Shown: one piece after another, positions 1 to 64,000 of the stretch | Layout: each line of letters starts with the position of its first letter | Numbering within the stretch: position 1 is the first letter of the stretch | NCBI GenBank assembly: GCA_947589675.1 | Contig: CANQCI010000001.1 | Coordinates: forward strand, 7,156 to 71,155 | Length of the DNA: 64,000 nucleotides | Reading direction: 5' to 3' | Source: an uncultured Bacilli bacterium | Lineage (GTDB): Bacteria > Bacillota_I > Bacilli_A > RF39 > UBA660 | Notes under the pieces: model-generated | Databases searched by the model: none | What the model was told of the DNA's origin: nothing | Seen by the model: the letters and a program-made list of their open reading frames with translations, nothing else | Program-made: the position numbers and the translations under genes

Positions 1-39
1 AAACGAAAGAATTAGTTTTAAATCTAGGAGAAGATAATC

Positions 40-1410
40 ATGAATAATGCAAGATATGATAGTATGCAAAACTTTCTAGATTTAATTAAAAAGTTTGCCA
101 TTAGCAATCCTAATAGGGATATAGATGATAAATTTATATATTCTAATTTAATTAAATATAATATTAATGCTAGTCAAATGGGAGAAGCAAAAATTAATCA
201 GCATTTTCCAATAATTACTAATTACTTTAAAGGGAATAATAAGGTTAATTATTGTATGAGTCAAAATGGTTATTATTTAGTTTTAAAAAATGGTAACTTA
301 AATGGCAATGAAATAAAATTATATGTTCCTCTTGATTATAATCATATATTAAATGGGGCAGTTATTATTACGGATTATATGGCAAAAAACGGCATAGAAT
401 TTCAAGCTAAGTTAGCAAAAGTAATTCGTAATGATGATTTTATTATTCAAGTTAATACCATTAAAGATGCAAATGAAATTATTAAATTTATATATAATAA
501 TGATTATATAAAAGAGGGATTATTAAGAGAAAATCCATTTTTGCCAAGTATAAATGGTGTAGGCTTAACGATGGATAATGATTATTCTTTTAACCGAATT
601 TTGAGTGAATCATTAAGTGATTATATTCGCCAGTTGAAAAATCAAAATAGAGTAGAAAGTGGTAATGTTCGAGAATTTAATGCCTTTTTAGCTAATTTGG
701 CTCACAATGAACAAAATTTAGATAAGAAAGATATTTATAATTTACTTACGAAAACAACTGATGCTAATTTTTCAGCGAATATGTTAAGTAATTTTATTAA
801 AGATAAAATAGTGGATAAGTATGATAATTTAAATCAAAGAATAACAGAACCAGAGTATTATTTAGACCGGGCTTTAATAGTAACAAACCAAACGTATCCC
901 AATACCGTCAAAGGAGCATTAATAAAATATATAAGTGGGGATCCTTCCTATATTGCCGATGATGGATATGCTAGACAAGGTTTATTAAAATATGTAAAGA
1001 GTGAAGATGTTGTTAATCTTATGCGGCAAAAATTAAAGCAAGTTAATTATACGGGCTCTAACGATATTGGCAACTTAATTGATAAGTATTTAAGCCTGGT
1101 GATTGTAACAAGACATGAAAAATCAGTTTATGAATTATTTCATATGCTCCAAAATGCGTATCTTAATACCCAAGAAGTATATGATACACTTCAAGCTAAT
1201 TATGCTTTAAGAAGGCTAATTGATGAAAATAATTCGATGGGATTTACCAATCGATATAATGACCGAGATATACTAAATAGATATGTATTAGGTAAAAATA
1301 TCAAAAATATAATTTTAACCGGAATATCTTATGATAGAACGATTGATTATAATAATACTAATGCATTTGTTAGTTTATTTGCTGAATATCTTAATGGCCG
1401 AAAATTTTAA
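40..1410 (+). CDS. hypothetical protein (456 aa), function unknown
   Basis: Long ORF with an AGGAG-like RBS upstream and no recognisable catalytic motif. It ends 10 bp before ung. Confidence 0.45.
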   Translation: MNNARYDSMQNFLDLIKKFAISNPNRDIDDKFIYSNLIKYNINASQMGEAKINQHFPIITNYFKGNNKVNYCMSQNGYYLVLKNGNLNGNEIKLYVPLDYNHILNGAVIITDYMAKNGIEFQAKLAKVIRNDDFIIQVNTIKDANEIIKFIYNNDYIKEGLLRENPFLPSINGVGLTMDNDYSFNRILSESLSDYIRQLKNQNRVESGNVREFNAFLANLAHNEQNLDKKDIYNLLTKTTDANFSANMLSNFIKDKIVDKYDNLNQRITEPEYYLDRALIVTNQTYPNTVKGALIKYISGDPSYIADDGYARQGLLKYVKSEDVVNLMRQKLKQVNYTGSNDIGNLIDKYLSLVIVTRHEKSVYELFHMLQNAYLNTQEVYDTLQANYALRRLIDENNSMGFTNRYNDRDILNRYVLGKNIKNIILTGISYDRTIDYNNTNAFVSLFAEYLNGRKF

Positions 1411-1467
1411 TACTTCTTTATGAAGTATTTTTTCTGTGGTAAAATATTTTGGGAAAAGAGGTATATT

Positions 1468-2127
1468 ATGATTGGAAATGATTGGGATGAAAAATTAAAA
1501 ATTATCTGGGAAAGTAAAGGATTTCAAAAATTTTATGAAAAGATTATGCATGAGTACGATTTAAAAACGATTTATCCTCCAAAAGATTATATATTTAATG
1601 CTTTAAAGTTGACTAGTTTTGCTGATACAAAAGTGGTAATTATGGGTCAAGATCCCTACCATGGAGAAAATGAAGCCCATGGACTTTCTTTTTCGGTGCA
1701 AAAGGGAGTAAAAATACCGCCTTCATTACAAAATATCTATAAGGAATTATATGATGACTTAAAAATACCACCTAAAGAAGATGGCGATTTAACTGGCTGG
1801 GCAAAGGAGGGGGTTTTGCTTCTTAACTCAGTCTTAACGGTGGAAAAGGATAAAGCAGCAAGTCATCGTAATTTAGGTTGGGAATTATTAACTGATTATA
1901 TTATCAAAATATTAAATACGAAAGAAGAACCAGTAGTATTTATCTTATGGGGAAAATTTGCTAAAGAAAAAGCTAAATATATAACTAATCCGCATCATTA
2001 CATTATTATTTCACCTCATCCTTCGCCTTTATCAGCATATTCGGGCTTTTTTGGTAGTCGTCCTTTTTCCAAAGCCAATGAATTTTTAAAGAAAAATAAA
2101 ATGACCCCGATTGATTGGTCATTATAA
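1468..2127 (+). CDS. ung: uracil-DNA glycosylase (family 1 UDG)
   Basis: Motifs VVIMGQDPYHGENEAHGLSFSV, LLLNSVLTV and HPSPLSA. The preferred start is ATG 1468 after a GAGG RBS; the ORF track opens at 1420. Confidence 0.9.
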   Translation: MIGNDWDEKLKIIWESKGFQKFYEKIMHEYDLKTIYPPKDYIFNALKLTSFADTKVVIMGQDPYHGENEAHGLSFSVQKGVKIPPSLQNIYKELYDDLKIPPKEDGDLTGWAKEGVLLLNSVLTVEKDKAASHRNLGWELLTDYIIKILNTKEEPVVFILWGKFAKEKAKYITNPHHYIIISPHPSPLSAYSGFFGSRPFSKANEFLKKNKMTPIDWSL

Positions 2128-2673
2128 TTTAAAATCATCGATAACAGCATCTTGCATATTTTTGCCATCAAAGAAAGGTTTAATTTTATACCGATGAATT
2201 TTGGCAATAAGGTTTGTAGGAAATTTGCGAATAACTTTATTTAAATCAGCTGTATTGCGGTTATAATAGTTTTTACAAGATACAAGTTTTTCATCAATGC
2301 CTTTTATTTCTTTTAATATTTTATTAAAGTCTTTATTATCTAACTCGGTAAAATCATTTTTAACTTCCCAAATTATATTCATGGCTTCGGTAAGTTTCCG
2401 ATCTAATTCGTAATTACTAATTCTTTTTTCTTTTAAATCAATATAATCTTTCAGATAATCTTTTTTAGTCACTACTTTTTTAATCATGCCATTCGCTTTA
2501 GCTATGGCATCATATTTTTGCCGGAGTGATTCATCTATAATTCCTTCAGCTTTATCAATTTTTAGCTTAAAGGTAATAATGTTATTGTAAGTTATTACAT
2601 AAAAGATGGCAATAATTCCCACAATAATTATTAGAAGTAGAATGATATTCCATAGACTCATATTATTCACCAA
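2122..2673 (-). CDS. LemA family membrane protein (probable)
   Basis: N-terminal TM helix followed by a YNNIITFK...AEGIIDESLRQKYD stretch typical of LemA (~185 aa). Confidence 0.5.
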   Translation of the reverse strand: MVNNMSLWNIILLLIIIVGIIAIFYVITYNNIITFKLKIDKAEGIIDESLRQKYDAIAKANGMIKKVVTKKDYLKDYIDLKEKRISNYELDRKLTEAMNIIWEVKNDFTELDNKDFNKILKEIKGIDEKLVSCKNYYNRNTADLNKVIRKFPTNLIAKIHRYKIKPFFDGKNMQDAVIDDFKL

Positions 2674-2700
2674 TTATATTATAACGCAAATGGGAAAAAC

Positions 2701-2729
2701 TTGTAAAGCCTATGGTATTATGTTAGAAT
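2701..2729 (+). promoter_or_regulatory. sigma-A-like promoter upstream of the first fem gene
   Basis: TTGTAA, then a 17-nt spacer, then TAGAAT. This places the TSS after the TTG 2731 of the ORF track, which supports ATG 2746 as the start. Confidence 0.4.
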
Positions 2730-2745
2730 TTTGATAGGTGATAAG

Positions 2746-3960
2746 ATGCGATTTGTTGAAAATGTAGAAAAAAAAAGATATCAAGAATTTAGTAATAATC
2801 ACCCTAAATCTCATTTTTTGCAAAGTTATGAATGGGGCGAATTTTGTCGGCTAGCTAAGGGTCAAATTCCTCATTATGTTGGCATGGAAGATGAAGAAAC
2901 ACTTGTTGCTACGGCATTATTACTGGAAAAAAAGACTCCTCTTGGTTATAGTTATGTTTATGCACCACGGGGTTTTTTAATTGACTATACTAATCAAGAA
3001 TATGTCAAACAATTTACAACTTATTTAAAAAAGTATATGCAAGAGCATAAAATTATTTATATAAAAATCGATCCTGATTTAAAATATCAAGATATCGATG
3101 ACGAGGCTAAGCCTATTCCTGATGGATTTAATAATTATGCGTTATATGATTATATGTTAAGCTTAGGCTATATCCATAAGGGATTTTATAAATTATATGA
3201 TGGCAATCAACCCCGTTATACATTTCGAATTGATTTAAAAAAGGATTTTCAAGATGTAGAAAGGAGGTTTTCAAAAACTTTTTTAAAGTCAATAAAACGT
3301 AGTCAGGCTTATAATATCGAAATAGATAATAAGGTTGATGTAAAAACGTTTTATGAATTATTAAAAAATAATAGTGCTAAAGATGGTTTTCTAGCCCGTG
3401 ATTTAAATTATTATGAAAAATTTTGTCAGACTATGGAGGATAATATTAAGTTTTTTAATGCTCGAATTAGACCCCAAGAATTGTTAAAAAAGATTGAAAA
3501 AGAAATAGACGAAATTACGGAATTAATTCCTAAGTCACCTAAAAAAGCTCCAGATTTACAAAATAAATTAAATAGATTAAAAAAGGAACAAGAAGAATTT
3601 CAAAAAATTGAAGAAAAGGAAGTAGTTGTTTGTTCGTTAATTTGTACTTATACCCAAAATAGAGCTTGGAGTTTTTATATTGGGAGTAATGAACTAGCTA
3701 ATTTAACTTTTGCGGTTTCTTTATGTTATTATGAAGCTATCAAAGATGCTCATCAACAACAAAAAGATTTTTTTGATTTGTTTGGAGTTGTCGGAGATCC
3801 CCATACTACCTATAAAAATTTAGCTCGTATTTATGATTTTAAACGGAAATTTGGTGATGAATATATTGAATTTATGGGAGAATTTGATTTAGTTAATAAA
3901 CCATTTTTATATAAAATATTACCGTTTTTATTAAAGATTTATCGGAAAATTAGGGGGTAG
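2746..3960 (+). CDS. FemAB-family peptidoglycan interpeptide-bridge aminoacyltransferase (paralogue 1)
   Basis: FLQSYEWGEF ... YAPRGF motifs and a central coiled-coil insert typical of FemABX/MurM enzymes. Confidence 0.8.
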   Translation: MRFVENVEKKRYQEFSNNHPKSHFLQSYEWGEFCRLAKGQIPHYVGMEDEETLVATALLLEKKTPLGYSYVYAPRGFLIDYTNQEYVKQFTTYLKKYMQEHKIIYIKIDPDLKYQDIDDEAKPIPDGFNNYALYDYMLSLGYIHKGFYKLYDGNQPRYTFRIDLKKDFQDVERRFSKTFLKSIKRSQAYNIEIDNKVDVKTFYELLKNNSAKDGFLARDLNYYEKFCQTMEDNIKFFNARIRPQELLKKIEKEIDEITELIPKSPKKAPDLQNKLNRLKKEQEEFQKIEEKEVVVCSLICTYTQNRAWSFYIGSNELANLTFAVSLCYYEAIKDAHQQQKDFFDLFGVVGDPHTTYKNLARIYDFKRKFGDEYIEFMGEFDLVNKPFLYKILPFLLKIYRKIRG

Positions 3961-3963
3961 GGT

Positions 3964-5223
3964 ATGGAATTAAAAAATATTAAAGAAAATGAATATTTAA
4001 AGTTTGCTTTAAATCATAAAGATATATCTATTTATCAGTTACCAGCTTGGGGCAAGTTAAAAGAACAAACTGGTTGGAAAACCCATTTATTAGGTTTATA
4101 TGCTGATAATAAATTAATTGGCGTGACAATGCTTTTGCAAAAAGTAACCCCGATTAAATTAAGTTTATTTTATGCTCCGCGGGGGTTTTTAATTCCTTTG
4201 GATAATTACAATATATTTGCGGAATTTACTGAACTTCTTAAAAAATATCTAAAAAAGTATAAAGGTTTTATGGTCAAAGTTGATCCTAATGTCATTTATT
4301 CTTTAAGTGATGAAAATAATGAGAATAAAAAAATAATAGGGAAGCAAGTTTATGATAATTTTATAAAACTTAAGTATCGGCATTTAGGTTTTACCCTAAA
4401 TTTTGAAACTATGCAACCTCGGTATTTGTGTCGTTTTAAATTGGGTAGTGATTATAATGAAACTTGCCAAGGATTTGCTAAATCAACTCGTAAAAATATT
4501 ATTAAAACAGAAAATATGGGCGTTAGAACGAGATTAATTAACGATGAGGAAATAGATTTATTTGTGTCGCTTTTACAAGAAACCGGGCGGTTAAAAAATT
4601 TTATTGTTCGCCCCGCGAGTTATTATCAAAGAATGTATGATTTAATGAAAGATTATTTAAAATTATATTTAACTTATATTGATCTTAATATATATCATGA
4701 ATATTTAACGAAAGAGATAGAAATAACGAAAAAAGAATTAGCAAATATTGAAAAACAAATGACTAGTAATAATGTAGGGAATAAATTAAAAACAGCTCAC
4801 AAAAACTATAATGAACATTTAACAAAACTAACTAAAGATTTAGAAATTGCTCAAAATTTACGAAAAAGTCATGATAAAATATATATTGGAGCCTTAATGA
4901 GTATTTTTATCGGTGAAGAGGGAATTACTTTTATGTCAGGAACTAATAATCAATATAAAAGTTTTAATCCCAAGTATTCTTTTTATAATGAACATATTAA
5001 AGAATGTTTTAAAGAGGGAAAGAAATATTGTAACTTTTACGGCATTTCTGGGGATATGAATCCTCATGGAGAGTATTATTCGATTTATGAAATTAAAAAA
5101 GGATTTAGACCTGAGATTGTCGAATTAATTGGGGAATTTGATTTAATAACAAATCGATTTGGTTACTATTTATATAAAGTAGCCCTTAAGGGATATAAAT
5201 TTTTAAAAAAATTCAAGCATTGA
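3964..5223 (+). CDS. FemAB-family aminoacyltransferase (paralogue 2)
   Basis: YQLPAWGKLK ... FYAPRGF motif and a coiled-coil insert. It starts 4 bp after paralogue 1. Confidence 0.8.
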   Translation: MELKNIKENEYLKFALNHKDISIYQLPAWGKLKEQTGWKTHLLGLYADNKLIGVTMLLQKVTPIKLSLFYAPRGFLIPLDNYNIFAEFTELLKKYLKKYKGFMVKVDPNVIYSLSDENNENKKIIGKQVYDNFIKLKYRHLGFTLNFETMQPRYLCRFKLGSDYNETCQGFAKSTRKNIIKTENMGVRTRLINDEEIDLFVSLLQETGRLKNFIVRPASYYQRMYDLMKDYLKLYLTYIDLNIYHEYLTKEIEITKKELANIEKQMTSNNVGNKLKTAHKNYNEHLTKLTKDLEIAQNLRKSHDKIYIGALMSIFIGEEGITFMSGTNNQYKSFNPKYSFYNEHIKECFKEGKKYCNFYGISGDMNPHGEYYSIYEIKKGFRPEIVELIGEFDLITNRFGYYLYKVALKGYKFLKKFKH

Positions 5224-5235
5224 AGGTGAAGAAAA

Positions 5236-6903
5236 GTGAAAATGAAAAAAAATTCCTTTGTTGAGGGAACAATTATTGCCACCTTAGCAATAGTGTTTAC
5301 AAAAATATTAGGTATGCTTTATGTAATACCTTTTTATGCGATAATTGGTTCCGCGGGTAGTTCGTTATATAGTTATGCTTATAATATATATGTAATATTT
5401 TTAAATATTTCATCCGCAGGGATACCGGTTGCTATGAGTAAATTAGTTAGTGAATTTGATACCAAGAAAATGAAAGAAGCCAAGGTTCGAAGTTTAAAAT
5501 TAGGTACCATAATTATTGCGGTTATTTCCATAATTTGTTTTTTAATTTTATTTATTTTTGCTCGGCAAGTGGCTGTTTTGATTGTGGGCGACTTATCTGG
5601 TGGTAATTCTTTAGATTCTATTGCGTTAGTTTTAAGAGTTGTATCTTTTTCAGTTTTACTAATCCCTTTTTTAAGTGTTACCAAAGGATATTTACAAGGT
5701 CATAAATTTATTACTCCAACTTCAACGAGTCAAATGATTGAACAAGTTGTCCGGATTGCTGTTATTTTAATTGGGAGTTATATTGCCATTAAAATATTAA
5801 AGAAAAAAGTGGCAATAGGTGTTGCAGTTGCTGTTTCGGGAGCCTTTTTTGGAGGCTTAGCCGCCTTTATATATATTTTGCGAAAGATAAACCAAAATAA
5901 AGAAAAATTAGATTTAGACAGAGAACTAAAACCAGATAAAATTAGTAATAAAGAAATTTTAAAAAAGATTTTAGCTTATGCTATCCCTTTTATCATTATT
6001 AATGTAACCGTTAATTTCTTTAATATTGTCGATATGTCTTTAATTATTCGGACACTTGGAAAAATGGGTTTTAGTGGGAGTGATGCGGAATTTGTAGCTA
6101 GTGCGATGACTACTTGGGGATATAAATTAAATATGATTGTTAATGCAATTGCAACTGGCTTAACAATTAGTTTAATTCCGAATATTGTCGCCGCGAATGT
6201 TGCCCATGAGCATAAAAAAGTAAATAATATTTTAAATAAAGCTTTTCAAATTGTTTTATTTATTAGTACTCCCGCAGCAATTGGTTTATCATTTTTAGCT
6301 CCGTCAGTTTGGAACATTTTTTATGGAGCTAGTACGTTAGGCCCTATCATTTTTAAAGTCAGTATTTTAACGGCAATCATGTGTAATGTTTATTTAATAG
6401 CTTTACAAACCGCTCAAAGTTTAAATGAATATAAAACAGTTTATGCCGCAGTAATTTTTGGTTTTTCCATGAATGCTATTTTTGATGTTCCATTTATGTA
6501 TCTTTGCAGGGCAACCGGCTTACCCCCTTATTATGGAGCGACATTTGCTACCATGTTAGGATATGTTGTAGCTATTGGGATAATTTTAATAAAACTAAAA
6601 CAAAATAAAGAAATAAATTATTTACCAACTCTTAAAGCTGGTGCCAAAATATTTTTGTCAGTTGCCGTAATGGTGGTTTTATTAAGCTTATTAAAATTAG
6701 TAATTCCAATTTCCAATGCTACCAAGATTTCTTCGATAATTTATGTAGCCATTTATGCGATAGTGGGAGCTTTAATTTATTTTGGTTTAACATATAAAAT
6801 GGGCTTAGTGGATAGTATTTTAGGTAAAAGAAGATTAACGCAACTTTTGAATCGCTTAACATTTGGTTTAGTGAAAGTAAGAGGCGAAAAAGATGACGAT
6901 TAA
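5236..6903 (+). CDS. MOP-superfamily polytopic flippase (MurJ/SpoVB-like polysaccharide biosynthesis protein)
   Basis: 555 aa with roughly 14 TM segments. The N-terminus ...AIIGSAGSSLYSYAYNIYVIFLNISSAGIPVAMSKLVSE is typical of MurJ/SpoVB. It sits between fem paralogues. Confidence 0.6.
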   Translation: MKMKKNSFVEGTIIATLAIVFTKILGMLYVIPFYAIIGSAGSSLYSYAYNIYVIFLNISSAGIPVAMSKLVSEFDTKKMKEAKVRSLKLGTIIIAVISIICFLILFIFARQVAVLIVGDLSGGNSLDSIALVLRVVSFSVLLIPFLSVTKGYLQGHKFITPTSTSQMIEQVVRIAVILIGSYIAIKILKKKVAIGVAVAVSGAFFGGLAAFIYILRKINQNKEKLDLDRELKPDKISNKEILKKILAYAIPFIIINVTVNFFNIVDMSLIIRTLGKMGFSGSDAEFVASAMTTWGYKLNMIVNAIATGLTISLIPNIVAANVAHEHKKVNNILNKAFQIVLFISTPAAIGLSFLAPSVWNIFYGASTLGPIIFKVSILTAIMCNVYLIALQTAQSLNEYKTVYAAVIFGFSMNAIFDVPFMYLCRATGLPPYYGATFATMLGYVVAIGIILIKLKQNKEINYLPTLKAGAKIFLSVAVMVVLLSLLKLVIPISNATKISSIIYVAIYAIVGALIYFGLTYKMGLVDSILGKRRLTQLLNRLTFGLVKVRGEKDDD

Positions 6904-8107
6904 AAAAATTTCCAGTGAATTATATGAAGATTTTGTTAATAGGAGTTCTTTAGCTAGTTTTTATCAAAGTAAAGAATGGTTAGAAGAAAAAAAACTTGAG
7001 GGTAAAGATGGTGAATTAGTAGGTTTATATAAAGAAAATAAATTAATAGGTGTATCATTAATATTATATTTACAAGTTTTAAAAAAATATAAGTTTGCTT
7101 ATGCCTCCCGTGGTTTTATATATGATTATCAAGATATTAAAGATTTTAAAAAATCTTTACAAGATTATTTTCAGGATGTCGTTTTCATCCGAATTGATCC
7201 CCCCATCATATTAGCTAAATATGACCATGATTTAAAACGGGTAGAAGATACCCAGTCTTTGCAAATTATCAATGATTTAAAAAAACATGGTTTTCTTCAT
7301 TTCGGATTTAACATGGGAGCTGAAACTATGCAATTTCGCTTTATTCATCGACTTGTTTTAAAGGATAGCTTTGATGCCCAAATGACCGAAATGAGTAAAA
7401 GTACACGGAAAAATATGGAAATTGCTGAAAGTAAAGGAGTTAAAGCTAAAACTGTTGATATTACCGAAATAGATGAAGTAATGCGACTTTTTAATAAGAC
7501 AATAGAAAGAAAAAAAATTAAAGGTTTTTCCAAAACATTTTATAAAAATTTATGTGAAGTTTATCAAGATAATGTAAAAATGTATATTATATATATAGAT
7601 AAAGCGGAATATTTAACTAATTTAGACCAAAAAATTAAGGATGCGAAAGATAAGTTAGCTACGGTAGAAAAAAAGATGACTCATGATAATATAGGTAATA
7701 AGTTAAAAACGGCCGTTGAACAAGCAAAACAGGCGATTCAAAAATATCAAGCAGAATTAACTAAGGCAAAAAATTTAGCCGATTATACTAATATTGGAGC
7801 CATGCTTACTATAACCAAATATAATGAAGTTGTTTCTTTAACGAGTGGTATGGATAATGATTATCGGGAGTTTTGCCCTAAATATGTGATGTATCCCGCA
7901 ATGATTAAAGATGCTATTGATAATCATTTAACCTATGTTAATTTTTTGGGAGTTAAAGATATTTTAAATCCGCATAATCCCGATTATGGCGTTTATGAAG
8001 TTAAAAGAGGTTTTGGTGGAGAAACAATTGAATATATTGGCGAATTTGATTTACCAATTAAACCAGTTCTTTATAAAATGTATCAAATCAAAAGAAAAAT
8101 AAAATAG
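6893..8107 (+). CDS. FemAB-family aminoacyltransferase (paralogue 3)
   Basis: YQSKEWLEEK ... YASRGF motif with a coiled-coil insert. It overlaps the end of the flippase gene by 11 nt. Confidence 0.8.
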   Translation: MTIKKISSELYEDFVNRSSLASFYQSKEWLEEKKLEGKDGELVGLYKENKLIGVSLILYLQVLKKYKFAYASRGFIYDYQDIKDFKKSLQDYFQDVVFIRIDPPIILAKYDHDLKRVEDTQSLQIINDLKKHGFLHFGFNMGAETMQFRFIHRLVLKDSFDAQMTEMSKSTRKNMEIAESKGVKAKTVDITEIDEVMRLFNKTIERKKIKGFSKTFYKNLCEVYQDNVKMYIIYIDKAEYLTNLDQKIKDAKDKLATVEKKMTHDNIGNKLKTAVEQAKQAIQKYQAELTKAKNLADYTNIGAMLTITKYNEVVSLTSGMDNDYREFCPKYVMYPAMIKDAIDNHLTYVNFLGVKDILNPHNPDYGVYEVKRGFGGETIEYIGEFDLPIKPVLYKMYQIKRKIK

Positions 8108-8221
8108 TAAATAAAAAATTATCTAAAACATATTTATTAAGTTTTTTCCATTGGCGATGGTATGATAAATATAGAGAATTTAATATTAAAGTAATATACT
8201 ATAAAAGGTGGGAGATTAAAT

Positions 8222-8911
8222 ATGAAAAGTATAATACAAATTGAAACAGCAGATAAAAAATATATTGGTAAAGATGAAGAAGTTTTAGCATTAACTAATA
8301 TTAATCTTAATTTTGAATTAGGAAAATTTTATGTTATCATCGGACACAGTGGTTCTGGAAAATCAACACTTTTAAATATTATCGCTTTTATAGAAAGACT
8401 AACAAGTGGAAATTATTATTTTAATGATAAAAACGTAGAAGACTTAACAAAAGATGAATTGACCAAAATAAGAATGGAGAATATTGGCTACATTTTTCAA
8501 AATTTTAACTTAGACCCAAATTTAACAGCAATTGAAAATGTAATGTTACCAATGCTTATAAATAGGCAAATTAAAAAAAGTGAAAGAAAGGAAAAAGCAA
8601 AAAAATTGCTTGAGCTTGTTAATATGCAACACCGAGTTAAGCATTTTCCTAAAGCTTTGTCAGGTGGAGAACAACAAAGAGTAAGCATTGCTCGAGCCTT
8701 AGCTAATAATCCTAATATAATAATTGCCGATGAACCAACTGGCAATTTAGATAAAAAAAATGAAAAAGTTATTTTGGAAATTTTAAAGGATTTAAGTAAT
8801 CAAGGTAAATGTGTTATCGTAGCAACTCATAGTAGTGAAATAGAAAAATATGCTGATAATTTAATACAACTAGAAGAAGGAAAAGTAGTGAAAAATGAAT
8901 ATACAAGATAA
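8222..8911 (+). CDS. ABC transporter ATP-binding protein
   Basis: Walker A GHSGSGKST, ABC signature LSGGEQQRVSIARAL, Walker B IIIADEPTGNLD. Confidence 0.85.
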   Translation: MKSIIQIETADKKYIGKDEEVLALTNINLNFELGKFYVIIGHSGSGKSTLLNIIAFIERLTSGNYYFNDKNVEDLTKDELTKIRMENIGYIFQNFNLDPNLTAIENVMLPMLINRQIKKSERKEKAKKLLELVNMQHRVKHFPKALSGGEQQRVSIARALANNPNIIIADEPTGNLDKKNEKVILEILKDLSNQGKCVIVATHSSEIEKYADNLIQLEEGKVVKNEYTR

Positions 8912-10130
8912 CTTTTTTTTAGTAAAAAAACACTTTTTAAATGTTAATAATATTATAACAATGATAGTATTAATTCTTATCAACATTATTATATTTAGTT
9001 CATTAACAGTTATTGCATTTTATTTTTCATTTAAAAGCAATTATCAAAATGATGTACTTAATAGAACATTAATTGTATATAATGAAAATAATTCTGATAA
9101 TAAAATAATTAATAATATTAATAATGTAGAATTAGTAGAAAATGTAAAATATTTAAATGATATTTATCGTGATGCAAAATTATTTGATACTAAAACTTTA
9201 AAGGGAGAAATAATATTACATACCTTAATAGATAAGAACGATGTATCGATTGTTTATGGAAGAAATATAGAAAAATCTGGTGAAGTAATTTGTCCTCAAA
9301 ATTTTTATCCTCATTATTTTTATGCTAATGATGAAGCTCAAAATACTAAAATATATAAATCCCTTTATGTAAATGGCAGTGATTATATTGGCAAAAGTTT
9401 TAAAGTAAATTCAAAAAATTCAGATTATGATAATCAGGATTTTGAATTTAAAATAGTAGGAACTTATAAACCGTTATATTCTAGTTCGACTATAAACACA
9501 TGCTATTTATCAAAAAAAGATTATGATTTAATTTCAGCTAAAAATCTTGGCGAAATTACATCTACATTAGTTGATGGTACAACAGAAGTAGAAACTGTTG
9601 AATGGAAAGATTTATTTGTTAGAGTAAATAATTATAATAACGTGGAAAATGTAAAAAAGGATATAGAATTATTAGGATATAAAGTATCATATGCTCAAAG
9701 TTATGATAATGATATGGTAAACATTATTTTATATATTCCGATTTTTATAGTATTAATAGTGATAATAATTAGTTTTTGTTTATTATATAATTTTATAAAA
9801 AAGAAAGTAAAAAAAAGATATAATTACTATGGACTTTTAACAGCAATAGGCTTTAAAAATAAAGATATCAAGAAAATGGAAATAAGTGAAAATAGTGTAA
9901 TGTATATTTTTAGCTTTTTATTAAGTTTTATTATATATTTTGTTATATATCATATATTGATTAATGGGTTATTTGCTGAAATAATTTTTTCAAATTATAT
10001 TATAAAAATTCCTGGAGCATTTATTTTGTTAGTTATGATACTTTATTTAAGTTTAATTATAATTGAAACAAATTTATGCATAGACAGGACGTTGCAAAAG
10101 GATATTAGAATATCTTTAGGAGAAAATTAA
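8895..10130 (+). CDS. FtsX-like ABC permease (MacB-type topology)
   Basis: N-terminal TM helix, a large extracytoplasmic domain, and C-terminal TM helices carrying the FtsX-family motif YGLLTAIGFKNKDI. Extremely AT-rich. Confidence 0.55.
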   Translation: MNIQDNFFLVKKHFLNVNNIITMIVLILINIIIFSSLTVIAFYFSFKSNYQNDVLNRTLIVYNENNSDNKIINNINNVELVENVKYLNDIYRDAKLFDTKTLKGEIILHTLIDKNDVSIVYGRNIEKSGEVICPQNFYPHYFYANDEAQNTKIYKSLYVNGSDYIGKSFKVNSKNSDYDNQDFEFKIVGTYKPLYSSSTINTCYLSKKDYDLISAKNLGEITSTLVDGTTEVETVEWKDLFVRVNNYNNVENVKKDIELLGYKVSYAQSYDNDMVNIILYIPIFIVLIVIIISFCLLYNFIKKKVKKRYNYYGLLTAIGFKNKDIKKMEISENSVMYIFSFLLSFIIYFVIYHILINGLFAEIIFSNYIIKIPGAFILLVMILYLSLIIIETNLCIDRTLQKDIRISLGEN

Positions 10131-10131
10131 T

Positions 10132-10974
10132 ATGATTTTGAAAAGTTTTTATAGAAAATCGACAACTAAAAATTTTTTTGCAATATTAGTATTAATTTTT
10201 ACTTTTTTTGCAATACTAATCTTTTCAAATAAAGAATATATACTAAAAGTAAATAAACAATATAAAAATTCAGCATTAATTTTAGAAGATATTGATGAAA
10301 AAGAATATGAAAAAATAATAAATATCTCCGGAATAATAGAAACTGTTGAGGGAATTAAGGGAGTTATAGGTACTAGAACAGTAATGATAAAAATGGAAGA
10401 CTCAGTAGATATAAAAAATGATAACTTTTTAGTTCCAAGTTCCTTACAAGAAATTATTAATCAAAATGAGGTATATGCAATAATTATTGACAAAGAAACT
10501 GTGAAATTAACCGCTCAGGAATATTACAATCAAGATACTAGTGGGGAAGATATTATTAAAGTTAATAAAGCTACTTATCAAAAATTAACTAAAATTGTTA
10601 ATAAAAGGATTTATTTTTTATTTTTGGACAATTGGTTATTAAAAGATACGATTGCCAATAAAATTAAATCAAATATTTCAGTTGAACCAATAATTTTTGA
10701 ACATTGTGAGGGAAATAATTGTAATTTTAATGATGTAATATTAATGTTTACAATATTTAAAATATTAGCTATTGCAATCTTTTTAATTATCTTTGTTTTA
10801 TCAGTGGTAAACTTAGTAAATGAAGATAAAGAAATTAATAAACTGTACAAATATTTAGGTTTTAAATCTACTCAAATTTATTTTATTCTGATAAAAAAAA
10901 TTGGTTCCTTGTTAATTTTTACTATAATAGCTGGCATAATAATTGCTCTAATTATAAGTTTCATTTTCATTTAA
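10132..10974 (+). CDS. FtsX-like permease, short/truncated second subunit
   Basis: N-terminal TM helix, an extracellular segment, and a C-terminal YKYLGFKSTQI FtsX-like motif with only 1-2 following TM helices. Confidence 0.4.
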   Translation: MILKSFYRKSTTKNFFAILVLIFTFFAILIFSNKEYILKVNKQYKNSALILEDIDEKEYEKIINISGIIETVEGIKGVIGTRTVMIKMEDSVDIKNDNFLVPSSLQEIINQNEVYAIIIDKETVKLTAQEYYNQDTSGEDIIKVNKATYQKLTKIVNKRIYFLFLDNWLLKDTIANKIKSNISVEPIIFEHCEGNNCNFNDVILMFTIFKILAIAIFLIIFVLSVVNLVNEDKEINKLYKYLGFKSTQIYFILIKKIGSLLIFTIIAGIIIALIISFIFI

Positions 10975-11051
10975 AAATACTAAATTAGTGTTCTTGAAAT
11001 AATTTTATTAGATTAACAGGAGTTTATAAGTTTCACAAAAAAATTTAAAAT

Positions 11052-11078
11052 AAGCATATGATTAATGCTTTTTTTTTG
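11052..11078 (+). terminator. rho-independent terminator after the ABC/FtsX-like operon
   Basis: AAGCAT-atgatta-ATGCTT stem-loop followed by T9. Confidence 0.4.
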
Positions 11079-11104
11079 TTATAATGTATTATACTGGAGG
11101 TAGC

Positions 11105-11854
11105 ATGAAACTAATTGAATTAAAAAAGGTTAGTAAAACATATCCAAATGGGGTTACAGCCTTAGCGGATATATCCGTGCCGATTAACAAAGGCGAATTT
11201 GTGTTTGTTATTGGGGCAAGTGGTTGTGGTAAATCCACATTTGTAAAATTATTATATCGAGAGGAAAAACCAACAACAGGCACAGTTACGATAGGCGGCT
11301 TGAATGTTGGCAAAATAAAAAACGGTAAAGTATATAAATTGCGGCGAAAATTAGGCATTGTATTTCAAGATTACGAAATTAAATTATTAACAAAATTAAC
11401 GGTTTATGAAAATGTTGCTTTTGCTCTTGAATGTGTCGGAATGACTGGTAAGGAAATTCGTCCGAAGGTTATGAAAGCCTTGGAAAGAGTCGGATTGAAA
11501 GATAAAGTACGGAGTTTTCCTAATGAACTATCTGGGGGGGAAAAGCAACGGGTTTGTATTGCAAGAGCAATTGTTAATGACCCCAAAATTTTGATTTGTG
11601 ATGAACCAACCGGAAATCTTGACCCTGAAACTAGTCAAGATATTATGCGAGTAATTGAAAATATCAATAATGAATTAGGAACCACAATTATTATGGCAAC
11701 TCATGATTTGCAAATAGTTGACCGGATGAAGAAAAGAGTGTTGATAATTCAAAAGGGTGTTCTTACTGATGATATTCCACCTGGGCAATATAAAGCACCA
11801 AAAAAAGAAAAAGGAGAAATTAAGAAAGATGAAAGCAGTAAGGATATTTGTTAG
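11105..11854 (+). CDS. ftsE: cell-division ABC ATPase FtsE
   Basis: MKLIELKKVSKTYPNG... with GASGCGKST, LSGGEKQRVCIARAI and ILICDEPTGNLD. GGAGG RBS before ATG 11105. Confidence 0.85.
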   Translation: MKLIELKKVSKTYPNGVTALADISVPINKGEFVFVIGASGCGKSTFVKLLYREEKPTTGTVTIGGLNVGKIKNGKVYKLRRKLGIVFQDYEIKLLTKLTVYENVAFALECVGMTGKEIRPKVMKALERVGLKDKVRSFPNELSGGEKQRVCIARAIVNDPKILICDEPTGNLDPETSQDIMRVIENINNELGTTIIMATHDLQIVDRMKKRVLIIQKGVLTDDIPPGQYKAPKKEKGEIKKDESSKDIC

Positions 11855-12722
11855 AAGTGTTAGAGATGCTCTGAAAAGTTCGATTCGGAATTTTAGTTTA
11901 AGTTTTGCTTCGATTATGTGTACAACAGTAACTTTAATTCTGGTCGCAGTGGCAATTGTTTGTGCGGCTAATGTCGAAAAAGCAACAAAGTCCATCGAAG
12001 ATGAAATGAGTATCGTGGTTTATTTAAATCAAAATGTTACGGAAGAGCAAATCAAAAATGTAGAAATTGATATTAAATCCCGAAGTATGGTAACAGATGT
12101 TATATTTAAAAGTAAAGACGAATGGAAAATGGAACTGGCTAAATACTCTACTACTTTTGAAACAGCTTTTAACTTTATTGGCGAAAATCCCTTAATGGAT
12201 TCCTTTACTGTTAAAGTTGATGACATCAAAAAATTAAGTGATACAGCTAAATATATCGAAACAATTGATGGTGTTGAAACTGTTAAATATGGGGAAGAAA
12301 TGGTCGAAACAATAATTACAATCTTTGATGTTTTACAAAAAGTAGTATTAGTAATTGTTGTTTGTTTATTAGTGGTAACCGCTTTCTTAATTACTAACAC
12401 AATTAAACTTACGATTTTAAATCGTCAAAGTGAAATTCAAATTATGCGTTTAGTTGGGGCTAATAATGCCACGATTAAATTACCATTTATTATTGAAGGT
12501 TTAATTATCGGAATAATTGGTTCCATAATTCCAATATGTGTTACTATTTATGGTTATGTAATTTTATATTCTCGCTTAGAAGGACATTTATTTACAAATA
12601 TGCTTCAACTAATAAAGCCATATAATTTTGTTTTTGCAGTTTCGTTTGCTTTAGTAATAATTGGTGGTTTAGTGGGGATGTATGGAAGTTTAAGAGCTGT
12701 TAAGAAACATTTGAAAATATAA
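11829..12722 (+). CDS. ftsX: cell-division permease-like protein FtsX
   Basis: MKAVRIFVRSVRDALKSSIRNF N-terminus, an extracellular domain, and four C-terminal TM helices. It directly follows ftsE. Confidence 0.75.
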   Translation: MKAVRIFVRSVRDALKSSIRNFSLSFASIMCTTVTLILVAVAIVCAANVEKATKSIEDEMSIVVYLNQNVTEEQIKNVEIDIKSRSMVTDVIFKSKDEWKMELAKYSTTFETAFNFIGENPLMDSFTVKVDDIKKLSDTAKYIETIDGVETVKYGEEMVETIITIFDVLQKVVLVIVVCLLVVTAFLITNTIKLTILNRQSEIQIMRLVGANNATIKLPFIIEGLIIGIIGSIIPICVTIYGYVILYSRLEGHLFTNMLQLIKPYNFVFAVSFALVIIGGLVGMYGSLRAVKKHLKI

Positions 12723-12768
12723 AGGAAGTGATTATATAAAAAGATTTGTTTGTTTATTAATAAGTATC

Positions 12769-14052
12769 TTGGCTTTAAATATTTTTTGGACACCTCTGGT
12801 AGTTAATGCTTCATCTGAGCCGAACACCATTGCCGAGTATAAGAAAGCTTTAGATGAATTAAAAGCCAAGAAAAATAAAGTTGATAATGAAAAAAAATTA
12901 ACCCAACAGGAAATTCAAGCCAAAAATAATGCCATTAATAATGCTCATAAGCAAATTGAAGAAAGTGAAGCCAAAATCACTGAGGCTAAAAATGATATAA
13001 CCGCTAATGAGGCAAAAATTAAAGAATATGAAACCCAAACTAAGGAATTAATGAGTTTTTATCAAGTTATGGATGGGGAAAATATTTATTTAAAATTTAT
13101 TGCAGATGCTTCAAGTATGACGGATATGATTATGCGAGCTGATGCCATAAGTAAAATAACGGGATATAATCAAACTAAATTAGAAGAATTAGATAAATTA
13201 ATTGGTGATTTACAACAAAAGCAAGTAGATTTAAAAAATTATGAAAAAGAATTAAATAATAATATTACAGAATTTGAAAAGAAGATTGATGAACTAGATT
13301 CTAATTTATTAGCTTTTGATGAAGACCGAGTTAGTATTGATGAAGATATTGAAATGGTTACGCAAAAGTTAAAATATTTACAAAGTTTAGGTTGCGGAGA
13401 TAATGAAACATTACAAACTTGCCAAGATAACAATTTTAAAAAACAACATAACTGTAATTTAAATGAATCAATGGATGCTTGTTACAAAAAAATAGAAGCG
13501 GAAAGCAAGAAAAATAGTGGTAGTAGTAAAGATTATATTCCGTATGCTGTTGCTAATACAACCTTTTATAAACCAGTTTCTAAAGGTCGAATTTCCAGTG
13601 ATTTTGGTTACCGAAGTGTCAGTGGGCAATCAAGCAATCACTCTGGTATTGATATAGCTCTTACGGAAGGAACTCCTGTTTATTCCATGATTAATGGTGT
13701 TGTTTCCATTATTACTCGCAAATCAAGTTGTGGTGGTAATAAAGTTTATGTAGAAGGAACTGTTAATGGGCAAAAATACACCGTAGTATATCTTCACTTA
13801 TTATCAATAGATTCTAACATTAAAGTAGGAACTTATGTTACCTATAATACCATTTTAGGTAAATCGGGTGGTGGTTCTACCGCCAAAAGAAATGGTGGTT
13901 ATGATACTTGTACAACCGGAGCCCATTTACATGTGTCAGTTTCTAAAGGTTATTATGTAAATGATGCCAAATATCGGGCAAATTTAATTCGTCCACCAGG
14001 GTTTCCCAAAAAAGGTGCTTGGTTTTATTCAAGAACACAATGGTTTGATTAA
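12769..14052 (+). CDS. secreted coiled-coil M23/LytM peptidase (EnvC/PcsB-like FtsEX partner)
   Basis: Signal-peptide-like ...LALNIFWTPLVVNASS, a ~200-aa coiled coil, and a C-terminal M23 motif HSGIDIALTEGTPVYSMINGVV. The annotated start is TTG; the signal-peptide N-region extends upstream, possibly to ATA 12736. Confidence 0.8.
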   Translation: MALNIFWTPLVVNASSEPNTIAEYKKALDELKAKKNKVDNEKKLTQQEIQAKNNAINNAHKQIEESEAKITEAKNDITANEAKIKEYETQTKELMSFYQVMDGENIYLKFIADASSMTDMIMRADAISKITGYNQTKLEELDKLIGDLQQKQVDLKNYEKELNNNITEFEKKIDELDSNLLAFDEDRVSIDEDIEMVTQKLKYLQSLGCGDNETLQTCQDNNFKKQHNCNLNESMDACYKKIEAESKKNSGSSKDYIPYAVANTTFYKPVSKGRISSDFGYRSVSGQSSNHSGIDIALTEGTPVYSMINGVVSIITRKSSCGGNKVYVEGTVNGQKYTVVYLHLLSIDSNIKVGTYVTYNTILGKSGGGSTAKRNGGYDTCTTGAHLHVSVSKGYYVNDAKYRANLIRPPGFPKKGAWFYSRTQWFD

Positions 14053-14095
14053 TTTCAAACCATTTTAATTGACTTAAAAACATAATTTTGATAAA

Positions 14096-14608
14096 TTGAT
14101 AACGGTGAAAAAAATGCAAGTGGAAAAAATTGTTGTTGGTGAACTTCAAGCAAACTGTTACATAATAACTTATAAAAATGAAAGTATTATTATCGATCCT
14201 GGTGCCGAGCCTGAAAAGATTATTGCTTCCGCCCAAGGCAAGAATATTGTAGGGATTTTAATAACTCATAATCATTTTGACCATGTCGGGGCTTTAGAAG
14301 AAATAAAGGAATATTTTCATGTTCCTGTTATTAATCATTTTGCTGATTTACAAATTATTTCGACTCCTGGTCATACCAGTGATTCAAAAACATTTTATTT
14401 CCCGGGAAATAATTTGATGTTCACCGGAGATTTTATTTTTAAAAATACGATAGGGCGAATGGACTTACCAACAGGGAGTATAATTGATATGCAAAAAAGC
14501 TTGGCTATGATTAAAAGTTATCCTCCGAAAACGATAATTTATCCTGGACATGGTGCCAAGACAGTATTAGGTGATGAAATTCCCAACTTTTATTATTACT
14601 TAAAATAA
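14096..14608 (+). CDS. small MBL-fold metallo-hydrolase
   Basis: HxHxDH motif ITHNHFDHVGA and later HTSDS...GD...PGHG. Confidence 0.6.
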   Translation: MITVKKMQVEKIVVGELQANCYIITYKNESIIIDPGAEPEKIIASAQGKNIVGILITHNHFDHVGALEEIKEYFHVPVINHFADLQIISTPGHTSDSKTFYFPGNNLMFTGDFIFKNTIGRMDLPTGSIIDMQKSLAMIKSYPPKTIIYPGHGAKTVLGDEIPNFYYYLK

Positions 14609-14632
14609 ACGATGCAAAAGATCGTTTATTTT
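14607..14632. terminator. bidirectional rho-independent terminator
   Basis: AAACGAT-gcaaaag-ATCGTTT followed by a T-run. It lies between convergent genes. Confidence 0.45.
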
Positions 14633-14990
14633 AATAAGTTTTTTCCGAGTATGCATGACTATAAATAATTGGTTCCATAAATTCAACGTAATTAAGATAA
14701 ATAATTCGGATTAAATACCAAGTACCACTAACATTGTCTTTAATAATTAAATGGTCTTTTCCCGCTTCTTCGATTATGCCCTCATAAACCTTATTTTGCC
14801 AAGCCGAACTATCAGGATAGGAAACATAGGCTTTGACTTTATGTCCCTTGTTTAATCGCAAAATGTTTTCAATATAGCTTTGTTCTTGGGGAATATTTAA
14901 TTCTGTAACGGACATATTACCTGGTGGCGTTTGATAGTTATTAGCTGGGAAAGTGGGATTTTGATAATAATTACCGTTCAATATTTTCAC
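14631..14990 (-). CDS. spore coat protein GerQ-like (probable)
   Basis: Q/N/Y/P-rich N-terminus and a C-terminal ENILRLNKGHKVKAY...AGKDHLIIKD...GTWYLIRIIYLNYVEF resembling the Spore_GerQ domain. Confidence 0.5.
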   Translation of the reverse strand: MKILNGNYYQNPTFPANNYQTPPGNMSVTELNIPQEQSYIENILRLNKGHKVKAYVSYPDSSAWQNKVYEGIIEEAGKDHLIIKDNVSGTWYLIRIIYLNYVEFMEPIIYSHAYSEKTY

Positions 14991-15075
14991 CTACCTCATT
15001 AAAATATATGTTATAAAAGATAATTAATTGCTAAAAAAAAATATTTGATTTATAATGATAATAGGGTAGGTGGCT

Positions 15076-15951
15076 ATGATGGAACAAAATTCGGTGAAAT
15101 ATCTTGTCGTAACCGGCGTTTCCTTTGTTCTCGGGGTCGTGTTATTAGCTTTATGTTATAACTTATTTTTGTTGCCCAATGATTTAGTAGTCTCGGGAAT
15201 GAGTGGTTTAGGTATTGCTTTAGAAGATTTATGTCATATAAATGCCACAGCTTTTATTTATATTGCTAATATAATTTTATTATTTGTTAGTTTTATTTTC
15301 TTGGGGTATGAAAAAACCAAAAATACAATCATTGGCTCCTTGTTATATCCGATAATGATAACTTTTACCGCTCCGATAGCCCAATATATTTTAAAAAATT
15401 ATCCGATAACTGATACATTGGTTTTAACCTTATTTGCGAGCTTACTTTATGGGATAAGTAATGGACTTATTTATAAATGTGGCTATACAACTGGTGGTAA
15501 TGATGTTTTAATGCAATTATTGAATAAATATTTTAAAATTCCGGAAAGTAAAGCTTTAGCCATCGTAAATCTTTTAGTAATTATTTTGGGAGCAATAACT
15601 TTTGGCTATATGAAAGGAATTTATTCATTATTTATTTTACTTTTATCAACATTTTTTATTGATAAAATAATGTTAGGTATTGCTGATAGTAAATTATTTT
15701 ATATATATACGAAAGAAGAAAAAAAGATTAAAAAATTAATATTAAATGAAATAAAATCAGGCTTTACTATTTTACCTACAAAAGGGGGATATTCCCACAA
15801 TAATGGTAGTCTAATTATGTGTGTTGTACCTAATCGTTATTATTATATTTTAAAAGAAAAAATATTGGAGATTGACCCTGATGCTTTTTTTATTGTGGAT
15901 ACTTGTTATGAAGTAAATGGGGGAGTCGTTCAAAAAAAATCGCTTTTATAG
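15076..15951 (+). CDS. YitT-family membrane protein (DUF161/DUF2179)
   Basis: YLVVTGVSFVLGVVLLALCYNLFLLPNDLVVSGMSGLGIALE with a C-terminal DUF2179-like tail. Confidence 0.7.
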   Translation: MMEQNSVKYLVVTGVSFVLGVVLLALCYNLFLLPNDLVVSGMSGLGIALEDLCHINATAFIYIANIILLFVSFIFLGYEKTKNTIIGSLLYPIMITFTAPIAQYILKNYPITDTLVLTLFASLLYGISNGLIYKCGYTTGGNDVLMQLLNKYFKIPESKALAIVNLLVIILGAITFGYMKGIYSLFILLLSTFFIDKIMLGIADSKLFYIYTKEEKKIKKLILNEIKSGFTILPTKGGYSHNNGSLIMCVVPNRYYYILKEKILEIDPDAFFIVDTCYEVNGGVVQKKSLL

Positions 15952-15958
15952 ATTAATT

Positions 15959-15986
15959 AAAGGACATGAAGGTTGTCCTTTTTTCG
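15959..15986 (+). terminator. rho-independent terminator
   Basis: AAGGACA-tgaaggt-TGTCCTT followed by TTTTT. Confidence 0.4.
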
Positions 15987-16046
15987 TAGCAAAAATTAAC
16001 ATAATTATTCATTTTTTAATTAGCTTGTGATAAAATCAAATTAGTG

Positions 16047-17006
16047 ATGGATATGAAAAAGATAGTTATATTTGGTGGGGGTTCAGGATTATCCCAATTA
16101 CTAAAAGGATTAAAATTATTTCCAGTCGAAATTACCGCGGTAGTTACGGTAGCTGATAATGGACAAAGTACAGGACGGTTACGCAAAGAATTAAAAATTC
16201 CCGCAGTTGGTGATATTACCAAAGTTATGTTAGCAATGGCTGATATTGATAATAATATTATTGATTTAATGAACTATCGTTTTACCAAATCAAAAACCAT
16301 TGGCAATCATTCTATTAAAAATTTGCTATTAACTGCTTTGCTTGATTTAAATGGGAGTTTTGATGAAGCTATTCCAGTTTTAGGGAAAATGTTAAATTTA
16401 AAAGGCACAGTTTTACCCCTTACCGAGGATAATGTTGATTTAGTGGGGATAACTAGTGATAATAAAAAAATATATGGCGAAGAAGAAATTACTCAATGTG
16501 CTAGTAAAATAACAGATTTAAAATATAATAAGGAGATTCGTGTTAATCCCAAAATTTATCAAGCTTTAGATGAATGCGATTTAATTATTTTTGCTTCGGG
16601 AAGTCTACTTACAAGTATTATTCCTCATTTAATAGATCAAAATTTGGCAGCGAAAATTAGACAATCTAAAGCTCCGAAGATGTATATTTGTAATTTATTT
16701 ACCCAACCTGGGGAAACTGATGATTTTACAGTAGCTGACCATTTAGATTTATTAGAAAGTTATTTAGGGAAAGATAGTATAGATGTTATTATTGCTAATA
16801 ATACTGTTATGAGTAGTAAACTGGCTAGTAAATATGCTGTTGAAGAACAAAAAGACCCTGTGTTATTAGATATGAATGAATTAGAAAATCGGCATGTACT
16901 AGTCATAAGTGACCGGTTATTTATGATTGAAGATAATATGTACCGGCATGATTCTTTAAAAACCGCTTATTTAATATTTTCTTATTTAATGGAAGGTAAA
17001 AAATAA
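16047..17006 (+). CDS. yvcK: gluconeogenesis factor / YvcK (UPF0052, CofD-like)
   Basis: KIVIFGGGSGLSQLLKGLK glycine-rich N-terminus and ...ADNGQSTGRLR. Confidence 0.8.
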   Translation: MDMKKIVIFGGGSGLSQLLKGLKLFPVEITAVVTVADNGQSTGRLRKELKIPAVGDITKVMLAMADIDNNIIDLMNYRFTKSKTIGNHSIKNLLLTALLDLNGSFDEAIPVLGKMLNLKGTVLPLTEDNVDLVGITSDNKKIYGEEEITQCASKITDLKYNKEIRVNPKIYQALDECDLIIFASGSLLTSIIPHLIDQNLAAKIRQSKAPKMYICNLFTQPGETDDFTVADHLDLLESYLGKDSIDVIIANNTVMSSKLASKYAVEEQKDPVLLDMNELENRHVLVISDRLFMIEDNMYRHDSLKTAYLIFSYLMEGKK

Positions 17007-17914
17007 TGACTTTTACCACTAGTCTTAAAGAAGAAATAGCTAATTTAGATTTTAATACTTTAGAAGATAGTTATGAATTAATAGCTTTCTTAAATTGTGT
17101 AGCAAAAATAAATAATAATGAAATTATTATTACGTTTGAAAATGCTAAGGTAGCTAGAAGAATATATAAGCAAATTAAAGAAATATATCATGTGAGTCCG
17201 AAGATAACAGTGCGAATCCAAAAAAGATTTAAAGTTAAACAAATATATATTTTAAGTATTACTGATAAAGTTAATTTAATCAAAGATTCGATTAGTGTTG
17301 GTACCAAAATTGAAGTAGCATCCCTAGTTTCTGATGAAGAAAAGATTGCCTTTATCCGTGGGTGTTTTTTAGCAGTTGGTAATGTATCTAATCCTAGTAC
17401 AAGTGGTTATCATTTAGAATTTATTTTTAAAAAAGAACGGCTAGCCAAACAAGTATTATCTCTTTTACAATATTTTAATCTAAGTGCAAAGTTAATTAAA
17501 AGAGGTTACCGGACTATTTTATATATCAAAGCTGCGGATGATATTAGTATTATGATTCGGATGTTTAAGGCAACTTCTTCGTTATTTTATTTTGAAGATA
17601 TTCGGATATATCGAGATCATAAGAATATGGTAAATCGGTTAAATAATTGCGAAATAGCTAATCAAGAAAAAACCATTAAAGCTGGGTTAGAACAGCTGGA
17701 TAAAATAAAGTTATTAAAAGATCATGATTTATTTGATTTATTAGATGATAAAACACAATTAGTGGCTGAATATCGTGAAAAAAATCCTGATTTATCTTAT
17801 CAAGAACTAGCTGATGTAATAAGCCAGGAAACTAATTACCAAATTGGGAAATCGGGGATTAATCATCATTTTATTAAAATTAATAATTTATTAAAAAAAT
17901 ATGAAAAGAGGTAG
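17006..17914 (+). CDS. whiA: DNA-binding protein WhiA
   Basis: MTFTTSLKEEIANL... with a LAGLIDADG-like middle and C-terminal HTH. It follows yvcK as in Bacillus. Confidence 0.85.
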   Translation: MTFTTSLKEEIANLDFNTLEDSYELIAFLNCVAKINNNEIIITFENAKVARRIYKQIKEIYHVSPKITVRIQKRFKVKQIYILSITDKVNLIKDSISVGTKIEVASLVSDEEKIAFIRGCFLAVGNVSNPSTSGYHLEFIFKKERLAKQVLSLLQYFNLSAKLIKRGYRTILYIKAADDISIMIRMFKATSSLFYFEDIRIYRDHKNMVNRLNNCEIANQEKTIKAGLEQLDKIKLLKDHDLFDLLDDKTQLVAEYREKNPDLSYQELADVISQETNYQIGKSGINHHFIKINNLLKKYEKR

Positions 17915-17917
17915 AAT

Positions 17918-18421
17918 ATGAAAGTTAAATTAGCAGCCCCTTTAGAAGAGGATAGTATAGTCGATGGTGAAGGATTGCGTTGTGTGGTGTGGTTTCAAGG
18001 TTGTCCTCACAATTGTTTAGGTTGCCACAATCCTGAAACTCATGATATAAATAAGGGAATAGAAGTAGATTTAGAAGATGTCTTAGAGCAAATCCGAAAA
18101 TTAGAATTTCAAAATGGACTAACTTTATCAGGCGGAGATCCTTTTATGCAACCTGAGGCAGCCTCAGAAATTGCCAAATATGCTCATGAACTTGGTTTAA
18201 ATGTTTGGAGTTATACGGGATATTTGTATGAGGATATTTTAAAAGATGAAAAAATGACTGAGCTTTTAAAAAATATTGATGTCTTAATTGATGGTCCATT
18301 TGTATTGCAAGAAAAAAGTTTAGCTTGTAAGTTTCGAGGAAGTACTAATCAAAGAGTGATTGATGTAAAAAAGAGTTTAGAAAGTGGTAGAGTGATAAAT
18401 TATTATGAAGATGGAAGATAA
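17918..18421 (+). CDS. nrdG: anaerobic ribonucleoside-triphosphate reductase activating protein (radical SAM)
   Basis: GEGLRCVVWFQGCPHNCLGCHNPETH (CX3CX2C), LSGGDP, WSYTGY, IDGPF, FRGSTNQRVI. Confidence 0.8.
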   Translation: MKVKLAAPLEEDSIVDGEGLRCVVWFQGCPHNCLGCHNPETHDINKGIEVDLEDVLEQIRKLEFQNGLTLSGGDPFMQPEAASEIAKYAHELGLNVWSYTGYLYEDILKDEKMTELLKNIDVLIDGPFVLQEKSLACKFRGSTNQRVIDVKKSLESGRVINYYEDGR

Positions 18422-18881
18422 TGTAAATTATTGTATTATCAGTAATAAAATTGATGCAAATCTTTTAAATAATTTAGAAGAATATAATATTATTAATGAT
18501 GATAAAACTTATGAAGAATTACTAAAAATAATTGCTAATTATGTTAATAAGAAAATAGTATTTAATGATATCTTAAGAAAGTTTCGGATTAGAGAACAAA
18601 AAACAATTATGGAATTATTGAAATTAAGAAATGTTAATTTTATAAATATAACTAGTGATATTGAAGAAGCATTATATGCCGATTATTTATATGTTTTAGA
18701 CCAAGATGTATTAGTGATGGAAGGAAAGACTTCGGTGGTTTTAAAGGAAGAAAAGATTCTCAAAAGGATTGGTTATGGTCTACCTTTTGCTACTGACTTA
18801 GCTACTCAATTAATTATATATAATGTTTTAGATAAGCCTTATTATGATTTAGAAAGTTTGGTGCATGATTTATGGATTTAA
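18405..18881 (+). CDS. hypothetical protein (158 aa)
   Basis: ORF with no recognisable motif. It overlaps the end of nrdG by 17 nt. Confidence 0.35.
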   Translation: MKMEDNVNYCIISNKIDANLLNNLEEYNIINDDKTYEELLKIIANYVNKKIVFNDILRKFRIREQKTIMELLKLRNVNFINITSDIEEALYADYLYVLDQDVLVMEGKTSVVLKEEKILKRIGYGLPFATDLATQLIIYNVLDKPYYDLESLVHDLWI

Positions 18882-19429
18882 CCACTTTAGAAGGAAATAT
18901 TATTGGTGTTATAAGTGATGAATTTAAAAAAGAAGATTTTGAAGATAAAACTGTGGCTGAAATAATAGGGAATAAAGTAAATCAAGCTTTGCAAATGGTT
19001 AATTTAGATTCATTAGTTAAGAATAAAAAATTTCAAGAATTAAGTAGTAGTGATAAAAGTAAAGTTATTTTAGCTAGTAAATTACATCAAAAAGTTATTA
19101 TATTATATGATTTTACGAAGGGATTAAATCAAAAAGATTTAGCTTTTTATAAAAGATTATTTAAAAAAATAATTTCGTATAATAAAAAAATAGTTTTAGT
19201 TAGTAAAGATGCTCGCTTATTTATTAATAATGTGGATAAAATATATGTTATCAACAATCAACAAATAATTTATGAGACTGATAGTATTTTTGATAAAAAA
19301 ATTTATGAAATTATTGATGCTCCAGGGATAGTTAATTTTTTTTATCAATGTGAGAATATGGGGATTCATTTAGATGAATATACCGACATTAATGAATTAA
19401 TTAAAGCTATTTATCGGATTAAGACATGA
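18872..19429 (+). CDS. hypothetical protein (185 aa)
   Basis: ORF translationally coupled to truA. It occupies the position where the ecfA/ecfT genes sit in Bacillus, but no Walker motifs are visible. Confidence 0.35.
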   Translation: MDLTTLEGNIIGVISDEFKKEDFEDKTVAEIIGNKVNQALQMVNLDSLVKNKKFQELSSSDKSKVILASKLHQKVIILYDFTKGLNQKDLAFYKRLFKKIISYNKKIVLVSKDARLFINNVDKIYVINNQQIIYETDSIFDKKIYEIIDAPGIVNFFYQCENMGIHLDEYTDINELIKAIYRIKT

Positions 19430-20142
19430 GATATTTTATGGTATTTAGTTATGATGGTAGTAAGTTTCATGGTTTTGAACGACAAAAGGATGTTAAAAGT
19501 GTTCAAAAAACAATTGAAGATGGATTAAGTTTATATTTGCATACCAAGATAGTTATTAAAGCATCAGGGCGAACCGATGCCCTAGTTCATGCCCTAAGAC
19601 AATGTGCTCACTTTGACTATGACCAAAAATTGCCTCATGATTTAAAAGCTAAACTGAATGAATTATTTCAACAGGAAATTATAATTAAAAAAATAAAAAG
19701 AGTTGCTGATGATTTTCATGCTCGTTTTAATGTTGTAGCCAAAACTTATCGCTATATTATGAATACTAAACCTAATGAGAAAACATCGGTTTACTACCAA
19801 AATATTTATTATCCATTAGATATAAATAAAATGCGGGAAGCTAGTAAGATATTGTTGGGTAAACATGATTTCCGTAATTTTGTTAGTGGTAAAAGAGATA
19901 ACTATGAAACTATTATTTATAAAATAACTATTAAAAAGAAGCGTAACTTAATTATTTTTGAGTTTATTGGAGCTGGTTTTTACCGGTATATGGTTCGCCA
20001 CTTAGTTGGAGCATTATATGATGTGGGACGAGGAAAGGTAGAAAAAGAAACTATAAAAAAGATGGTAGATAATCCCGATATTTCTAAAAATCTTACGGTT
20101 ATGCCCGCGAATGGTCTTTATTTAGTAAATGTAAAATATTAG
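19426..20142 (+). CDS. truA: tRNA pseudouridine(38-40) synthase TruA
   Basis: FSYDGSKFHGFERQ ... SGRTDALVHA catalytic Asp motif. Confidence 0.85.
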   Translation: MRYFMVFSYDGSKFHGFERQKDVKSVQKTIEDGLSLYLHTKIVIKASGRTDALVHALRQCAHFDYDQKLPHDLKAKLNELFQQEIIIKKIKRVADDFHARFNVVAKTYRYIMNTKPNEKTSVYYQNIYYPLDINKMREASKILLGKHDFRNFVSGKRDNYETIIYKITIKKKRNLIIFEFIGAGFYRYMVRHLVGALYDVGRGKVEKETIKKMVDNPDISKNLTVMPANGLYLVNVKY

Positions 20143-20174
20143 TATAAAATAAGTTATAATTATTAATAATAATT

Positions 20175-20891
20175 ATGGTGATTAAATTGATTAATCTAAA
20201 TGAAATAATAACAATTATTGAACGTTCGTTACTTGCTTTATTAACTTTATTTATCATTACCAAGATGTTAGGTAAAAAACAAATTTCCCAATTAACTGTT
20301 TATGATTATGTAGTGAGTATTTCGATTGGAAGTATTGCTGCAGATTCGATTATTTCCCTAGATGAACACATGGTAAATGGCTTATTAGCTATTATAATTT
20401 TTGGAGTAGTTGCTTTAGCAATTTCATATATTTCGATTAAAAGTGCCACCTTAAATAATATAATTAATGGTAAGCCAACGGTTCTGATGGAAAATGGCGA
20501 ATTTAATTTTCCTAATTTACGGCAAACCAAAATTCCCATTTATAAATTTTTAGAAGAAAGTCGTCTTAATGGCTATTACGATTTAAATATGATAAATTAT
20601 GCTATTTTAGAAACAAATGGACGAATAAGTTTTTTACCAAAAGAAGAATATCAAGAAATCAATCCCAAAGATTTAAAACGTGATTTAAAAACCAAGCTTA
20701 ATAAACAAACCTATAGCATTGAACTAGTCATTGATGGTGTTGTGCAAAAAGAAAATTTAAAAGATTTAGGTAAAGATGAAGAATGGTTAAAAAGTGAATT
20801 AAAGAAACAAAAAGTAACTAATGTTGACCAAATTTTATTATTAACTATTGATCAAAATGATAAATTAAAATTATATAAAGAATTAATTTAA
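20175..20891 (+). CDS. DUF421 (YetF-like) membrane protein
   Basis: LTLFIITKMLGKKQISQLTVYDYVVSISIGSIAA plus a C-terminal YetF-type domain. Confidence 0.7.
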   Translation: MVIKLINLNEIITIIERSLLALLTLFIITKMLGKKQISQLTVYDYVVSISIGSIAADSIISLDEHMVNGLLAIIIFGVVALAISYISIKSATLNNIINGKPTVLMENGEFNFPNLRQTKIPIYKFLEESRLNGYYDLNMINYAILETNGRISFLPKEEYQEINPKDLKRDLKTKLNKQTYSIELVIDGVVQKENLKDLGKDEEWLKSELKKQKVTNVDQILLLTIDQNDKLKLYKELI

Positions 20892-20959
20892 GTTAGTTCT
20901 TTTTTTAAACTATCTTTTCGTTTTAAAAAAAGTATTGTATAATTAACTTACAATCGAGA

Positions 20960-23440
20960 ATGAAAAGAGGAATTGATGTGAATATAAGTAAAACGTTTGA
21001 AAAAATTGCTAATCCTTTAAATATGGAAAGTCTAAATAAACTTATTAAAATTTATGCAACATCTTTTAGTGAGGAGCAATTATTAGACCAATTTTGGCAA
21101 ATCAATAGTCTTAATATTAAAGATGAACTAATAACAGTTCCAAGTGATTTTGCCATTTTTATGTTTAATCTTTGGCACCAAAGTGTTTTAGAAATGACTA
21201 ATACTGAATATGAAAAAAAGTACCAAGAAGGAATATTACAACCCGATTTTATTCAAATGCGAGAATGTCTGAAAGGCATTGCTAAAGTTAATACGAACGA
21301 ACAATTAATTGAAGCTATTACCCAAATAGATAAGATGTGTCCTTATACGTTAGCTAAATATGGTTGGGATAGTTATCAAAAAGAAATAAATTGGCAACAT
21401 ATTAGCAAACACAAAATTCATTTAGGTTCAGATAAGTATCCATTTGCTCGGCATACATTTTATATTAATGTTTTAAAAAGTGAAGATTTATTTTTGTTAA
21501 GTAAAGAATTAATTAATAAATATGAACAAGCTAAAATAAATTACTATTTTAAAATTAATTTAAGAAATCAAGATAATTCTTTGGTGATATATGTTAATGA
21601 TGAATGCCTACCTAAGAATATAAAAATTTTTAAAGCAATAAAAAAAGAAAATCCTGATTTAATAAAAAGAATAGGGCAACCACCAATTTTAACTGGCAAA
21701 ATTAATAATTGGCTTGGTTATATGGCTATTACAAATAAACTTGGAAAAACACCTATTTTAGAATTTATTGTTAATAATCTAATTGTTCCAACCTTTGATA
21801 AATATACCCGAACTTGGATTTATAATAATCGTTATTTACAAATTAAATCAGCTGATAAATCCTATACTTTAGAAGACTTTATTACTTTAAAAGCAACAGA
21901 TGTTTTAATTGATATTTTAAGACAACAAATTAAAAAAATAGAAAATAAAGGAAATGGTATTAAAGTTATTGATGAACTTGGGTATACACGTGAAGATTTA
22001 AATTCCACCTTTTTTAGAGAAAATATTTTTAATATTATAAAACAAAATATGGATACGATGTTAGCTCTTGCTTCCCAAGGAAATATGGCAATCGAACCAG
22101 TGCTAATGAAAGTTCGGAATGAAAAAATAATCTGTTTTAAAAAAGAATATTTAGAAAATATTTTAAAACCTTTTGCTTTAAAAATAGTAAGTTATGATAG
22201 CAATTATTTAGTTAATATAAATAATAGTATTTTAGATAAAGTGGAAGAATTTGATATATCTAAAAATAATATTTGTTTTAATTGTGATACTTTAGAAAGA
22301 TTAAAAGTAATTAGTGCTAAAGACTCAAGACTTGAGTTAGCGGGGAATAATTTAGAAAGAGAATCATATCGAAATTTAATGGAAAGAATTAGTGGTTTAG
22401 GTGAACTTAAAGATGTTATCAAAGACCAAGAATTACTTAAATCAATCATTGCTTATAATGGTGATAGGCGGTTATTTAGAGCTTTAATCGAGGTTATCAA
22501 TGATGGCTTAAGTAAAGGTATAATTACAGATGATGATTTAGAGTTATTTACGAATGGTTTTGTTGTTAATGCTTTAATTAATTTAGATGAAACCCTAAGT
22601 AAGTTCAGTAATCGTGTTCCTTATCCAGATGAAATGACTGATAAATTAAATTATTTATCATTAATCAAAAGTGCCAAAGCTTATGCCTCTTCCTTTACGG
22701 AGCCAATATTTATTCAGGCTTTTAGTAATCATCAAGATAAGTATTTGGCATGGGTAAAAAATAAAAATATCCCTTTAAGAGGTTTTGCGACTGTCGTAAA
22801 TAAATTAATTAATCAAAAACAAATTGAAGCGGCTAAAGAATATATAAATAGTATGGCTTGTGTTCCCAATTTAAATTACGAAGAAGATAATTCTCAAAAA
22901 GCTAATATTTTTATCTTAACTAACAATGGCAACACTAGTTATCAAGAAATGTTAGATCAATTAAATAGTTATGGTACTATTAAAGATATTCTAAGAAGTT
23001 CTGATTTTGTTAAAGCAATTATCGCTTATAATGGTGATGGTAAATTTTTTCAAGTATTTATTGATTTAATTAATAAGGGATTACAAAAATCAGAAATAAT
23101 GCCTTGGGATTTACAAGTATTCACTACGGGAAAAGTAGCTGATGCCATTGTTAATATTGAAGAAACCTGTTTAGTATATGGCAAAAGAAAAAGTTATGCT
23201 CAGGAAATGCCGGAAAAGTTAAGCTATTTGGCTTATATTAAAGATGCCGAAGCTTTTGCCGCCAGTTTTACGCATCCTAAAGTTATTCAAGAATTGATTA
23301 ATAATTATAATATCTATTTAGACAGCTGGGCTAATAATATTGAAATCCCTGTTGGAGGTTATGCGGCTTTTATTAAAGAATTATTGAATAATAATGCAAT
23401 TGAAATAGTCCAAAGATATTTAAAAAAATTAACAATATAA
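20960..23440 (+). CDS. large hypothetical protein (826 aa) with a tandemly duplicated ~125-aa C-terminal domain
   Basis: Two repeats share ...IIAYNGD..F...I..IN.GL......D.L..FT.G.V..A..N..ET......R..Y..EM..KL.YL..IK.A.A.A.SFT.P. The start may instead be GTG 20978, which has an AAGAGGAA RBS. Confidence 0.5.
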   Translation: MKRGIDVNISKTFEKIANPLNMESLNKLIKIYATSFSEEQLLDQFWQINSLNIKDELITVPSDFAIFMFNLWHQSVLEMTNTEYEKKYQEGILQPDFIQMRECLKGIAKVNTNEQLIEAITQIDKMCPYTLAKYGWDSYQKEINWQHISKHKIHLGSDKYPFARHTFYINVLKSEDLFLLSKELINKYEQAKINYYFKINLRNQDNSLVIYVNDECLPKNIKIFKAIKKENPDLIKRIGQPPILTGKINNWLGYMAITNKLGKTPILEFIVNNLIVPTFDKYTRTWIYNNRYLQIKSADKSYTLEDFITLKATDVLIDILRQQIKKIENKGNGIKVIDELGYTREDLNSTFFRENIFNIIKQNMDTMLALASQGNMAIEPVLMKVRNEKIICFKKEYLENILKPFALKIVSYDSNYLVNINNSILDKVEEFDISKNNICFNCDTLERLKVISAKDSRLELAGNNLERESYRNLMERISGLGELKDVIKDQELLKSIIAYNGDRRLFRALIEVINDGLSKGIITDDDLELFTNGFVVNALINLDETLSKFSNRVPYPDEMTDKLNYLSLIKSAKAYASSFTEPIFIQAFSNHQDKYLAWVKNKNIPLRGFATVVNKLINQKQIEAAKEYINSMACVPNLNYEEDNSQKANIFILTNNGNTSYQEMLDQLNSYGTIKDILRSSDFVKAIIAYNGDGKFFQVFIDLINKGLQKSEIMPWDLQVFTTGKVADAIVNIEETCLVYGKRKSYAQEMPEKLSYLAYIKDAEAFAASFTHPKVIQELINNYNIYLDSWANNIEIPVGGYAAFIKELLNNNAIEIVQRYLKKLTI

Positions 23441-23455
23441 TTAGTGAGATAAATT

Positions 23456-24223
23456 ATGATTTATACTTTTATTAATAACATTGGTTCATATCTTACTGAG
23501 ATATTTACTCTTTTTTCTATAAAAACATGTCTAAATTTTATAACTACGTTAATTTTTCTTTTTTCCATATTTAGCTTAATTTATTCTTTATATAGTACAA
23601 ATCCTAATTGCAAAAATTTGCTAAAGGTAAATATAGTTTATATATTATATTCGCTTTTAAGTACTTTTTTCTTCCCCCTTATTTTATCATTAGATATGGG
23701 GGTAGATGCTATTTTATTATATTTAATGACTTTTATTTCTGTTATATGTTATATAATATCTATTATAATTTTAGCTAAAAAACACAAAAAAGTGGAAGCC
23801 AATTCGTCTCCTAAAACACTTAAAGCAATAATATTTGTTTTAATCCTATTACCAATTATATTGTTTACAGGTAGTTATTTAAAAGAACAATATTTAATAA
23901 AAAATAGTGATATTGTTTTAGTTTATTATTCGAGGGGAAATGGAGGATTAGGTGATGGTGGTAATTATGCTTATGCAATTAATGAAAAGTATTGTGAGGA
24001 AATAAGCTTAGGAATTACCATTGATGGCTATGATTTAAAAAAATTTTTACCCAAAAAGGCTATAGAAACTACGGATACAGGTAATATTAAAAACTATAAT
24101 GTAGAGTTAGATGAAGATAGAAAATTTTTAGTATATAAAAATGGCAAATTAATTCATCAAAAAACTAATTTTAAATATTTTAATAATGAATTAAAAAAAG
24201 TTTTTTATATAAATAATAGTTAA
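23456..24223 (+). CDS. hypothetical polytopic membrane protein (255 aa)
   Basis: About 5 TM helices followed by a soluble C-terminal domain. Confidence 0.4.
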   Translation: MIYTFINNIGSYLTEIFTLFSIKTCLNFITTLIFLFSIFSLIYSLYSTNPNCKNLLKVNIVYILYSLLSTFFFPLILSLDMGVDAILLYLMTFISVICYIISIIILAKKHKKVEANSSPKTLKAIIFVLILLPIILFTGSYLKEQYLIKNSDIVLVYYSRGNGGLGDGGNYAYAINEKYCEEISLGITIDGYDLKKFLPKKAIETTDTGNIKNYNVELDEDRKFLVYKNGKLIHQKTNFKYFNNELKKVFYINNS

Positions 24224-24266
24224 ATAAAATTTTTTGTTAAAAAATAATGAATTTAGGTCGATTTTG

Positions 24267-24295
24267 TTTGACTTTTGGGGACTTTTACCCTATAA
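24267..24295 (+). promoter_or_regulatory. consensus sigma-A promoter of the rplM-rpsI operon, followed by an ~80-nt leader
   Basis: TTGACT, then a 17-nt spacer, then TATAAT. The leader before rplM could be an L13-type autoregulatory leader. Confidence 0.5.
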
Positions 24296-24377
24296 TTTTA
24301 ATCGGTACATTTTTTAATTATGAATATTATTTAGTTGTGGGAAGATTAAATAGTAAACGTAATGGAAGGAATTTAAT

Positions 24378-24809
24378 ATGAAAACATTTATGCAAACAAA
24401 GGAAAACATTGAAAGAAAATGGTATGTTATTGATGCTGAAGGAAAAACTTTGGGACGTTTAGCTACGAAAGCTGCTCATATCTTACGTGGGAAACATAAA
24501 CCAATTTATACACCTCACGTTGATTGTGGAGATTACATCATAGTTATCAATGCTGATAAAGTAAAATTAACTGGTAATAAACTAGAAGATAAAAAATACT
24601 ATAATCATAGTGGATATCCAGGTGGCTTAAGAGAAAGAAATGCTAAAGAAATGCTTCAAAATTATCCAGAAGAAATGGTCGAAAGAGCAATAAAAGGAAT
24701 GCTTCCTCATAATAGATTAGGAAGAGCTATGGGTAAAAAATTATTTGTTTATAGGGGCAGTGATCATAAGCATGCTGCACAAAAGCCTATAAATTTGGAT
24801 ATTGATTAG
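24378..24809 (+). CDS. rplM: 50S ribosomal protein L13
   Basis: [49 protein letters not shown]. Confidence 0.95.
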
Positions 24810-24817
24810 GAGGAAAC

Positions 24818-25234
24818 ATGAGTAAACAAGTATGGACTGCAACAGGCAGAAGAAAAAGTTCAGTGGCTCAAGTTAGAATGACTGGCGGAACTGGTAATAT
24901 TGTAGTAAACGGAGTAGATGTAGAAGAATATATGCCATATGCAACATTAGTTATGGATTTAAAACAACCACTTGTTGCTACTAATAACGAAAATCGTTTT
25001 GATATTGACATTACAGTTAAAGGTGGCGGTTTTTCTGGACAAACAGGTGCTATACGGTTAGGTATTACGAGAGCTTTATTAAAATTTGATGCTAATACTG
25101 ATCAAAGTCGTGAAGACAGTTACCGACATATTCTTAAAAATGAAGGATTTATTACTCGGGATCCAAGAGTTAAAGAAAGAAAGAAATATGGTCTTAAAAA
25201 AGCTCGTCGGGCTCCACAATTCTCTAAACGTTAA
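24818..25234 (+). CDS. rpsI: 30S ribosomal protein S9
   Basis: GTGRRKSSVAQVRM ... C-terminal KKARRAPQFSKR. Confidence 0.95.
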   Translation: MSKQVWTATGRRKSSVAQVRMTGGTGNIVVNGVDVEEYMPYATLVMDLKQPLVATNNENRFDIDITVKGGGFSGQTGAIRLGITRALLKFDANTDQSREDSYRHILKNEGFITRDPRVKERKKYGLKKARRAPQFSKR

Positions 25235-25245
25235 TTTCAATGTTG

Positions 25246-25270
25246 TAAAAGCCTTAGGGCTTTTTTTTAG
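25246..25270 (+). terminator. rho-independent terminator after rpsI
   Basis: AAAGCC-ttag-GGCTTT followed by T8. Confidence 0.5.
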
Positions 25271-25332
25271 TGTTTTGCTTTTCTATTATTTTTAGTTTAT
25301 AATAATTTTAAATTGGCAAAGGAGGTAAAAAA

Positions 25333-26211
25333 ATGCGGCTAAGCGAAGATTGGTTAGATTATGAATGTTTAAGTGCTGGTAATGGGGAAAAATTAGAGAG
25401 ATGGGGAAAAGTTATTTTAAGAAGACCAGAACCTCAAGCAATGTGGCCGATTAACAAAAATTCCATTTGGAATAAGGTTGATGGCTGTTATTATCGCTTT
25501 AAAGATGGAGGAGGGCATTGGGAATTTAAAACAAAACTTCCAGAATTTTGGCAAATTAAATACAAGGATTTAACATTTAAAGTGAGTCCAACTAATTTTA
25601 AACATACCGGAATTTTTCCCGAACAAGCTGTGAATTGGGATTTTATGACTGAAAAAATAAAAAGTGCTAAGCGACCAATTAAAGTTTTAAATCTTTTTGC
25701 TTATACTGGAGCGGCAACTATGGCTTGTAGCAAAGCTGGGGCTTCGTTAGTAGTCCACGTTGATGCGGCTAAGGGAATGGTAGCATGGGCTAAAGAAAAT
25801 GCTCAATTATGTGGAATTGAAAATAATAAAATAAGATTTTTAGTGGATGATTGTCTAAAATTTGTGGAAAGAGAAATTAGAAGAGGAAATAAGTACGATG
25901 CTATTGTCATGGATCCACCATCTTATGGACGAGGACCTAATAAAGAATTATGGAAGTTAGAAAATAATTTAGAAGATTTAGTAAAAAAATGTTGTGAACT
26001 TTTGAGTGATGAACCGTTATTTTTTTTAATTAATGCTTATACCACAGGAATTTCTAGTACGGTTTTATATAATATTTTAACTCTTACCGTCCAAAAAAGA
26101 TATAAGGGCGTTGTTGACCACGGGGAAATAGGCTTACCAATTAAAGAAAATAATCTTGTGTTGCCTTGTGGTATTTATGGTAGATGGCAAAATGATAAAA
26201 ATATTATATGA
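25333..26211 (+). CDS. class I SAM-dependent (rRNA) methyltransferase, RlmI/YbaJ-like without a PUA domain
   Basis: VLNLFAYTGAATMACSKAGA SAM-binding motif and DAIVMDPPSY motif IV. Its position after rpsI matches Bacillus ybaJ. Confidence 0.7.
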   Translation: MRLSEDWLDYECLSAGNGEKLERWGKVILRRPEPQAMWPINKNSIWNKVDGCYYRFKDGGGHWEFKTKLPEFWQIKYKDLTFKVSPTNFKHTGIFPEQAVNWDFMTEKIKSAKRPIKVLNLFAYTGAATMACSKAGASLVVHVDAAKGMVAWAKENAQLCGIENNKIRFLVDDCLKFVEREIRRGNKYDAIVMDPPSYGRGPNKELWKLENNLEDLVKKCCELLSDEPLFFLINAYTTGISSTVLYNILTLTVQKRYKGVVDHGEIGLPIKENNLVLPCGIYGRWQNDKNII

Positions 26212-26842
26212 AGATAATCATTTATTAATAATTGAAAAGCCAGTTAATGTTCCCGTTCAAGAAGATGAAAGTCATGATTTAGATTTATTAACCATTTTAA
26301 AAAAATATTTAAAAGAAAAATATCAAAAGCCAGGAAATGTATATTTAGGTTTAGTACATCGCTTAGACCGTCCGGTTGGTGGGGTAATGGTACTAGCTAA
26401 AACAAGCAAATGTGCCTCTCGTTTGTCCGAACAAATTCGTAATAAAACTTTTCAAAAAGAGTATTATGCAATTCTTGATGGTGATATTAAACCCTCGGAA
26501 GGAGTACTTGAGGATTACTTAGTTAAAGATGCAAAAACTAATATGGTTTCAGTAAATTCTTTAGGAAAATATGCCAAACTTCGTTATAAAAAGAAAAAAG
26601 TTGTTGATAATTTAAGTCTTATCCACATTTTTTTAGAAACAGGGCGGTCTCATCAAATTAGAGTACAATTTGCTTCACGGGGTTATCCTTTATATGGTGA
26701 TATGCGTTATAATCAAAAGGCTAAAGTAGGGATGCAAATTGCTTTATGGGCGACAAAGATAACTTTTGCCCATCCAATAACCAAAGAAATTATTTCTTTT
26801 AGTTGCCCTTATCCTAAGGTAAGTCCATGGAATAAATTTTAA
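26192..26842 (+). CDS. RluA-family pseudouridine synthase
   Basis: LVHRLDRPVGGVMVLAKT catalytic Asp motif. The start is taken at MIKILYEDNHLLIIEKP. Confidence 0.8.
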   Translation: MIKILYEDNHLLIIEKPVNVPVQEDESHDLDLLTILKKYLKEKYQKPGNVYLGLVHRLDRPVGGVMVLAKTSKCASRLSEQIRNKTFQKEYYAILDGDIKPSEGVLEDYLVKDAKTNMVSVNSLGKYAKLRYKKKKVVDNLSLIHIFLETGRSHQIRVQFASRGYPLYGDMRYNQKAKVGMQIALWATKITFAHPITKEIISFSCPYPKVSPWNKF

Positions 26843-26854
26843 GAAAGGAGATTT

Positions 26855-27163
26855 ATGAATAAGATATTATTTACAAAAGAAGATATAAAAGTTAAAGTAG
26901 ATAAAATAAGTTATAAATTAAATTTAGTATTAACTGACGAAGAATTAATTCTTTTAAAAAATGTTAATGAAGAAATAGATTATATGAATTTTTTAGGAGG
27001 AAGAGGCGTTCAGTTTCAAGATAATTTAGAAATAGTATTTCAAGAAAAATTAACTAATTTAAAAATTAAATATAAGGAAGGAATAAATAATATTAAGGTA
27101 ATTAGTTCTAATAATAATTTAGTAATTTATTGTGAAAATTTAAATGAATTTCTAAAGAAATAA
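26855..27163 (+). CDS. hypothetical protein (102 aa)
   Basis: ORF with an RBS AGGAG. It lies where ybaK sits in Bacillus. Confidence 0.4.
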   Translation: MNKILFTKEDIKVKVDKISYKLNLVLTDEELILLKNVNEEIDYMNFLGGRGVQFQDNLEIVFQEKLTNLKIKYKEGINNIKVISSNNNLVIYCENLNEFLKK

Positions 27164-27214
27164 GAGAAATGAATAATAATCACAAAAAAATAAAGGGCTA
27201 ACATATAATTAAAT

Positions 27215-27865
27215 ATGAAATATTATTATATAAAAGTATTTTTATTATTTATAATGGTCTTTTCTTGTTTATTTGTGATTAAAGTAAATGCTTCTCTTCC
27301 TTTAGCTGGGCGGCTTATAATTGTCGATGTTGGGCATGGGGGATTAGACCCTGGCACAGTGTATCAAGATATTTATGAAAAAGATATTAATTTATTAATT
27401 GCAAAAAATTTAGAAATTGAATTAAATAAATTAGGAGCCGGAGTATTGCTTATTCGGGATGGTGATTATGATTTAAGTAGGGGAGTTAAAAATCATCGTA
27501 AAAAAACTGATTTTGATAATCGAATTAAAATAATAAATAATAGTGAAGGAGATATGTATCTGTCCATTCATTTAAATTATTTAGAAAATACGGCTTACTA
27601 TGGAGCTCAAGTTTTTTATAACCAAGAAAATAAAAAGTTAGCTTTGGCAATTCAGGAATATTTAAATGCTAATTTAGATACTAATCGAGAGATTAAAAAA
27701 ATACCTAGTTCAACTTATATGTATCGAAAGTTAAAAATTCCTGGGGTTTTAATAGAATGTGGATTTTTATCTAACCCTCAAGAACGGAAACTTTTAGTAA
27801 CCCCAAAATATCAACAAAAATTAGCTAAAACAATTGCTGATTCAATAGTTCATTATTATTACTAA
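27215..27865 (+). CDS. cwlD: N-acetylmuramoyl-L-alanine amidase (Amidase_3; germination-type CwlD-like)
   Basis: Signal/TM N-terminus, then RLIIVDVGHGGLDPG ... SIHLN ... GVLIECGFLSNPQE. Synteny: rplM-rpsI-ybaJ-ybaK-cwlD. Confidence 0.75.
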   Translation: MKYYYIKVFLLFIMVFSCLFVIKVNASLPLAGRLIIVDVGHGGLDPGTVYQDIYEKDINLLIAKNLEIELNKLGAGVLLIRDGDYDLSRGVKNHRKKTDFDNRIKIINNSEGDMYLSIHLNYLENTAYYGAQVFYNQENKKLALAIQEYLNANLDTNREIKKIPSSTYMYRKLKIPGVLIECGFLSNPQERKLLVTPKYQQKLAKTIADSIVHYYY

Positions 27866-27976
27866 ATAATGCTAAATTCACAATTTTTTCACGAACTTTT
27901 GACAATAAAGACATTTTATAATTATATATTAATTACGAGATTTGTGATATAATGTTTTCAAAAAGGTGGACTTAGT

Positions 27977-28906
27977 GTGAAAACAAAAACTTTTAAAACA
28001 TTAGATGAACAAATTGAAATCTTAATAGAAAAAGGCTTAGTTATTGATGATATCGAAGAAGCTAAGACAATTCTATTAAGGGAAAACTATTTCTTTATCA
28101 ATGGCTATCGCCATCTATTTATGCAACCAGATTCGAATAGATTTATTGAAGGTACTAATTTTCGAGAACTTCATGCTATGTTTTATTTTGATCGTCAGCT
28201 AAGAAATATTATTTTTAAACATATTTTAATATTTGAAAATAATTTAAAAAGTATATTAGCTTATGTAATGAGTAAAAATCATGGTTTTAAAGAAAATAAT
28301 TATTTAAATACAAATAATTTTGTAAGAGATTCAAGGAAAATTAGACAAATTAATGATTTGATTCGCAAAATGAAAAGGCAGATTAGCGTTAATGGTAAAC
28401 AACATACAGCAACAGCACACTACTTAAATAATTATGGCTACATTCCTCTTTGGGTTGTGGTTAAAGTCTTATCCTTTGGGATAGTGGGTGAATTATATAC
28501 AGTACTCCAGTATCAAGATCAAAAAGAAATAGCCGATGTATTTGCAATTGATATTTATAGTATGGTAGAATATTTACCAATCCTAGCTAATTATCGGAAT
28601 TTATGTGCTCACGAAGATATTTGTTATATTAATAAAACTCAGAAATTTATTGAAGATACTAAATATCATCGACTTTTAAATATTCCTAAGGATAGTGATG
28701 GAGAATTTATCTTTGGTAAAAACGATTTATTTGCATTAGTAATTATTTTCAAATTTGTTTTAAGTAAGGAGAATTTCAATGCTTTCTTAGATGAAGTAAG
28801 TTATGAAATAGATTATTTAAGTGGACGGTTAAAAACTATTACGATTAATAATGTTTTAGAAGAAATGGGATTTCCAGAAAATTATAAAAATATAGAGAGG
28901 GTATGA
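27977..28906 (+). CDS. Abi_2-family abortive-infection protein (AbiD/AbiF-like)
   Basis: The N-terminus ...TLDEQIEILIEKGLVIDDIEEAKTILLRENYFFINGYRH matches the characteristic Abi_2 opening. GTG start with an AAAGGTGGA RBS. Confidence 0.8.
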   Translation: MKTKTFKTLDEQIEILIEKGLVIDDIEEAKTILLRENYFFINGYRHLFMQPDSNRFIEGTNFRELHAMFYFDRQLRNIIFKHILIFENNLKSILAYVMSKNHGFKENNYLNTNNFVRDSRKIRQINDLIRKMKRQISVNGKQHTATAHYLNNYGYIPLWVVVKVLSFGIVGELYTVLQYQDQKEIADVFAIDIYSMVEYLPILANYRNLCAHEDICYINKTQKFIEDTKYHRLLNIPKDSDGEFIFGKNDLFALVIIFKFVLSKENFNAFLDEVSYEIDYLSGRLKTITINNVLEEMGFPENYKNIERV

Positions 28907-30030
28907 AAATGGAAAACAATGATTATGGAACAAAAAGGGAAGTTACTAGTTTTGGAAAGTATATAATAATATTTTTTATTGGTTGCTTAGTTATGTATTT
29001 AATTGTTTATATGTTTCCAATGACAGTTACTGAGGAAGTAACAAAAGTAAAAAAGGATGTAACGGTGACCGAAACAGGAATTGCTGATGCTGTTGAAAAA
29101 GTATATGATGCCGTGGTGGTTGTATCGACTTATAAAGATAGTAGATATGCCGCTTCGGGTTCTGGTTTTGTCTATGCTAAAGATAAAAATACTTATCATA
29201 TCTTAACTAATTATCATGTAATTGAAGGTGGAGATAAAGTTACAGTTACATTTACCGATGGTGATGTGGTAGAAACTAAGATAAGTGGTTATGATGAATA
29301 TGCGGATATTGCAGTTTTAACTGTAACAAGTGATAAAGAACTTGCTGTTGCCGAAATTGGTAGCAGTGAAGATGCCAGAGTTGGAGATACCGCCTTTGCG
29401 GTTGGAGCTCCTTTGGATAGTGTTTATTCGTGGACAGTTTCCCGGGGTATTTTATCCGGAAAGGACAGAATGGTAGAAGTTTCAATTGGAAATAGTTCCA
29501 CAAGTGATTATGTAATGAAAGTTCTTCAAACAGATGCTTCTATTAACTCTGGTAACAGTGGTGGCCCACTTTGTAATTCCAATGGACAAATAATTGGTAT
29601 TACTTCCTTAAAACTTGTTAGTAGTGGAGTTGAAGGAATGGGTTTTGCAATTCCTATTGAATCAGCGATTACGAAAGCTAATCAAATTTTAGATGGCAAA
29701 GTAATTGAACAACCTTTTTTAGGCGTATCAATGTATGATTTATCCCAAGCTTACTATACACCTCAATATTATCGAATCATTCAAGAATCTGGTCTTTCTA
29801 GTGGGGTTATTGTTACTGATGTTGAAAAAGATAGCCCAGCTGATAAAGGCGGACTTGAAGCTGGTGATATTATAATTAAATTAGGTGATGATGAAGTAAG
29901 TAGTATAGCTTATTTAAGATATTATTTATTCCAATATAGTGTTGGTGATAAAGTAAAAGTTACAGTTAACCGTGAAGGTAAAGAAAAAACTGTTGAAATT
30001 ACTTTAGGTTCCAAAAAACAAACTAGTTAG
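28903..30030 (+). CDS. htrA: HtrA/DegP-family serine protease with a PDZ domain
   Basis: N-terminal TM helix; catalytic triad context TNYHVIEGG ... DIAVL ... GNSGGPL; C-terminal PDZ (GVIVTDVEKDSPADKGGLEAGDIII). Confidence 0.85.
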   Translation: MKMENNDYGTKREVTSFGKYIIIFFIGCLVMYLIVYMFPMTVTEEVTKVKKDVTVTETGIADAVEKVYDAVVVVSTYKDSRYAASGSGFVYAKDKNTYHILTNYHVIEGGDKVTVTFTDGDVVETKISGYDEYADIAVLTVTSDKELAVAEIGSSEDARVGDTAFAVGAPLDSVYSWTVSRGILSGKDRMVEVSIGNSSTSDYVMKVLQTDASINSGNSGGPLCNSNGQIIGITSLKLVSSGVEGMGFAIPIESAITKANQILDGKVIEQPFLGVSMYDLSQAYYTPQYYRIIQESGLSSGVIVTDVEKDSPADKGGLEAGDIIIKLGDDEVSSIAYLRYYLFQYSVGDKVKVTVNREGKEKTVEITLGSKKQTS

Positions 30031-30115
30031 AAATTAAGCCTCGTTCTTTAAAAGGAATGAGGTTTATTTAAATTAAATTTTGTTTTTATGATATAATTAA
30101 GTTGGTGATAGATAT

Positions 30116-30724
30116 ATGGTCTGGAAAAGAATTGGGGCGTATTTTATTGATATTTTATTTGTGATGTTATTAATTGAAATGCTTGCCCAAATTAGATTTT
30201 TAAATCCTAGTTTTGATAAATATTTAGATGTTTCAAATGAATATAACGAAGCCTTAATGGATAGTTATGAAAATGATAAAAACATTAGTATTATGAATGA
30301 TGAAAAGCTTGGTAATTTATTTTATAAAATTCAAAGGTATAGCATAAGTAATACCGTGGCTGAGATTGTCGTATTCTTACTTTATTTTGGCGTTTTCCAA
30401 TGGTGGAATAACGGGCAAACTTTAGGAAAAAAATTATTTAAATTAAAAATAGTAAACAATAAAGAAAAGAAAGTTAATTTAGGTATCCTGTTACTTCGAA
30501 CAATATTTATTTATAGTTTATATTTAGAACTTATTTTTATAATTTTGTTATTTTATTTAAAGCCTTTAACTTATGTTCATGTTTATTATACAATTGGGGC
30601 TTTTTCCTCCGCAATAATGTATTTATGTTTATTATTTATTATTTTAAGAAAAGATTACCTTGGTTTACATGATTTACTTTTTAAAACTAAGGTTATAATG
30701 GAAAAAGATAGTATTCAAGCTTAA
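30116..30724 (+). CDS. RDD-family membrane protein
   Basis: MVWKRIGAYFIDILFVMLL ... multi-TM, with an R...DD spacing pattern. Confidence 0.55.
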   Translation: MVWKRIGAYFIDILFVMLLIEMLAQIRFLNPSFDKYLDVSNEYNEALMDSYENDKNISIMNDEKLGNLFYKIQRYSISNTVAEIVVFLLYFGVFQWWNNGQTLGKKLFKLKIVNNKEKKVNLGILLLRTIFIYSLYLELIFIILLFYLKPLTYVHVYYTIGAFSSAIMYLCLLFIILRKDYLGLHDLLFKTKVIMEKDSIQA

Positions 30725-31284
30725 ATACTATCTTTTTTAAGTCCTCGACCTTTTCCTAAAATTTCCATAGGTATTTTAGGAACGGTTGTATAATCATCTA
30801 TCCAAATATTATAGTTTTCTTTTAACATATTAACCATATTAATGTAAGTGTCAATAGCTTTTTCATATTCTTTAGTTTTAATATACTGATAACTTGGAAT
30901 TAAAAAATTATGGAAAAGAAATGATGCTTTTTGTTTGGCATCTGTGTCATTTTCTAATACAGCACTTATCTGTGGTCCAACAATATCATACTCATATAAA
31001 ATAGGTAAATATTGAGCGTTAACTTTTAGATAAGTATCTCGGAAATTTCTTAATGTATTTAAAAGCTCACAATCATCACTATAGCCCAATATATTACAAA
31101 CAATGGTCGTAATGTAACAGCCAGCTCGTTCATAGCCCTTATAATAATTATTTTTAGTATCCTTTTTGAAATAAGAACAAGCATCATCACTTCGATAGCG
31201 ATATCCTTTTAAAACATTGCATCTGTATCTTCCAAAAAAGTCACTGTCTTCCCGACTTAAGTGGTCACAGTCTTCACATTTCAT
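30721..31284 (-). CDS. hypothetical Cys-rich protein (187 aa)
   Basis: Seven Cys in the first 75 residues (CEDCDH...C...C...C...C...C) followed by a helical C-terminal domain. No family was recognised. Confidence 0.4.
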   Translation of the reverse strand: MKCEDCDHLSREDSDFFGRYRCNVLKGYRYRSDDACSYFKKDTKNNYYKGYERAGCYITTIVCNILGYSDDCELLNTLRNFRDTYLKVNAQYLPILYEYDIVGPQISAVLENDTDAKQKASFLFHNFLIPSYQYIKTKEYEKAIDTYINMVNMLKENYNIWIDDYTTVPKIPMEILGKGRGLKKDSI

Positions 31285-31449
31285 TAAATTTATCCCCCTT
31301 TTTTTGATAGTTTTATATTATACAATAAAAATTATTTTTGTCAAATAGCAGAATTTTAGCATAATTTAGCAGAGTTTAGTTATTTTGATAAAAAAATTGT
31401 TTTTTTATTAGTAATATATGGTAAAATAGATTTTAAGGAAGTGAAAGAT

Positions 31450-32406
31450 ATGGCAATAAAAAAAGAAGAAATTACCTTAAAAAATACGAAGCAAGAAATA
31501 TTAGATGCTTTAAATGAAGCTTTGGAAAGAGAAAAGACTAATGCCCAAATAAAGTCTAACCCCGAACAAGAAGAAACAGTACGCAAAGCTCAAGTTGCTG
31601 TTGCAGAAACCAAGAAGAATGTGGAAGCTAATATTTTTTCGGCGGAGTTAATTAATAAATTTAATAATTTAGAATTAGCTATCAAGACCGAAGAAGAAAA
31701 ATTAAAAAACTTATATGATATAGATAAAGAATTATTAAATTTAACCCTTATTATGAACACGGGAAAAGATACTTTATTAGAATTTGAAAAAAATAATGAA
31801 ATTCAAAAACAAAAATTAAATGAACAAATAAAGTTATTAGAAGATGAATATAAGAAGAAAGTTGAAGATTTAGAAAAAGAATATCAATTAAAAAGTGCTT
31901 CTTTAAAAACGGAACGAGAAAGAGAAATTGAAGAATATAATTATAAAACTAAAAGAGAACGGGAATTAGCTAATAATGAATGGGAAGATGAAAAGAAAGT
32001 TAGAGAAAATAATTTAAAAATAAAAGAAGAAGAAACCAAGAAATTATTAGATGAAGCTCAAGAAAAAGCTAAGTATTTAGCTGATTTAGAAAAACAAGTA
32101 GCTAACTTTTCCAAAGATTTGGAAAATGAATATACCAAAGGGAAAGATGATGCTAGGGCAGTATTAGAAAAAGAACATAATTATGAAATTGAAATGCTAA
32201 AAAAAGATTTTCAAAGTATTATTGACCGGCAAAAAGACAAAATTGATTCTTTAAATGAAGAATTAAAAAAAGCTAATGATATCAATAATTCTTTACAAGA
32301 AAAGATGGATAAAGCCTATGTTGAATTAAAAGAATTAGCTACAAAAACAGTCGAAGCTAATGGTGGTTTAAAAATTATAAGTAATAATCAACCAGATAAT
32401 AAGTAA
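31450..32406 (+). CDS. E/K-rich coiled-coil protein
   Basis: Charged heptad-like repeats throughout. AAGGAAG RBS before ATG 31450; the ORF track opens at GTG 31441. Confidence 0.5.
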   Translation: MAIKKEEITLKNTKQEILDALNEALEREKTNAQIKSNPEQEETVRKAQVAVAETKKNVEANIFSAELINKFNNLELAIKTEEEKLKNLYDIDKELLNLTLIMNTGKDTLLEFEKNNEIQKQKLNEQIKLLEDEYKKKVEDLEKEYQLKSASLKTEREREIEEYNYKTKRERELANNEWEDEKKVRENNLKIKEEETKKLLDEAQEKAKYLADLEKQVANFSKDLENEYTKGKDDARAVLEKEHNYEIEMLKKDFQSIIDRQKDKIDSLNEELKKANDINNSLQEKMDKAYVELKELATKTVEANGGLKIISNNQPDNK

Positions 32407-32537
32407 TATTTTAAGAAGTTGCTTGAATATATTCAACGCTTCTTTTTTTATTTTAAGTTGCTTGCCTAATTCTTAATCTTGCTTTATAATTTAGGTACTG
32501 AAGGGATTTGACGTAATATAACTTTTGGAGGATTATT

Positions 32538-33191
32538 ATGAAAGTTTTAAAAGAACCAGGGGCAAATAATAAAAGATTTAATAAAGTTAATTTATTTAAA
32601 GTTATTAAATGGCCACTTATGATTTTAATATTAGTATTAGTTTTTTGGTCTGGCACTAAATTATCTGAAAAATTTGAACATGATGAAAAAGCTCTTAGTT
32701 ATGGTTTTAAAGACATGGGTTTTCTTATAACGCAAGAATGGTATGGTTGTATTTTAGAAGATAGTAAAGTTGATCGAAGTTTCTTTGATTTATTTACCAT
32801 CCCTTTAACGGAAAGTAGACAAATATTTAGTATTGATTTTGAAGTTTTTGCAGGAGTTGAATTTGAAGATATCAATTATACTATTGATCATAAAAAGAAA
32901 GAAATTAATGTTTCCCTCCCACATGCGATAATTCAAAATACTTCCCCAGTAGCTGATTCAATGAAAGTCTATCTTGATTCAGAAAGTTGGTTTTCCCGAA
33001 TAGATTTAGAAAGTAATGAAAAAGCTCGCCAATCTATGCAAAAAAATGCGGAACAATTAGCTCTTGATTCGGGCATTTTGGAAAAAGCAGAAAATAATGC
33101 GGAAAAACTAATTACTAATATGATAAAAGGCAATGGCGAATGTGCGAAAAATGCCTGTATAGATTATAATTTTGAATTTAATTATGAATAG
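32538..33191 (+). CDS. DUF4230-like membrane-anchored protein (probable)
   Basis: N-terminal TM helix and a ...FAGVEFEDINYTIDHKKKEINVSLPHAIIQN pattern reminiscent of DUF4230. Confidence 0.4.
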   Translation: MKVLKEPGANNKRFNKVNLFKVIKWPLMILILVLVFWSGTKLSEKFEHDEKALSYGFKDMGFLITQEWYGCILEDSKVDRSFFDLFTIPLTESRQIFSIDFEVFAGVEFEDINYTIDHKKKEINVSLPHAIIQNTSPVADSMKVYLDSESWFSRIDLESNEKARQSMQKNAEQLALDSGILEKAENNAEKLITNMIKGNGECAKNACIDYNFEFNYE

Positions 33192-33296
33192 GTGATAGGA
33201 TGAAAGATGGAAATATTATATTTAAAATAATTGGGGTAATACTTATCTTAATAGTTATACTTTATATTATTTTAATGTTAACTAAATAGGTGAGTT

Positions 33297-33998
33297 ATGA
33301 ATAATAGTGAAAGATTTGAAAAAATATTTATCGATTTTGAAGTAGAAACTAAAAAGAAATTATCTAATAAAGAATTACCGTTAGAAAAGTGTATAACTAT
33401 TTTAAAAGATAAACGTTATAATCCTTATTTTCGGGAGTATGATTTTATTGAGTTTTGCCGTACTATTAGAAATATTAAATTTCATAGTAATGATGATATA
33501 TATTTTTATCTAACGGATGAAACTATTAAGAAGCTAGAGGATATATTAGAAGAAGTTAGGCATCCTTTTACGGTCTTAAGTAAGAGTGTTAGAGATAATA
33601 TATATAAAGCGACCTTGAGTTCTAGTGTTAAAGAAGTAATGCAAGAAATGAATAAACATAATTATACGCACATTCCTATTTATGATGATAAGAACCATAA
33701 ATTAATGGGGATATTTAGTGAATATTCTTTATATGAATATATTTTAAATAATGAAATGGTTTTAATAGATAATAAAACTAATTTTGCCCAAATTATCGAT
33801 TATATTAAAGTAGATAAAGTTAAGGAAAGAGTTCTTTTTGAAGCAAGAAATGCTTTATATGATGATGTTGTTAATAAATTTATTAAAAAATATAAAGAAA
33901 AAAATAAGTTAGAATGTATAATGATTACTGAAAATGGTAAGGATGATGAAAAAGTAATAGGGATTCTTACCATATGGGATATTATAGGAAAAATGTAA
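33297..33998 (+). CDS. CBS-domain protein
   Basis: Two CBS-like segments (VKEVMQEMNKHNYTHIPIYDDKNHKLMGIFSEYSL ; ...ECIMITENGKDDEKVIGILTIWDII). Confidence 0.5.
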   Translation: MNNSERFEKIFIDFEVETKKKLSNKELPLEKCITILKDKRYNPYFREYDFIEFCRTIRNIKFHSNDDIYFYLTDETIKKLEDILEEVRHPFTVLSKSVRDNIYKATLSSSVKEVMQEMNKHNYTHIPIYDDKNHKLMGIFSEYSLYEYILNNEMVLIDNKTNFAQIIDYIKVDKVKERVLFEARNALYDDVVNKFIKKYKEKNKLECIMITENGKDDEKVIGILTIWDIIGKM

Positions 33999-34021
33999 TT
34001 ATAGGAAGAGAGATGTAGAAA

Positions 34022-34462
34022 ATGGCTGATGATTATAAAAAATATGAAGAAGATGTTAAAAAAATAACTAAGAAAAATGAAAGGTATTTAAAGGCTTTTG
34101 AAAACTGGCTTGTAGATAAAAATTTAAGTGAGAAAACTATCAGAAACCATGTCGAAAATGCTGATTTGTATATTAATAATTATTTAACTTATTATGATGC
34201 CAATAAAATGGAAGAGGGAACATCGATGGTATATTCTTTTTTGGATGATTGGTTTATAAGAAAGTGTTTATGGTCATCTGTTGCTTCTATTAAAGCAACT
34301 GCGGCAAGTATTAAAAAGTTTTATCAATGTATGTGTGAACTTGGGTTTGTTAAAAAAGATGATTACGATATGTTATGCCATGTAATTAAAGAAAATATGG
34401 ACGTTTTCATAGATTCATATGAGGAATTTTATGGTGATGATGAAGACGACTTTTGGTTTTGA
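34022..34462 (+). CDS. hypothetical protein with an acidic C-terminus (146 aa)
   Basis: ORF with an RBS. No motif recognised. Confidence 0.4.
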   Translation: MADDYKKYEEDVKKITKKNERYLKAFENWLVDKNLSEKTIRNHVENADLYINNYLTYYDANKMEEGTSMVYSFLDDWFIRKCLWSSVASIKATAASIKKFYQCMCELGFVKKDDYDMLCHVIKENMDVFIDSYEEFYGDDEDDFWF

Positions 34463-34487
34463 TAAATGATAGAAAGGTGGGTTTAAT

Positions 34488-35411
34488 TTGATTTATATAA
34501 CTGGGGATACCCATAGGGATTTTCAAAGATTATATAATAATCCTTTTAAAAAAGATGATATGTTAATTATTCTTGGTGATGCAGGTATTAATTATTATTT
34601 AAATGAAGATGATAGGAAAGTTAAAGACCAATTAAACAAGTTAAATATAAAACTTTTTTGTATCCAAGGAAATCATGAAGAAAGACCAGAAAATATTGCA
34701 ACATATAAAGAAAAAGATATGTTTGGAGGAAAAGTATTTGTTGAAGATGATTATCCTAATTTAATTTTTGCCAAAAATGGTGAGATGTATAATTTGGATG
34801 GGCAAAGTGTCTTAGTTATTGGCGGGGCTTATTCGATTGATAAAAATTATCGCTTAATGTATGGTTATGAATGGTTTAAAGATGAACAATTAAGTGAAGA
34901 TGAGAAAGAATTTATTTTAAATAAATATGCGGGGAAGCATGTGGATATTATTTTATCGCACACTTGTCCTCGGAAGTATGAGCCAACTGAGGTATTTATG
35001 AGCGGGGTTGATCAAACCAAAGTTGATAAAAGTATGGAAGATTTTTTAGATAAAGTAGAAGAAAATATTGATTATAATAAATGGTACTGTGGGCATTATC
35101 ATACCGAAAAACAAATTGCGAAAATTGAGTTTATGTTTGGGAGAATTAAAGTATTTAATAAAGATGAGTTTTATCCCAAATATGCTGAAAATGGTTATGA
35201 AATTATCAGGGACTATTGTCATCAAGAAGATGTTATGGCAAAAGACGTTATTTGTTGTCCGGTGTGTAAGTCCCAAAATATAGTTATTCAAAAAGGCAAT
35301 GGTTTTAAAATTAATGGAGCTGATTATATTGCTTTAATTTGTCATGATTGTCAGAAGATTTATGGCTTTAGTGATGTTAAATATTATCCTAGTTGTCCTA
35401 AAGAATTATAA
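34488..35411 (+). CDS. calcineurin-like metallophosphoesterase with C-terminal zinc-ribbons
   Basis: IYITGDTHRD, LIILGDAGINYY and IQGNHEE motifs; C-terminal CCPVCKS...CHDCQK. TTG start. Confidence 0.7.
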   Translation: MIYITGDTHRDFQRLYNNPFKKDDMLIILGDAGINYYLNEDDRKVKDQLNKLNIKLFCIQGNHEERPENIATYKEKDMFGGKVFVEDDYPNLIFAKNGEMYNLDGQSVLVIGGAYSIDKNYRLMYGYEWFKDEQLSEDEKEFILNKYAGKHVDIILSHTCPRKYEPTEVFMSGVDQTKVDKSMEDFLDKVEENIDYNKWYCGHYHTEKQIAKIEFMFGRIKVFNKDEFYPKYAENGYEIIRDYCHQEDVMAKDVICCPVCKSQNIVIQKGNGFKINGADYIALICHDCQKIYGFSDVKYYPSCPKEL

Positions 35412-35421
35412 GAGGTAAAAT

Positions 35422-35777
35422 ATGAAATATGAAAAATATTTAATAAAAAAGGAAAAGTTGATTTATTGTCTTCATTACAAGCACTAGATAAAAAATTACT
35501 TAAAGAAAAATTAGAAGAATATGATGTTAGGGATATAAATGAATTAAAAGATTTTATTTTAGAAGATTTTGAATTTTGTTTAGATTCATCTAAAGGTGAT
35601 ATAATGACAAGACTCTATTTTGAAAGATTATTAGACCATGAAAATTCTGAATGGATGTCCGCATATGGGGATGATATTGAGAATCTTAACGTTTTTATTT
35701 ATGAGAATGGAGATTATATTTCTTACTATATTCCCACAGAGATTAAGAAAATAACGAAAAAAATATTAGGATTATAA
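35422..35777 (+). pseudogene. small protein gene interrupted by a frameshift in an A6 homopolymer; paralogue of the N-terminal domain of the 37175-38530 protein
   Basis: ATG 35422 reads MKYEKYLIKKEK, then the frame is lost. Frame 0 from 35451 reads ...VDLLSSLQALDKK.... Together these align with MDYDKYVVKSDKEDLLSSLKALDK at 37175. The ORF track starts at TTG 35466. Confidence 0.45.
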
Positions 35778-35921
35778 CTAAAAATAAGACTGAGTATAAA
35801 GAAAAATTGTATTTACTCTTAGAATTAAGAATTTTGAAATTTAAAAATTATCAAGTATTTACCTAAAATAGTAACTATGATATAATAGGACAAATATTTA
35901 TAAATATATAAAGGAAATATT

Positions 35922-36923
35922 ATGAAGAAGTTTTTAGAAAATTATAAATTTACAGATTGTTTTGAGAGTAATATACTTTCTCGTGGGGAAAGATATTACC
36001 AAGAAAATAGAATTTTAGATATATGGTATCAAGATAATAATGTTTATGCTTATGTTGATGGTTCCCAAATTTATAAAATTGGCTTAAAAATTATTGATGG
36101 GGAAATCAATGACTGCTATTGTTCTTGCCCTTATTCAGAACATGGCGAATATATGTGCAAACACCTTGCCGCTGTTTTATATTATCTAGCTGAAAATATG
36201 ATTCCCGAATTGGAAATGGATAATAAAAATAATAAAAGAGTAGATAATGAATCTATGAAACTCAATAAAATTTTTGATGATATGCAATATGAACTAGATA
36301 CAATAAGTGATAGTGATGGTTTTGTAAATTATTATAATGGTAAATATTTTGTAGATTTAATAGAAAATATTTCAGATAAAATAGAAAGTTTTATTGAAGC
36401 AGAAAACTATAATGATGCCTTTTTATTAATAAAACATACTTATTATTTTATAAAAGATACAAGCATGGATGGTTCGAATGGCGAATATCAGGATTCATTT
36501 CGCAAATTGAGTGAGGCAGCTAGCCAATTATTATATGAAGAAAATTATTATCAAAATTATTTAGAATGGGCAAATGATGTTGCTGAGAATGATGATTTAG
36601 ATGATTTTTCTGATGCTCCTTTGTATGCTTTTATTCTTTATGTTCATGATAAAAGTTCTGCTCAAAAAGTAGTTGAAATTTTAGATAATTGTTCTCTATC
36701 ATATGGTATTTTTATTAATAATGTAATAGATCGCATATTATTAGTTCATGATTATATTGGTACAGACGAAGCTATAAAATTATGTTATCAAAATATTGAT
36801 ACTTTTAGAGTAAAAGATAAGTTAATTGAATATTTAGAAGAAGAAAATAGAATAGATGAAATGATAAAACTACAAAAAGATGATATAAAAAATTCTCCAC
36901 ATAATAAGGCGGATTATGATTAA
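35922..36923 (+). CDS. SWIM zinc-finger domain protein
   Basis: CYCSCPYSEHGEYMCKHLAAVLYYL matches the CxCxnCxH SWIM signature. Confidence 0.65.
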   Translation: MKKFLENYKFTDCFESNILSRGERYYQENRILDIWYQDNNVYAYVDGSQIYKIGLKIIDGEINDCYCSCPYSEHGEYMCKHLAAVLYYLAENMIPELEMDNKNNKRVDNESMKLNKIFDDMQYELDTISDSDGFVNYYNGKYFVDLIENISDKIESFIEAENYNDAFLLIKHTYYFIKDTSMDGSNGEYQDSFRKLSEAASQLLYEENYYQNYLEWANDVAENDDLDDFSDAPLYAFILYVHDKSSAQKVVEILDNCSLSYGIFINNVIDRILLVHDYIGTDEAIKLCYQNIDTFRVKDKLIEYLEEENRIDEMIKLQKDDIKNSPHNKADYD

Positions 36924-37174
36924 ATAATTAACTTATATTAAGAAAATAATATGTCTGATGAAAAAGAAGAAATACTATCTGAGGTTATAATAGAAAACAA
37001 TGATTATATGTCTGAATAGTGATTTAATATCCCAAACAAAGTCTAATATTTATTGTAAAAGACTTTTTAAAGAAGAAATAATGAAAGTTTTAAATAATGA
37101 AAATAAAGTGAAGTTTGCTAATTTAATTAGTAATAAAAGGGTAAAAATAATAAACTGAAAGTAAGGAAGTAAAT

Positions 37175-38530
37175 ATGGATTATGATAAATATGTAGTAAA
37201 AAGTGATAAAGAAGATTTATTATCTTCATTAAAAGCTTTAGATAAAACAATAATTAAGGAAAAGTTAAAAGAATATGAAGTTGATAACATATATAAATTA
37301 AAAGATGCTATTTTAAATAAGTTTGAATTATGGGCAAATTCCTCAAAAGACAATATTTTTGCAAAATTGTATTTTAAAAGATTAATGGAATATGAAAATT
37401 ATCATTGGACTTCGACATTTGGTGATGAAGTAGAATTACTTTTTGTTTTTCTTTATGATGATGATCATTCATACTATGTTCCAACTGAGATAAAAGAAAT
37501 AATTAATAAGGTATTTAAAATTGAACAAGTTGAAGAGTATTGGGAAGAACAAAATTTAATGTTAAATCTTGATGAAATGCAAGTTAAAGATTTAAAGGAA
37601 ATGGGCAAGTTTTTACAAATTGATAAATTAAGCAATAAGTCTAAAATAGAACTTTGTATGATAATATATCGTGCTCTTACTAATCAAGATAAATTAACAG
37701 ATTTAATTGGAAGATTTACCACTAAAGAATTTGATTTGCTAAAATTGTTAATGAAAAATTGTGGAAGAGTTGAAGTTGATGGAGATAGAGAGGAACAAAA
37801 TTTTTTGTGTGAATCAGGATTAGGGCTATTACTTAAAGAAGTTGATGGAGATAGATACTATTTTTGTATATTTAAGGCTAGTTATGATGTTATTAAAAAA
37901 ATAGATTTAGAATCTCTTCAAAAAAAAGTAGAGGATAATACCAAGTTATATGATTTAGTTAGAGCTATGGTTGAATTATATGGAGTAGTTTCTAAAGAAG
38001 ATGTGGAATATTGCTATAATTTTTATTATGGTAATGGAAATAATTTAGATGTTCCTTTTGATTTTTTATTACCTCATAACAGAGATGATAATATATGTAT
38101 ATTATCTAAAAAAGATAATTTATATTTTATTCATAAAGACTTAAATGAAGAATCATTAGATATCATAAACAATATTATAGAAAAACATGAGTATATAAAC
38201 AGAAAACCAATTAAATTAAAAGATTTATTAAAATATTCTAATGATGATTATTATGAAAGAACAGAAGCTAAGAATAAATTAAAGAAATATTTAAAAAAGC
38301 AAAATATAAAACCAGAAATTATTGAAATAATTATTAAGATACTTTCTCGTATATATAGAATGAGTGATAGAAGTGAAATTGAAGATTCAGTTAAAGTGCT
38401 TCATGATTTTAGAGTAGAAGTAAATAAAAAAAATATTCAAGAAATCATCGGTTATTTAACAGAAATATATGATAATACTAGAGTATGGGAAAATAATGGC
38501 TGGACATTTAATGAGATGAAAAATAGTTAA
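37175..38530 (+). CDS. hypothetical protein (451 aa) with an N-terminal ~100-aa module shared with the 35422-35777 gene
   Basis: N-terminal LLSSLKALDK..IKEKL.EY..D.I..LKD ... YYVPTEIKEI aligns with the upstream small gene. The remainder is unrecognised. Confidence 0.5.
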   Translation: MDYDKYVVKSDKEDLLSSLKALDKTIIKEKLKEYEVDNIYKLKDAILNKFELWANSSKDNIFAKLYFKRLMEYENYHWTSTFGDEVELLFVFLYDDDHSYYVPTEIKEIINKVFKIEQVEEYWEEQNLMLNLDEMQVKDLKEMGKFLQIDKLSNKSKIELCMIIYRALTNQDKLTDLIGRFTTKEFDLLKLLMKNCGRVEVDGDREEQNFLCESGLGLLLKEVDGDRYYFCIFKASYDVIKKIDLESLQKKVEDNTKLYDLVRAMVELYGVVSKEDVEYCYNFYYGNGNNLDVPFDFLLPHNRDDNICILSKKDNLYFIHKDLNEESLDIINNIIEKHEYINRKPIKLKDLLKYSNDDYYERTEAKNKLKKYLKKQNIKPEIIEIIIKILSRIYRMSDRSEIEDSVKVLHDFRVEVNKKNIQEIIGYLTEIYDNTRVWENNGWTFNEMKNS

Positions 38531-38552
38531 AAAATTAATAATAAATTATATA

Positions 38553-38590
38553 AAAAACAACCTATAATTCATAATTGGTTGTTTTTATTA
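38553..38590. terminator. bidirectional rho-independent terminator between convergent operons
   Basis: AAAAAACAACC-tataattcataatt-GGTTGTTTTT. Confidence 0.45.
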
Positions 38591-38592
38591 AT

Positions 38593-41451
38593 TTAAATAT
38601 CTAGTTTTTCATATCTTGAGTAGTTGTTATCTGTTACCCAAATATTTACAGGACAATTATGGTGTTCTTTTAAATATTTTATATAATCAGCAATAGTATA
38701 TGTATCTAGCCATTCTTGATTATAGTTATTGGCTGGATTTTTTTCGTTAATTTTTTCTAAATTTTCTTTAAATTTTTTATAAGAATAAATGGTGGCTTTT
38801 TTATTATCTTTTGAAACTGCATAAAATACTTTCTTATCTAAAATATTGGTATCTTTAATTTCCTTGAAGATATTTGTAACTAAATTTTTGTTTTCTGGTT
38901 TACTATACCCGCAGATAATATCATAGCTTATGGCAAAATCACTCCCTAATTTTTGAGCTAAATCTTCGATATCTATGTCGTATTCTTTTTTAATTCCGTA
39001 GTATTTTAAAATTTCATAACGATTTTTGACAATCTCAGCAAATTCGTTTTTAAAATAGTGATTTTTGTCTAAACCATTTGCCATATCTAATAAATGTTTA
39101 TGAATACCATTGGTTCCCCCGATAACACCATCATCAATTTTTAATTCAATAAATTTAACTTTTTTATGTTCAAAATCAATAAATATATTATCAATACGTC
39201 CTTTTTTATTTTCCCGACTTCTTCCATTTTCAGGTATTGTTTCATCTTGGTTGTTTTCTTCATCAATTTCTTGTTCACTTTCTTTTTTTAAGTCTTTATT
39301 TGAAGCATAGAAAGTAAATTCCATTTCAAAAGGTATATCATTTTTCGTAAAAGGAGAAAGGGAAGCTTGAGCCATATCTTTTCTTCCTATTTTTGTTGCC
39401 ATTTTGGAAACTAAAGTTTGTTGAAAACTTTTTTCGCTATCAGTTCGAGTTTTAGCAAAGTCATTATCATAGTTACCTGCAAGTCCGGCGTAAATTTCAG
39501 CTCTTCTGGTCATAATATCCATTAAAGTATCAAAAGAAGTGCTATAATCAAATGCCGTTTCTTTTAGTCTAAAATTTACTTGTAAAGATTGAAAACCAGT
39601 TGGTTCTTTTGTTTTTAGATACTCATCATTTTCTTTTTTTAATTTAAAACCAGTTTGGGTATAACAAAGTAATTTTAATTTAAAAGCTTTTTCTAAATCA
39701 ATACTTTCTTCTTTGTTTATTGTTAAACAATAGCCTTTAGCTTCACCTTTATTTCTTGGGAAATATTCTGTAAAGTCATCGATTGGGACAATTGCTTGCA
39801 AATTTTCTTTAATTCGTTGGGCATTTTTTAGTTTATCTACTCCTTTTTCACTTGTTGAAAAAGGTAATTTAAATTTATTACTGGCATATTCTAATTTAAA
39901 ACCAATTGTCTTTAATGATTCATAATCATCGTTTACTTTTTGGTATGGTTTAATTTCGGTTATTTTATTTGCACAGGCTAACTCCATTAAATCATCGGCG
40001 TTGGTGTAATTAGGCAAGAACAATGAAACATTTAATATAATAGCCCCATTATAAAAATCAAATAATTTTACTCCTTTATAATAAACTTTAACTTCTGGCT
40101 TTTCTTTGGTGCCCCTGATTCTTAAACATATGTTATTTTTATCTTTTGATGGATTATAAAAATAATTAAAAAAATGGGTTGCTTTTTCTTTATTATCCAT
40201 GCTTACTTCGACATCTTCATTTTCTTTAACTAATATTACATTATCAAGGACATTTACTAGTTCTTCTGGTTTAGTTGTATGAATGGGAATAACTTTTTGA
40301 GCCTTTAGACTATTAAGTAAAGCAATTGTTTGGCGATCAGCATGACCTGATGTATGTAAATCAACAATCTCCTTGATGCCATATTTTTTAATTTCGTCTA
40401 AAAAGTTTTGCATATCTTCCTTTTCTTTATAACCACTCCACATAGAATAAATTAGACAGGCATTTGTAATATATCCTTTGGAAGCAAGCTTTTGAATTGC
40501 TTCTAACATGGAAGCTTTTATTAGAAAACAATATTTTTTATTTTGATAAGCCTTTTGTTTTGCACATCTACGAAGATTATTCACATACTTTTGTTTAAAT
40601 TCTAAACTCTTTCTTAAATATTTGGAAATTACCCATACATATACATCGTCATTATCATATGGATTAGGAATAGTAGCATCTTTTAAACGAACAGCTAAAT
40701 TGGCTGTAAACAAATCTTCAATAAAAGTTTTTCCTGTCGTTTTAGTGACTTGATAAAAACCTTTTAAACGATCGATATTAGTGGATGATTGTAAGATAAA
40801 AACTTGATCATACTTCTTAAAATATTCCTTAGCTCTGATCATTAAATGTTCTTCCGTTTCGTTGACAACTTCTGGGCGACTTAAGGAAGTCCCCTCAGTT
40901 ATAAGCATATCTACATGACCAATGGCTTTTAAGGTGGGCTTGAAATCCTTACCATTTAAACCATTATTACGAAAGTCGCCAGTATGAAGGATTCTTTTGC
41001 CATCCGCTTCGATTAAAATCATGGCGGAGTGATAAGCGGAATGATCGACAAAGTAGGGGGTAATTCGCATATCTTTAATTGTAATAGTTTTATTAAAAGG
41101 CATATCTAAGGTATTAAAACGGATACTTTTGGAGGTAAAAACTGATAATAATGTATATATTTTTTTCGAAATATCTTCAACATAAACCGGAATATCATCT
41201 AATATATAGTGAATTAAACCAATATGATCCCCATGACTATGGGTGATAAAGACCGCATCATACGTTTTATCCCCAGTTGTTAAACCATCAATCTTCGGAT
41301 TTTTGATTCTTTTTGTGGCATTATCATCCGGTAAATCTTCCCCAAAATCAATAATAATTCGTGTTCCTTGATTACTGGTAATTTCGGTAATACAACCACC
41401 AATTTGGTTGGTACCTTTTAAAATTCTAACTTTCATTTTTACATCTCCCAT
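38593..41451 (-). CDS. large two-nuclease-domain protein: N-terminal MBL/beta-CASP (RNase J-like) plus C-terminal PD-(D/E)xK-like domain
   Basis: N-terminus: FITHSHGDHIG (HxHxDH) ... later HTSGHA (beta-CASP motif C-like). C-terminus: GRIDNIFIDFEHKKVKFIELKID (D...ExK). The start may be the second ATG (41436), which has a GGAGA RBS. Confidence 0.55.
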   Translation of the reverse strand: MGDVKMKVRILKGTNQIGGCITEITSNQGTRIIIDFGEDLPDDNATKRIKNPKIDGLTTGDKTYDAVFITHSHGDHIGLIHYILDDIPVYVEDISKKIYTLLSVFTSKSIRFNTLDMPFNKTITIKDMRITPYFVDHSAYHSAMILIEADGKRILHTGDFRNNGLNGKDFKPTLKAIGHVDMLITEGTSLSRPEVVNETEEHLMIRAKEYFKKYDQVFILQSSTNIDRLKGFYQVTKTTGKTFIEDLFTANLAVRLKDATIPNPYDNDDVYVWVISKYLRKSLEFKQKYVNNLRRCAKQKAYQNKKYCFLIKASMLEAIQKLASKGYITNACLIYSMWSGYKEKEDMQNFLDEIKKYGIKEIVDLHTSGHADRQTIALLNSLKAQKVIPIHTTKPEELVNVLDNVILVKENEDVEVSMDNKEKATHFFNYFYNPSKDKNNICLRIRGTKEKPEVKVYYKGVKLFDFYNGAIILNVSLFLPNYTNADDLMELACANKITEIKPYQKVNDDYESLKTIGFKLEYASNKFKLPFSTSEKGVDKLKNAQRIKENLQAIVPIDDFTEYFPRNKGEAKGYCLTINKEESIDLEKAFKLKLLCYTQTGFKLKKENDEYLKTKEPTGFQSLQVNFRLKETAFDYSTSFDTLMDIMTRRAEIYAGLAGNYDNDFAKTRTDSEKSFQQTLVSKMATKIGRKDMAQASLSPFTKNDIPFEMEFTFYASNKDLKKESEQEIDEENNQDETIPENGRSRENKKGRIDNIFIDFEHKKVKFIELKIDDGVIGGTNGIHKHLLDMANGLDKNHYFKNEFAEIVKNRYEILKYYGIKKEYDIDIEDLAQKLGSDFAISYDIICGYSKPENKNLVTNIFKEIKDTNILDKKVFYAVSKDNKKATIYSYKKFKENLEKINEKNPANNYNQEWLDTYTIADYIKYLKEHHNCPVNIWVTDNNYSRYEKLDI

Positions 41452-41457
41452 TCTTTT

Positions 41458-42504
41458 TTAATGAATAATATACCAAGCATTTCTTTTAAAATCATAGCCG
41501 ATATTTTTATAAATTTTATTATAATCATGCATATAACGTTCGACACTTCTAAGGGTAAGCGAAAACTTTTTAGCAATTTCCTTAGTCGTAACTATATCCT
41601 TCTTTTTTAAATAAAGATGGATTTTTTCTAAAGATGCTTTTTTGTTTTTGGATAGTTTTATTTTTTTACTATTTAAAAGATATTTATAATAAAGTTCAAG
41701 GATAGAGTCATCATCAGGATATTCTTGATTAACGAAATAAATATTACTATATTTTAAATGATAAAAATTTAGCTTTTTTTCATCCTCGGTAAGTATATAG
41801 ACAAATTGAAAGTGATTAAATAGTTTACGATATTTTTTATCGATTTCCATAATCTCTTTTAAGGGTAACTTATCTTCGCCGATAATCAGTAGAAACCCTT
41901 GTTTCCTTTTTAAATCTTCCAGTTTATCAACTTTCTTTATATACGGAAAATGGAAATGATTTTCCTTAGTAAATTCATCTAGTTCTCTTTTATCGATTAA
42001 AGAATAATATAGGGAACCACAAAGATAAACGTTTCGTGACATTTGGGCTAAATCACTATCTTTAGGATAAATTTCAAATACTTTTAAAGGATAAGATTGT
42101 GCATCAATTTCCTGTAGTAATTCTTGTTGTCTTCTCAAAATATAAAAATATTCAGTCTTTTCATAATCACAAACTATTTTTAAAACTTTAGGTTCAATTT
42201 TTAAAAAAATAATAAAATCACAATCAACAATTTGGGTACTAAATAAAGGCTTTCCTTTTTCAATTTTGATTTGTTCTTCCATTCTTTTTCGTTCATTATC
42301 TGTTACATACCATTTTTCAATTGCCCCAAATTCTTTAATTAGTAATTCATCTAAGACATGATTATAAAGTTTTCCCATAGCCATAAATTGATAAATCTTT
42401 TGGATGGAAGTTTCACTGGCTGATAATACTAAAACTTTTTTATCTTGATTTTCTAAAAGAATTTTTTTTAACCGATTTAACTTTTCATTCATATTTTTCT
42501 CCAA
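41458..42504 (-). CDS. hypothetical protein with a C-terminal helix-turn-helix
   Basis: C-terminal ...DIVTTKEIAKKFSLTLRSVERYMHDY is HTH-like. It lies 6 bp upstream of the 952-aa gene. Confidence 0.45.
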   Translation of the reverse strand: MEKNMNEKLNRLKKILLENQDKKVLVLSASETSIQKIYQFMAMGKLYNHVLDELLIKEFGAIEKWYVTDNERKRMEEQIKIEKGKPLFSTQIVDCDFIIFLKIEPKVLKIVCDYEKTEYFYILRRQQELLQEIDAQSYPLKVFEIYPKDSDLAQMSRNVYLCGSLYYSLIDKRELDEFTKENHFHFPYIKKVDKLEDLKRKQGFLLIIGEDKLPLKEIMEIDKKYRKLFNHFQFVYILTEDEKKLNFYHLKYSNIYFVNQEYPDDDSILELYYKYLLNSKKIKLSKNKKASLEKIHLYLKKKDIVTTKEIAKKFSLTLRSVERYMHDYNKIYKNIGYDFKRNAWYIIH

Positions 42505-42556
42505 AGAAACATCTGTTACTATATATTTATTATAGCATGTCTTGATAATAATGAGG

Positions 42557-43129
42557 TTAAAAATTTTTCATAGTTAAATGATTAATAGAACTTACTTGCC
42601 AATTGGTGAAATTATATTTTTTAAATCCTTTTTCATTCATAAATAAGATAATTTGGGCATTATATCTTTTACTATATTTTTCAATGGTATTTTTTAGACA
42701 TTTAAAACTTTTGGTAGTATTTTTTAATAAATCTTCTAAACTATCAATAATAATCATTTGATATTCATTATCAAAATCAAAGATAATATCAACCCAGTCT
42801 TGTTCGGGAAATACTTTAGAACTACTAATAACTATATTAGCATGTCTAACTTTTTCTAAAGCTAAAATAAAATCTTGGACATTTATTTTTTGTTCTTTTA
42901 AAGCATTGGTTTTAGCTCCCACGGGAAACATATAGCTTTCTATTACTTGAAAATTAATTTTCGAAAGATGCGAGATTAAACGATTAACGTAATAGGAAGT
43001 ACGTAACAAAAAAGATTGCATATAAATAGTTTTTTGTTCTTTGATACCATATAAATCGAGAATATTAATAAGGAGAGGAATCCTTTCTTTAGGATTCCTG
43101 CTATAAATTAAAGATATACGTTCATTCAT
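42557..43129 (-). CDS. hypothetical protein (190 aa)
   Basis: ORF overlapping the upstream gene by 4 nt (ATGA). No motif recognised. Confidence 0.4.
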   Translation of the reverse strand: MNERISLIYSRNPKERIPLLINILDLYGIKEQKTIYMQSFLLRTSYYVNRLISHLSKINFQVIESYMFPVGAKTNALKEQKINVQDFILALEKVRHANIVISSSKVFPEQDWVDIIFDFDNEYQMIIIDSLEDLLKNTTKSFKCLKNTIEKYSKRYNAQIILFMNEKGFKKYNFTNWQVSSINHLTMKNF

Positions 43130-43890
43130 AGCTCATCATCAATTTTCAACACCTTATCTGTTTTTGAATCTAACTCAATCAAAAAAGTTTGCTCAAATAA
43201 ATTAAGGCTAACTGTTAATGATTCTTTATTAACATTTGATACTTTCCCCACCATATCTTTAAAAGCACCATTTAATATTTGCACTTTATCATCTTTCTTA
43301 ATATCTTCAAAAGCTGTGAACTCTTTTGGAATTTCTTCTTTCTTAGTGATTGTTCTTTCTTTAAGATAAGGTCGTAAATCAAATGGTTGGGGTTTTACTT
43401 CTGGGACATCTAATCCATAAAAATATTTATTGATACAAAATATTTCAAAATCTCTTGTTTGATTGGCTAGGGCTACATCATAATCATAAAATTCGAAGAC
43501 ATAATCAATATATTCATCAAGTCCTTCCATGTTTTTGTTTGCTCTTAATGCCTTACATTGGGTAATGATATCTTCATTTTCCTTGAGTAAATCATTTAAT
43601 TCATCGGGGTTATAATGATATTTTTTTGAGTAACTAGCCATCGGCAATTTTGGTAAGGGGGCTTTTACTTTGGCAACTTCTAGTCCATAAAAGTACTTCA
43701 CAATACAATATAAGATATATTTAAATTCCAAATCGTCCTCATGATGCATTGCCATATAAATTAATCGGTTAATATATTGTCTTACTCCTTTCTTCCGATA
43801 ATTCTTTTTTAATTCAAGCATTTGTTCAATAATGTTATCTTTTGACCTAATGATGTTGGCTACCTCCTTCGTTGCTCTAATAGAATACAT
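43126..43890 (-). CDS. KOW-domain protein with an internal tandem repeat (NusG-paralogue-like C-terminus)
   Basis: The C-terminal KDDKVQILNGAFKDMVGKVSNVNKESLTVSLNLFEQTFLIELD matches the NusG KOW pattern. Two internal repeats, KYFYGLEVAKVKAPLPKLP and KYFYGLDVPEVKPQPFDLRP. No obvious NGN domain. Confidence 0.5.
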   Translation of the reverse strand: MYSIRATKEVANIIRSKDNIIEQMLELKKNYRKKGVRQYINRLIYMAMHHEDDLEFKYILYCIVKYFYGLEVAKVKAPLPKLPMASYSKKYHYNPDELNDLLKENEDIITQCKALRANKNMEGLDEYIDYVFEFYDYDVALANQTRDFEIFCINKYFYGLDVPEVKPQPFDLRPYLKERTITKKEEIPKEFTAFEDIKKDDKVQILNGAFKDMVGKVSNVNKESLTVSLNLFEQTFLIELDSKTDKVLKIDDEL

Positions 43891-44151
43891 GTCTATTTTC
43901 TCCTTTCTTAAGAAACATTATAGCATAGCATTTTTATATTTCTTTTAAACGACAATTTTATTTTGCATATTTTGCCTAATTTATAGATATTAAGTGAAAA
44001 ATTTGTAATTGTAAAAATTAGAAAATTTGCTAATTATTATTTATAGAATATCATAATGTAAATAAAATGATAAATTTTAATATATTTTGTATAATTAGCT
44101 TTTAGTTATGATACAATATTTTTAAATAAAATAATGATAGGAGATTAACTT

Positions 44152-44394
44152 ATGGATAATGAAAACATGAATAATAAAATAATTATTAATGGAATAGAAT
44201 ATGAAATTGTAGCTTATTTAAAAAATGAGAATGGAAATTACTTAGTTTATACAGATGGAAAAATATTAGAAAGTAATAATGTTGCTCTTTATGTAAATTT
44301 AGTAGTTATAGAAAATGGTGAATTTAAATTAGAAAGTATTGATGATACAGAAGTTTCCAATGTTATTGAATTATTGAAAGAGAGGTTAAAATAA
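44152..44394 (+). CDS. small DUF1292-like protein (80 aa)
   Basis: IEYEIVAYLKNENGNYLVYTDG ... VIENGEFKLESIDDTE..VIELLKE pattern. Paralogue of 61384-61632. Confidence 0.4.
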   Translation: MDNENMNNKIIINGIEYEIVAYLKNENGNYLVYTDGKILESNNVALYVNLVVIENGEFKLESIDDTEVSNVIELLKERLK

Positions 44395-45713
44395 TGATTA
44401 TATCATCTAGATTGGTAGAATTAATGAATTATAAAGATTTTTTAGAATATGAAATTAGACTTCGAGAAACTATTAGACCTTTTGATTTTGTGTATTTAAA
44501 CGGCAGGGCTAATAAGACATTAGGAACATTAAAAGCTGCTTTAGTTGAGATGGAAAATATTTTAGTTAATATTGAACAAATCACTAAATTAAGTAATATG
44601 TTAAATGATGTAAAAAAAATAAAACCTTTACAACAAGAATTAGAACAAAATAGGAAAGCTAAAGAAGCTGTTAAAAATATTGATACTATTAGTAATGATG
44701 TAAGGAAAGATTTAAACGGGTTACAAGAACAATTTTTTACTCAACTACAATATTGTTATGACTTGAAAAATAAAGTTGCTCAACAAATTGTTGATTATGA
44801 AGAAAGAAAAAACTATGATAAAAAAACTGAAGAGTTTGCTTCTTTAGCTCGCAATTCTTTAGTAAATAAAGGAAGGGTTCCTTTTCAACAAGAAACCTTG
44901 CTGCAAGATGCAAATGAAAAAGTAAAAGAACATGATGAAAAAGCAACTACAATAGATAAAGATTATGCCTTTTTAAGTAGTCACGAAAATACTTTAGATA
45001 GAGCTCTAAATGCTTTGGAGGATATTTTAAAAACTCCAGCTACTTTTTCGGAAAGACAAAATGTTGGGTTACAAACTAAAATTAAAAAGGAAGTAGCCAA
45101 CATAAAAAAAGCCTTACCACCTAAAGTTATTTTGGTTTCAAAAGAGTCATTGAGTAAATTAAGAGAATCTGATCAATTAACCAATGATTTAAGATTTATT
45201 CAAGCTTTATTACAAAATCCCCCAACTTTAGTCAATAGAAGTTATTGGGAATATAATGCTCGAATAGATAAAATTAGAAATTTATTAGATCAAGCTTTAC
45301 AATTTGAAGAAAAAAGAAAATCTAATATTGAACAAGAACGCAATACAATAGCCAAAAAAGAAAAGTTTGCTACCGATGCGGTTAATAAATATGCTAATAT
45401 TTTAAATGATAATCAAATAACTCAACAATCGCAAATTCATATTGAAAATGGTCAATTTGATTTACAAGCTGAAAATGAAAGATTAAAATTGGCACGTGAT
45501 GAAGCCTATAGAAATGGTGATTACGAAAAAGCTCGAAGTATTCAAGAAACCATATCTGCTAACGAAAAAACTATCGCGGGAATAATGAGTAAAAGTGCTG
45601 TTACCACATTACCTTTAGAGTATACGGATATGAAACAAAAATTAAAGAATATGAGTTTTTTATATCAAAATGATGATTCGCAAACTTTATCAAATGAAGG
45701 AAGACCGAGATAA
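44394..45713 (+). CDS. hypothetical coiled-coil protein (439 aa)
   Basis: Helical and coiled-coil throughout. Translationally coupled to its flanking small genes (TAATG overlaps). Confidence 0.45.
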   Translation: MIISSRLVELMNYKDFLEYEIRLRETIRPFDFVYLNGRANKTLGTLKAALVEMENILVNIEQITKLSNMLNDVKKIKPLQQELEQNRKAKEAVKNIDTISNDVRKDLNGLQEQFFTQLQYCYDLKNKVAQQIVDYEERKNYDKKTEEFASLARNSLVNKGRVPFQQETLLQDANEKVKEHDEKATTIDKDYAFLSSHENTLDRALNALEDILKTPATFSERQNVGLQTKIKKEVANIKKALPPKVILVSKESLSKLRESDQLTNDLRFIQALLQNPPTLVNRSYWEYNARIDKIRNLLDQALQFEEKRKSNIEQERNTIAKKEKFATDAVNKYANILNDNQITQQSQIHIENGQFDLQAENERLKLARDEAYRNGDYEKARSIQETISANEKTIAGIMSKSAVTTLPLEYTDMKQKLKNMSFLYQNDDSQTLSNEGRPR

Positions 45714-46000
45714 TGTCCCAAAAACAAGATGTATTTAATTCTTTTATGGATGAGTTTGTTAAACTAGACATAAGTCAAAAGAACCACGAAATAATTGAAA
45801 AACAAAAATTAATAATAGCTTTTTTATTTAAGTATGCTACGGAACATGGAATAAAATATGAATCTATAAAAAGTAAAGAAATTAATGATATTATGGAAAA
45901 TAAGGGAACTAATGAAGACTATTTAGAGGCTATGATGGTTTATACTCATAATATTGAAGAATTAATTGGACTTATTTTAAATCGAGGAAATTATAAATAA
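45713..46000 (+). CDS. small helical protein (95 aa), paralogue of 61089-61382
   Basis: EAMMVYTHNIEELIGLIL aligns with EAVFVYINAIKELIGNYV in the 61089 ORF. Confidence 0.4.
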   Translation: MSQKQDVFNSFMDEFVKLDISQKNHEIIEKQKLIIAFLFKYATEHGIKYESIKSKEINDIMENKGTNEDYLEAMMVYTHNIEELIGLILNRGNYK

Positions 46001-46036
46001 AAACAACCTATCATATGCGAAGATGGTTGTTTTTGT
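45999..46036 (+). terminator. rho-independent terminator
   Basis: AAACAACC-tatcatatgcgaagat-GGTTGTTTTTGTT. Confidence 0.4.
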
Positions 46037-46245
46037 TCTTTCGTTACAGTTCAGTCAGATAAATACAGGGATTGAGGGACATTTTTAGTATAAAAATAAT
46101 GTTTTTTAGCAAAAATTCAGTCAATATTTATAATTTTTGCTCTAAAAAGAGAATTTGATACTTTATTAAAAATATCTATTATTCCCATTAATTACAATGG
46201 TTTATTTATATTTTTAATTCCTTGACTGAACTGTAACGTTCTTTC
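46036..46245. mobile_element. MITE-like element / IS footprint: 16-bp perfect terminal inverted repeats flanked by a 7-bp direct repeat
   Basis: TTCTTTC[CGTTACAGTTCAGTCA ...165 bp... TGACTGAACTGTAACG]TTCTTTC. The interior is non-coding and holds a nested IR GCAAAAATT/AATTTTTGC. Confidence 0.45.
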
Positions 46246-46333
46246 ATTTGAATAGGTGAATAAGTATTTAAAATGAATTTAATTTATGATATATTATGTT
46301 TAGCAAAGATTTATTTAGAAAGGACAATAATAT

Positions 46334-47413
46334 ATGAAAAAAGATACTTATGTAAATTATATAAAATATACTTTAAGCACCTATAATAAAGCAAATAAGA
46401 GAGAATTAATAAAGTTATATAAAGATGCTAATTTAGTAAAGGAAAAAAATGCTTATCCAACTATATTTGATGATGATTTAGTGGATATAGATTATACTAA
46501 TATGGATAATACTATTATTGATTGTATAAAAAAGCATGATGAGGCAATTGAAATATATGAAAAATATCAATTTACAAAAGCATATAAATATGCCGTTTTA
46601 TTTAAATGTTCTGATTTTGAAAAATTGTTATTAAAAATAGATGAAATCGCTGAATATGAATATAATAATACCAATGTAAAACTATTTGATGAATTACAGC
46701 AGCCCACTAAAATAATATATAATAATGACAGTATATTATTGTTTAATAAAAAGTTTGAAGCTGTACACCCTCAAACTGGGGAAGAATTATTATTACATTA
46801 TCCATTATTAGCCATAGTTCACAAAGAAAGTAAACTTGTTGAATTTAGATTTGATACAATAAAAAGGCTGTTTACTGATGGAGATAGAGACCAAAATATA
46901 TATGTGAAATTGATTGATGAATTAATAAATTATTTTAAAACAACGTTCGACAGTGATTTGTTGGCTATTAATTTAGATTTTATGATTGAAATAACAAAGG
47001 AGGAATCTAATAAAAATATTAAATTATTATCGCAATACATGTTTTTAAAAGATGGTGGTAAAGCCCAATTAACAGTGGGCAATAATGAAGAATATGTGTT
47101 ACCAATTATAGGAGAATTAAAAAACATAATCAATGAATTAAGAGAAGAACTAGACAAAAATGTCAAAATTAAAGACGCTTTAGAACAGTTTGTATATGAA
47201 AAAGAAGAAACGACAGATTATCCTTGGATTGAAGTTTTATTTTTGGATGAAGAGGGAATAAAAACTAGAAATAATCATGTAAAATTTACATTTAACTATA
47301 TGAACAGAAATTATTGCTTAATAACATATTATTATAATGATACATTAATTGAAATGGAGAGGATGAATAATGTCACAAGATTTATTGGAAAAAATATTGA
47401 AAGACAAAATTGA
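46334..47413 (+). CDS. hypothetical protein (359 aa)
   Basis: First gene of a tightly overlapping three-gene operon. No motif recognised. Confidence 0.45.
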   Translation: MKKDTYVNYIKYTLSTYNKANKRELIKLYKDANLVKEKNAYPTIFDDDLVDIDYTNMDNTIIDCIKKHDEAIEIYEKYQFTKAYKYAVLFKCSDFEKLLLKIDEIAEYEYNNTNVKLFDELQQPTKIIYNNDSILLFNKKFEAVHPQTGEELLLHYPLLAIVHKESKLVEFRFDTIKRLFTDGDRDQNIYVKLIDELINYFKTTFDSDLLAINLDFMIEITKEESNKNIKLLSQYMFLKDGGKAQLTVGNNEEYVLPIIGELKNIINELREELDKNVKIKDALEQFVYEKEETTDYPWIEVLFLDEEGIKTRNNHVKFTFNYMNRNYCLITYYYNDTLIEMERMNNVTRFIGKNIERQN

Positions 47414-47714
47414 TTTAAATCTTGATGAAGCGATAAAATTTTTAATGAAATTTAAAAAAAATGAATATATTTATCCAAGTACAATTAAAAGAAATTTAAA
47501 GATAGATGATAAAAAAGTTTATGAGGTATTAACACTATTGGAAAATGCTGGTATTATAAAAATGTATTATGAATTTTTTTGCTACAATTGTAATAATTCA
47601 AAAGGTTTGTATACCTATTTTAATGAATTAAACGATGAATTAGTTTGTGATTATTGTGAGAATAAACTAAATAGTAATGATAATATTAAAATAGTGTATA
47701 AGGTGATTAAATAA
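47370..47714 (+). CDS. small winged-helix plus C4 zinc-ribbon protein (114 aa)
   Basis: ...KVYEVLTLLENAGIIKMYYEFFCYNCNNS...CDYCENKL. Overlaps the upstream gene by 44 nt. Confidence 0.45.
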   Translation: MSQDLLEKILKDKIDLNLDEAIKFLMKFKKNEYIYPSTIKRNLKIDDKKVYEVLTLLENAGIIKMYYEFFCYNCNNSKGLYTYFNELNDELVCDYCENKLNSNDNIKIVYKVIK

Positions 47715-47716
47715 GC

Positions 47717-48412
47717 ATGAATGATATAGATAGTATAACAACGGCGTTTAAAAATTTGGGTAATGAAATATCTTATAAAAAAATATGCGAATTTACCGAT
47801 AATCAAAGAAAAGAATATAAAATTCTTTTAGCTAATTTAGAAAAAGTAAATTCAACAAAACAATCATCAAGCGAAAAAGGAAAGGCACTTGAAGATATTG
47901 CTTCATTTGTTTTAAAAACAAGCAATATTTTTGATGTGTATCAGAATATATTGACTTCAACAAATGAATTAGACCAATTAGTTAGAACTAATAATAAAGG
48001 TAAAATTTTATTTTCGAATGGGATAATTGATAAAAGACTAAAAAGTTTTATATGTGAATGTAAAAATCATAAAGAAAAAATTTCTGTAACTTATGTTGGT
48101 AAGATATGCAGTTTATTATCTACAACAAAAAATAAAATTTGTATTTTATTTTCTTACTATGGAGTTTCTGGTAAAGAATGGAAAGATTCTGTTGGATTAA
48201 TAAAAAAGTTTTATTTGTCAAAAGAAAATGAAGAAGATAGATATTGTATAATAGATTTTAATATAAAAGATTTTATAAGTATAGAAAAAGGTAACAATAT
48301 TCTTCAAATTATAGAAGATAAAATTTTGGCTTTACAAAATGATACTAATTACATATATTTGTTAAGTCCACATGAATCGGAAAAGAAAGTATTAGAATTA
48401 CAAGAAATATAA
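47717..48412 (+). CDS. restriction-endonuclease-fold (Mrr_cat-like, PD-(D/E)xK) protein
   Basis: GKALEDIASFVL ... TNELDQLVR ... FICECKN ... ILFSYYGVSGKEW fits the Mrr catalytic-domain pattern (E...D...ExK). Confidence 0.5.
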   Translation: MNDIDSITTAFKNLGNEISYKKICEFTDNQRKEYKILLANLEKVNSTKQSSSEKGKALEDIASFVLKTSNIFDVYQNILTSTNELDQLVRTNNKGKILFSNGIIDKRLKSFICECKNHKEKISVTYVGKICSLLSTTKNKICILFSYYGVSGKEWKDSVGLIKKFYLSKENEEDRYCIIDFNIKDFISIEKGNNILQIIEDKILALQNDTNYIYLLSPHESEKKVLELQEI

Positions 48413-48506
48413 TCGGATATATTTCTTTTTTTATTGACTGAAATATTTTTCTTCCCTTATAAGCCAAAATATGTTAAGATAGAAAAATTAAAAAGGGGGA
48501 AAACTG

Positions 48507-49970
48507 GTGAAAATTTATGATAAGCTAATAAATAGAATTAGTGAAACAAAATATTTAAATGCCGAAAATTCCTATCGCTATCGACCCATTATGCGGGTAT
48601 TTTATAATCATTATATTAAGTTAGAATATTGGCTTTATAAAGAAGATATTTATAATGAATTAAAAGATAATGCCATATTTAGTGAGTATACTTTAGATGA
48701 TTGCGAACGAGATTTAGATATATTAACTGAATGGTTAAGTTTAACAAGACTTCAAGATACCAAAAATGCTTTATCACTTCCAGAATTTAAAAATAAAAAA
48801 TTTCGTTATCAAATGACTGAGTATGCTACCGAGATTGAAAGATTAGTCATATCTTTAGAAGAATTGGAAATCAAGGCTTCTTCATTGGAACCTAAATTGT
48901 TTGATCGCTTAAAAGATACAATTGCTAAATTAGAAAATACTATTTCTTTAAGTCCTGATGAAGTTAACGAAATATGGAATGATTTAAATGATAATTTTAC
49001 AAAACTAAATGAAAGTTATCAAGATTTCTTAAAGAAATTTAATGAACCTAAAACTGAGGAGTTATTTCAAGGAGAAGCATTTTTAAAATATAAAACGGAA
49101 ATAATAAGTTATTTAAGAAATTTTATTCAAAGTTATCAACAAAATATAAATAAGATAAAATATAGTATAAACAAAATTGATGAAGAAATAAAATTAGATT
49201 TTATCAATAAATTAGTAAGATATAATGAACAAAATCCCTTATTAAATCAAAATTTTGATTTTGGTTATTTTAAAGAATTAAATTTTGATAAACTAACTAA
49301 TATTTTGAAATGGTTTGTTAGTAATGATTCTACCTTAAGTGAAGGTCAAAAATTAATGGATACAACCGATAATATTATTGTTTCTCTTACCAAGTATGCC
49401 AATTCTTTAATTGAACTGCGAGGGAATATGACTAGCCGCAAGGAGGAATATAAACATCTTTGTCAACAATTTGATAAAATAAGTAACATGGATGAAGCTC
49501 ATAGACTTGCTGCGGTTATCTTAGGTATAAGTAATGTTAGACATTTTTTAGGAAATTCTAATATTACGACTGATACAATTGTAAATACTTATGATAATCC
49601 ACCTCTGGAAATAATTTTATCATCAAGAACCAAAAAACGAAAAGAAAAGATTGATTTAAAACCTATTGAAGATAAAACGCTGGCGAAAAGAAAAATTTTA
49701 GAGGAATATCGTTTAGAGCAAGAAAAAAATAAAGAAATATTAAAGAGTTTGATAAAGAATAAAAAAATAATTTTAGAAAATGAGAGACAATTAACGAAAA
49801 TTGAACGCCGGTATATTCAAAAATTATTAGCATCATCGCTAACACATAAAGAAACGGAATTTGGGCTAAGTTATAAAATCAAGAAAAAAGAGGGAACATG
49901 TAAAATAGTATCGGAGGATGGAATATTTTATATGCCAAGTTTAGATATAGAATTTATGGGGGATATATGA
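48507..49970 (+). CDS. jetA: Wadjet JetA (TIGR02677/DUF3375 family, kleisin-like)
   Basis: The N-terminal NAENSYRYRPIMRVFY motif is characteristic of TIGR02677. 487 aa. GTG start after an AAGGGGGAAAA RBS. Confidence 0.75.
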   Translation: MKIYDKLINRISETKYLNAENSYRYRPIMRVFYNHYIKLEYWLYKEDIYNELKDNAIFSEYTLDDCERDLDILTEWLSLTRLQDTKNALSLPEFKNKKFRYQMTEYATEIERLVISLEELEIKASSLEPKLFDRLKDTIAKLENTISLSPDEVNEIWNDLNDNFTKLNESYQDFLKKFNEPKTEELFQGEAFLKYKTEIISYLRNFIQSYQQNINKIKYSINKIDEEIKLDFINKLVRYNEQNPLLNQNFDFGYFKELNFDKLTNILKWFVSNDSTLSEGQKLMDTTDNIIVSLTKYANSLIELRGNMTSRKEEYKHLCQQFDKISNMDEAHRLAAVILGISNVRHFLGNSNITTDTIVNTYDNPPLEIILSSRTKKRKEKIDLKPIEDKTLAKRKILEEYRLEQEKNKEILKSLIKNKKIILENERQLTKIERRYIQKLLASSLTHKETEFGLSYKIKKKEGTCKIVSEDGIFYMPSLDIEFMGDI

Positions 49971-51136
49971 TAGATAAACATACAAAAGAATTAGAATATT
50001 TATTAAATAATTTTTGGTGTCTTAAAGATCAAAATCCTAGCTTATATTGGGAAATAAAAAATAATTTAGATTATTATAAAGACTTTGTCCAAACGAAATT
50101 AGGAAGTGTGCTTATTGTTAACGATCGTTTAATAAAATTAGAAAAGATTCCCACTATTCCTAAGGCTTATATGGGAATTAATGCTTTTGGGCAACCTTTA
50201 GAATATGTTCTTTTATTTCTTATTTTATTATTTTTAGAAGATAAACCAAAATCTAAACAATTTATTCTTTCTAATTTAATTGATTTTATTGATAATACGG
50301 CAAGAGGATTAGAGCTTGATCATTTACCGGATTGGAATATATATCAACATCGGAAATGTTTAGTTAATGTGATGCATCATTTGGAAGATATGGGGATTAT
50401 TAAGGTAGTTGACGAAATCTATAATTTTTCGGAGGATAAACAGGCTGAGGGGTTATATGAATCAACTGGGATATCAAATTATTATATTCGCAGATTTCAA
50501 AATAATATTTTAAATTATGAAACAATTGAAGATTATTTAAATGATGAATATACTAAGTATACCGATAAGGATATAAAAAGAATGAAAATTTATCGAAATT
50601 TATTATATTCACTCGTTATTTATCCAGAAGAGTTAACGGAGTTTGAATGGGATTACTTACGCAAATTTCGGGGAACTATAAGTAATGAATTAAGTAAATA
50701 TACGGATGGGGAATTAGAAATCACTAAAAATATGGCATTACTTTTATTTCCTATGGAAGGACGTCAAAGTTATGATTTTCCTAATTCTAAAGCTATATGT
50801 GATATTATTTTATTAATTAATAATTATCTTTTAGAATTAGTAGATAAAGGGGAATTACAATTAAATCAACAAGAAATAATTGTTATATCAGAAGAATATT
50901 TCAAAAGAATTATTAAAGAAGTTAGAAATGAATCAGGTTTATATTTTAGTAAATATTATAAAGATTTATCTTTTACTAGTTTTTATCAAGATATAGTAGA
51001 ATGTATGCAGGAATATGATTTTCTGAAAATAAATGATTTAGAAGTTAAAATATATCCTATGGTTTCAAAATTAATTGGGTATATACCGCAAGATCCTTTA
51101 CAACAATTAGATTTATTTGGGGGTAATTATGAATAG
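49967..51136 (+). CDS. jetB: Wadjet JetB (TIGR02678-like)
   Basis: 389 aa. Its start overlaps the jetA stop (ATGA) and it lies between jetA and jetC. The assignment rests on position and size. Confidence 0.6.
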   Translation: MIDKHTKELEYLLNNFWCLKDQNPSLYWEIKNNLDYYKDFVQTKLGSVLIVNDRLIKLEKIPTIPKAYMGINAFGQPLEYVLLFLILLFLEDKPKSKQFILSNLIDFIDNTARGLELDHLPDWNIYQHRKCLVNVMHHLEDMGIIKVVDEIYNFSEDKQAEGLYESTGISNYYIRRFQNNILNYETIEDYLNDEYTKYTDKDIKRMKIYRNLLYSLVIYPEELTEFEWDYLRKFRGTISNELSKYTDGELEITKNMALLLFPMEGRQSYDFPNSKAICDIILLINNYLLELVDKGELQLNQQEIIVISEEYFKRIIKEVRNESGLYFSKYYKDLSFTSFYQDIVECMQEYDFLKINDLEVKIYPMVSKLIGYIPQDPLQQLDLFGGNYE

Positions 51137-54100
51137 ATATAAAGTAACAAAAATTGGTTTATTAAATTTTTGGTTATATGATGAAGAAGAATATGATTTT
51201 TATGGAGGAAAGTTAATTTTAAGAGGAGCAAATGGCAGTGGAAAGTCTGTTACCATGCAATCTTTTATTCCTTTGATTTTAGATGGCAATAAAAGTCCTG
51301 AGCGATTAGATCCATTTGGTTCTAAAGAACGAAAAATTGAGGATTATGTTTTAGGAATTGATGATTATTTACAAAAAGAAGAATCGACAGCTTATTTATA
51401 CATGGAAACTTATAATTCTTCTTTAAATAAATATTTAACGATTGGTTTAGGTTTTCGAGGCAGAAAAGGTCGTCCTGTGGAATCTTGGGGTTTTGCCCTA
51501 AAAGATGGTGCCCGAATAGGACATGATTTTTATTTATATAAAGACCCTGTTAATAAGATTCCTATTAGCAAAAATGAATTAAAAAGTCGGCTAGGAACCA
51601 TAAATGAATTTTGGGATAATATGAAAGATTATAAAGCTATGGTTAATCGGCTTCTTTTTGGTTTTCCTAATTTAGATGCCTATGACGAGTTTATTAAACT
51701 TCTTTTACAATTACGAAGTAATAAATTATCAAAAGATTTTAAACCAACTAATTTAATTAATGTTTTAAATTCTGTGCTACAGCCTTTAACAGAAGAAGAT
51801 TTACGCCCTTTAGCCGAGGCTATTGAACAAATGAATAAAACCAAAATAGACATTGAGTTATTAGAAAAAAGTCAAAAATCAGTGCATGATTTTTTGAAAG
51901 TATATAATAATTATAATGAATCTATTCTTTTAGATAAAACTCGTCGTTATAAAGAAGTTCAAGATTTTTATAATAATTTATTGAATGATATAAAGATAAA
52001 AAATAACTTTTTAAAAGAATGTTCTACTAATTTAGAAAATAATAAAAAACGTTTTAATAAAGTTATCGAGGATATCGAGGTTAATAAAGAGAAGAAAGAA
52101 CAATTAGATGATAGTGATTTAAAACAAAAAATTGAATCATTAGCATCTTTAGAAGACAATATTAAAAATCTGGCAAATAAAATCGAGGAATTAGAGCAAA
52201 AAAATGATACTTTGCAACAAGATAAGTTAGCTTTAAATAATAAAATTTCCACAAGTGAAGATGAAATATATAAATTAAGAAAAGAAATAAAAGAAGTTTT
52301 AATTGATTTAAAAGATTTAAGTAATGATGCTTATAGTGGAAAATTAGTTAATTATGTGGAAATGCTTGAAAATGATTTATTTAGTGTTTCAATAGATGAT
52401 TTATTAATTTCTTTAAAAAACTATAAGGAAAAAGTAACTAAGGTTTTAAAACTATTAGAAGAGGAAAATGATATTAATTTAGAAAGTGAAAAGCAAAGAA
52501 TTGAATTTGCCAAATTAACTCAAGAATATCAAGAATTAGAAAAACAAATTATGTTAGCTCAAAAGAATTTGACCGAGGCTATAATGGCATGGCAAGAAGA
52601 TTTTATTAATAAGGAACATAACAATAATTATTTAAAATTAACCGATTATGTTAAAAAGCAAATTTTGGAATTAATGAATGATTATACCAAGGCAAATTTT
52701 GAAAAAGTTGTAAATATTTATAAAGATTATGCTCAAGATTTAATAAATGGCGTTATCAAAGAAAATTTAATATTGCAAAATAAAATAGATTCAAAGAAGT
52801 TAGAATTAAGCACTTTAGAAGAGGAATATCATAAATTAGAAAATCAAGATGATTTAGAAATTCCCTCTTTAAATAAAGATATTGCTGAAATTTTAAAGAA
52901 TAACAAAATAGAAAATATTCCTTTATATAAATGTTTAGAATTTAAAAATAATATTTCTGATACGGAAAAGAATAATATTGAATCTTTATTACTAGATTTA
53001 AATATTTTAAATGCTTTAGTTATTAAACCAGAAGACATAGACAAATTAGATAATATTAAAACGCCAATTATTTATTTAACTAAATCAACAAAGAAAAAAG
53101 ATAATATCTTAAAATATTTTAATATTGTAATTCCCAATGGTTCTTCTATTAAAGAAAGTTATTTAAAAGAAATTTTAGAATCTATTAGTATCAATCCCGA
53201 TGACCTGGTGGCAATTGATCCTAAGGGGAAAGCCAAAATGGATATGCTTAATTTTCTTCCTGATTATACTTATAAACAAAAGTTTATTGGCTTTTTAAAA
53301 AGATTAGAATTAAAAAAGAAACAATTAGCCGAATTACAAGAAAAAATTACCTTAAATAAGGAAGAAATTAATAATATCAATAGTTTAATTGTTAGTAATG
53401 AAAATAAAATAGAAATTTTAAGAAAAGAACAAAATAATATCCCAAATAATGATTTTATAAAAGGAATAGAGAATAATATTGAAGATTTAAAACGTAATTT
53501 AAATTGGACAGATAAAAAACAAAAAGAAGTTGAAGAAAGTTTAAAAATAATAGATAATAATTTGAAAAAAGTTAAAACCGAAATTATGAATAATAAGGAA
53601 GGTTTAGTAATTCCTTTAAATATTGTTACTTATCAACAAACTTTAACTGTTTTAAATAATATTAATGAAATTGTGCAAAGTTTTCATGTTACATTAAAAT
53701 CTTTAGATAATAAATTAGAAATTCAAAAAAGTTATCAAGAACGCTTAGAAGATGTTACGAATAATATTGAATATTCTTTAGATGAACAACGAGAAAAAAA
53801 TAAAGAATTACAAGTAATTAAAGCGAAAAAAGCTACGATTGAAGAGATATTAGAAACTAAAGAATTTAAGGAACAAAAAAATCAACTTTTAGAAATTGAA
53901 AAAAACTTACATGATTTAACCTTAGAAAAAGATAGTTTAATTAAGGATATTGCTAAATTAGAAAATGAACTTGAACATCAACAAGAAAAAATAAATGAAT
54001 TAAATAATTTAAAAGAAAAAAAGGAAAAAGAAGCTAATGCTTATCAAGATATATTTTTAAGAGAATATAAATTAGGTTATGTTTATCAAGAAGATATTAC

Positions 54101-55205
54101 GAATATAAGTGATACTGTTAAAAGAATTATAAATGCGGGTAAAGATAAAAAAGAAATTGATTTAAATTCGTTAGCAAATAGTTTTTTTACAGCTTATAAT
54201 AAATATTCTTTAGAATTAAATGATTATTATTTTCAAATAATTACTATCTTTGAGGATTATGAAATAGAAGATAAAAATATAGCGAAAATTTATCAAGAAA
54301 ATAAAAGAATAGATATAACAACCTTGTATCAAGGAATAAAATTAAATATCTTTGAATTAAAAGAAAAAATAGATAATGATATTTTAGCCAATAAAGATTT
54401 AATTAATGAACAAGATAGACGGTTGTTTGAAGAAATATTATTAAATACGGTTGGGGAAAAAATAAGAAATAAAATTAATGATTCTAATGAATGGATTAAA
54501 AAAATAAATGATATTATTGCGGAGATGCAAAAAGAAAGTGCCCTTAGTTTTAAATTAGTTTGGAAAAGCATTAATGCCGAAAGTGAAGATGAGATTGATA
54601 CCAAAGAATTAGTGCGAATCTTAAAAATGGATCCCCATATGTTAAAAGAAGTTGATGCCGAAAAATTAACTAATCATTTTCGCAGTAAAATTAAAAAAGC
54701 CGAAGAGTTATATCAAGATTCATATGCTTCTTTTACCAAAATTATTGAAGAAATTTTAGATTATCGTTCGTGGTTTACTTTTCAATTATGTTATCAAAGA
54801 AAAGGAAATGAATTTAAAGAATTAACTGATAAAACCTTTGCTAAGTTTAGTGGGGGTGAAAGAGCGAAGAGTATGTATATTCCTTTGTTTGCCAGTGTAT
54901 ATGCTAAGTTATTTATGGCTAGGAGTGATTCTTTAAGATTAATTGCTTTAGATGAAGCTTTTGCGGGAGTAGATGAAGAAAATATTCGGGAAATGTTTGG
55001 TATTTTAAAAAAATTAGATTTAGATTTTATTATCAATTCCCAAGTTTTATGGGGCGATTATGATACAATTGACGATTTATCTATGTGTGAATTAATAAAG
55101 CCTCCCAATTCTTTAGCAGTTTCTGTTGAAAGATATCGCTGGAATGGTAAATATAAAGAAATAATTGTTGATAGAAAAAAATATAATGAGGAACATAATG
55201 CATAG
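51129..55205 (+). CDS. jetC: Wadjet JetC, SMC-like ABC ATPase (TIGR02680 family)
   Basis: N-terminal Walker A GANGSGKSVTMQS, ~900 aa of coiled coil, then a C-terminal signature/Walker B ...FSGGERAKSMYIPLFA ... LIALDEAFAGVDEEN. ~1358 aa. Confidence 0.85.
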   Translation: MNRYKVTKIGLLNFWLYDEEEYDFYGGKLILRGANGSGKSVTMQSFIPLILDGNKSPERLDPFGSKERKIEDYVLGIDDYLQKEESTAYLYMETYNSSLNKYLTIGLGFRGRKGRPVESWGFALKDGARIGHDFYLYKDPVNKIPISKNELKSRLGTINEFWDNMKDYKAMVNRLLFGFPNLDAYDEFIKLLLQLRSNKLSKDFKPTNLINVLNSVLQPLTEEDLRPLAEAIEQMNKTKIDIELLEKSQKSVHDFLKVYNNYNESILLDKTRRYKEVQDFYNNLLNDIKIKNNFLKECSTNLENNKKRFNKVIEDIEVNKEKKEQLDDSDLKQKIESLASLEDNIKNLANKIEELEQKNDTLQQDKLALNNKISTSEDEIYKLRKEIKEVLIDLKDLSNDAYSGKLVNYVEMLENDLFSVSIDDLLISLKNYKEKVTKVLKLLEEENDINLESEKQRIEFAKLTQEYQELEKQIMLAQKNLTEAIMAWQEDFINKEHNNNYLKLTDYVKKQILELMNDYTKANFEKVVNIYKDYAQDLINGVIKENLILQNKIDSKKLELSTLEEEYHKLENQDDLEIPSLNKDIAEILKNNKIENIPLYKCLEFKNNISDTEKNNIESLLLDLNILNALVIKPEDIDKLDNIKTPIIYLTKSTKKKDNILKYFNIVIPNGSSIKESYLKEILESISINPDDLVAIDPKGKAKMDMLNFLPDYTYKQKFIGFLKRLELKKKQLAELQEKITLNKEEINNINSLIVSNENKIEILRKEQNNIPNNDFIKGIENNIEDLKRNLNWTDKKQKEVEESLKIIDNNLKKVKTEIMNNKEGLVIPLNIVTYQQTLTVLNNINEIVQSFHVTLKSLDNKLEIQKSYQERLEDVTNNIEYSLDEQREKNKELQVIKAKKATIEEILETKEFKEQKNQLLEIEKNLHDLTLEKDSLIKDIAKLENELEHQQEKINELNNLKEKKEKEANAYQDIFLREYKLGYVYQEDITNISDTVKRIINAGKDKKEIDLNSLANSFFTAYNKYSLELNDYYFQIITIFEDYEIEDKNIAKIYQENKRIDITTLYQGIKLNIFELKEKIDNDILANKDLINEQDRRLFEEILLNTVGEKIRNKINDSNEWIKKINDIIAEMQKESALSFKLVWKSINAESEDEIDTKELVRILKMDPHMLKEVDAEKLTNHFRSKIKKAEELYQDSYASFTKIIEEILDYRSWFTFQLCYQRKGNEFKELTDKTFAKFSGGERAKSMYIPLFASVYAKLFMARSDSLRLIALDEAFAGVDEENIREMFGILKKLDLDFIINSQVLWGDYDTIDDLSMCELIKPPNSLAVSVERYRWNGKYKEIIVDRKKYNEEHNA

Positions 55206-56430
55206 TTATACCAAATATTTTAAAGAACAAATCGGTTTTAAAAGATTTATGGAAGCTTTATATCAAAAATATCTTTCTTTAGGTAAAATAACCGGAAAAA
55301 TATCTTTAGAAAGACTTACCAAGGAAGAAGCTCATGTTTTATCGAAACTTTTTGGCTATAATTATCAAGAAGCAACGGATTTTAAAATTAGTGTTTTAAC
55401 TTTTACTAAAGTTATGGCAGCCTCTAAATATGAAGATTTTGATTTAAATACTTTAGTCGAAGAATATTTAGGGGTTAAATTAGTTTCTAAAAAAGAAACA
55501 AAAGAAAAAGAAAGAGAAGAAGAAAGGGCATTTTACCAAAATATATTAGACGAAAGTAAAGCTAGTAAATGGTTATTAAATGTAATTGAAACCAAAGAAA
55601 ATCCTTATTCTTCTCTGCATAAAAGATATTTAAAAGAAAAAGAGTTATTGAAAAAGGAGTTAGTAAATGTATTAGCTTTACTAAATAACTTACCGAAAGA
55701 AAGAACTTTAATTTCGATTTATGCTGCCAACATTACCATGGATCCTCATTATTTAGATTTAGATAATAATCATTGTCTGTTGTTTTTCTCCGGCTTAGCT
55801 TATTTTAGTCACTGTTCTTATCCTTTAACTAGGGAAGATAAAATAAAATTATTATCTTTAAATAATATAGAAATAGATAATTTATCTAATTTTGTCATAA
55901 CGTATAATTTGCATACTAATAGAGAATATTTAAATAACTTTTATCAAACAAAAGAACCTGTTATTTTGAATATTCAAAATATTTTAAATATTGATTATAT
56001 AGAGGGAATAAATCAAAAAATAATAATTGTGGAAAACCCGTCAATATTAAATGAAATTATAGCACGAAAGATGAATGTAAGTGTTATAGTTTCTGGGGGA
56101 TTTGCCAATACAGCTGTTTATTTACTTTTAGATAAAATCAATAATAATCAATTATTTTATAATGGGGATTTTGATCCCGAAGGATTACTTATTGCTCAAA
56201 AATTAAAAGAAAAATATCCTAATTTACAATTATTTTGTTATCAAAAAGAAGATTATGAAGCATCATTTTCCAAAAATGAAATTAGTAATGCGAGAATTAA
56301 TAAATTAAAAGGTATAAAAGAAAAAGATTTAATGGTTATAAGTAATTTAATTAAAACTAAAAAGAATGTTGCTTATCAAGAAAATAATAAAGAAAGAATT
56401 ATGGAATTTATTAAAAAATTATATTGGTAA
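55198..56430 (+). CDS. jetD: Wadjet JetD (TIGR02679; C-terminal Toprim-like DUF2220)
   Basis: C-terminal IIVENPSILNEI ... VIVSGGFANTAVYLLLDKI ... FYNGDFDPEGLLIAQKL matches the Toprim DxD core. The start is taken at ATG 55198 with a GAGGAA RBS; the ORF track opens at TTG 55165. Confidence 0.75.
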   Translation: MHSYTKYFKEQIGFKRFMEALYQKYLSLGKITGKISLERLTKEEAHVLSKLFGYNYQEATDFKISVLTFTKVMAASKYEDFDLNTLVEEYLGVKLVSKKETKEKEREEERAFYQNILDESKASKWLLNVIETKENPYSSLHKRYLKEKELLKKELVNVLALLNNLPKERTLISIYAANITMDPHYLDLDNNHCLLFFSGLAYFSHCSYPLTREDKIKLLSLNNIEIDNLSNFVITYNLHTNREYLNNFYQTKEPVILNIQNILNIDYIEGINQKIIIVENPSILNEIIARKMNVSVIVSGGFANTAVYLLLDKINNNQLFYNGDFDPEGLLIAQKLKEKYPNLQLFCYQKEDYEASFSKNEISNARINKLKGIKEKDLMVISNLIKTKKNVAYQENNKERIMEFIKKLYW

Positions 56431-56447
56431 GATTGATAAAATACTAT

Positions 56448-56490
56448 GGCTATCAACCAGTACTACCATTGGAATTGATAGCCTTTTTTT
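56448..56490 (+). terminator. rho-independent terminator after jetD
   Basis: GGCTATCAA-18 nt-TTGATAGCC followed by T7. Confidence 0.5.
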
Positions 56491-56877
56491 AATTATAACT
56501 TAAGTGATTTTGGAAATAAATAAAATTAAGAAACAATAACAAAATAATATTATAGTAATGCTGGTGTTATTGTTAGCAAGAGGTACTTATTTAGGATTTG
56601 CCCAATATTTTGTTGATAATTTGAAATATTATCCAATGAATATTCTATAAATAAAGATGAGTATTTAGTAAATATATTTGAAATATCTAGTTTTGATTTT
56701 GAATTTGAAATTTTAGATAATAATTTGTTAGAATATTTAAAAAGTAAACAAAATGTTGTATTATAAGCGTAAATAAATAATTTTTAATGTTGATTATTTA
56801 TTTAGGATTTATTATGTATTATATATAATAATCCACAAGTAATATGTTATAATGAATATAGTATAGTAGGTGATTAG

Positions 56878-57714
56878 GTGAATAAGAAAAAAGAAGAAAT
56901 AACTAGAAAAGATTTAAAAAAAGATTTTTTAAAACAATCGATAATCAGAATAGATTATGATTATATGTTCGATGAATATATAGAAGAAACTATGAAAAAA
57001 ATTGATGATTTTTTGGGTGATAAAGGATATACTATAAAAAATAATTTTATGTCTAAATTTGGGCTAAAAGTAGATATTGATAAGTTGAATGATGACGTAA
57101 ACACTAATATAATGGATACCATAAATGTAGAATCAGACAAAAGAGAGAAGTTTTTTTCGTTTGTTAATGAGAACAAAAATATAAGGATTGATATTACTCG
57201 AGAATATTCGGCTATTACTGTCGAATACGTTGAACATATTCATTTTGATGAGATTTATGATATTTTTAATGAGATAGTTAAGGAATTACGAAATGCAAGA
57301 AGAAATCTGCAAATTAAAAGATTAGGATTAAGGAAAATTAATATTTTTATGATGAAAGATATTTCTAAAATAAATAATTTTTTTGAAGAAAATACTTTCA
57401 ATTACTCTGATAAAAATCTATCATCATATCAATTTATTGGTAAGAACTCTTTAGTTAATTATAAATGTGGGGATTATCTTGTAAATCAAATAGCAAATAT
57501 TGCCCAAGGATATTTGCAAACAGATGATTCTTCTCAACTTTTGTATCAATTAGTACTTGATTTTGATATTTATATTGAAAATCTTACCAATCAAGAAATA
57601 TTAAAAGATATGAATGATAAACTGTTTGAAATATATAAAAATTCTTTGACAGAAAGTTTTTTAAATGAATTATTAATTGAAAATTTTAATAATGAGGAGA
57701 TTTTTAAATTATGA
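56878..57714 (+). CDS. hypothetical protein (278 aa)
   Basis: GTG start with a GGTGA RBS. First gene of a three-gene operon. No motif recognised. Confidence 0.45.
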   Translation: MNKKKEEITRKDLKKDFLKQSIIRIDYDYMFDEYIEETMKKIDDFLGDKGYTIKNNFMSKFGLKVDIDKLNDDVNTNIMDTINVESDKREKFFSFVNENKNIRIDITREYSAITVEYVEHIHFDEIYDIFNEIVKELRNARRNLQIKRLGLRKINIFMMKDISKINNFFEENTFNYSDKNLSSYQFIGKNSLVNYKCGDYLVNQIANIAQGYLQTDDSSQLLYQLVLDFDIYIENLTNQEILKDMNDKLFEIYKNSLTESFLNELLIENFNNEEIFKL

Positions 57715-57920
57715 TTTTTACAATGAATAATGCCGGAGTAACGACAAATGAAATTTATAATAAAACGAAAATAGTTCTTTCACAATCTGTGAATAATTCT
57801 AATTATAATTCTAAAATAAATAGTAAAGTTTTTAAACCGGTAACAAGTATTTCATTTTCCTTAAGTTCATCAAACAAAAATGTTAACTATAAAAAGGTAA
57901 AACAAACTAAAAATGGATAA
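57711..57920 (+). CDS. small low-complexity S/N-rich ORF (69 aa), uncertain
   Basis: Overlaps both neighbours (ATGA at each end). It may be a real linker gene or an artefact. Confidence 0.25.
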   Translation: MIFTMNNAGVTTNEIYNKTKIVLSQSVNNSNYNSKINSKVFKPVTSISFSLSSSNKNVNYKKVKQTKNG

Positions 57921-58923
57921 TAGTTTTTTTCTCAAAAATAATTTAATAGTACGTATATATACAGTAGGATTTAATCCAGAAGGGGAATCAATCTTATTTA
58001 CAATAAATGATGGTGATTACATTTTATTTTCGGGATTAATTGATTGCTTCATTCCTGAAAGTAATTATTTATTAAAATTATTTGTTGATTTAAAAATAAA
58101 GAAATTGAATTACTTGTGTATAACTCATCCAGATTTTGATCACTGTATTGGCATTCAAAATATTATTGCAAAAATAGATAAAAATACGAAAATAGTGGTA
58201 CCTAGTAAAATATTTGACTTTATGGATCAATATGATTCACGAGTTAAGGAATCTTTAGAAGTTTTAAGAAAATTATTAAGCATGAACTCAAATAATAAAA
58301 GAAAACCAATTTTTAATACAGTAAGTGATAATTGTGATGTAGTTGATAATTGGAATTTTATTGATAGCCGAGGTAAGATTAGCGAGCTTAAAATTAAGAC
58401 TATCACACCCATCGCAAATATTATTGAACGATATGCATACAAGCAATCTATGCAAGATATTAAAATTGAACATAACTATTTTTCAATCATTAACCTTATT
58501 CAAATTGGTGATGTTAAAATATTATTAACTGGTGATGCAATGAACGATAGCATAAAGGAAGCGTTTAATAATCTTACAAAATTTGGAAGTGAGTTTTTTA
58601 ATTCTAAAATAGATTTTGTAAAAATACCCCACCATACTTCTATTGGTTCAAATTTATTATTGAGTAAAATAAAAGAAAATGAAAAAGGAATTGGGGTTTC
58701 GGTAACAACTGTTTTTAAAAGTAGTAATTTGCCAAACTATGCTTTATTTACAGATTATAATGCTTATTCTGATATTTCTTTTTGTACCTGTTCGGAAAAA
58801 TCAGAAATAGGGAAAAAAGGTATAGTATTATATGAAGCCGATATTACTAGTTCCCAAAAAAGAGTATATCTTGCTGGTGCTGCAGTAAATTTTAAAAATT
58901 ATAAAATGGAAATTATCCATTAA
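57913..58923 (+). CDS. MBL-fold metallo-hydrolase (336 aa)
   Basis: CITHPDFDHCIGI (HxDxDH variant) and later LLTGDA ... KIPHHTS. Confidence 0.55.
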   Translation: MDNSFFLKNNLIVRIYTVGFNPEGESILFTINDGDYILFSGLIDCFIPESNYLLKLFVDLKIKKLNYLCITHPDFDHCIGIQNIIAKIDKNTKIVVPSKIFDFMDQYDSRVKESLEVLRKLLSMNSNNKRKPIFNTVSDNCDVVDNWNFIDSRGKISELKIKTITPIANIIERYAYKQSMQDIKIEHNYFSIINLIQIGDVKILLTGDAMNDSIKEAFNNLTKFGSEFFNSKIDFVKIPHHTSIGSNLLLSKIKENEKGIGVSVTTVFKSSNLPNYALFTDYNAYSDISFCTCSEKSEIGKKGIVLYEADITSSQKRVYLAGAAVNFKNYKMEIIH

Positions 58924-59023
58924 TGTATATGAATTATTACTGTATCAACCCATTATTAAATATAGTCTTTTAATTTACTTTTGATGTTGTTGATGTTATA
59001 CTTTATTTATAGTAGGTGATAAG

Positions 59024-59293
59024 ATGGAAGATAGCGATTTAAAACAATTAGAACAACAAGAAGATATGGTTATAGGTAATTTTGAAATTCCTATCGATAA
59101 AATGACTACAATATCTTTAACTGAAAAAGAAGTAAAACAGGCAAATGCAGCAAAACAAAGATATGATAAAATGGCTGTTGTTCGTGATCAAATGGGAAAA
59201 ACAGCTAAAACTAGTTCTTTGTTATTTGGCTATAATAAAAAAGGAATAAAACTTGCTGATGGTGATTATATAAGTGCCCCAGAATTATCCTAA
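59024..59293 (+). CDS. N-terminal fragment of an interrupted gene (89 aa); an in-frame TAA separates it from 59426-61108
   Basis: Same reading frame as the downstream ORF. The 44 intervening codons are stop-free and protein-like. Confidence 0.4.
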   Translation: MEDSDLKQLEQQEDMVIGNFEIPIDKMTTISLTEKEVKQANAAKQRYDKMAVVRDQMGKTAKTSSLLFGYNKKGIKLADGDYISAPELS

Positions 59294-59425
59294 GCTATTA
59301 TAGAAGCTGTTGCTAATTTAAAAGAAGGTACTAAGGTTGTAAGTCGTAAAGGAAAAACACTTAATCCTGATGATTTATTAGCAACAGTAAAAGAAGCTGC
59401 TGGTGCTATTATTGTAACCGAAAAA

Positions 59426-61108
59426 ATGCCGAATGGTAATCAATATCGTTGGAGTGTTAAAGGAGCCGAAAGTGGACCTACTGTTAGTAAAGGTATTGCA
59501 ATGGTAGGTAATAAAATAGCATTAAAAAACGGCGATTATTTAAGTGCTGATGAAATACTTAAAGCTTTAAGTGATTATGTTATTGTGGAGAAAAAGGATA
59601 AACCAATCCCGCCCATCCCGCCAATTCCTCAACCGCCGTCAGTACCGCCAACACCGCCAGTACCTCCGGTGCCACCAGAACCTCCAGTGTCCATAGAGCC
59701 GCCGGAACCAACAGTCAATACTGTACATACTGTGCGAGTTGTTCGTAAGTATAGAAACCGTTTGTCTGCATGGTTAGCAACTCTTGCTGTTTCATTATTT
59801 TTAATTAGTGGAGTGGGAAAAGCGAGTAGCAAGTCAACTATTGACGTTCCCAAAAATGTAACAGATGAACTAGTACAAATAGTTACAAGTGAAAATTTGG
59901 ACTACGATATTAATAAGATAGACTATGAAGGATTAACTTCTGAGCAAGCTATATTAAAGCAAGTGTTATCACATATGAATATGGGAGATTATGCAAAAGT
60001 AGAAGATGGCGATGTTTTAACAACAATGGGGGACTTAACTGGAACTGCTAAAGAAATGGGTAAAGAGTTTGCTCTAGAAGGAAAACAAGCTGGGGATTAT
60101 GCTATCACAGGTATAGCTGTTGTTCATGATGGTAAAGTAATTGATTATATTGAATCATTTAATTTAGAAGATACCTCAACAAATCTAGGCGATTATGTAA
60201 TGAATGTTTGTAATAAACATGGTTTATCTTTTGGTGATATAAAATTAAATGTTCATATGGGTAGTAATACAGAGGTTACACGTTTAGGTTGGATAGATGG
60301 ATCAGCAATTTTTGAAAATCCCGAATTAACCGAACAAGCTATGCAAGAGATTGTAAATAAAGGATCATCTTATCAAGGAACTATTGAAGATTTTAAAGGG
60401 AATTTTATTACGTTAGATAATGGTGCTACAATTAATATTAGGGATAATATGGGTAATTTATTACAATCGGGTACGCATGTTATTGGTAGTGATGGTGGAG
60501 AATACATTATATCGGATTTATCGATAGAGCAAAAAAGAGATAATAATCCTGAGGCAACTCATCCAATTATGCCGGAAGAAGAAATGTCTGAGAGTACGAA
60601 AATTACTTGGCGTATTCAAGACTGTAAAGTGGCGGTTGCCATTGCCCCTTTAGTGGGAGCTTTAGCTGCATCAGTTGCAACGAAAAAGAAAAATGATGAA
60701 GAAAATAAAAATCCCCAATTTTATAAATTTGAAGATGAACCAGAATATAAAAAATTTCGTGATGATTTTATTCGTAATGGTGAAGAGTATCGTAAAAAGT
60801 CTAGCTTTGGCAAAATGGTAAAACGGATTTTCTATCGTAAAGAAACAGATGTTATGCAAAATCTTACTGAGGAACAAGTACGTGAGTTATATAAAATTAT
60901 ACATAGTTTAAATACTAGTGATTATCATTATCAAAGTACGGATCATATAATAATGCGTGATGGATATATCATCGCCGAAAAAGTTGATGGTACTATTATT
61001 GATATAACGGATACAGTTATGCCATATATAGCTAATATAGGATCAATTAATAGGGTAGATGCAGAAGGTCGATTAGAAGGGGAAGAAGATGGAACTAAAC
61101 ACAGATAA
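59426..61108 (+). CDS. Pro-rich, single-TM surface/secreted-type protein (560 aa, possibly 694 aa with the upstream fragment)
   Basis: PIPPIPPIPQPPSVPPTPPVPPVPPEPPV, then TM LATLAVSLFLISGV, then a large extracytoplasmic domain. The N-terminal motif KIALKNGDYLSADEI repeats the KLADGDYISAPEL of the upstream fragment. Confidence 0.5.
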   Translation: MPNGNQYRWSVKGAESGPTVSKGIAMVGNKIALKNGDYLSADEILKALSDYVIVEKKDKPIPPIPPIPQPPSVPPTPPVPPVPPEPPVSIEPPEPTVNTVHTVRVVRKYRNRLSAWLATLAVSLFLISGVGKASSKSTIDVPKNVTDELVQIVTSENLDYDINKIDYEGLTSEQAILKQVLSHMNMGDYAKVEDGDVLTTMGDLTGTAKEMGKEFALEGKQAGDYAITGIAVVHDGKVIDYIESFNLEDTSTNLGDYVMNVCNKHGLSFGDIKLNVHMGSNTEVTRLGWIDGSAIFENPELTEQAMQEIVNKGSSYQGTIEDFKGNFITLDNGATINIRDNMGNLLQSGTHVIGSDGGEYIISDLSIEQKRDNNPEATHPIMPEEEMSESTKITWRIQDCKVAVAIAPLVGALAASVATKKKNDEENKNPQFYKFEDEPEYKKFRDDFIRNGEEYRKKSSFGKMVKRIFYRKETDVMQNLTEEQVRELYKIIHSLNTSDYHYQSTDHIIMRDGYIIAEKVDGTIIDITDTVMPYIANIGSINRVDAEGRLEGEEDGTKHR

Positions 61109-61382
61109 AGAATTTGATATGTATGTAGAATCATATAAGAAATTGCCTTTAATTGAAAAAAAGAAAATAATTGAAAAAGAATTTAAAGAAATAATAAGTA
61201 CTTTTTATGGTTTAATTAATTGTCATAATGTTAATCCTAAAGTATTATTTAATCGAGAAATATTAGATTTAAACAAAGAAGAGTTTACTGAGGATGATTT
61301 TGCTGAAGCTGTCTTTGTATACATAAATGCAATTAAAGAATTAATTGGTAATTATGTTGACATTGTTGAAAGGAATGAATAA
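61089..61382 (+). CDS. small helical protein (97 aa), paralogue of 45713-46000
   Basis: The C-terminal ...AEAVFVYINAIKELIGNYV aligns with the 45713 ORF. Confidence 0.4.
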   Translation: MELNTDKEFDMYVESYKKLPLIEKKKIIEKEFKEIISTFYGLINCHNVNPKVLFNREILDLNKEEFTEDDFAEAVFVYINAIKELIGNYVDIVERNE

Positions 61383-61383
61383 T

Positions 61384-61632
61384 ATGGAGAAATTACAATT
61401 TGGAGAAACAGCTGTCTTAGAAGATGGTAAAGAATATGTTTGCTTTTGTGAACTAGAAGATAATGGTAATAGTTATGTTTATTTAGTAACAGCTAGTAAG
61501 CCTGTGGAAGTATGTTTTGCCAAGCAAAGATTAGAAAATGATAATCTTGTATTAGATTTGGTTTCTAATCAAAATGAAAAAGAGCATCTTTTAGCCTTAT
61601 TCCAAGAAAAGATGGGAAGTTATATTGGTTAA
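61384..61632 (+). CDS. small DUF1292-like protein (83 aa), paralogue of 44152-44394
   Basis: LEDGKEYVCFCELEDNGNSYVYLVTASKPVEV ... EKEHLLALFQE. AAAGGAA RBS before ATG 61384. Confidence 0.4.
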   Translation: MEKLQFGETAVLEDGKEYVCFCELEDNGNSYVYLVTASKPVEVCFAKQRLENDNLVLDLVSNQNEKEHLLALFQEKMGSYIG

Positions 61633-61887
61633 TATATATTTGTAAAATAAAAAATGATATTCAAAAGAAATGAGTATCAGTTTTTTTATGGAATAAAATA
61701 TCTCATTAATAATACTTTATTTATTATAAAATACATAACCTTTTATGGTTAATTCTTGGGTACTGATTTTTTTTCTTTGTCTAAATTTTGGGGTACAGTT
61801 CATAAAAGAAATTTTAATATTTTAAAGTATTAATTATAAAAGTATGATACAATGATATTATCAATGATTTATTAGGAGTTATGCATT

Positions 61888-62940
61888 ATGAAAGTATTGT
61901 TAAATGTAACCTTGGGTGAAATTGCAAATAAAATTAATAGACAAATTGAAGTAGATGAAAATATAAGTTTAAGAGACTTATGTGAATATATAATTGTTTC
62001 TATGAATGGAAGTAAAATTCCTATTTATGAATTTGTAGATGGTAATATTACATATAATCCTTATTTTATTGAAGAGACTAATAGGGATAAATATATCGAT
62101 AAAATTTTATTTAAAGATTTACATTTAAAAAAAGATAAACAATTTACTTTAGAATATAATTTTGATAAAAATTATTATTTTGAAATAGTAGTTGATGATA
62201 TTTATGAATCACAAGATAAATCAGAATTTAAAGTAATATCTGGAAAAGGCTATGGAATAATAGATAATAAATCGCTATATGATTTAATGGCAATATTTAA
62301 GTATTCAGAAGATAGATTACTAAAAACTGAAAAAGAATATTTAAAAAAAACATTTGATTGTGATGAATGTAATAATAATATAACTAATTATATAGCTGAT
62401 AGAAAAGAAATGTTTTTACCTAAAAGATTTGTTTTTAATGTTTCCCTATATGGTTTTGAAAAAGAAATTAAAAGAAAAATTATTGTAGATAATGATATAT
62501 CAATTAGTGATTTTTGTAAATGTGTGATTGTCGCAATGAATGGTGATTTATCACATTTATATGGGATTAAAATGGGGAAAGAATATTTAAATGAATGGTA
62601 TGATGATTTAGGATTATTTTACCTTAATTTAAAAGAAAAACAAAAATTAAAAATTATTTATGATTGGGGTGATAATTGGTTATTTAATTTAACATTAAGT
62701 AAGATAATCCCAATCGATGATTATGGCGATGAGGATTTTCAAGTAATATCTGGCAAAGGCTATGGAATAATTGATGATGCTGGAGGAGTATGGAGACTTC
62801 GAGATATATTTGATGGTACAGATACTAGTTGGGGTATTTACGATATTAATGATTTTGATTTAAATGAATGCAATGAAAATATAAGAAAATATGCCGTAAG
62901 AAGTAGTATAAAATACAATAGAATAAATCCATCTAATTAA
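61888..62940 (+). CDS. hypothetical protein built from two tandem copies of a ~170-aa domain (possibly pRiA4b ORF3-like)
   Basis: The repeat units share ...I.VD.NIS..D.C..I.V.MNG ... and F[KQ]VISGKGYGIID. Confidence 0.45.
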   Translation: MKVLLNVTLGEIANKINRQIEVDENISLRDLCEYIIVSMNGSKIPIYEFVDGNITYNPYFIEETNRDKYIDKILFKDLHLKKDKQFTLEYNFDKNYYFEIVVDDIYESQDKSEFKVISGKGYGIIDNKSLYDLMAIFKYSEDRLLKTEKEYLKKTFDCDECNNNITNYIADRKEMFLPKRFVFNVSLYGFEKEIKRKIIVDNDISISDFCKCVIVAMNGDLSHLYGIKMGKEYLNEWYDDLGLFYLNLKEKQKLKIIYDWGDNWLFNLTLSKIIPIDDYGDEDFQVISGKGYGIIDDAGGVWRLRDIFDGTDTSWGIYDINDFDLNECNENIRKYAVRSSIKYNRINPSN

Positions 62941-62963
62941 GTTTGATAAACTAAATATAAATT

Positions 62964-63389
62964 ATGAAAGTGAGTGAAGTTAAAATGAAAGTAAATTTAG
63001 ATAATGTTATAAGTATGTTAGAATTAGTGAATATTGCAGATGCCCTAGCATATTTCAATAAAAAAACAAAGAGATTTAGTCATATAAGTAAATACTCAGA
63101 TATGACTGACGATGAAAAAGCAAAGATGTTGGAGAATTGTATAGAACTTCCTACTAAAAAGGATATTGATGAAGAACATGGTATGGTGGAAGACTTTATA
63201 AAGGGGATAAAAGATGTTGAGCTTTATAATCAATTACAAGCTACCCTTAATGAGCAGGAGGCTTTTAGAAGATTCAAAACCACATGTATTAATTTAGGGA
63301 TATTTGGAGATTGGTATGGGTTTAGAGAAAAAAAGTATAAAGAAATTGCCATCGAATGGTGTAATAAAAATAATATTAAATTTGCATAG
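62964..63389 (+). CDS. UPF0158-family protein
   Basis: ...EQEAFRRFKTTCINLGIFGDWYGFREKKYKEIAIEWCNKNNIKF matches the conserved C-terminal signature of UPF0158. Confidence 0.5.
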   Translation: MKVSEVKMKVNLDNVISMLELVNIADALAYFNKKTKRFSHISKYSDMTDDEKAKMLENCIELPTKKDIDEEHGMVEDFIKGIKDVELYNQLQATLNEQEAFRRFKTTCINLGIFGDWYGFREKKYKEIAIEWCNKNNIKFA

Positions 63390-63439
63390 GGGTTTTTAAA
63401 ATAAAGAAATATTAACCTTTAGAATTTTTAGGAGATGTT

Positions 63440-64000
63440 ATGTATAACGAAGATTTATATGATTTATTAGATGAATTATGGGATAAAAGTTCAAAAGAAA
63501 AAATTAAAGAATTTTTATTTAGGATAATTGAAAAATTATCAGATAAGCAAAACAAGGAAGTAATAGAACTTATTAACGAGGTCTTTAAAGATGAAATAAA
63601 GACTATTAATTTAGGGGATTTAGATCAAATAATCGAGGAGATTGAAGAGCAGTTTGATTTAATTGATGGTGGTATATTGCAATTTCATGGTGAAGCTGAT
63701 GATTACTTTTATGATGATTATGAACTTAGCTATGATGATCCAGAAAATATCAGTGGTACAATCTTAAATGCTTATAACTTAGCTTCTATTTTAATTGCCA
63801 AAAAGGATTATAGGAATGCTAAAAGACTTCTTGATTTAATTGTTTTTACTAATTATTCTATTTTAGAAGATGATACAGATGATATTTTGGATTATGAAAT
63901 AGATGACATTGAATCTTATGGATTAGTTGATATAGATTTAAATAAAATATGTTTAACTTTATTATTTATTACTATATTAATTGGTGATAATAAATTTGAA
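63440..64000 (+). CDS. hypothetical acidic protein, 3' end outside the window
   Basis: ATG 63440 after a GGAGATG RBS. The reading frame stays open to the window edge. Confidence 0.4.
   Translation, partial: MYNEDLYDLLDELWDKSSKEKIKEFLFRIIEKLSDKQNKEVIELINEVFKDEIKTINLGDLDQIIEEIEEQFDLIDGGILQFHGEADDYFYDDYELSYDDPENISGTILNAYNLASILIAKKDYRNAKRLLDLIVFTNYSILEDDTDDILDYEIDDIESYGLVDIDLNKICLTLLFITILIGDNKFE

What the first reader, a model, noticed from the sequence alone, without database searches (positions are those of the whole stretch)
46334..48412. Three-gene overlapping operon (359-aa unknown, wHTH/Zn-ribbon, Mrr-like REase-fold protein) immediately upstream of Wadjet
The genes overlap by 44 nt and are then separated by 2 nt, which indicates translational coupling. 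The last gene product has the Mrr catalytic-domain pattern (ELD ... ECK) of PD-(D/E)xK nucleases. The middle gene is a small winged-helix protein with a CxxC...CxxC ribbon, a possible sensor or regulator. The first gene is unrecognised. The operon sits between a MITE-like element and the jetA promoter. That is a typical location for an anti-phage module, and I do not know this set as a described system.
Basis: partly seen in the sequence, partly recalled or inferred. Interest (0 to 1): 0.7.

Follow-up and report, generated by a model that had tools for sequence, protein, structure and literature searches.

The report
Conserved three-gene nuclease cassette on prophages
These three overlapping genes form a self-contained cassette that always travels together on prophages and other mobile elements of Firmicutes; it is most likely an undescribed anti-phage system, and it is independent of the Wadjet system next to it.

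Summary
Three ORFs lie at exactly the stated coordinates: A 46334-47413, B 47370-47714 and C 47717-48412. A and B overlap by 44 nt, and B and C are 2 nt apart.

All three genes occur in the same order, coupled, in 37 of 37 loci fetched through A or C, in 13 of 15 IMG/VR contigs and in 14 phage records. Identity goes down to about 24-30%. Pairwise identities of A, B and C co-vary (r = 0.90-0.92). No fourth gene is conserved, and no other locus carries Jet genes.

- **B** is a winged helix plus a C4 zinc ribbon.

The cassette sits in accessory-gene positions. In a Staphylococcus phage it lies between endolysin and integrase, and in a Clostridium tetani phage between endolysin and attR. Elsewhere it lies next to integrases or restriction genes.

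PADLOC 2023, Pfam, NCBIfam, PDB sequences and the literature searches returned no described system. The best reading is a candidate nuclease-based phage-exclusion system. The function is inferred, not shown.

The parts
46334..47413 (+). Gene A, 359 aa. Signature protein of the cassette. It has no sequence family. The predicted fold is two alpha/beta modules resembling the DNA-binding ring protein RdgC (the RdgC/CENP-N/Iml3-Chl4 scaffold). The protein is acidic (pI about 5.1) and soluble.
47355..47361 (+). Shine-Dalgarno sequence GGAGAGG for gene B. It is embedded in the codons of A's invariant GMERMN motif, 8 nt before the ATG of B.
   Evidence: Sequence. Invariance of R343 and M344, with M341, E342 and N345 near-invariant, in A. 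The conserved N-terminus of B (MLSNTL) shows that the overlapping start is the real one.
47370..47714 (+). Gene B, 114 aa. Winged-helix domain (about residues 20-66) followed by a C4 zinc ribbon (C71, C74, C93, C96). It overlaps the 3' end of A by 44 nt in the +1 frame.
   Evidence: ORF. Weak winged-helix and zinc-ribbon HMM hits (TrmB 1e-3, DUF2250, TFIIE_alpha, FUR). Profile against PDB gives eS25 winged helix 1.3e-4, Fur, RPC6 and the ClpX zinc-binding domain. The four cysteines are 90% or more conserved. The A/B overlap of 35-110 nt is conserved in 36 of 37 other loci.
47717..48412 (+). Gene C, 231 aa. Catalytic-domain-only PD-(D/E)xK nuclease, a divergent Mrr_cat / FokI-like cleavage domain. 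It has an N-terminal helical extension (residues 1-68) and C-terminal helices. Putative catalytic residues are E59, D86, E114 and K116.
46042..46238 (.). Adjacent 197-bp element bounded by a perfect 16-nt inverted repeat. This is context only; it is not shown to belong to the cassette.
   Evidence: there are only these two arm copies in the window, against 0 expected by chance.

Best explanation
The three genes are one self-contained, translationally coupled module. It is carried as accessory cargo by temperate phages and integrative elements of Firmicutes. Most likely it is a nuclease-based phage-exclusion (anti-phage or anti-MGE) system.

Proposed mechanism, all steps inferred:
- A, an RdgC-fold protein, acts as the DNA-engaging sensor or clamp. 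It would recognise invading or replicating foreign DNA, such as DNA ends or recombination and replication intermediates.
- B, a winged helix plus zinc ribbon, acts as a DNA-binding adaptor or specificity subunit that bridges A and C. It may also autoregulate the operon.
- C, a catalytic-domain-only Mrr/FokI-like PD-(D/E)xK nuclease with no DNA-recognition domain of its own, is the effector. It would cut DNA only when A and B recruit or activate it. The small subunit of R.BspD6I depends on its large partner in the same way.

Shown here: the gene structure, the strict co-occurrence and co-evolution of the three genes, the folds, the catalytic motif, the mobile-element context and the independence from Wadjet.

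Inferred: complex formation, DNA sensing by A, nuclease activity of C, and the anti-phage phenotype.
For: **Conserved unit**
- A-B-C occur in the same order and on the same strand in all 37 loci fetched through A or C, and in the window.
- The junctions are coupled throughout.
- 13 of 15 IMG/VR contigs carry the full set; one of the other two is cut by the contig end.
- The same 14 phage records hold both A and C.
- Pairwise identities of A, B and C over 26 non-redundant triads correlate at r = 0.90-0.92.
- No fourth gene is conserved.

**Context**
- In Staphylococcus phage Henu2, gp12-14 lie between endolysin and integrase.
- In C. tetani phage phiCT9441A, gp75-77 lie between endolysin and attR.
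- In metagenomic prophages the triad lies between the integrase and the XRE repressor, or next to MmeI-type IIG restriction, GmrSD and OLD/UvrD genes.
- A census of 150 flanking ORFs from 26 loci found 10 tyrosine integrases, 3 serine recombinases, 11 XRE HTH proteins and Tn916-type genes. Single type IIG RM, DRT, GajB-like, SspH and DrmMI hits also occur.
- Other copies are small insertions among housekeeping genes.

**Effector**
- C has the PD-(D/E)xK fold with an invariant E...D...ExK motif.
- Its orthologues hit Mrr_cat.

**Sensor candidate**
- The RexA structure paper defines this set as one DNA-binding scaffold that includes the lambda exclusion protein RexA (PMC11077077).

**Tolerance of A loss**
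- A is disrupted or truncated in L006, L022 and L032 while B and C stay intact. This fits an activator or sensor better than an essential antitoxin.
Against: - No experiment supports the function. It rests on guilt by association.
- Only a minority of loci have recognised defence genes within 3.5 kb, and no proper defence-association score could be computed.
- The A family is acidic (median pI 5.1).
- B was not modelled; its fold rests on weak HMM hits.
- The window's own C does not reach Mrr_cat at E<1.
Confidence: 0.55

Rival explanations
1. Split type IV (modification-dependent) restriction enzyme. B would supply the winged-helix DNA-reading head that canonical Mrr carries at its N-terminus. 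C would supply the Mrr catalytic domain. A would be an accessory or regulatory subunit. The system would cut modified phage DNA directly, and no methyltransferase would be needed.
Against: B shows no hit to Mrr_N or to any known modified-base reader such as SRA, YTH/EVE or ASCH. A, the largest protein and one as strictly conserved as the other two, has no role in any known type IV enzyme. No PADLOC type IV model matches. This is a sub-case of the main hypothesis rather than a true alternative.
Confidence: 0.15
2. Tripartite toxin-antitoxin or addiction module that stabilises the mobile element. C would be a nuclease toxin, neutralised by B and/or A. Any phage effect would be secondary, by abortive infection.
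For: The genes are small, tightly coupled and mobile-element-borne, with a potentially toxic nuclease last in the operon. An HTH-type middle protein could be an autoregulating antitoxin. XRE and RmrA-like regulators are frequent neighbours.
Against: Copies with A broken keep C intact, so A at least is not an essential antitoxin. There are no PADLOC TA-type hits. Staphylococcus and Clostridium phages carry the cassette at the lysogenic-conversion position rather than in a maintenance module. At 359 aa, A is atypical for a TA component.
Confidence: 0.15
3. The cassette is a mobile-element housekeeping function rather than defence. It could control recombination, excision or the lysogeny switch. 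RdgC modulates RecA, RexA biases the lambda switch, and XisH, a PD-(D/E)xK protein, controls element excision.
Against: Many copies, including this window, have no recombinase within 3.5-10 kb and sit among housekeeping genes or beside Wadjet. In Henu2 the triad is on the far side of the integrase from the regulatory module, in the accessory slot. The orientation and side relative to the integrase vary.
Confidence: 0.1
4. The triad is an accessory part of the adjacent Wadjet (JetABCD) system.
For: It lies 94 nt upstream of jetA on the same strand. The simple scan found no terminator between them.
Against: None of the 37 other loci (flanks up to 10 kb) contains any JetA, B, C or D homologue. 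The neighbourhood census shows no Jet families. The arrangement is seen only in contigs of this same strain.
Confidence: 0.02

Closest known systems
Mrr / type IV restriction endonucleases (Pfam Mrr_cat, PF04471)
   Same: C has the same PD-(D/E)xK core with an E...D...ExK catalytic motif. Its orthologues hit Mrr_cat at about the gathering score. There is no cognate methyltransferase. A winged-helix module accompanies the nuclease.
   Different: The winged helix is on a separate polypeptide (B) and carries a zinc ribbon. There is no Mrr_N hit. A third, larger RdgC-fold protein is obligatory. The window's own C is below detection for Mrr_cat.
R.BspD6I / N.BspD6I heterodimeric type IIS enzyme and the FokI cleavage domain
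   Different: Sequence identity is 8-13% only. The partner here is not a nuclease-containing recognition subunit. No methyltransferase is linked.
RdgC (recombination-associated, ring-shaped DNA-binding protein, PF04381)
   Different: No sequence or profile similarity is detectable. A is longer, with an extra N-terminal helical region. A is encoded on mobile elements with a nuclease, not as a chromosomal single gene.
Lambda RexAB phage-exclusion system
   Same: Both are prophage-encoded accessory modules. According to PMC11077077, RexA has the RdgC-type DNA-binding scaffold, so both systems would pair an RdgC-fold DNA-binding component with an effector.
Nuclease-effector defence systems with a separate DNA sensor (Hachiman HamAB, Lamassu, Wadjet)
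   Different: The triad has no helicase, SMC or ATPase component at all. No PADLOC model for these systems matches.

Membership tests
Mrr-type type IV restriction enzyme | PD-(D/E)xK catalytic domain of the Mrr_cat family | tested here: met
   Fold. Invariant E59, D86, E114-x-K116. Mrr_cat hits in 8 of 10 distant orthologues, two of them above the gathering score. The window protein itself is below threshold.
Mrr-type type IV restriction enzyme | N-terminal winged-helix DNA-binding domain (Mrr_N) fused to the nuclease in one polypeptide | tested here: not met
   The N-terminus of C is a helical extension with no winged-helix or Mrr_N hit. A winged helix exists only on the separate protein B.
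Mrr-type type IV restriction enzyme | Cleavage dependent on DNA modification | not testable with these tools
   Needs biochemistry or phage assays with modified and unmodified DNA.
RdgC family (PF04381) | Sequence membership in PF04381 | tested here: not met
   No RdgC hit for A or for any of 59 family members at E<=1. hhalign against E. coli RdgC gives probability 0.2%.
RdgC family (PF04381) | RdgC-type fold | tested here: met
RdgC family (PF04381) | Ring-shaped dimer with a basic DNA-binding pore | not testable with these tools
The overall pI of 5.1 is uninformative.
RexAB phage exclusion | RexA homologue | tested here: not met
RexAB phage exclusion | Membrane partner RexB (multi-pass transmembrane protein) | tested here: not met
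   The maximum Kyte-Doolittle 19-residue window is below 1.0 in A, B and C. No fourth gene is conserved.
Wadjet (JetABCD) | Co-occurrence with jetA-D | tested here: not met
   0 of 37 other loci contain Jet homologues.
Any system in PADLOC-DB v2.0.0 (including PDC candidates) | Significant HMM match of at least one component | tested here: not met
   The best hits are E 0.012 (A) and 0.046 (C), and none for B.
Type II / IIS restriction-modification (BspD6I/FokI-like) | Linked cognate DNA methyltransferase | tested here: not met
   No methyltransferase is conserved among neighbours. N6_Mtase occurs in only 2 of 150 flanking ORFs, and those belong to MmeI-type enzymes.
Toxin-antitoxin module | Toxicity of one component neutralised by a cognate partner | not testable with these tools
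   Indirect only: A-disrupted copies retain an intact C.

The most novel reading that the evidence does not exclude
The cassette defines a new class of prophage-borne exclusion system. An RdgC/RexA-fold DNA clamp (A) senses phage DNA or its replication and recombination intermediates. Through a winged-helix/zinc-ribbon adaptor (B), it licenses a split-Mrr nuclease (C). It would be a soluble, nuclease-armed counterpart of lambda Rex. That would suggest RdgC-fold proteins are a general, so far unrecognised sensor module of bacterial immunity.
Probability: 0.3. Interest if true: 0.75.

Novelty: new variant of a known kind. Interest (0 to 1): 0.6.

Why it matters
If the triad is an anti-phage system, it adds a defence architecture with no ATPase, helicase or SMC component. 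It would pair an RdgC-fold protein and a small winged-helix/zinc-ribbon protein with a bare nuclease domain.

It would give a function to three protein families that are now entirely 'hypothetical'. Their matching PHROGs (17559, 18087, 18586 and 6350) are of unknown function, and A has 299 clusters at 50% identity.

It would also link the long-enigmatic RexA/RdgC scaffold to a second, mechanistically tractable effector.

The system is directly testable. Orthologues sit in cultivable Staphylococcus aureus temperate phages: Henu2 gp12-14, with the C orthologue seen on 927 contigs. They also sit in Clostridium tetani prophages. It therefore bears on phage therapy and on prophage-mediated superinfection immunity in a pathogen.

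Tried and rejected
- Sequence-family assignment failed for A and for the window's own C. Pfam, NCBIfam, PADLOC, PDB phmmer and PDB profile searches gave nothing significant.
- Scanning all 59 A-family members against Pfam gave only noise. T6SS_VipA matched in 11 members, with best E 0.027.
- hhalign of the A profile against E. coli RdgC and lambda RexA found no signal.
- Foldseek of the A model against BFVD viral structures gave nothing at E<=1e-3. One 'recombination-associated protein' appeared at probability 0.85 and TM 0.32.
- The afdb50 library was unavailable.
- The plasmid collection gave a single weak hit on a C. butyricum megaplasmid.
- A link to Wadjet was rejected.
- A search for a conserved fourth gene found none.
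- Six literature searches were run (a seventh was rejected for syntax): RdgC plus anti-phage, RdgC-like, Henu2, RexA plus nuclease plus prophage, S. aureus prophage plus Mrr, and Staphylococcus prophage defence hotspots. None turned up a description of this triad.
- The promoter and terminator scan was uninformative in this AT-rich DNA: 29 promoter-like sites against 26.8 expected, and no terminator between C and jetA.

Full report
**1. The observation**

A and B overlap by 44 nt, and B and C are separated by 2 nt.

Each gene has its own ribosome-binding site. The site for B, GGAGAGG at 47355-47361, lies inside the codons of A's invariant GMERMN motif.

The downstream genes are a complete type II Wadjet system, JetA2/B2/C2/D2.

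The upstream 'MITE-like' element is a 197-bp unit with perfect 16-nt terminal inverted repeats. It is present once in the window, so its mobile nature is unproven.

**2. The three genes are a conserved unit**

- C has 111 homologues at 45% identity or more, and A has 130. None carries a Pfam domain.
- An exhaustive profile search finds 299 A-family clusters at 50% identity among 1.84 billion representatives. All are about 350-380 aa, with no fusions.
- Contexts of three distant C homologues already showed the same roughly 358 / 117 / 231-246-aa overlapping trio.
- A profile scan of one genome per species returned 27 loci, all Firmicutes. They include Bacilli MAGs, Lachnospiraceae, Peptacetobacter, Faecalibacterium, Coprobacillaceae, Proteiniclasticum, Robertmurraya, Metabacillus and Lysinibacillus.
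- HMMs of A, B and C run on all ORFs of the 37 loci found A-B-C in the same order and on the same strand in every one.
- The A/B overlap of 35-110 nt is present in all but one locus. The B/C junction runs from a 3-nt gap to an 11-nt overlap in nearly all.
- The N-terminus of B (MLSNTL...) is conserved, so the overlapping start is genuine.
- In IMG/VR, 13 of 15 contigs carry the full triad. One of the other two is cut by the contig end and one is decayed.
- Over 26 non-redundant triads the pairwise identities of the three proteins correlate at r = 0.90-0.92. They are therefore inherited as a block.
- No fourth gene is conserved.
- No Jet gene occurs in any other locus. The Wadjet neighbourhood is seen only in contigs of this same strain.

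**3. What the proteins are**

*Protein C*
- The AlphaFold model (pLDDT 87.5) has the canonical nuclease core: helix 51-68, strands 72-79, 85-91 and 110-115, helix 124-137 and strand 141-145.
- The invariant E59, D86 and E114-x-K116 sit where PD-(D/E)xK catalytic residues belong.
- The window protein misses Pfam Mrr_cat. Eight of ten distant orthologues hit it at 18-22.6 bits against a gathering score of 21.
- UniRef names the Staphylococcus orthologue a type IV Mrr-domain protein.
- C has no recognisable DNA-binding domain.

*Protein B*
- Weak but consistent winged-helix hits: TrmB 1e-3, DUF2250, TFIIE_alpha and FUR with HMMs, and eS25 1.3e-4, Fur and RPC6 with the profile against PDB.
- Zinc-ribbon hits to the ClpX zinc-binding domain and MCM, plus four conserved cysteines.

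*Protein A*
- No sequence family.
- The model (pLDDT 85.6, pTM 0.85) consists of an N-terminal helical part and two alpha/beta modules.
- The lambda RexA structure paper describes exactly this set as one DNA-binding scaffold, RexA/RdgC/IML3/CHL4 (PMC11077077).
- The relation is at fold level only. hhalign against RdgC and RexA is negative, and RexA itself is not in A's top 60 hits.

All three proteins are soluble. The A family is acidic, with pI about 5.1.

**4. Where the cassette lives**

- In Staphylococcus phage Henu2 (a Phietavirus) the triad is gp12-14, between the endolysin and the integrase. This is the classical lysogenic-conversion slot.
- In Clostridium tetani phage phiCT9441A it is gp75-77, between the endolysin and attR.
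- In gut metagenome prophages it lies between the integrase and the XRE repressor, followed by ERF/RecT, SSB and related genes. In other cases it sits in integrase-bounded islands with MmeI-type IIG restriction, GmrSD and OLD/UvrD genes, or next to a UvrD-like helicase and Dcm methylases.
- A census of 150 ORFs within 3.5 kb in 26 distinct loci gives 11 HTH_3, 10 Phage_integrase, 3 Resolvase, DUF961, Rep_trans and FtsK (Tn916-like elements), and holin and amidase. Single type IIG RM, DRT, GajB-like, SspH and DrmMI hits also occur.
- Other copies are three-gene insertions among housekeeping genes.
- PHROGs contains all three families, each with unknown function.
- Plasmids almost never carry the cassette.
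- Some copies are decaying. A has a frameshift in L006, an in-frame stop in L022 and a 5' truncation in L032. B has a frameshift in L018. C is split in L042. B and C remain intact where A is broken.

**5. Interpretation**

Four features point to an anti-phage or anti-MGE defence module. The cassette is strictly linked and co-evolving, it moves horizontally, it sits at accessory positions on prophages and islands, and its last gene is a nuclease.

The proposed mechanism is inferred, not shown. A, on an RdgC-type DNA-binding scaffold, engages foreign DNA or its replication and recombination intermediates. B bridges and may add DNA specificity. C, a catalytic-only nuclease like the R.BspD6I small subunit, cuts when licensed.

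Confidence is high that this is one functional module with a nuclease effector. Confidence that it is a defence system is about 0.55.

The rivals are:
- a split type IV Mrr enzyme, which is a sub-case of the main reading;
- a tripartite toxin-antitoxin or addiction module, disfavoured because loss of A is tolerated and because of the conversion-slot location;
- a recombination, excision or lysogeny function, suggested by integrase proximity but contradicted by many integrase-free copies;
- a Wadjet accessory, which is refuted.

**6. Comparison with known systems and novelty**

No PADLOC-DB 2.0.0 model, including the PDC candidates, matches. No solved structure is related by sequence. Six literature searches found no description.

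The parts are familiar: an Mrr/FokI-type nuclease and a winged helix with zinc ribbon. The combination with an obligatory RdgC-fold protein, and the absence of any ATPase, is not described in anything searched here.

I could not run current DefenseFinder or PADLOC releases, so a very recent naming cannot be excluded. I rate it a new variant of a known kind (nuclease-effector defence cassette) with interest 0.6.

**7. Caveats**

- The function is inferred from context only.
- The fold of B rests on weak hits.
- A's DNA binding and oligomeric state are untested.
- Several source sequences are metagenome assemblies, so some of the 'decayed' copies may be assembly errors.

Noticed in passing
window 35922-36923 (+): A 333-aa SWIM zinc-finger protein (Pfam SWIM 7e-9) hits the PADLOC candidate defence family PDC-S62 (6e-11). 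This may be another defence-related gene about 10 kb upstream of the triad.
   Followed up: partly
window 38593-43890 (-): A block of four minus-strand genes with inverted GC skew. It holds a 952-aa metallo-beta-lactamase-fold/RMMBL protein, 348-aa and 190-aa proteins with no family, and a 254-aa protein with a KOW motif. There are no PADLOC hits. It may be a separate inserted module.
   Followed up: partly
window 44152-46000 (+): A second tightly coupled trio lies just upstream: an 80-aa DUF1292-like protein, a 439-aa coiled-coil protein and a 95-aa protein, with start and stop codons overlapping. No family or defence-model hits. It travels with the triad only in contigs of the same strain.
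   Followed up: partly
window 46042-46238: A 197-bp element with perfect 16-nt terminal inverted repeats (CGTTACAGTTCAGTCA). There is one copy in the window, and it was not searched for elsewhere.
   Followed up: partly
window 47355-47361 within gene A: The Shine-Dalgarno sequence of B (GGAGAGG) is encoded by A's invariant M-E-R-M-N codons. Part of that protein-level conservation may therefore reflect the overlapping translation signal and the N-terminus of B.
   Followed up: partly
L006 8604-9688; L022 about 10870; L032 10001-10516; L018 11034-11398; L042 6486-7176; L057: Decayed copies of the cassette. A has a frameshift, an in-frame stop or a 5' truncation in three loci while B and C stay intact. 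B has a frameshift in one locus, C is split in one, and C is missing in one viral contig. Some of these may be assembly errors.
   Followed up: partly
L038 (Staphylococcus phage Henu2, record 11094-13103): The Staphylococcus aureus orthologues (gp12-14) are widespread. The exact C sequence is seen on 927 contigs and A on 435. This offers a tractable experimental host.
   Followed up: partly
window 48413-48506: The 94-nt spacer between C and jetA contains a TTGACT-18-TATAAG promoter-like site, and the simple scan found no intrinsic terminator. Read-through from the triad into Wadjet is therefore possible in this genome.
   Followed up: no

Follow-up and report, generated by a model that had tools for sequence, protein, structure and literature searches.

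Organisation of the jetABCD operon

The analysed window is a 64,000-nt stretch of contig CANQCI010000001.1 from an uncultured Bacilli bacterium (GenBank assembly GCA_947589675.1). It carries a gene set of Wadjet, a known bacterial defence system that detects small circular plasmids and cleaves them. Four adjacent, overlapping genes in the order jetA-jetB-jetC-jetD, all on the + strand, occupy positions 48507–56430 and encode proteins of 487, 389, 1358, and 410 aa. The features of the operon are as follows.

48492–48499, + strand: Shine-Dalgarno-like sequence AAAGGGGG, 7 nt before the jetA GTG start, read directly from the sequence
48507–49970, + strand: jetA, kleisin subunit, 487 aa, DUF2397/TIGR02677, GTG start
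49967–51136, + strand: jetB, tandem-KITE subunit (predicted), 389 aa, DUF2398/TIGR02678, ATG start, ATGA start/stop overlap with jetA
51129–55205, + strand: jetC, SMC/MukB-like ATPase, 1358 aa, ATG start at 51129, GGGGG before the start
55198–56430, + strand: jetD, Toprim nuclease effector, 410 aa, ATG start at 55198, GAGGAA before the start
56448–56490, + strand: hairpin GGCTATCAA...TTGATAGCC resembling an intrinsic terminator and followed by T7, 18 nt past the jetD stop

Neighbouring genes overlap by 4 nt (jetA/jetB) or 8 nt (jetB/jetC and jetC/jetD). Longer ORF forms were present for two of the genes: the longest form of jetC encodes 1362 aa (51117–55205) from an in-frame TTG at 51117, and that of jetD encodes 421 aa (55165–56430). 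The ribosome-binding sites favoured the starts that give 1358 aa for JetC and 410 aa for JetD. Profile and homolog alignments of both proteins begin at residues of these shorter forms, and independent public gene calls gave the same two lengths; initiation of jetC at TTG 51117 rather than ATG 51129 is less likely. The original prediction of four co-oriented, overlapping genes of 487, 389, ~1358, and ~410 aa was thus borne out by the ORFs and their ribosome-binding sites. A genetic code with UGA as a Trp codon, known from some Mycoplasmatota, was rejected: jetA ends with TGA within the ATGA overlap, and the ORFs are intact under table 11.

RNA folding of the hairpin downstream of jetD gave –17.7 kcal/mol (z = –5.06), and 0 of 200 shuffled sequences were equally stable. 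This hairpin was missed by a simple terminator scan, probably through its interrupted stem. A sigma-70 promoter scan returned 68 sites versus 72 expected; such a result is uninformative in DNA of 24% GC, and no promoter was identified.

Profile matches and subtype

Profiles for JetA, JetB, JetC, and JetD all found their counterparts at this locus in PADLOC, Pfam, and NCBIfam. With PADLOC, the type II profiles JetA2 (1.6e-142, 473.7 bits), JetB2 (1.4e-103, 345.1 bits), JetC2 (E = 0, 1159.4 bits), and JetD2 (2.1e-104, 348.1 bits) were matched, whereas the best scores of type I and III profiles were far lower (at most 95 bits for JetC1 and 27 bits for JetD1). Pfam matches were DUF2397 for JetA (4.2e-109), DUF2398 for JetB (1.4e-69), SbcC_Walker_B for JetC (4.4e-23), and DUF3323 (3.4e-37), DUF2399 (1.8e-15), and JetD_C (2e-07) for JetD. 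As the HMM E-values reach down to 0, chance is ruled out.

In NCBIfam, the curated cutoffs were exceeded by JetA (TIGR02677, 238 versus 165.85 bits) and JetC (TIGR02680, 627 versus 462.85 bits), but not by JetB (TIGR02678, 110.4 versus 124.65 bits) or JetD (TIGR02679, 123.2 versus 196 bits), although homology of the latter two was still clear by E-value (1e-31 and 1.3e-35, respectively). JetB and JetD are therefore outside strict equivalog membership, which accounts for public names such as 'TIGR02679 domain-containing protein'. The earlier assignment to the TIGR02677–TIGR02680 set holds insofar as all four proteins match, with the qualification that TIGR02678 and TIGR02679 lie under their trusted cutoffs. 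The identification of a complete Wadjet, a known system, stood: neither a missing profile match nor a JetD C-terminus lacking the Toprim acidic residues was encountered.

Judged by its sequences, the system is assigned to Wadjet type II, with a large, predicted tandem-KITE JetB and a long JetC. Because it is type II, comparison with Neobacillus vireti LMG 21834 is appropriate rather than alignment to B. cereus Q1, whose Wadjet is reportedly type I. Since JetABC proteins are distant homologs of MukFEB/MksFEB, and weak JetC1 and JetD1 profile matches were recorded, the locus could in principle encode an MksBEF/MukBEF-type chromosome-organising condensin or a type I or III Wadjet. The probability of this is, in our view, close to negligible. 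The type II profiles scored hundreds of bits over those of types I and III; the 389-aa JetB fits the tandem KITE of type II and not the 242-aa, dimerising JetB of type I; and jetC is translationally coupled to a nuclease gene, jetD, whose product has an intact Toprim site. The type II profile scores, together with the N. vireti alignments described below, effectively refute both identities.

The JetABC subunits

The N-terminal YR.IMRVF signature noted previously in JetA was found as YRPIMRVF at aa 25–32 (nt 48579–48602), and YRPIMRxF is kept in most of 59 related loci. JetA aa 5–480 aligned to N. vireti JetA (PDB 9QE0 chain E) with an E-value of 9.8e-59. JetB aa 5–371 aligned contiguously and nearly without gaps to aa 13–376 of the 389-aa N. 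vireti JetB (9QE0 chain D; 5.8e-51). The latter consists of two lobes (5–205 and 206–388) that form a tandem KITE with four winged-helix domains per chain (bioRxiv 10.1101/2025.03.10.642339). Both lobes are covered by the alignment, by which JetB is a predicted enlarged tandem KITE of type II.

All ATPase motifs of JetC were present: Walker A GANGSGKS at aa 33–40 (nt 51225–51248), the signature FSGGE at aa 1240–1244 (nt 54846–54860), Walker B LIALDE at aa 1271–1276 (nt 54939–54956), and the D-loop AFAGVD at aa 1277–1282 (nt 54957–54974). These motifs are kept in 62–76 related loci. JetC aa 5–1351 aligned to residues 8–1362 of N. vireti JetC (9QE0 chain A; 7.9e-172), which placed a central hinge at approximately aa 590–690, and its length of 1358 aa compares with ~1370 aa typical of the enlarged type II JetC, in which a long coiled coil runs from elbow to hinge. 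The placement of Walker A at the N-terminus and of the signature and Walker B at the C-terminus was thus correct in the original prediction, but the intervening ~900 aa are not all coiled coil, being interrupted by the predicted hinge.

JetD

JetD contains DUF3323 in its N-terminal half and a DUF2399/JetD_C Toprim domain in its C-terminal half. The GDFDPEG motif on which the Toprim-like assignment had been based was located at aa 323–329. The Toprim acidic residues E279 (nt 56032–56034) and D324xD326 (nt 56167–56175) are present, and E279, D324, and D326 are invariant in an alignment of 27 JetD sequences; Q394-E395-N396 lies at nt 56377–56385. As the related loci were retrieved by the JetD motifs themselves, conservation of these motifs across the loci is not independent evidence.

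An AF2 model of JetD was obtained with a pLDDT of 93.1. In this model, E279 directly follows strand 274–278 and the DxD directly follows strand 318–322, a predicted arrangement that is the canonical Toprim (beta-alpha) layout. The top Foldseek matches were MksG (8b7f, 4.4e-06) and JetD (7til, 1.7e-05), followed by Spo11 (8uru, 6.1e-05) and M. mazei Top6A (9o0g, 8.8e-04). TM-scores were low (0.33–0.37), as a flexible protein of two domains would lead one to expect. A JetD-II structure is absent from the PDB, so JetD was compared via profiles and the predicted fold. Searches of the PDB by sequence, with the single sequence or with the 27-sequence profile, gave no relevant match for JetD, type I JetD included, and type I profiles matched only marginally. 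Pfam JetD_C and the likeness of the fold are thus what connects it to characterised JetD/MksG.

JetD shares with topoisomerase VI subunit A and Spo11 the fold match and the layout of the Toprim acidic triad. The partner of JetD is an SMC complex, in contrast to Top6B for topoisomerase VI subunit A, and JetD proteins are without the conserved catalytic tyrosine of topoisomerase CAP domains (bioRxiv 10.1101/2025.03.10.642339).

Related loci and intactness of the operon

Eighty related loci were found. jetA-B-C-D was colinear in 56 of the 58 that had enough upstream DNA, and the median cassette span was 7912 bp, compared with 7924 bp here. Identity to the nearest relatives was only 57–67%. One related locus (L047) retained jetD and a C-terminal jetC remnant only, and another (L028) only a truncated jetD. 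In PLSDB, JetD-II homologs were found on only six plasmids, each of at least 149 kb, a distribution consistent with a size-limited anti-plasmid system.

The decay at L047 and L028, together with the failure of the promoter scan to identify a promoter at jetABCD, would suit an operon that is intact in sequence yet silent or decaying, either unexpressed or inactivated by substitutions outside the known motifs. We consider this improbable. All four ORFs are full length relative to the profiles, and JetA, JetB, and JetC are also full length relative to the N. vireti proteins; every catalytic motif is intact; the start/stop overlaps, ribosome-binding sites, and terminator are preserved; and an identical JetD sequence was assembled independently from several samples.

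Genomic neighbourhood

Beyond the operon, 28 additional window ORFs lying to its left and right were scanned with PADLOC. One of them, AbiD (27977–28906; 3.8e-55), was also confidently assigned to defence; it lies 20 kb upstream of Wadjet, and HtrA and other chromosomal genes sit between the two. Weak or partial matches were obtained for SWIM/PDC-S62 (35922–36923), PDC-S10 (34488–35411), WYL (41458–42504; E = 0.005), and, downstream of jetABCD, an MBL-fold protein (57913–58923). From ~37 kb to the window end, the tested genes gave no confident defence match besides jetABCD. Most flanking ORFs received no assignable function in PADLOC, Pfam, NCBIfam, and PHROGs scans; some matched PHROG families of unknown function.

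Directly upstream of the operon lie genes for a wHTH-like protein of 114 aa and one of 231 aa that may carry a PD-(D/E)xK motif. TIGR04255, a 69-aa ORF, and the MBL-fold protein lie directly downstream, and a 952-aa MBL/beta-CASP cluster was noted on the minus strand. The flanking clusters lie at 44152–48412 and 56878–58923.

Seventeen flanking proteins were sought beside jetABCD in the 80 related loci. None recurred except a PRiA4_ORF3 protein (five loci) and UPF0158 (one locus); the flanking genes are thus not conserved beside jetABCD, and the cassette is self-contained. The repeat search around the cassette turned up chance matches alone, AT-rich and of low identity; direct or inverted repeats at its flanks, which would point to insertion, were absent. 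No tRNA genes or Rfam families were found in the window. The GC content of the operon (24.4%) is near that of the window (26.6%), and base composition thus gives no hint of recent transfer. Derivation of the window from a plasmid or phage was rejected, because its left part holds genes of chromosomal type, such as those for HtrA, an M23 peptidase, and a flippase like SpoVB/MurJ. The confinement of JetD-II homologs in PLSDB to six very large plasmids also disfavours a plasmid origin.

The region had further been described as a defence island. AbiD lends this description a little support, but chromosomal genes intervene and the other neighbours gave weak matches or none. It is doubtful, if conceivable, that the unannotated clusters around the cassette hold undescribed defence systems and so make up a real defence island. 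In a weaker form of this reading, the type II Wadjet of this clade would have target or size properties specific to the lineage. The Wadjet cassette itself is canonical.

Comparison with characterised systems and proposed mechanism

The type II Wadjet of N. vireti LMG 21834 (nvJET-II; PDB 9QE0/9QE1) has the same gene set and order as the present operon. JetA, JetB, and JetC measure 487, 389, and 1358 aa here and 500, 389, and 1371 aa in N. vireti, and align over nearly their full length. Both systems have a long single-chain JetB and the same ATPase motifs, and the alignments predict both KITE lobes in JetB and a long coiled coil and hinge in JetC here as well. However, sequence likeness is only moderate, with poor conservation along the coiled coil; the host here is an uncultured gut Bacilli/Mycoplasmatota-like MAG of 24–27% GC, whereas N. 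vireti is a cultured member of the Bacillaceae. The N. vireti system cuts circular DNA, but not linear DNA, in a sequence-nonspecific reaction that depends on ATP, JetABC, JetD, and Mn (bioRxiv 10.1101/2025.03.10.642339).

Type I Wadjet/MksBEFG (E. coli GF4-3, P. aeruginosa PA14, and C. glutamicum) follows the same logic of kleisin, KITE, SMC, and Toprim nuclease, and has in common with JetD here the metal-binding Toprim E and DxD residues. Type I JetC is shorter than the present one. JetABC and JetD are not interchangeable between types I and II, and type II requires Mn2+ (bioRxiv 10.1101/2025.03.10.642339). MukBEF/MksBEF condensins have the SMC-kleisin-KITE architecture in common with this system, and the geometry and channel-less hinge of type II resemble MukBEF (bioRxiv 10.1101/2025.03.10.642339); these condensins are chromosome organisers without a dedicated nuclease subunit, whereas jetD is part of the operon here.

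The present analysis established which genes are there and in what order, that they are intact, their subtype and motifs, and the fold of JetD. We are highly confident that they form an intact type II Wadjet operon, jetABCD, with translational coupling and with a plasmid-cutting mechanism inferred from homology to N. vireti. By analogy with the literature, loop extrusion, sensing of circles and their size, manganese dependence, and restriction of plasmids in the host would be expected. Each motor unit would comprise JetA as the kleisin, one tandem-KITE JetB, and two JetC SMC ATPases, and motor units would pair via the JetA N-terminus. The JetABC complex would load onto DNA and carry out ATP-driven loop extrusion. 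Where the DNA is a small closed circle, the motors would collide and stall, signalling circular topology and small size, and the stalled complex may then recruit and activate a JetD dimer, whose Toprim site (E279, D324, D326, and probably E395) would cut the DNA at a sequence-independent position. The plasmid thus linearised would be degraded by host nucleases, and the large host chromosome would escape cutting.

The target might instead be other or broader than small plasmids, with phage genomes in circularised form and other circular mobile elements as examples, or the size threshold might be specific to the lineage. Genomes of the host lineage appear to be small (a related circular MAG measures 1.54 Mb), the proteins are moderately similar to those of N. 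vireti, and the operon lies amid uncharacterised, non-conserved genes, some with PHROG matches of unknown function. Moreover, the N-terminal domain of JetD is a region that differs between Wadjet types (bioRxiv 10.1101/2025.03.10.642339). Even so, we rate such a target as very improbable: types I and II, despite different structures, sense circles and their size in the same way in vitro (bioRxiv 10.1101/2025.03.10.642339), the sequence gives no hint of an added sensor or effector domain, and no extra gene is conserved beside the cassette.

Implications

As one more example of a well-characterised system, this type II Wadjet is of little importance past annotation. The 80 related loci, with 56 of 58 testable ones complete, indicate that low-GC, uncultured Bacilli/Mycoplasmatota-like lineages of the gut commonly carry type II Wadjet, for the most part intact. 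If such organisms were cultured, Wadjet would be a predictable barrier to small plasmids, and its deletion would be a rational domestication step; in C. cellulovorans, deletion of the native Wadjet increased plasmid uptake ~1e5-fold (PMC12287153). The chromosomal region marked by the cassette is variable, and the unannotated genes next to the cassette make reasonable candidates in a search for new defence genes. If the flanking clusters do hold defence systems, the region would be a genuine defence island, in a gut Bacilli lineage that has small genomes and has received little study.

jetABCD forms a compact, translationally coupled operon

At ~26% GC, the window is very rich in AT, and its ORF listing revealed four long ORFs in succession at 48507-56430 on the forward strand.

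Genes of the operon and the element downstream
48507 (+): jetA, GTG start with a AAAGGGGG ribosome-binding site 7 nt before it; 487 aa
49967 (+): jetB, ATG start in an ATGA start/stop overlap; 389 aa
51129 (+): jetC, ATG start preceded by GGGGG; longest ORF form opens at TTG 51117; 1358 aa
55198 (+): jetD, ATG start preceded by GAGGAA; longest ORF form opens at TTG 55165; 410 aa
56448-56490: stable hairpin followed by T7, 18 nt past the jetD stop (RNA fold, -17.7 kcal/mol, z = -5.06)

For jetC and jetD, the ATG codons are better starts than the upstream TTG codons. The profile and homolog alignments of both proteins open at the residues encoded by these ATGs, and identical contigs in public records carry independently called genes of 1358 and 410 aa. 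With these starts, jetC and jetD each overlap the stop codon of the gene before by 8 nt. jetABCD, spanning 7,924 bp, is an operon whose genes are compactly arranged and translationally coupled, and the gene sizes of the original prediction (487, 389, ~1358, and ~410 aa) were all correct, as judged from ORFs, ribosome-binding sites, and public gene calls.

The locus encodes a type II Wadjet system

The locus had been interpreted as a complete Wadjet JetABCD system, and rightly so: all four proteins matched PADLOC type II profiles, each covering essentially the entire profile, whereas type I and III profiles gave only marginal scores. The locus is therefore Wadjet type II.

PADLOC type II matches (protein: profile, E-value, score)
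JetA: JetA2, 1.6e-142, 473.7 bits
JetB: JetB2, 1.4e-103, 345.1 bits
JetC: JetC2, 0, 1159.4 bits
JetD: JetD2, 2.1e-104, 348.1 bits

Pfam matches were DUF2397 (JetA), DUF2398 (JetB), SbcC_Walker_B (JetC), and DUF3323, DUF2399, and JetD_C (JetD). The expected TIGR02677-02680 set was recovered from NCBIfam in full (JetA TIGR02677, JetB TIGR02678, JetD TIGR02679, JetC TIGR02680), but JetB and JetD score under the curated equivalog cutoffs because the lineage is divergent. The motifs previously named for JetA, JetC, and JetD were all confirmed by reading the sequence.

Bacillus cereus Q1, proposed earlier as the comparator, is reportedly the type I Wadjet exemplar of Doron et al. in 2018; since the present system is type II, Neobacillus vireti is the right reference. 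JetA (9.8e-59), JetB (5.8e-51), and JetC (7.9e-172, aa 5-1351 versus 8-1362) each match a single PDB entry pair, 9QE0/9QE1, the type II Wadjet of N. vireti (bioRxiv 10.1101/2025.03.10.642339). The 389-aa JetB aligns almost without gaps over both lobes of its N. vireti counterpart, and JetC comprises 1358 aa here versus 1371 aa there. The same JetC alignment showed that the inter-head region, previously described as coiled coil, is indeed so but also includes the hinge.

JetD is predicted to adopt a Toprim arrangement

The PDB holds no deposited JetD-II structure, and searching it with JetD, both as a single sequence and as a 27-sequence profile, matched nothing relevant; we therefore modeled JetD from its homolog alignment (mean pLDDT 93.1).

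Foldseek matches of the JetD model in the PDB
8b7f: C. glutamicum MksG, 4.4e-06
7til: P. aeruginosa JetD, 1.7e-05
8uru: Spo11, 6.1e-05
9o0g: M. mazei topoisomerase VI-A, 8.8e-04

Small Toprim proteins ranked after these four. In the model, E279 (IIIVENPS) lies immediately after a beta strand and D324-F-D326 (GDFDPEG) immediately after the third strand of a beta-alpha-beta array, a predicted placement that corresponds to the canonical Toprim arrangement. These three acidic residues, together with E395 (QEN motif), are invariant in the JetD homolog alignment. The metal ligands of MksG are E236 and D279, with an extra acidic pair, E349/E351 (PMC10123090). Its +70 spacing is matched by the D324-to-E395 spacing in JetD, suggesting by analogy that E395 may be the counterpart of the MksG acidic residue.

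The cassette is conserved in variable surroundings

A scan with one genome per species yielded 80 related loci, nearly all in MAGs of uncultured gut Bacilli, 'Tenericutes', or Erysipelotrichaceae; Candidatus Faecisoma, placed by NCBI in Mycoplasmatota incertae sedis, is among the hosts. The closest JetD relative shares only 56-57% identity, and JetA identity reaches 67%. The order jetA-B-C-D is colinear in 56 of the 58 loci with enough upstream DNA (median span of jetABCD in related loci, 7,912 bp), and the other two are decayed copies.

Decayed copies
L047, 9683-11260: full jetD preceded only by a ~90-aa C-terminal jetC remnant; no jetA or jetB
L028, 8470-9267: truncated jetD only (residues ~166-401)

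Wadjet loss therefore happens in this lineage. With the exception of PRiA4_ORF3 and UPF0158, none of the 10 upstream and 7 downstream neighbors recurs beside the cassette in the 80 loci. As the neighbors do not recur and the gene order is conserved, jetABCD is the entire system, set in variable surroundings.

61888-63389 (+): PRiA4_ORF3-domain protein (350 aa, 1e-33) and UPF0158 protein (141 aa)

PRiA4_ORF3 homologs, the only recurrent neighbor, occur near jetABCD in 5/80 related loci; UPF0158 does so in one.

A repeat search found no flanking repeats around the cassette, the window contains no tRNA genes or Rfam elements, and operon GC shows no anomaly relative to the window. Together with the chromosomal-type genes in the left part (e.g., HtrA, a SpoVB/MurJ-like flippase, and an M23 peptidase), these results indicate that the locus is chromosomal.

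Neighboring genes and the defense context

The following genes lie around the cassette.

27977-28906 (+): 309-aa Abi_2/AbiD abortive-infection protein (PADLOC AbiD 3.8e-55; Pfam Abi_2 1.1e-38), placed immediately upstream of a gene for an HtrA-like protease
35922-38530 (+): SWIM zinc-finger protein (333 aa), then a 451-aa protein
38593-43890 (-): four-gene cluster encoding a 952-aa protein (N-terminal MBL/beta-CASP, RNase J-like domain; long C-terminal part without assigned family), a 348-aa protein (weak C-terminal HTH/WYL-like match), a 190-aa protein without assigned family, and a 254-aa protein (weak KOW/antiterminator-like C-terminus)
46334-47413: 359-aa protein matching phrog_17559 (9.2e-11), upstream of the next pair
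47370-48412 (+): 114-aa weak wHTH-like protein and adjoining 231-aa protein, immediately 5' of jetA
56878-58923 (+): three tightly packed genes just 3' of jetD, encoding a TIGR04255-family protein (278 aa, 3.9e-14), a 69-aa ORF, and a 336-aa MBL-fold protein (57913-58923, HPDFDH motif)

The label 'defense island' is weakly supported: AbiD, the only other confident defense gene found in the window, speaks for it, but lies 20 kb from Wadjet and is separated from it by HtrA and other genes of chromosomal type. The MBL-fold protein resembles MBL effectors of defense systems only weakly (RTasMBL 1.2e-15, PDC-M48B 4.8e-13, LmuA 6.5e-12, and Avs1a), and the trio is possibly an uncharacterized defense module; it is not conserved beside Wadjet in related loci. 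The 231-aa protein carries a possible PD-(D/E)xK pattern (ELDQLV ... ECK), read by eye; it had no PADLOC match and no significant Pfam match (chance level, E ~0.02-0.03), and it matched phrog_18586 (1.5e-15) and phrog_6350 (8.4e-15), families to which no function is assigned. The SWIM protein matched Pfam SWIM (6.9e-09) and, over its N-terminal 100 aa only, PADLOC PDC-S62 (6e-11); the 451-aa protein had no family match. The remaining flanking ORFs tested were functionally blank in PADLOC, Pfam, NCBIfam, and PHROGs profile searches.

Proposed function

Purified N. vireti JetABC with JetD cuts circular, though not linear, DNA, at random sites and requiring ATP and Mn2+; plasmids up to 26.7 kb are handled in vitro, the in vivo effect declines from about 50 kb upward, and components of type I cannot stand in for those of type II or vice versa (bioRxiv 10.1101/2025.03.10.642339). 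Because every catalytic element of JetABCD is intact here, the system most likely functions as in N. vireti: JetABCD would sense small DNA circles by loop extrusion, and cleavage by JetD would follow. In PLSDB, JetD-II homologs were found on six plasmids only, all of 149 kb-1.08 Mb, from Bacillus, Priestia, and Alicyclobacillus. This confinement to megaplasmids is in keeping with size-limited anti-plasmid activity and fits the expectation that Wadjet on a small circle would self-target. The locus represents a moderately divergent new member of a well-characterized system, one that standard defense-annotation tools would call automatically.
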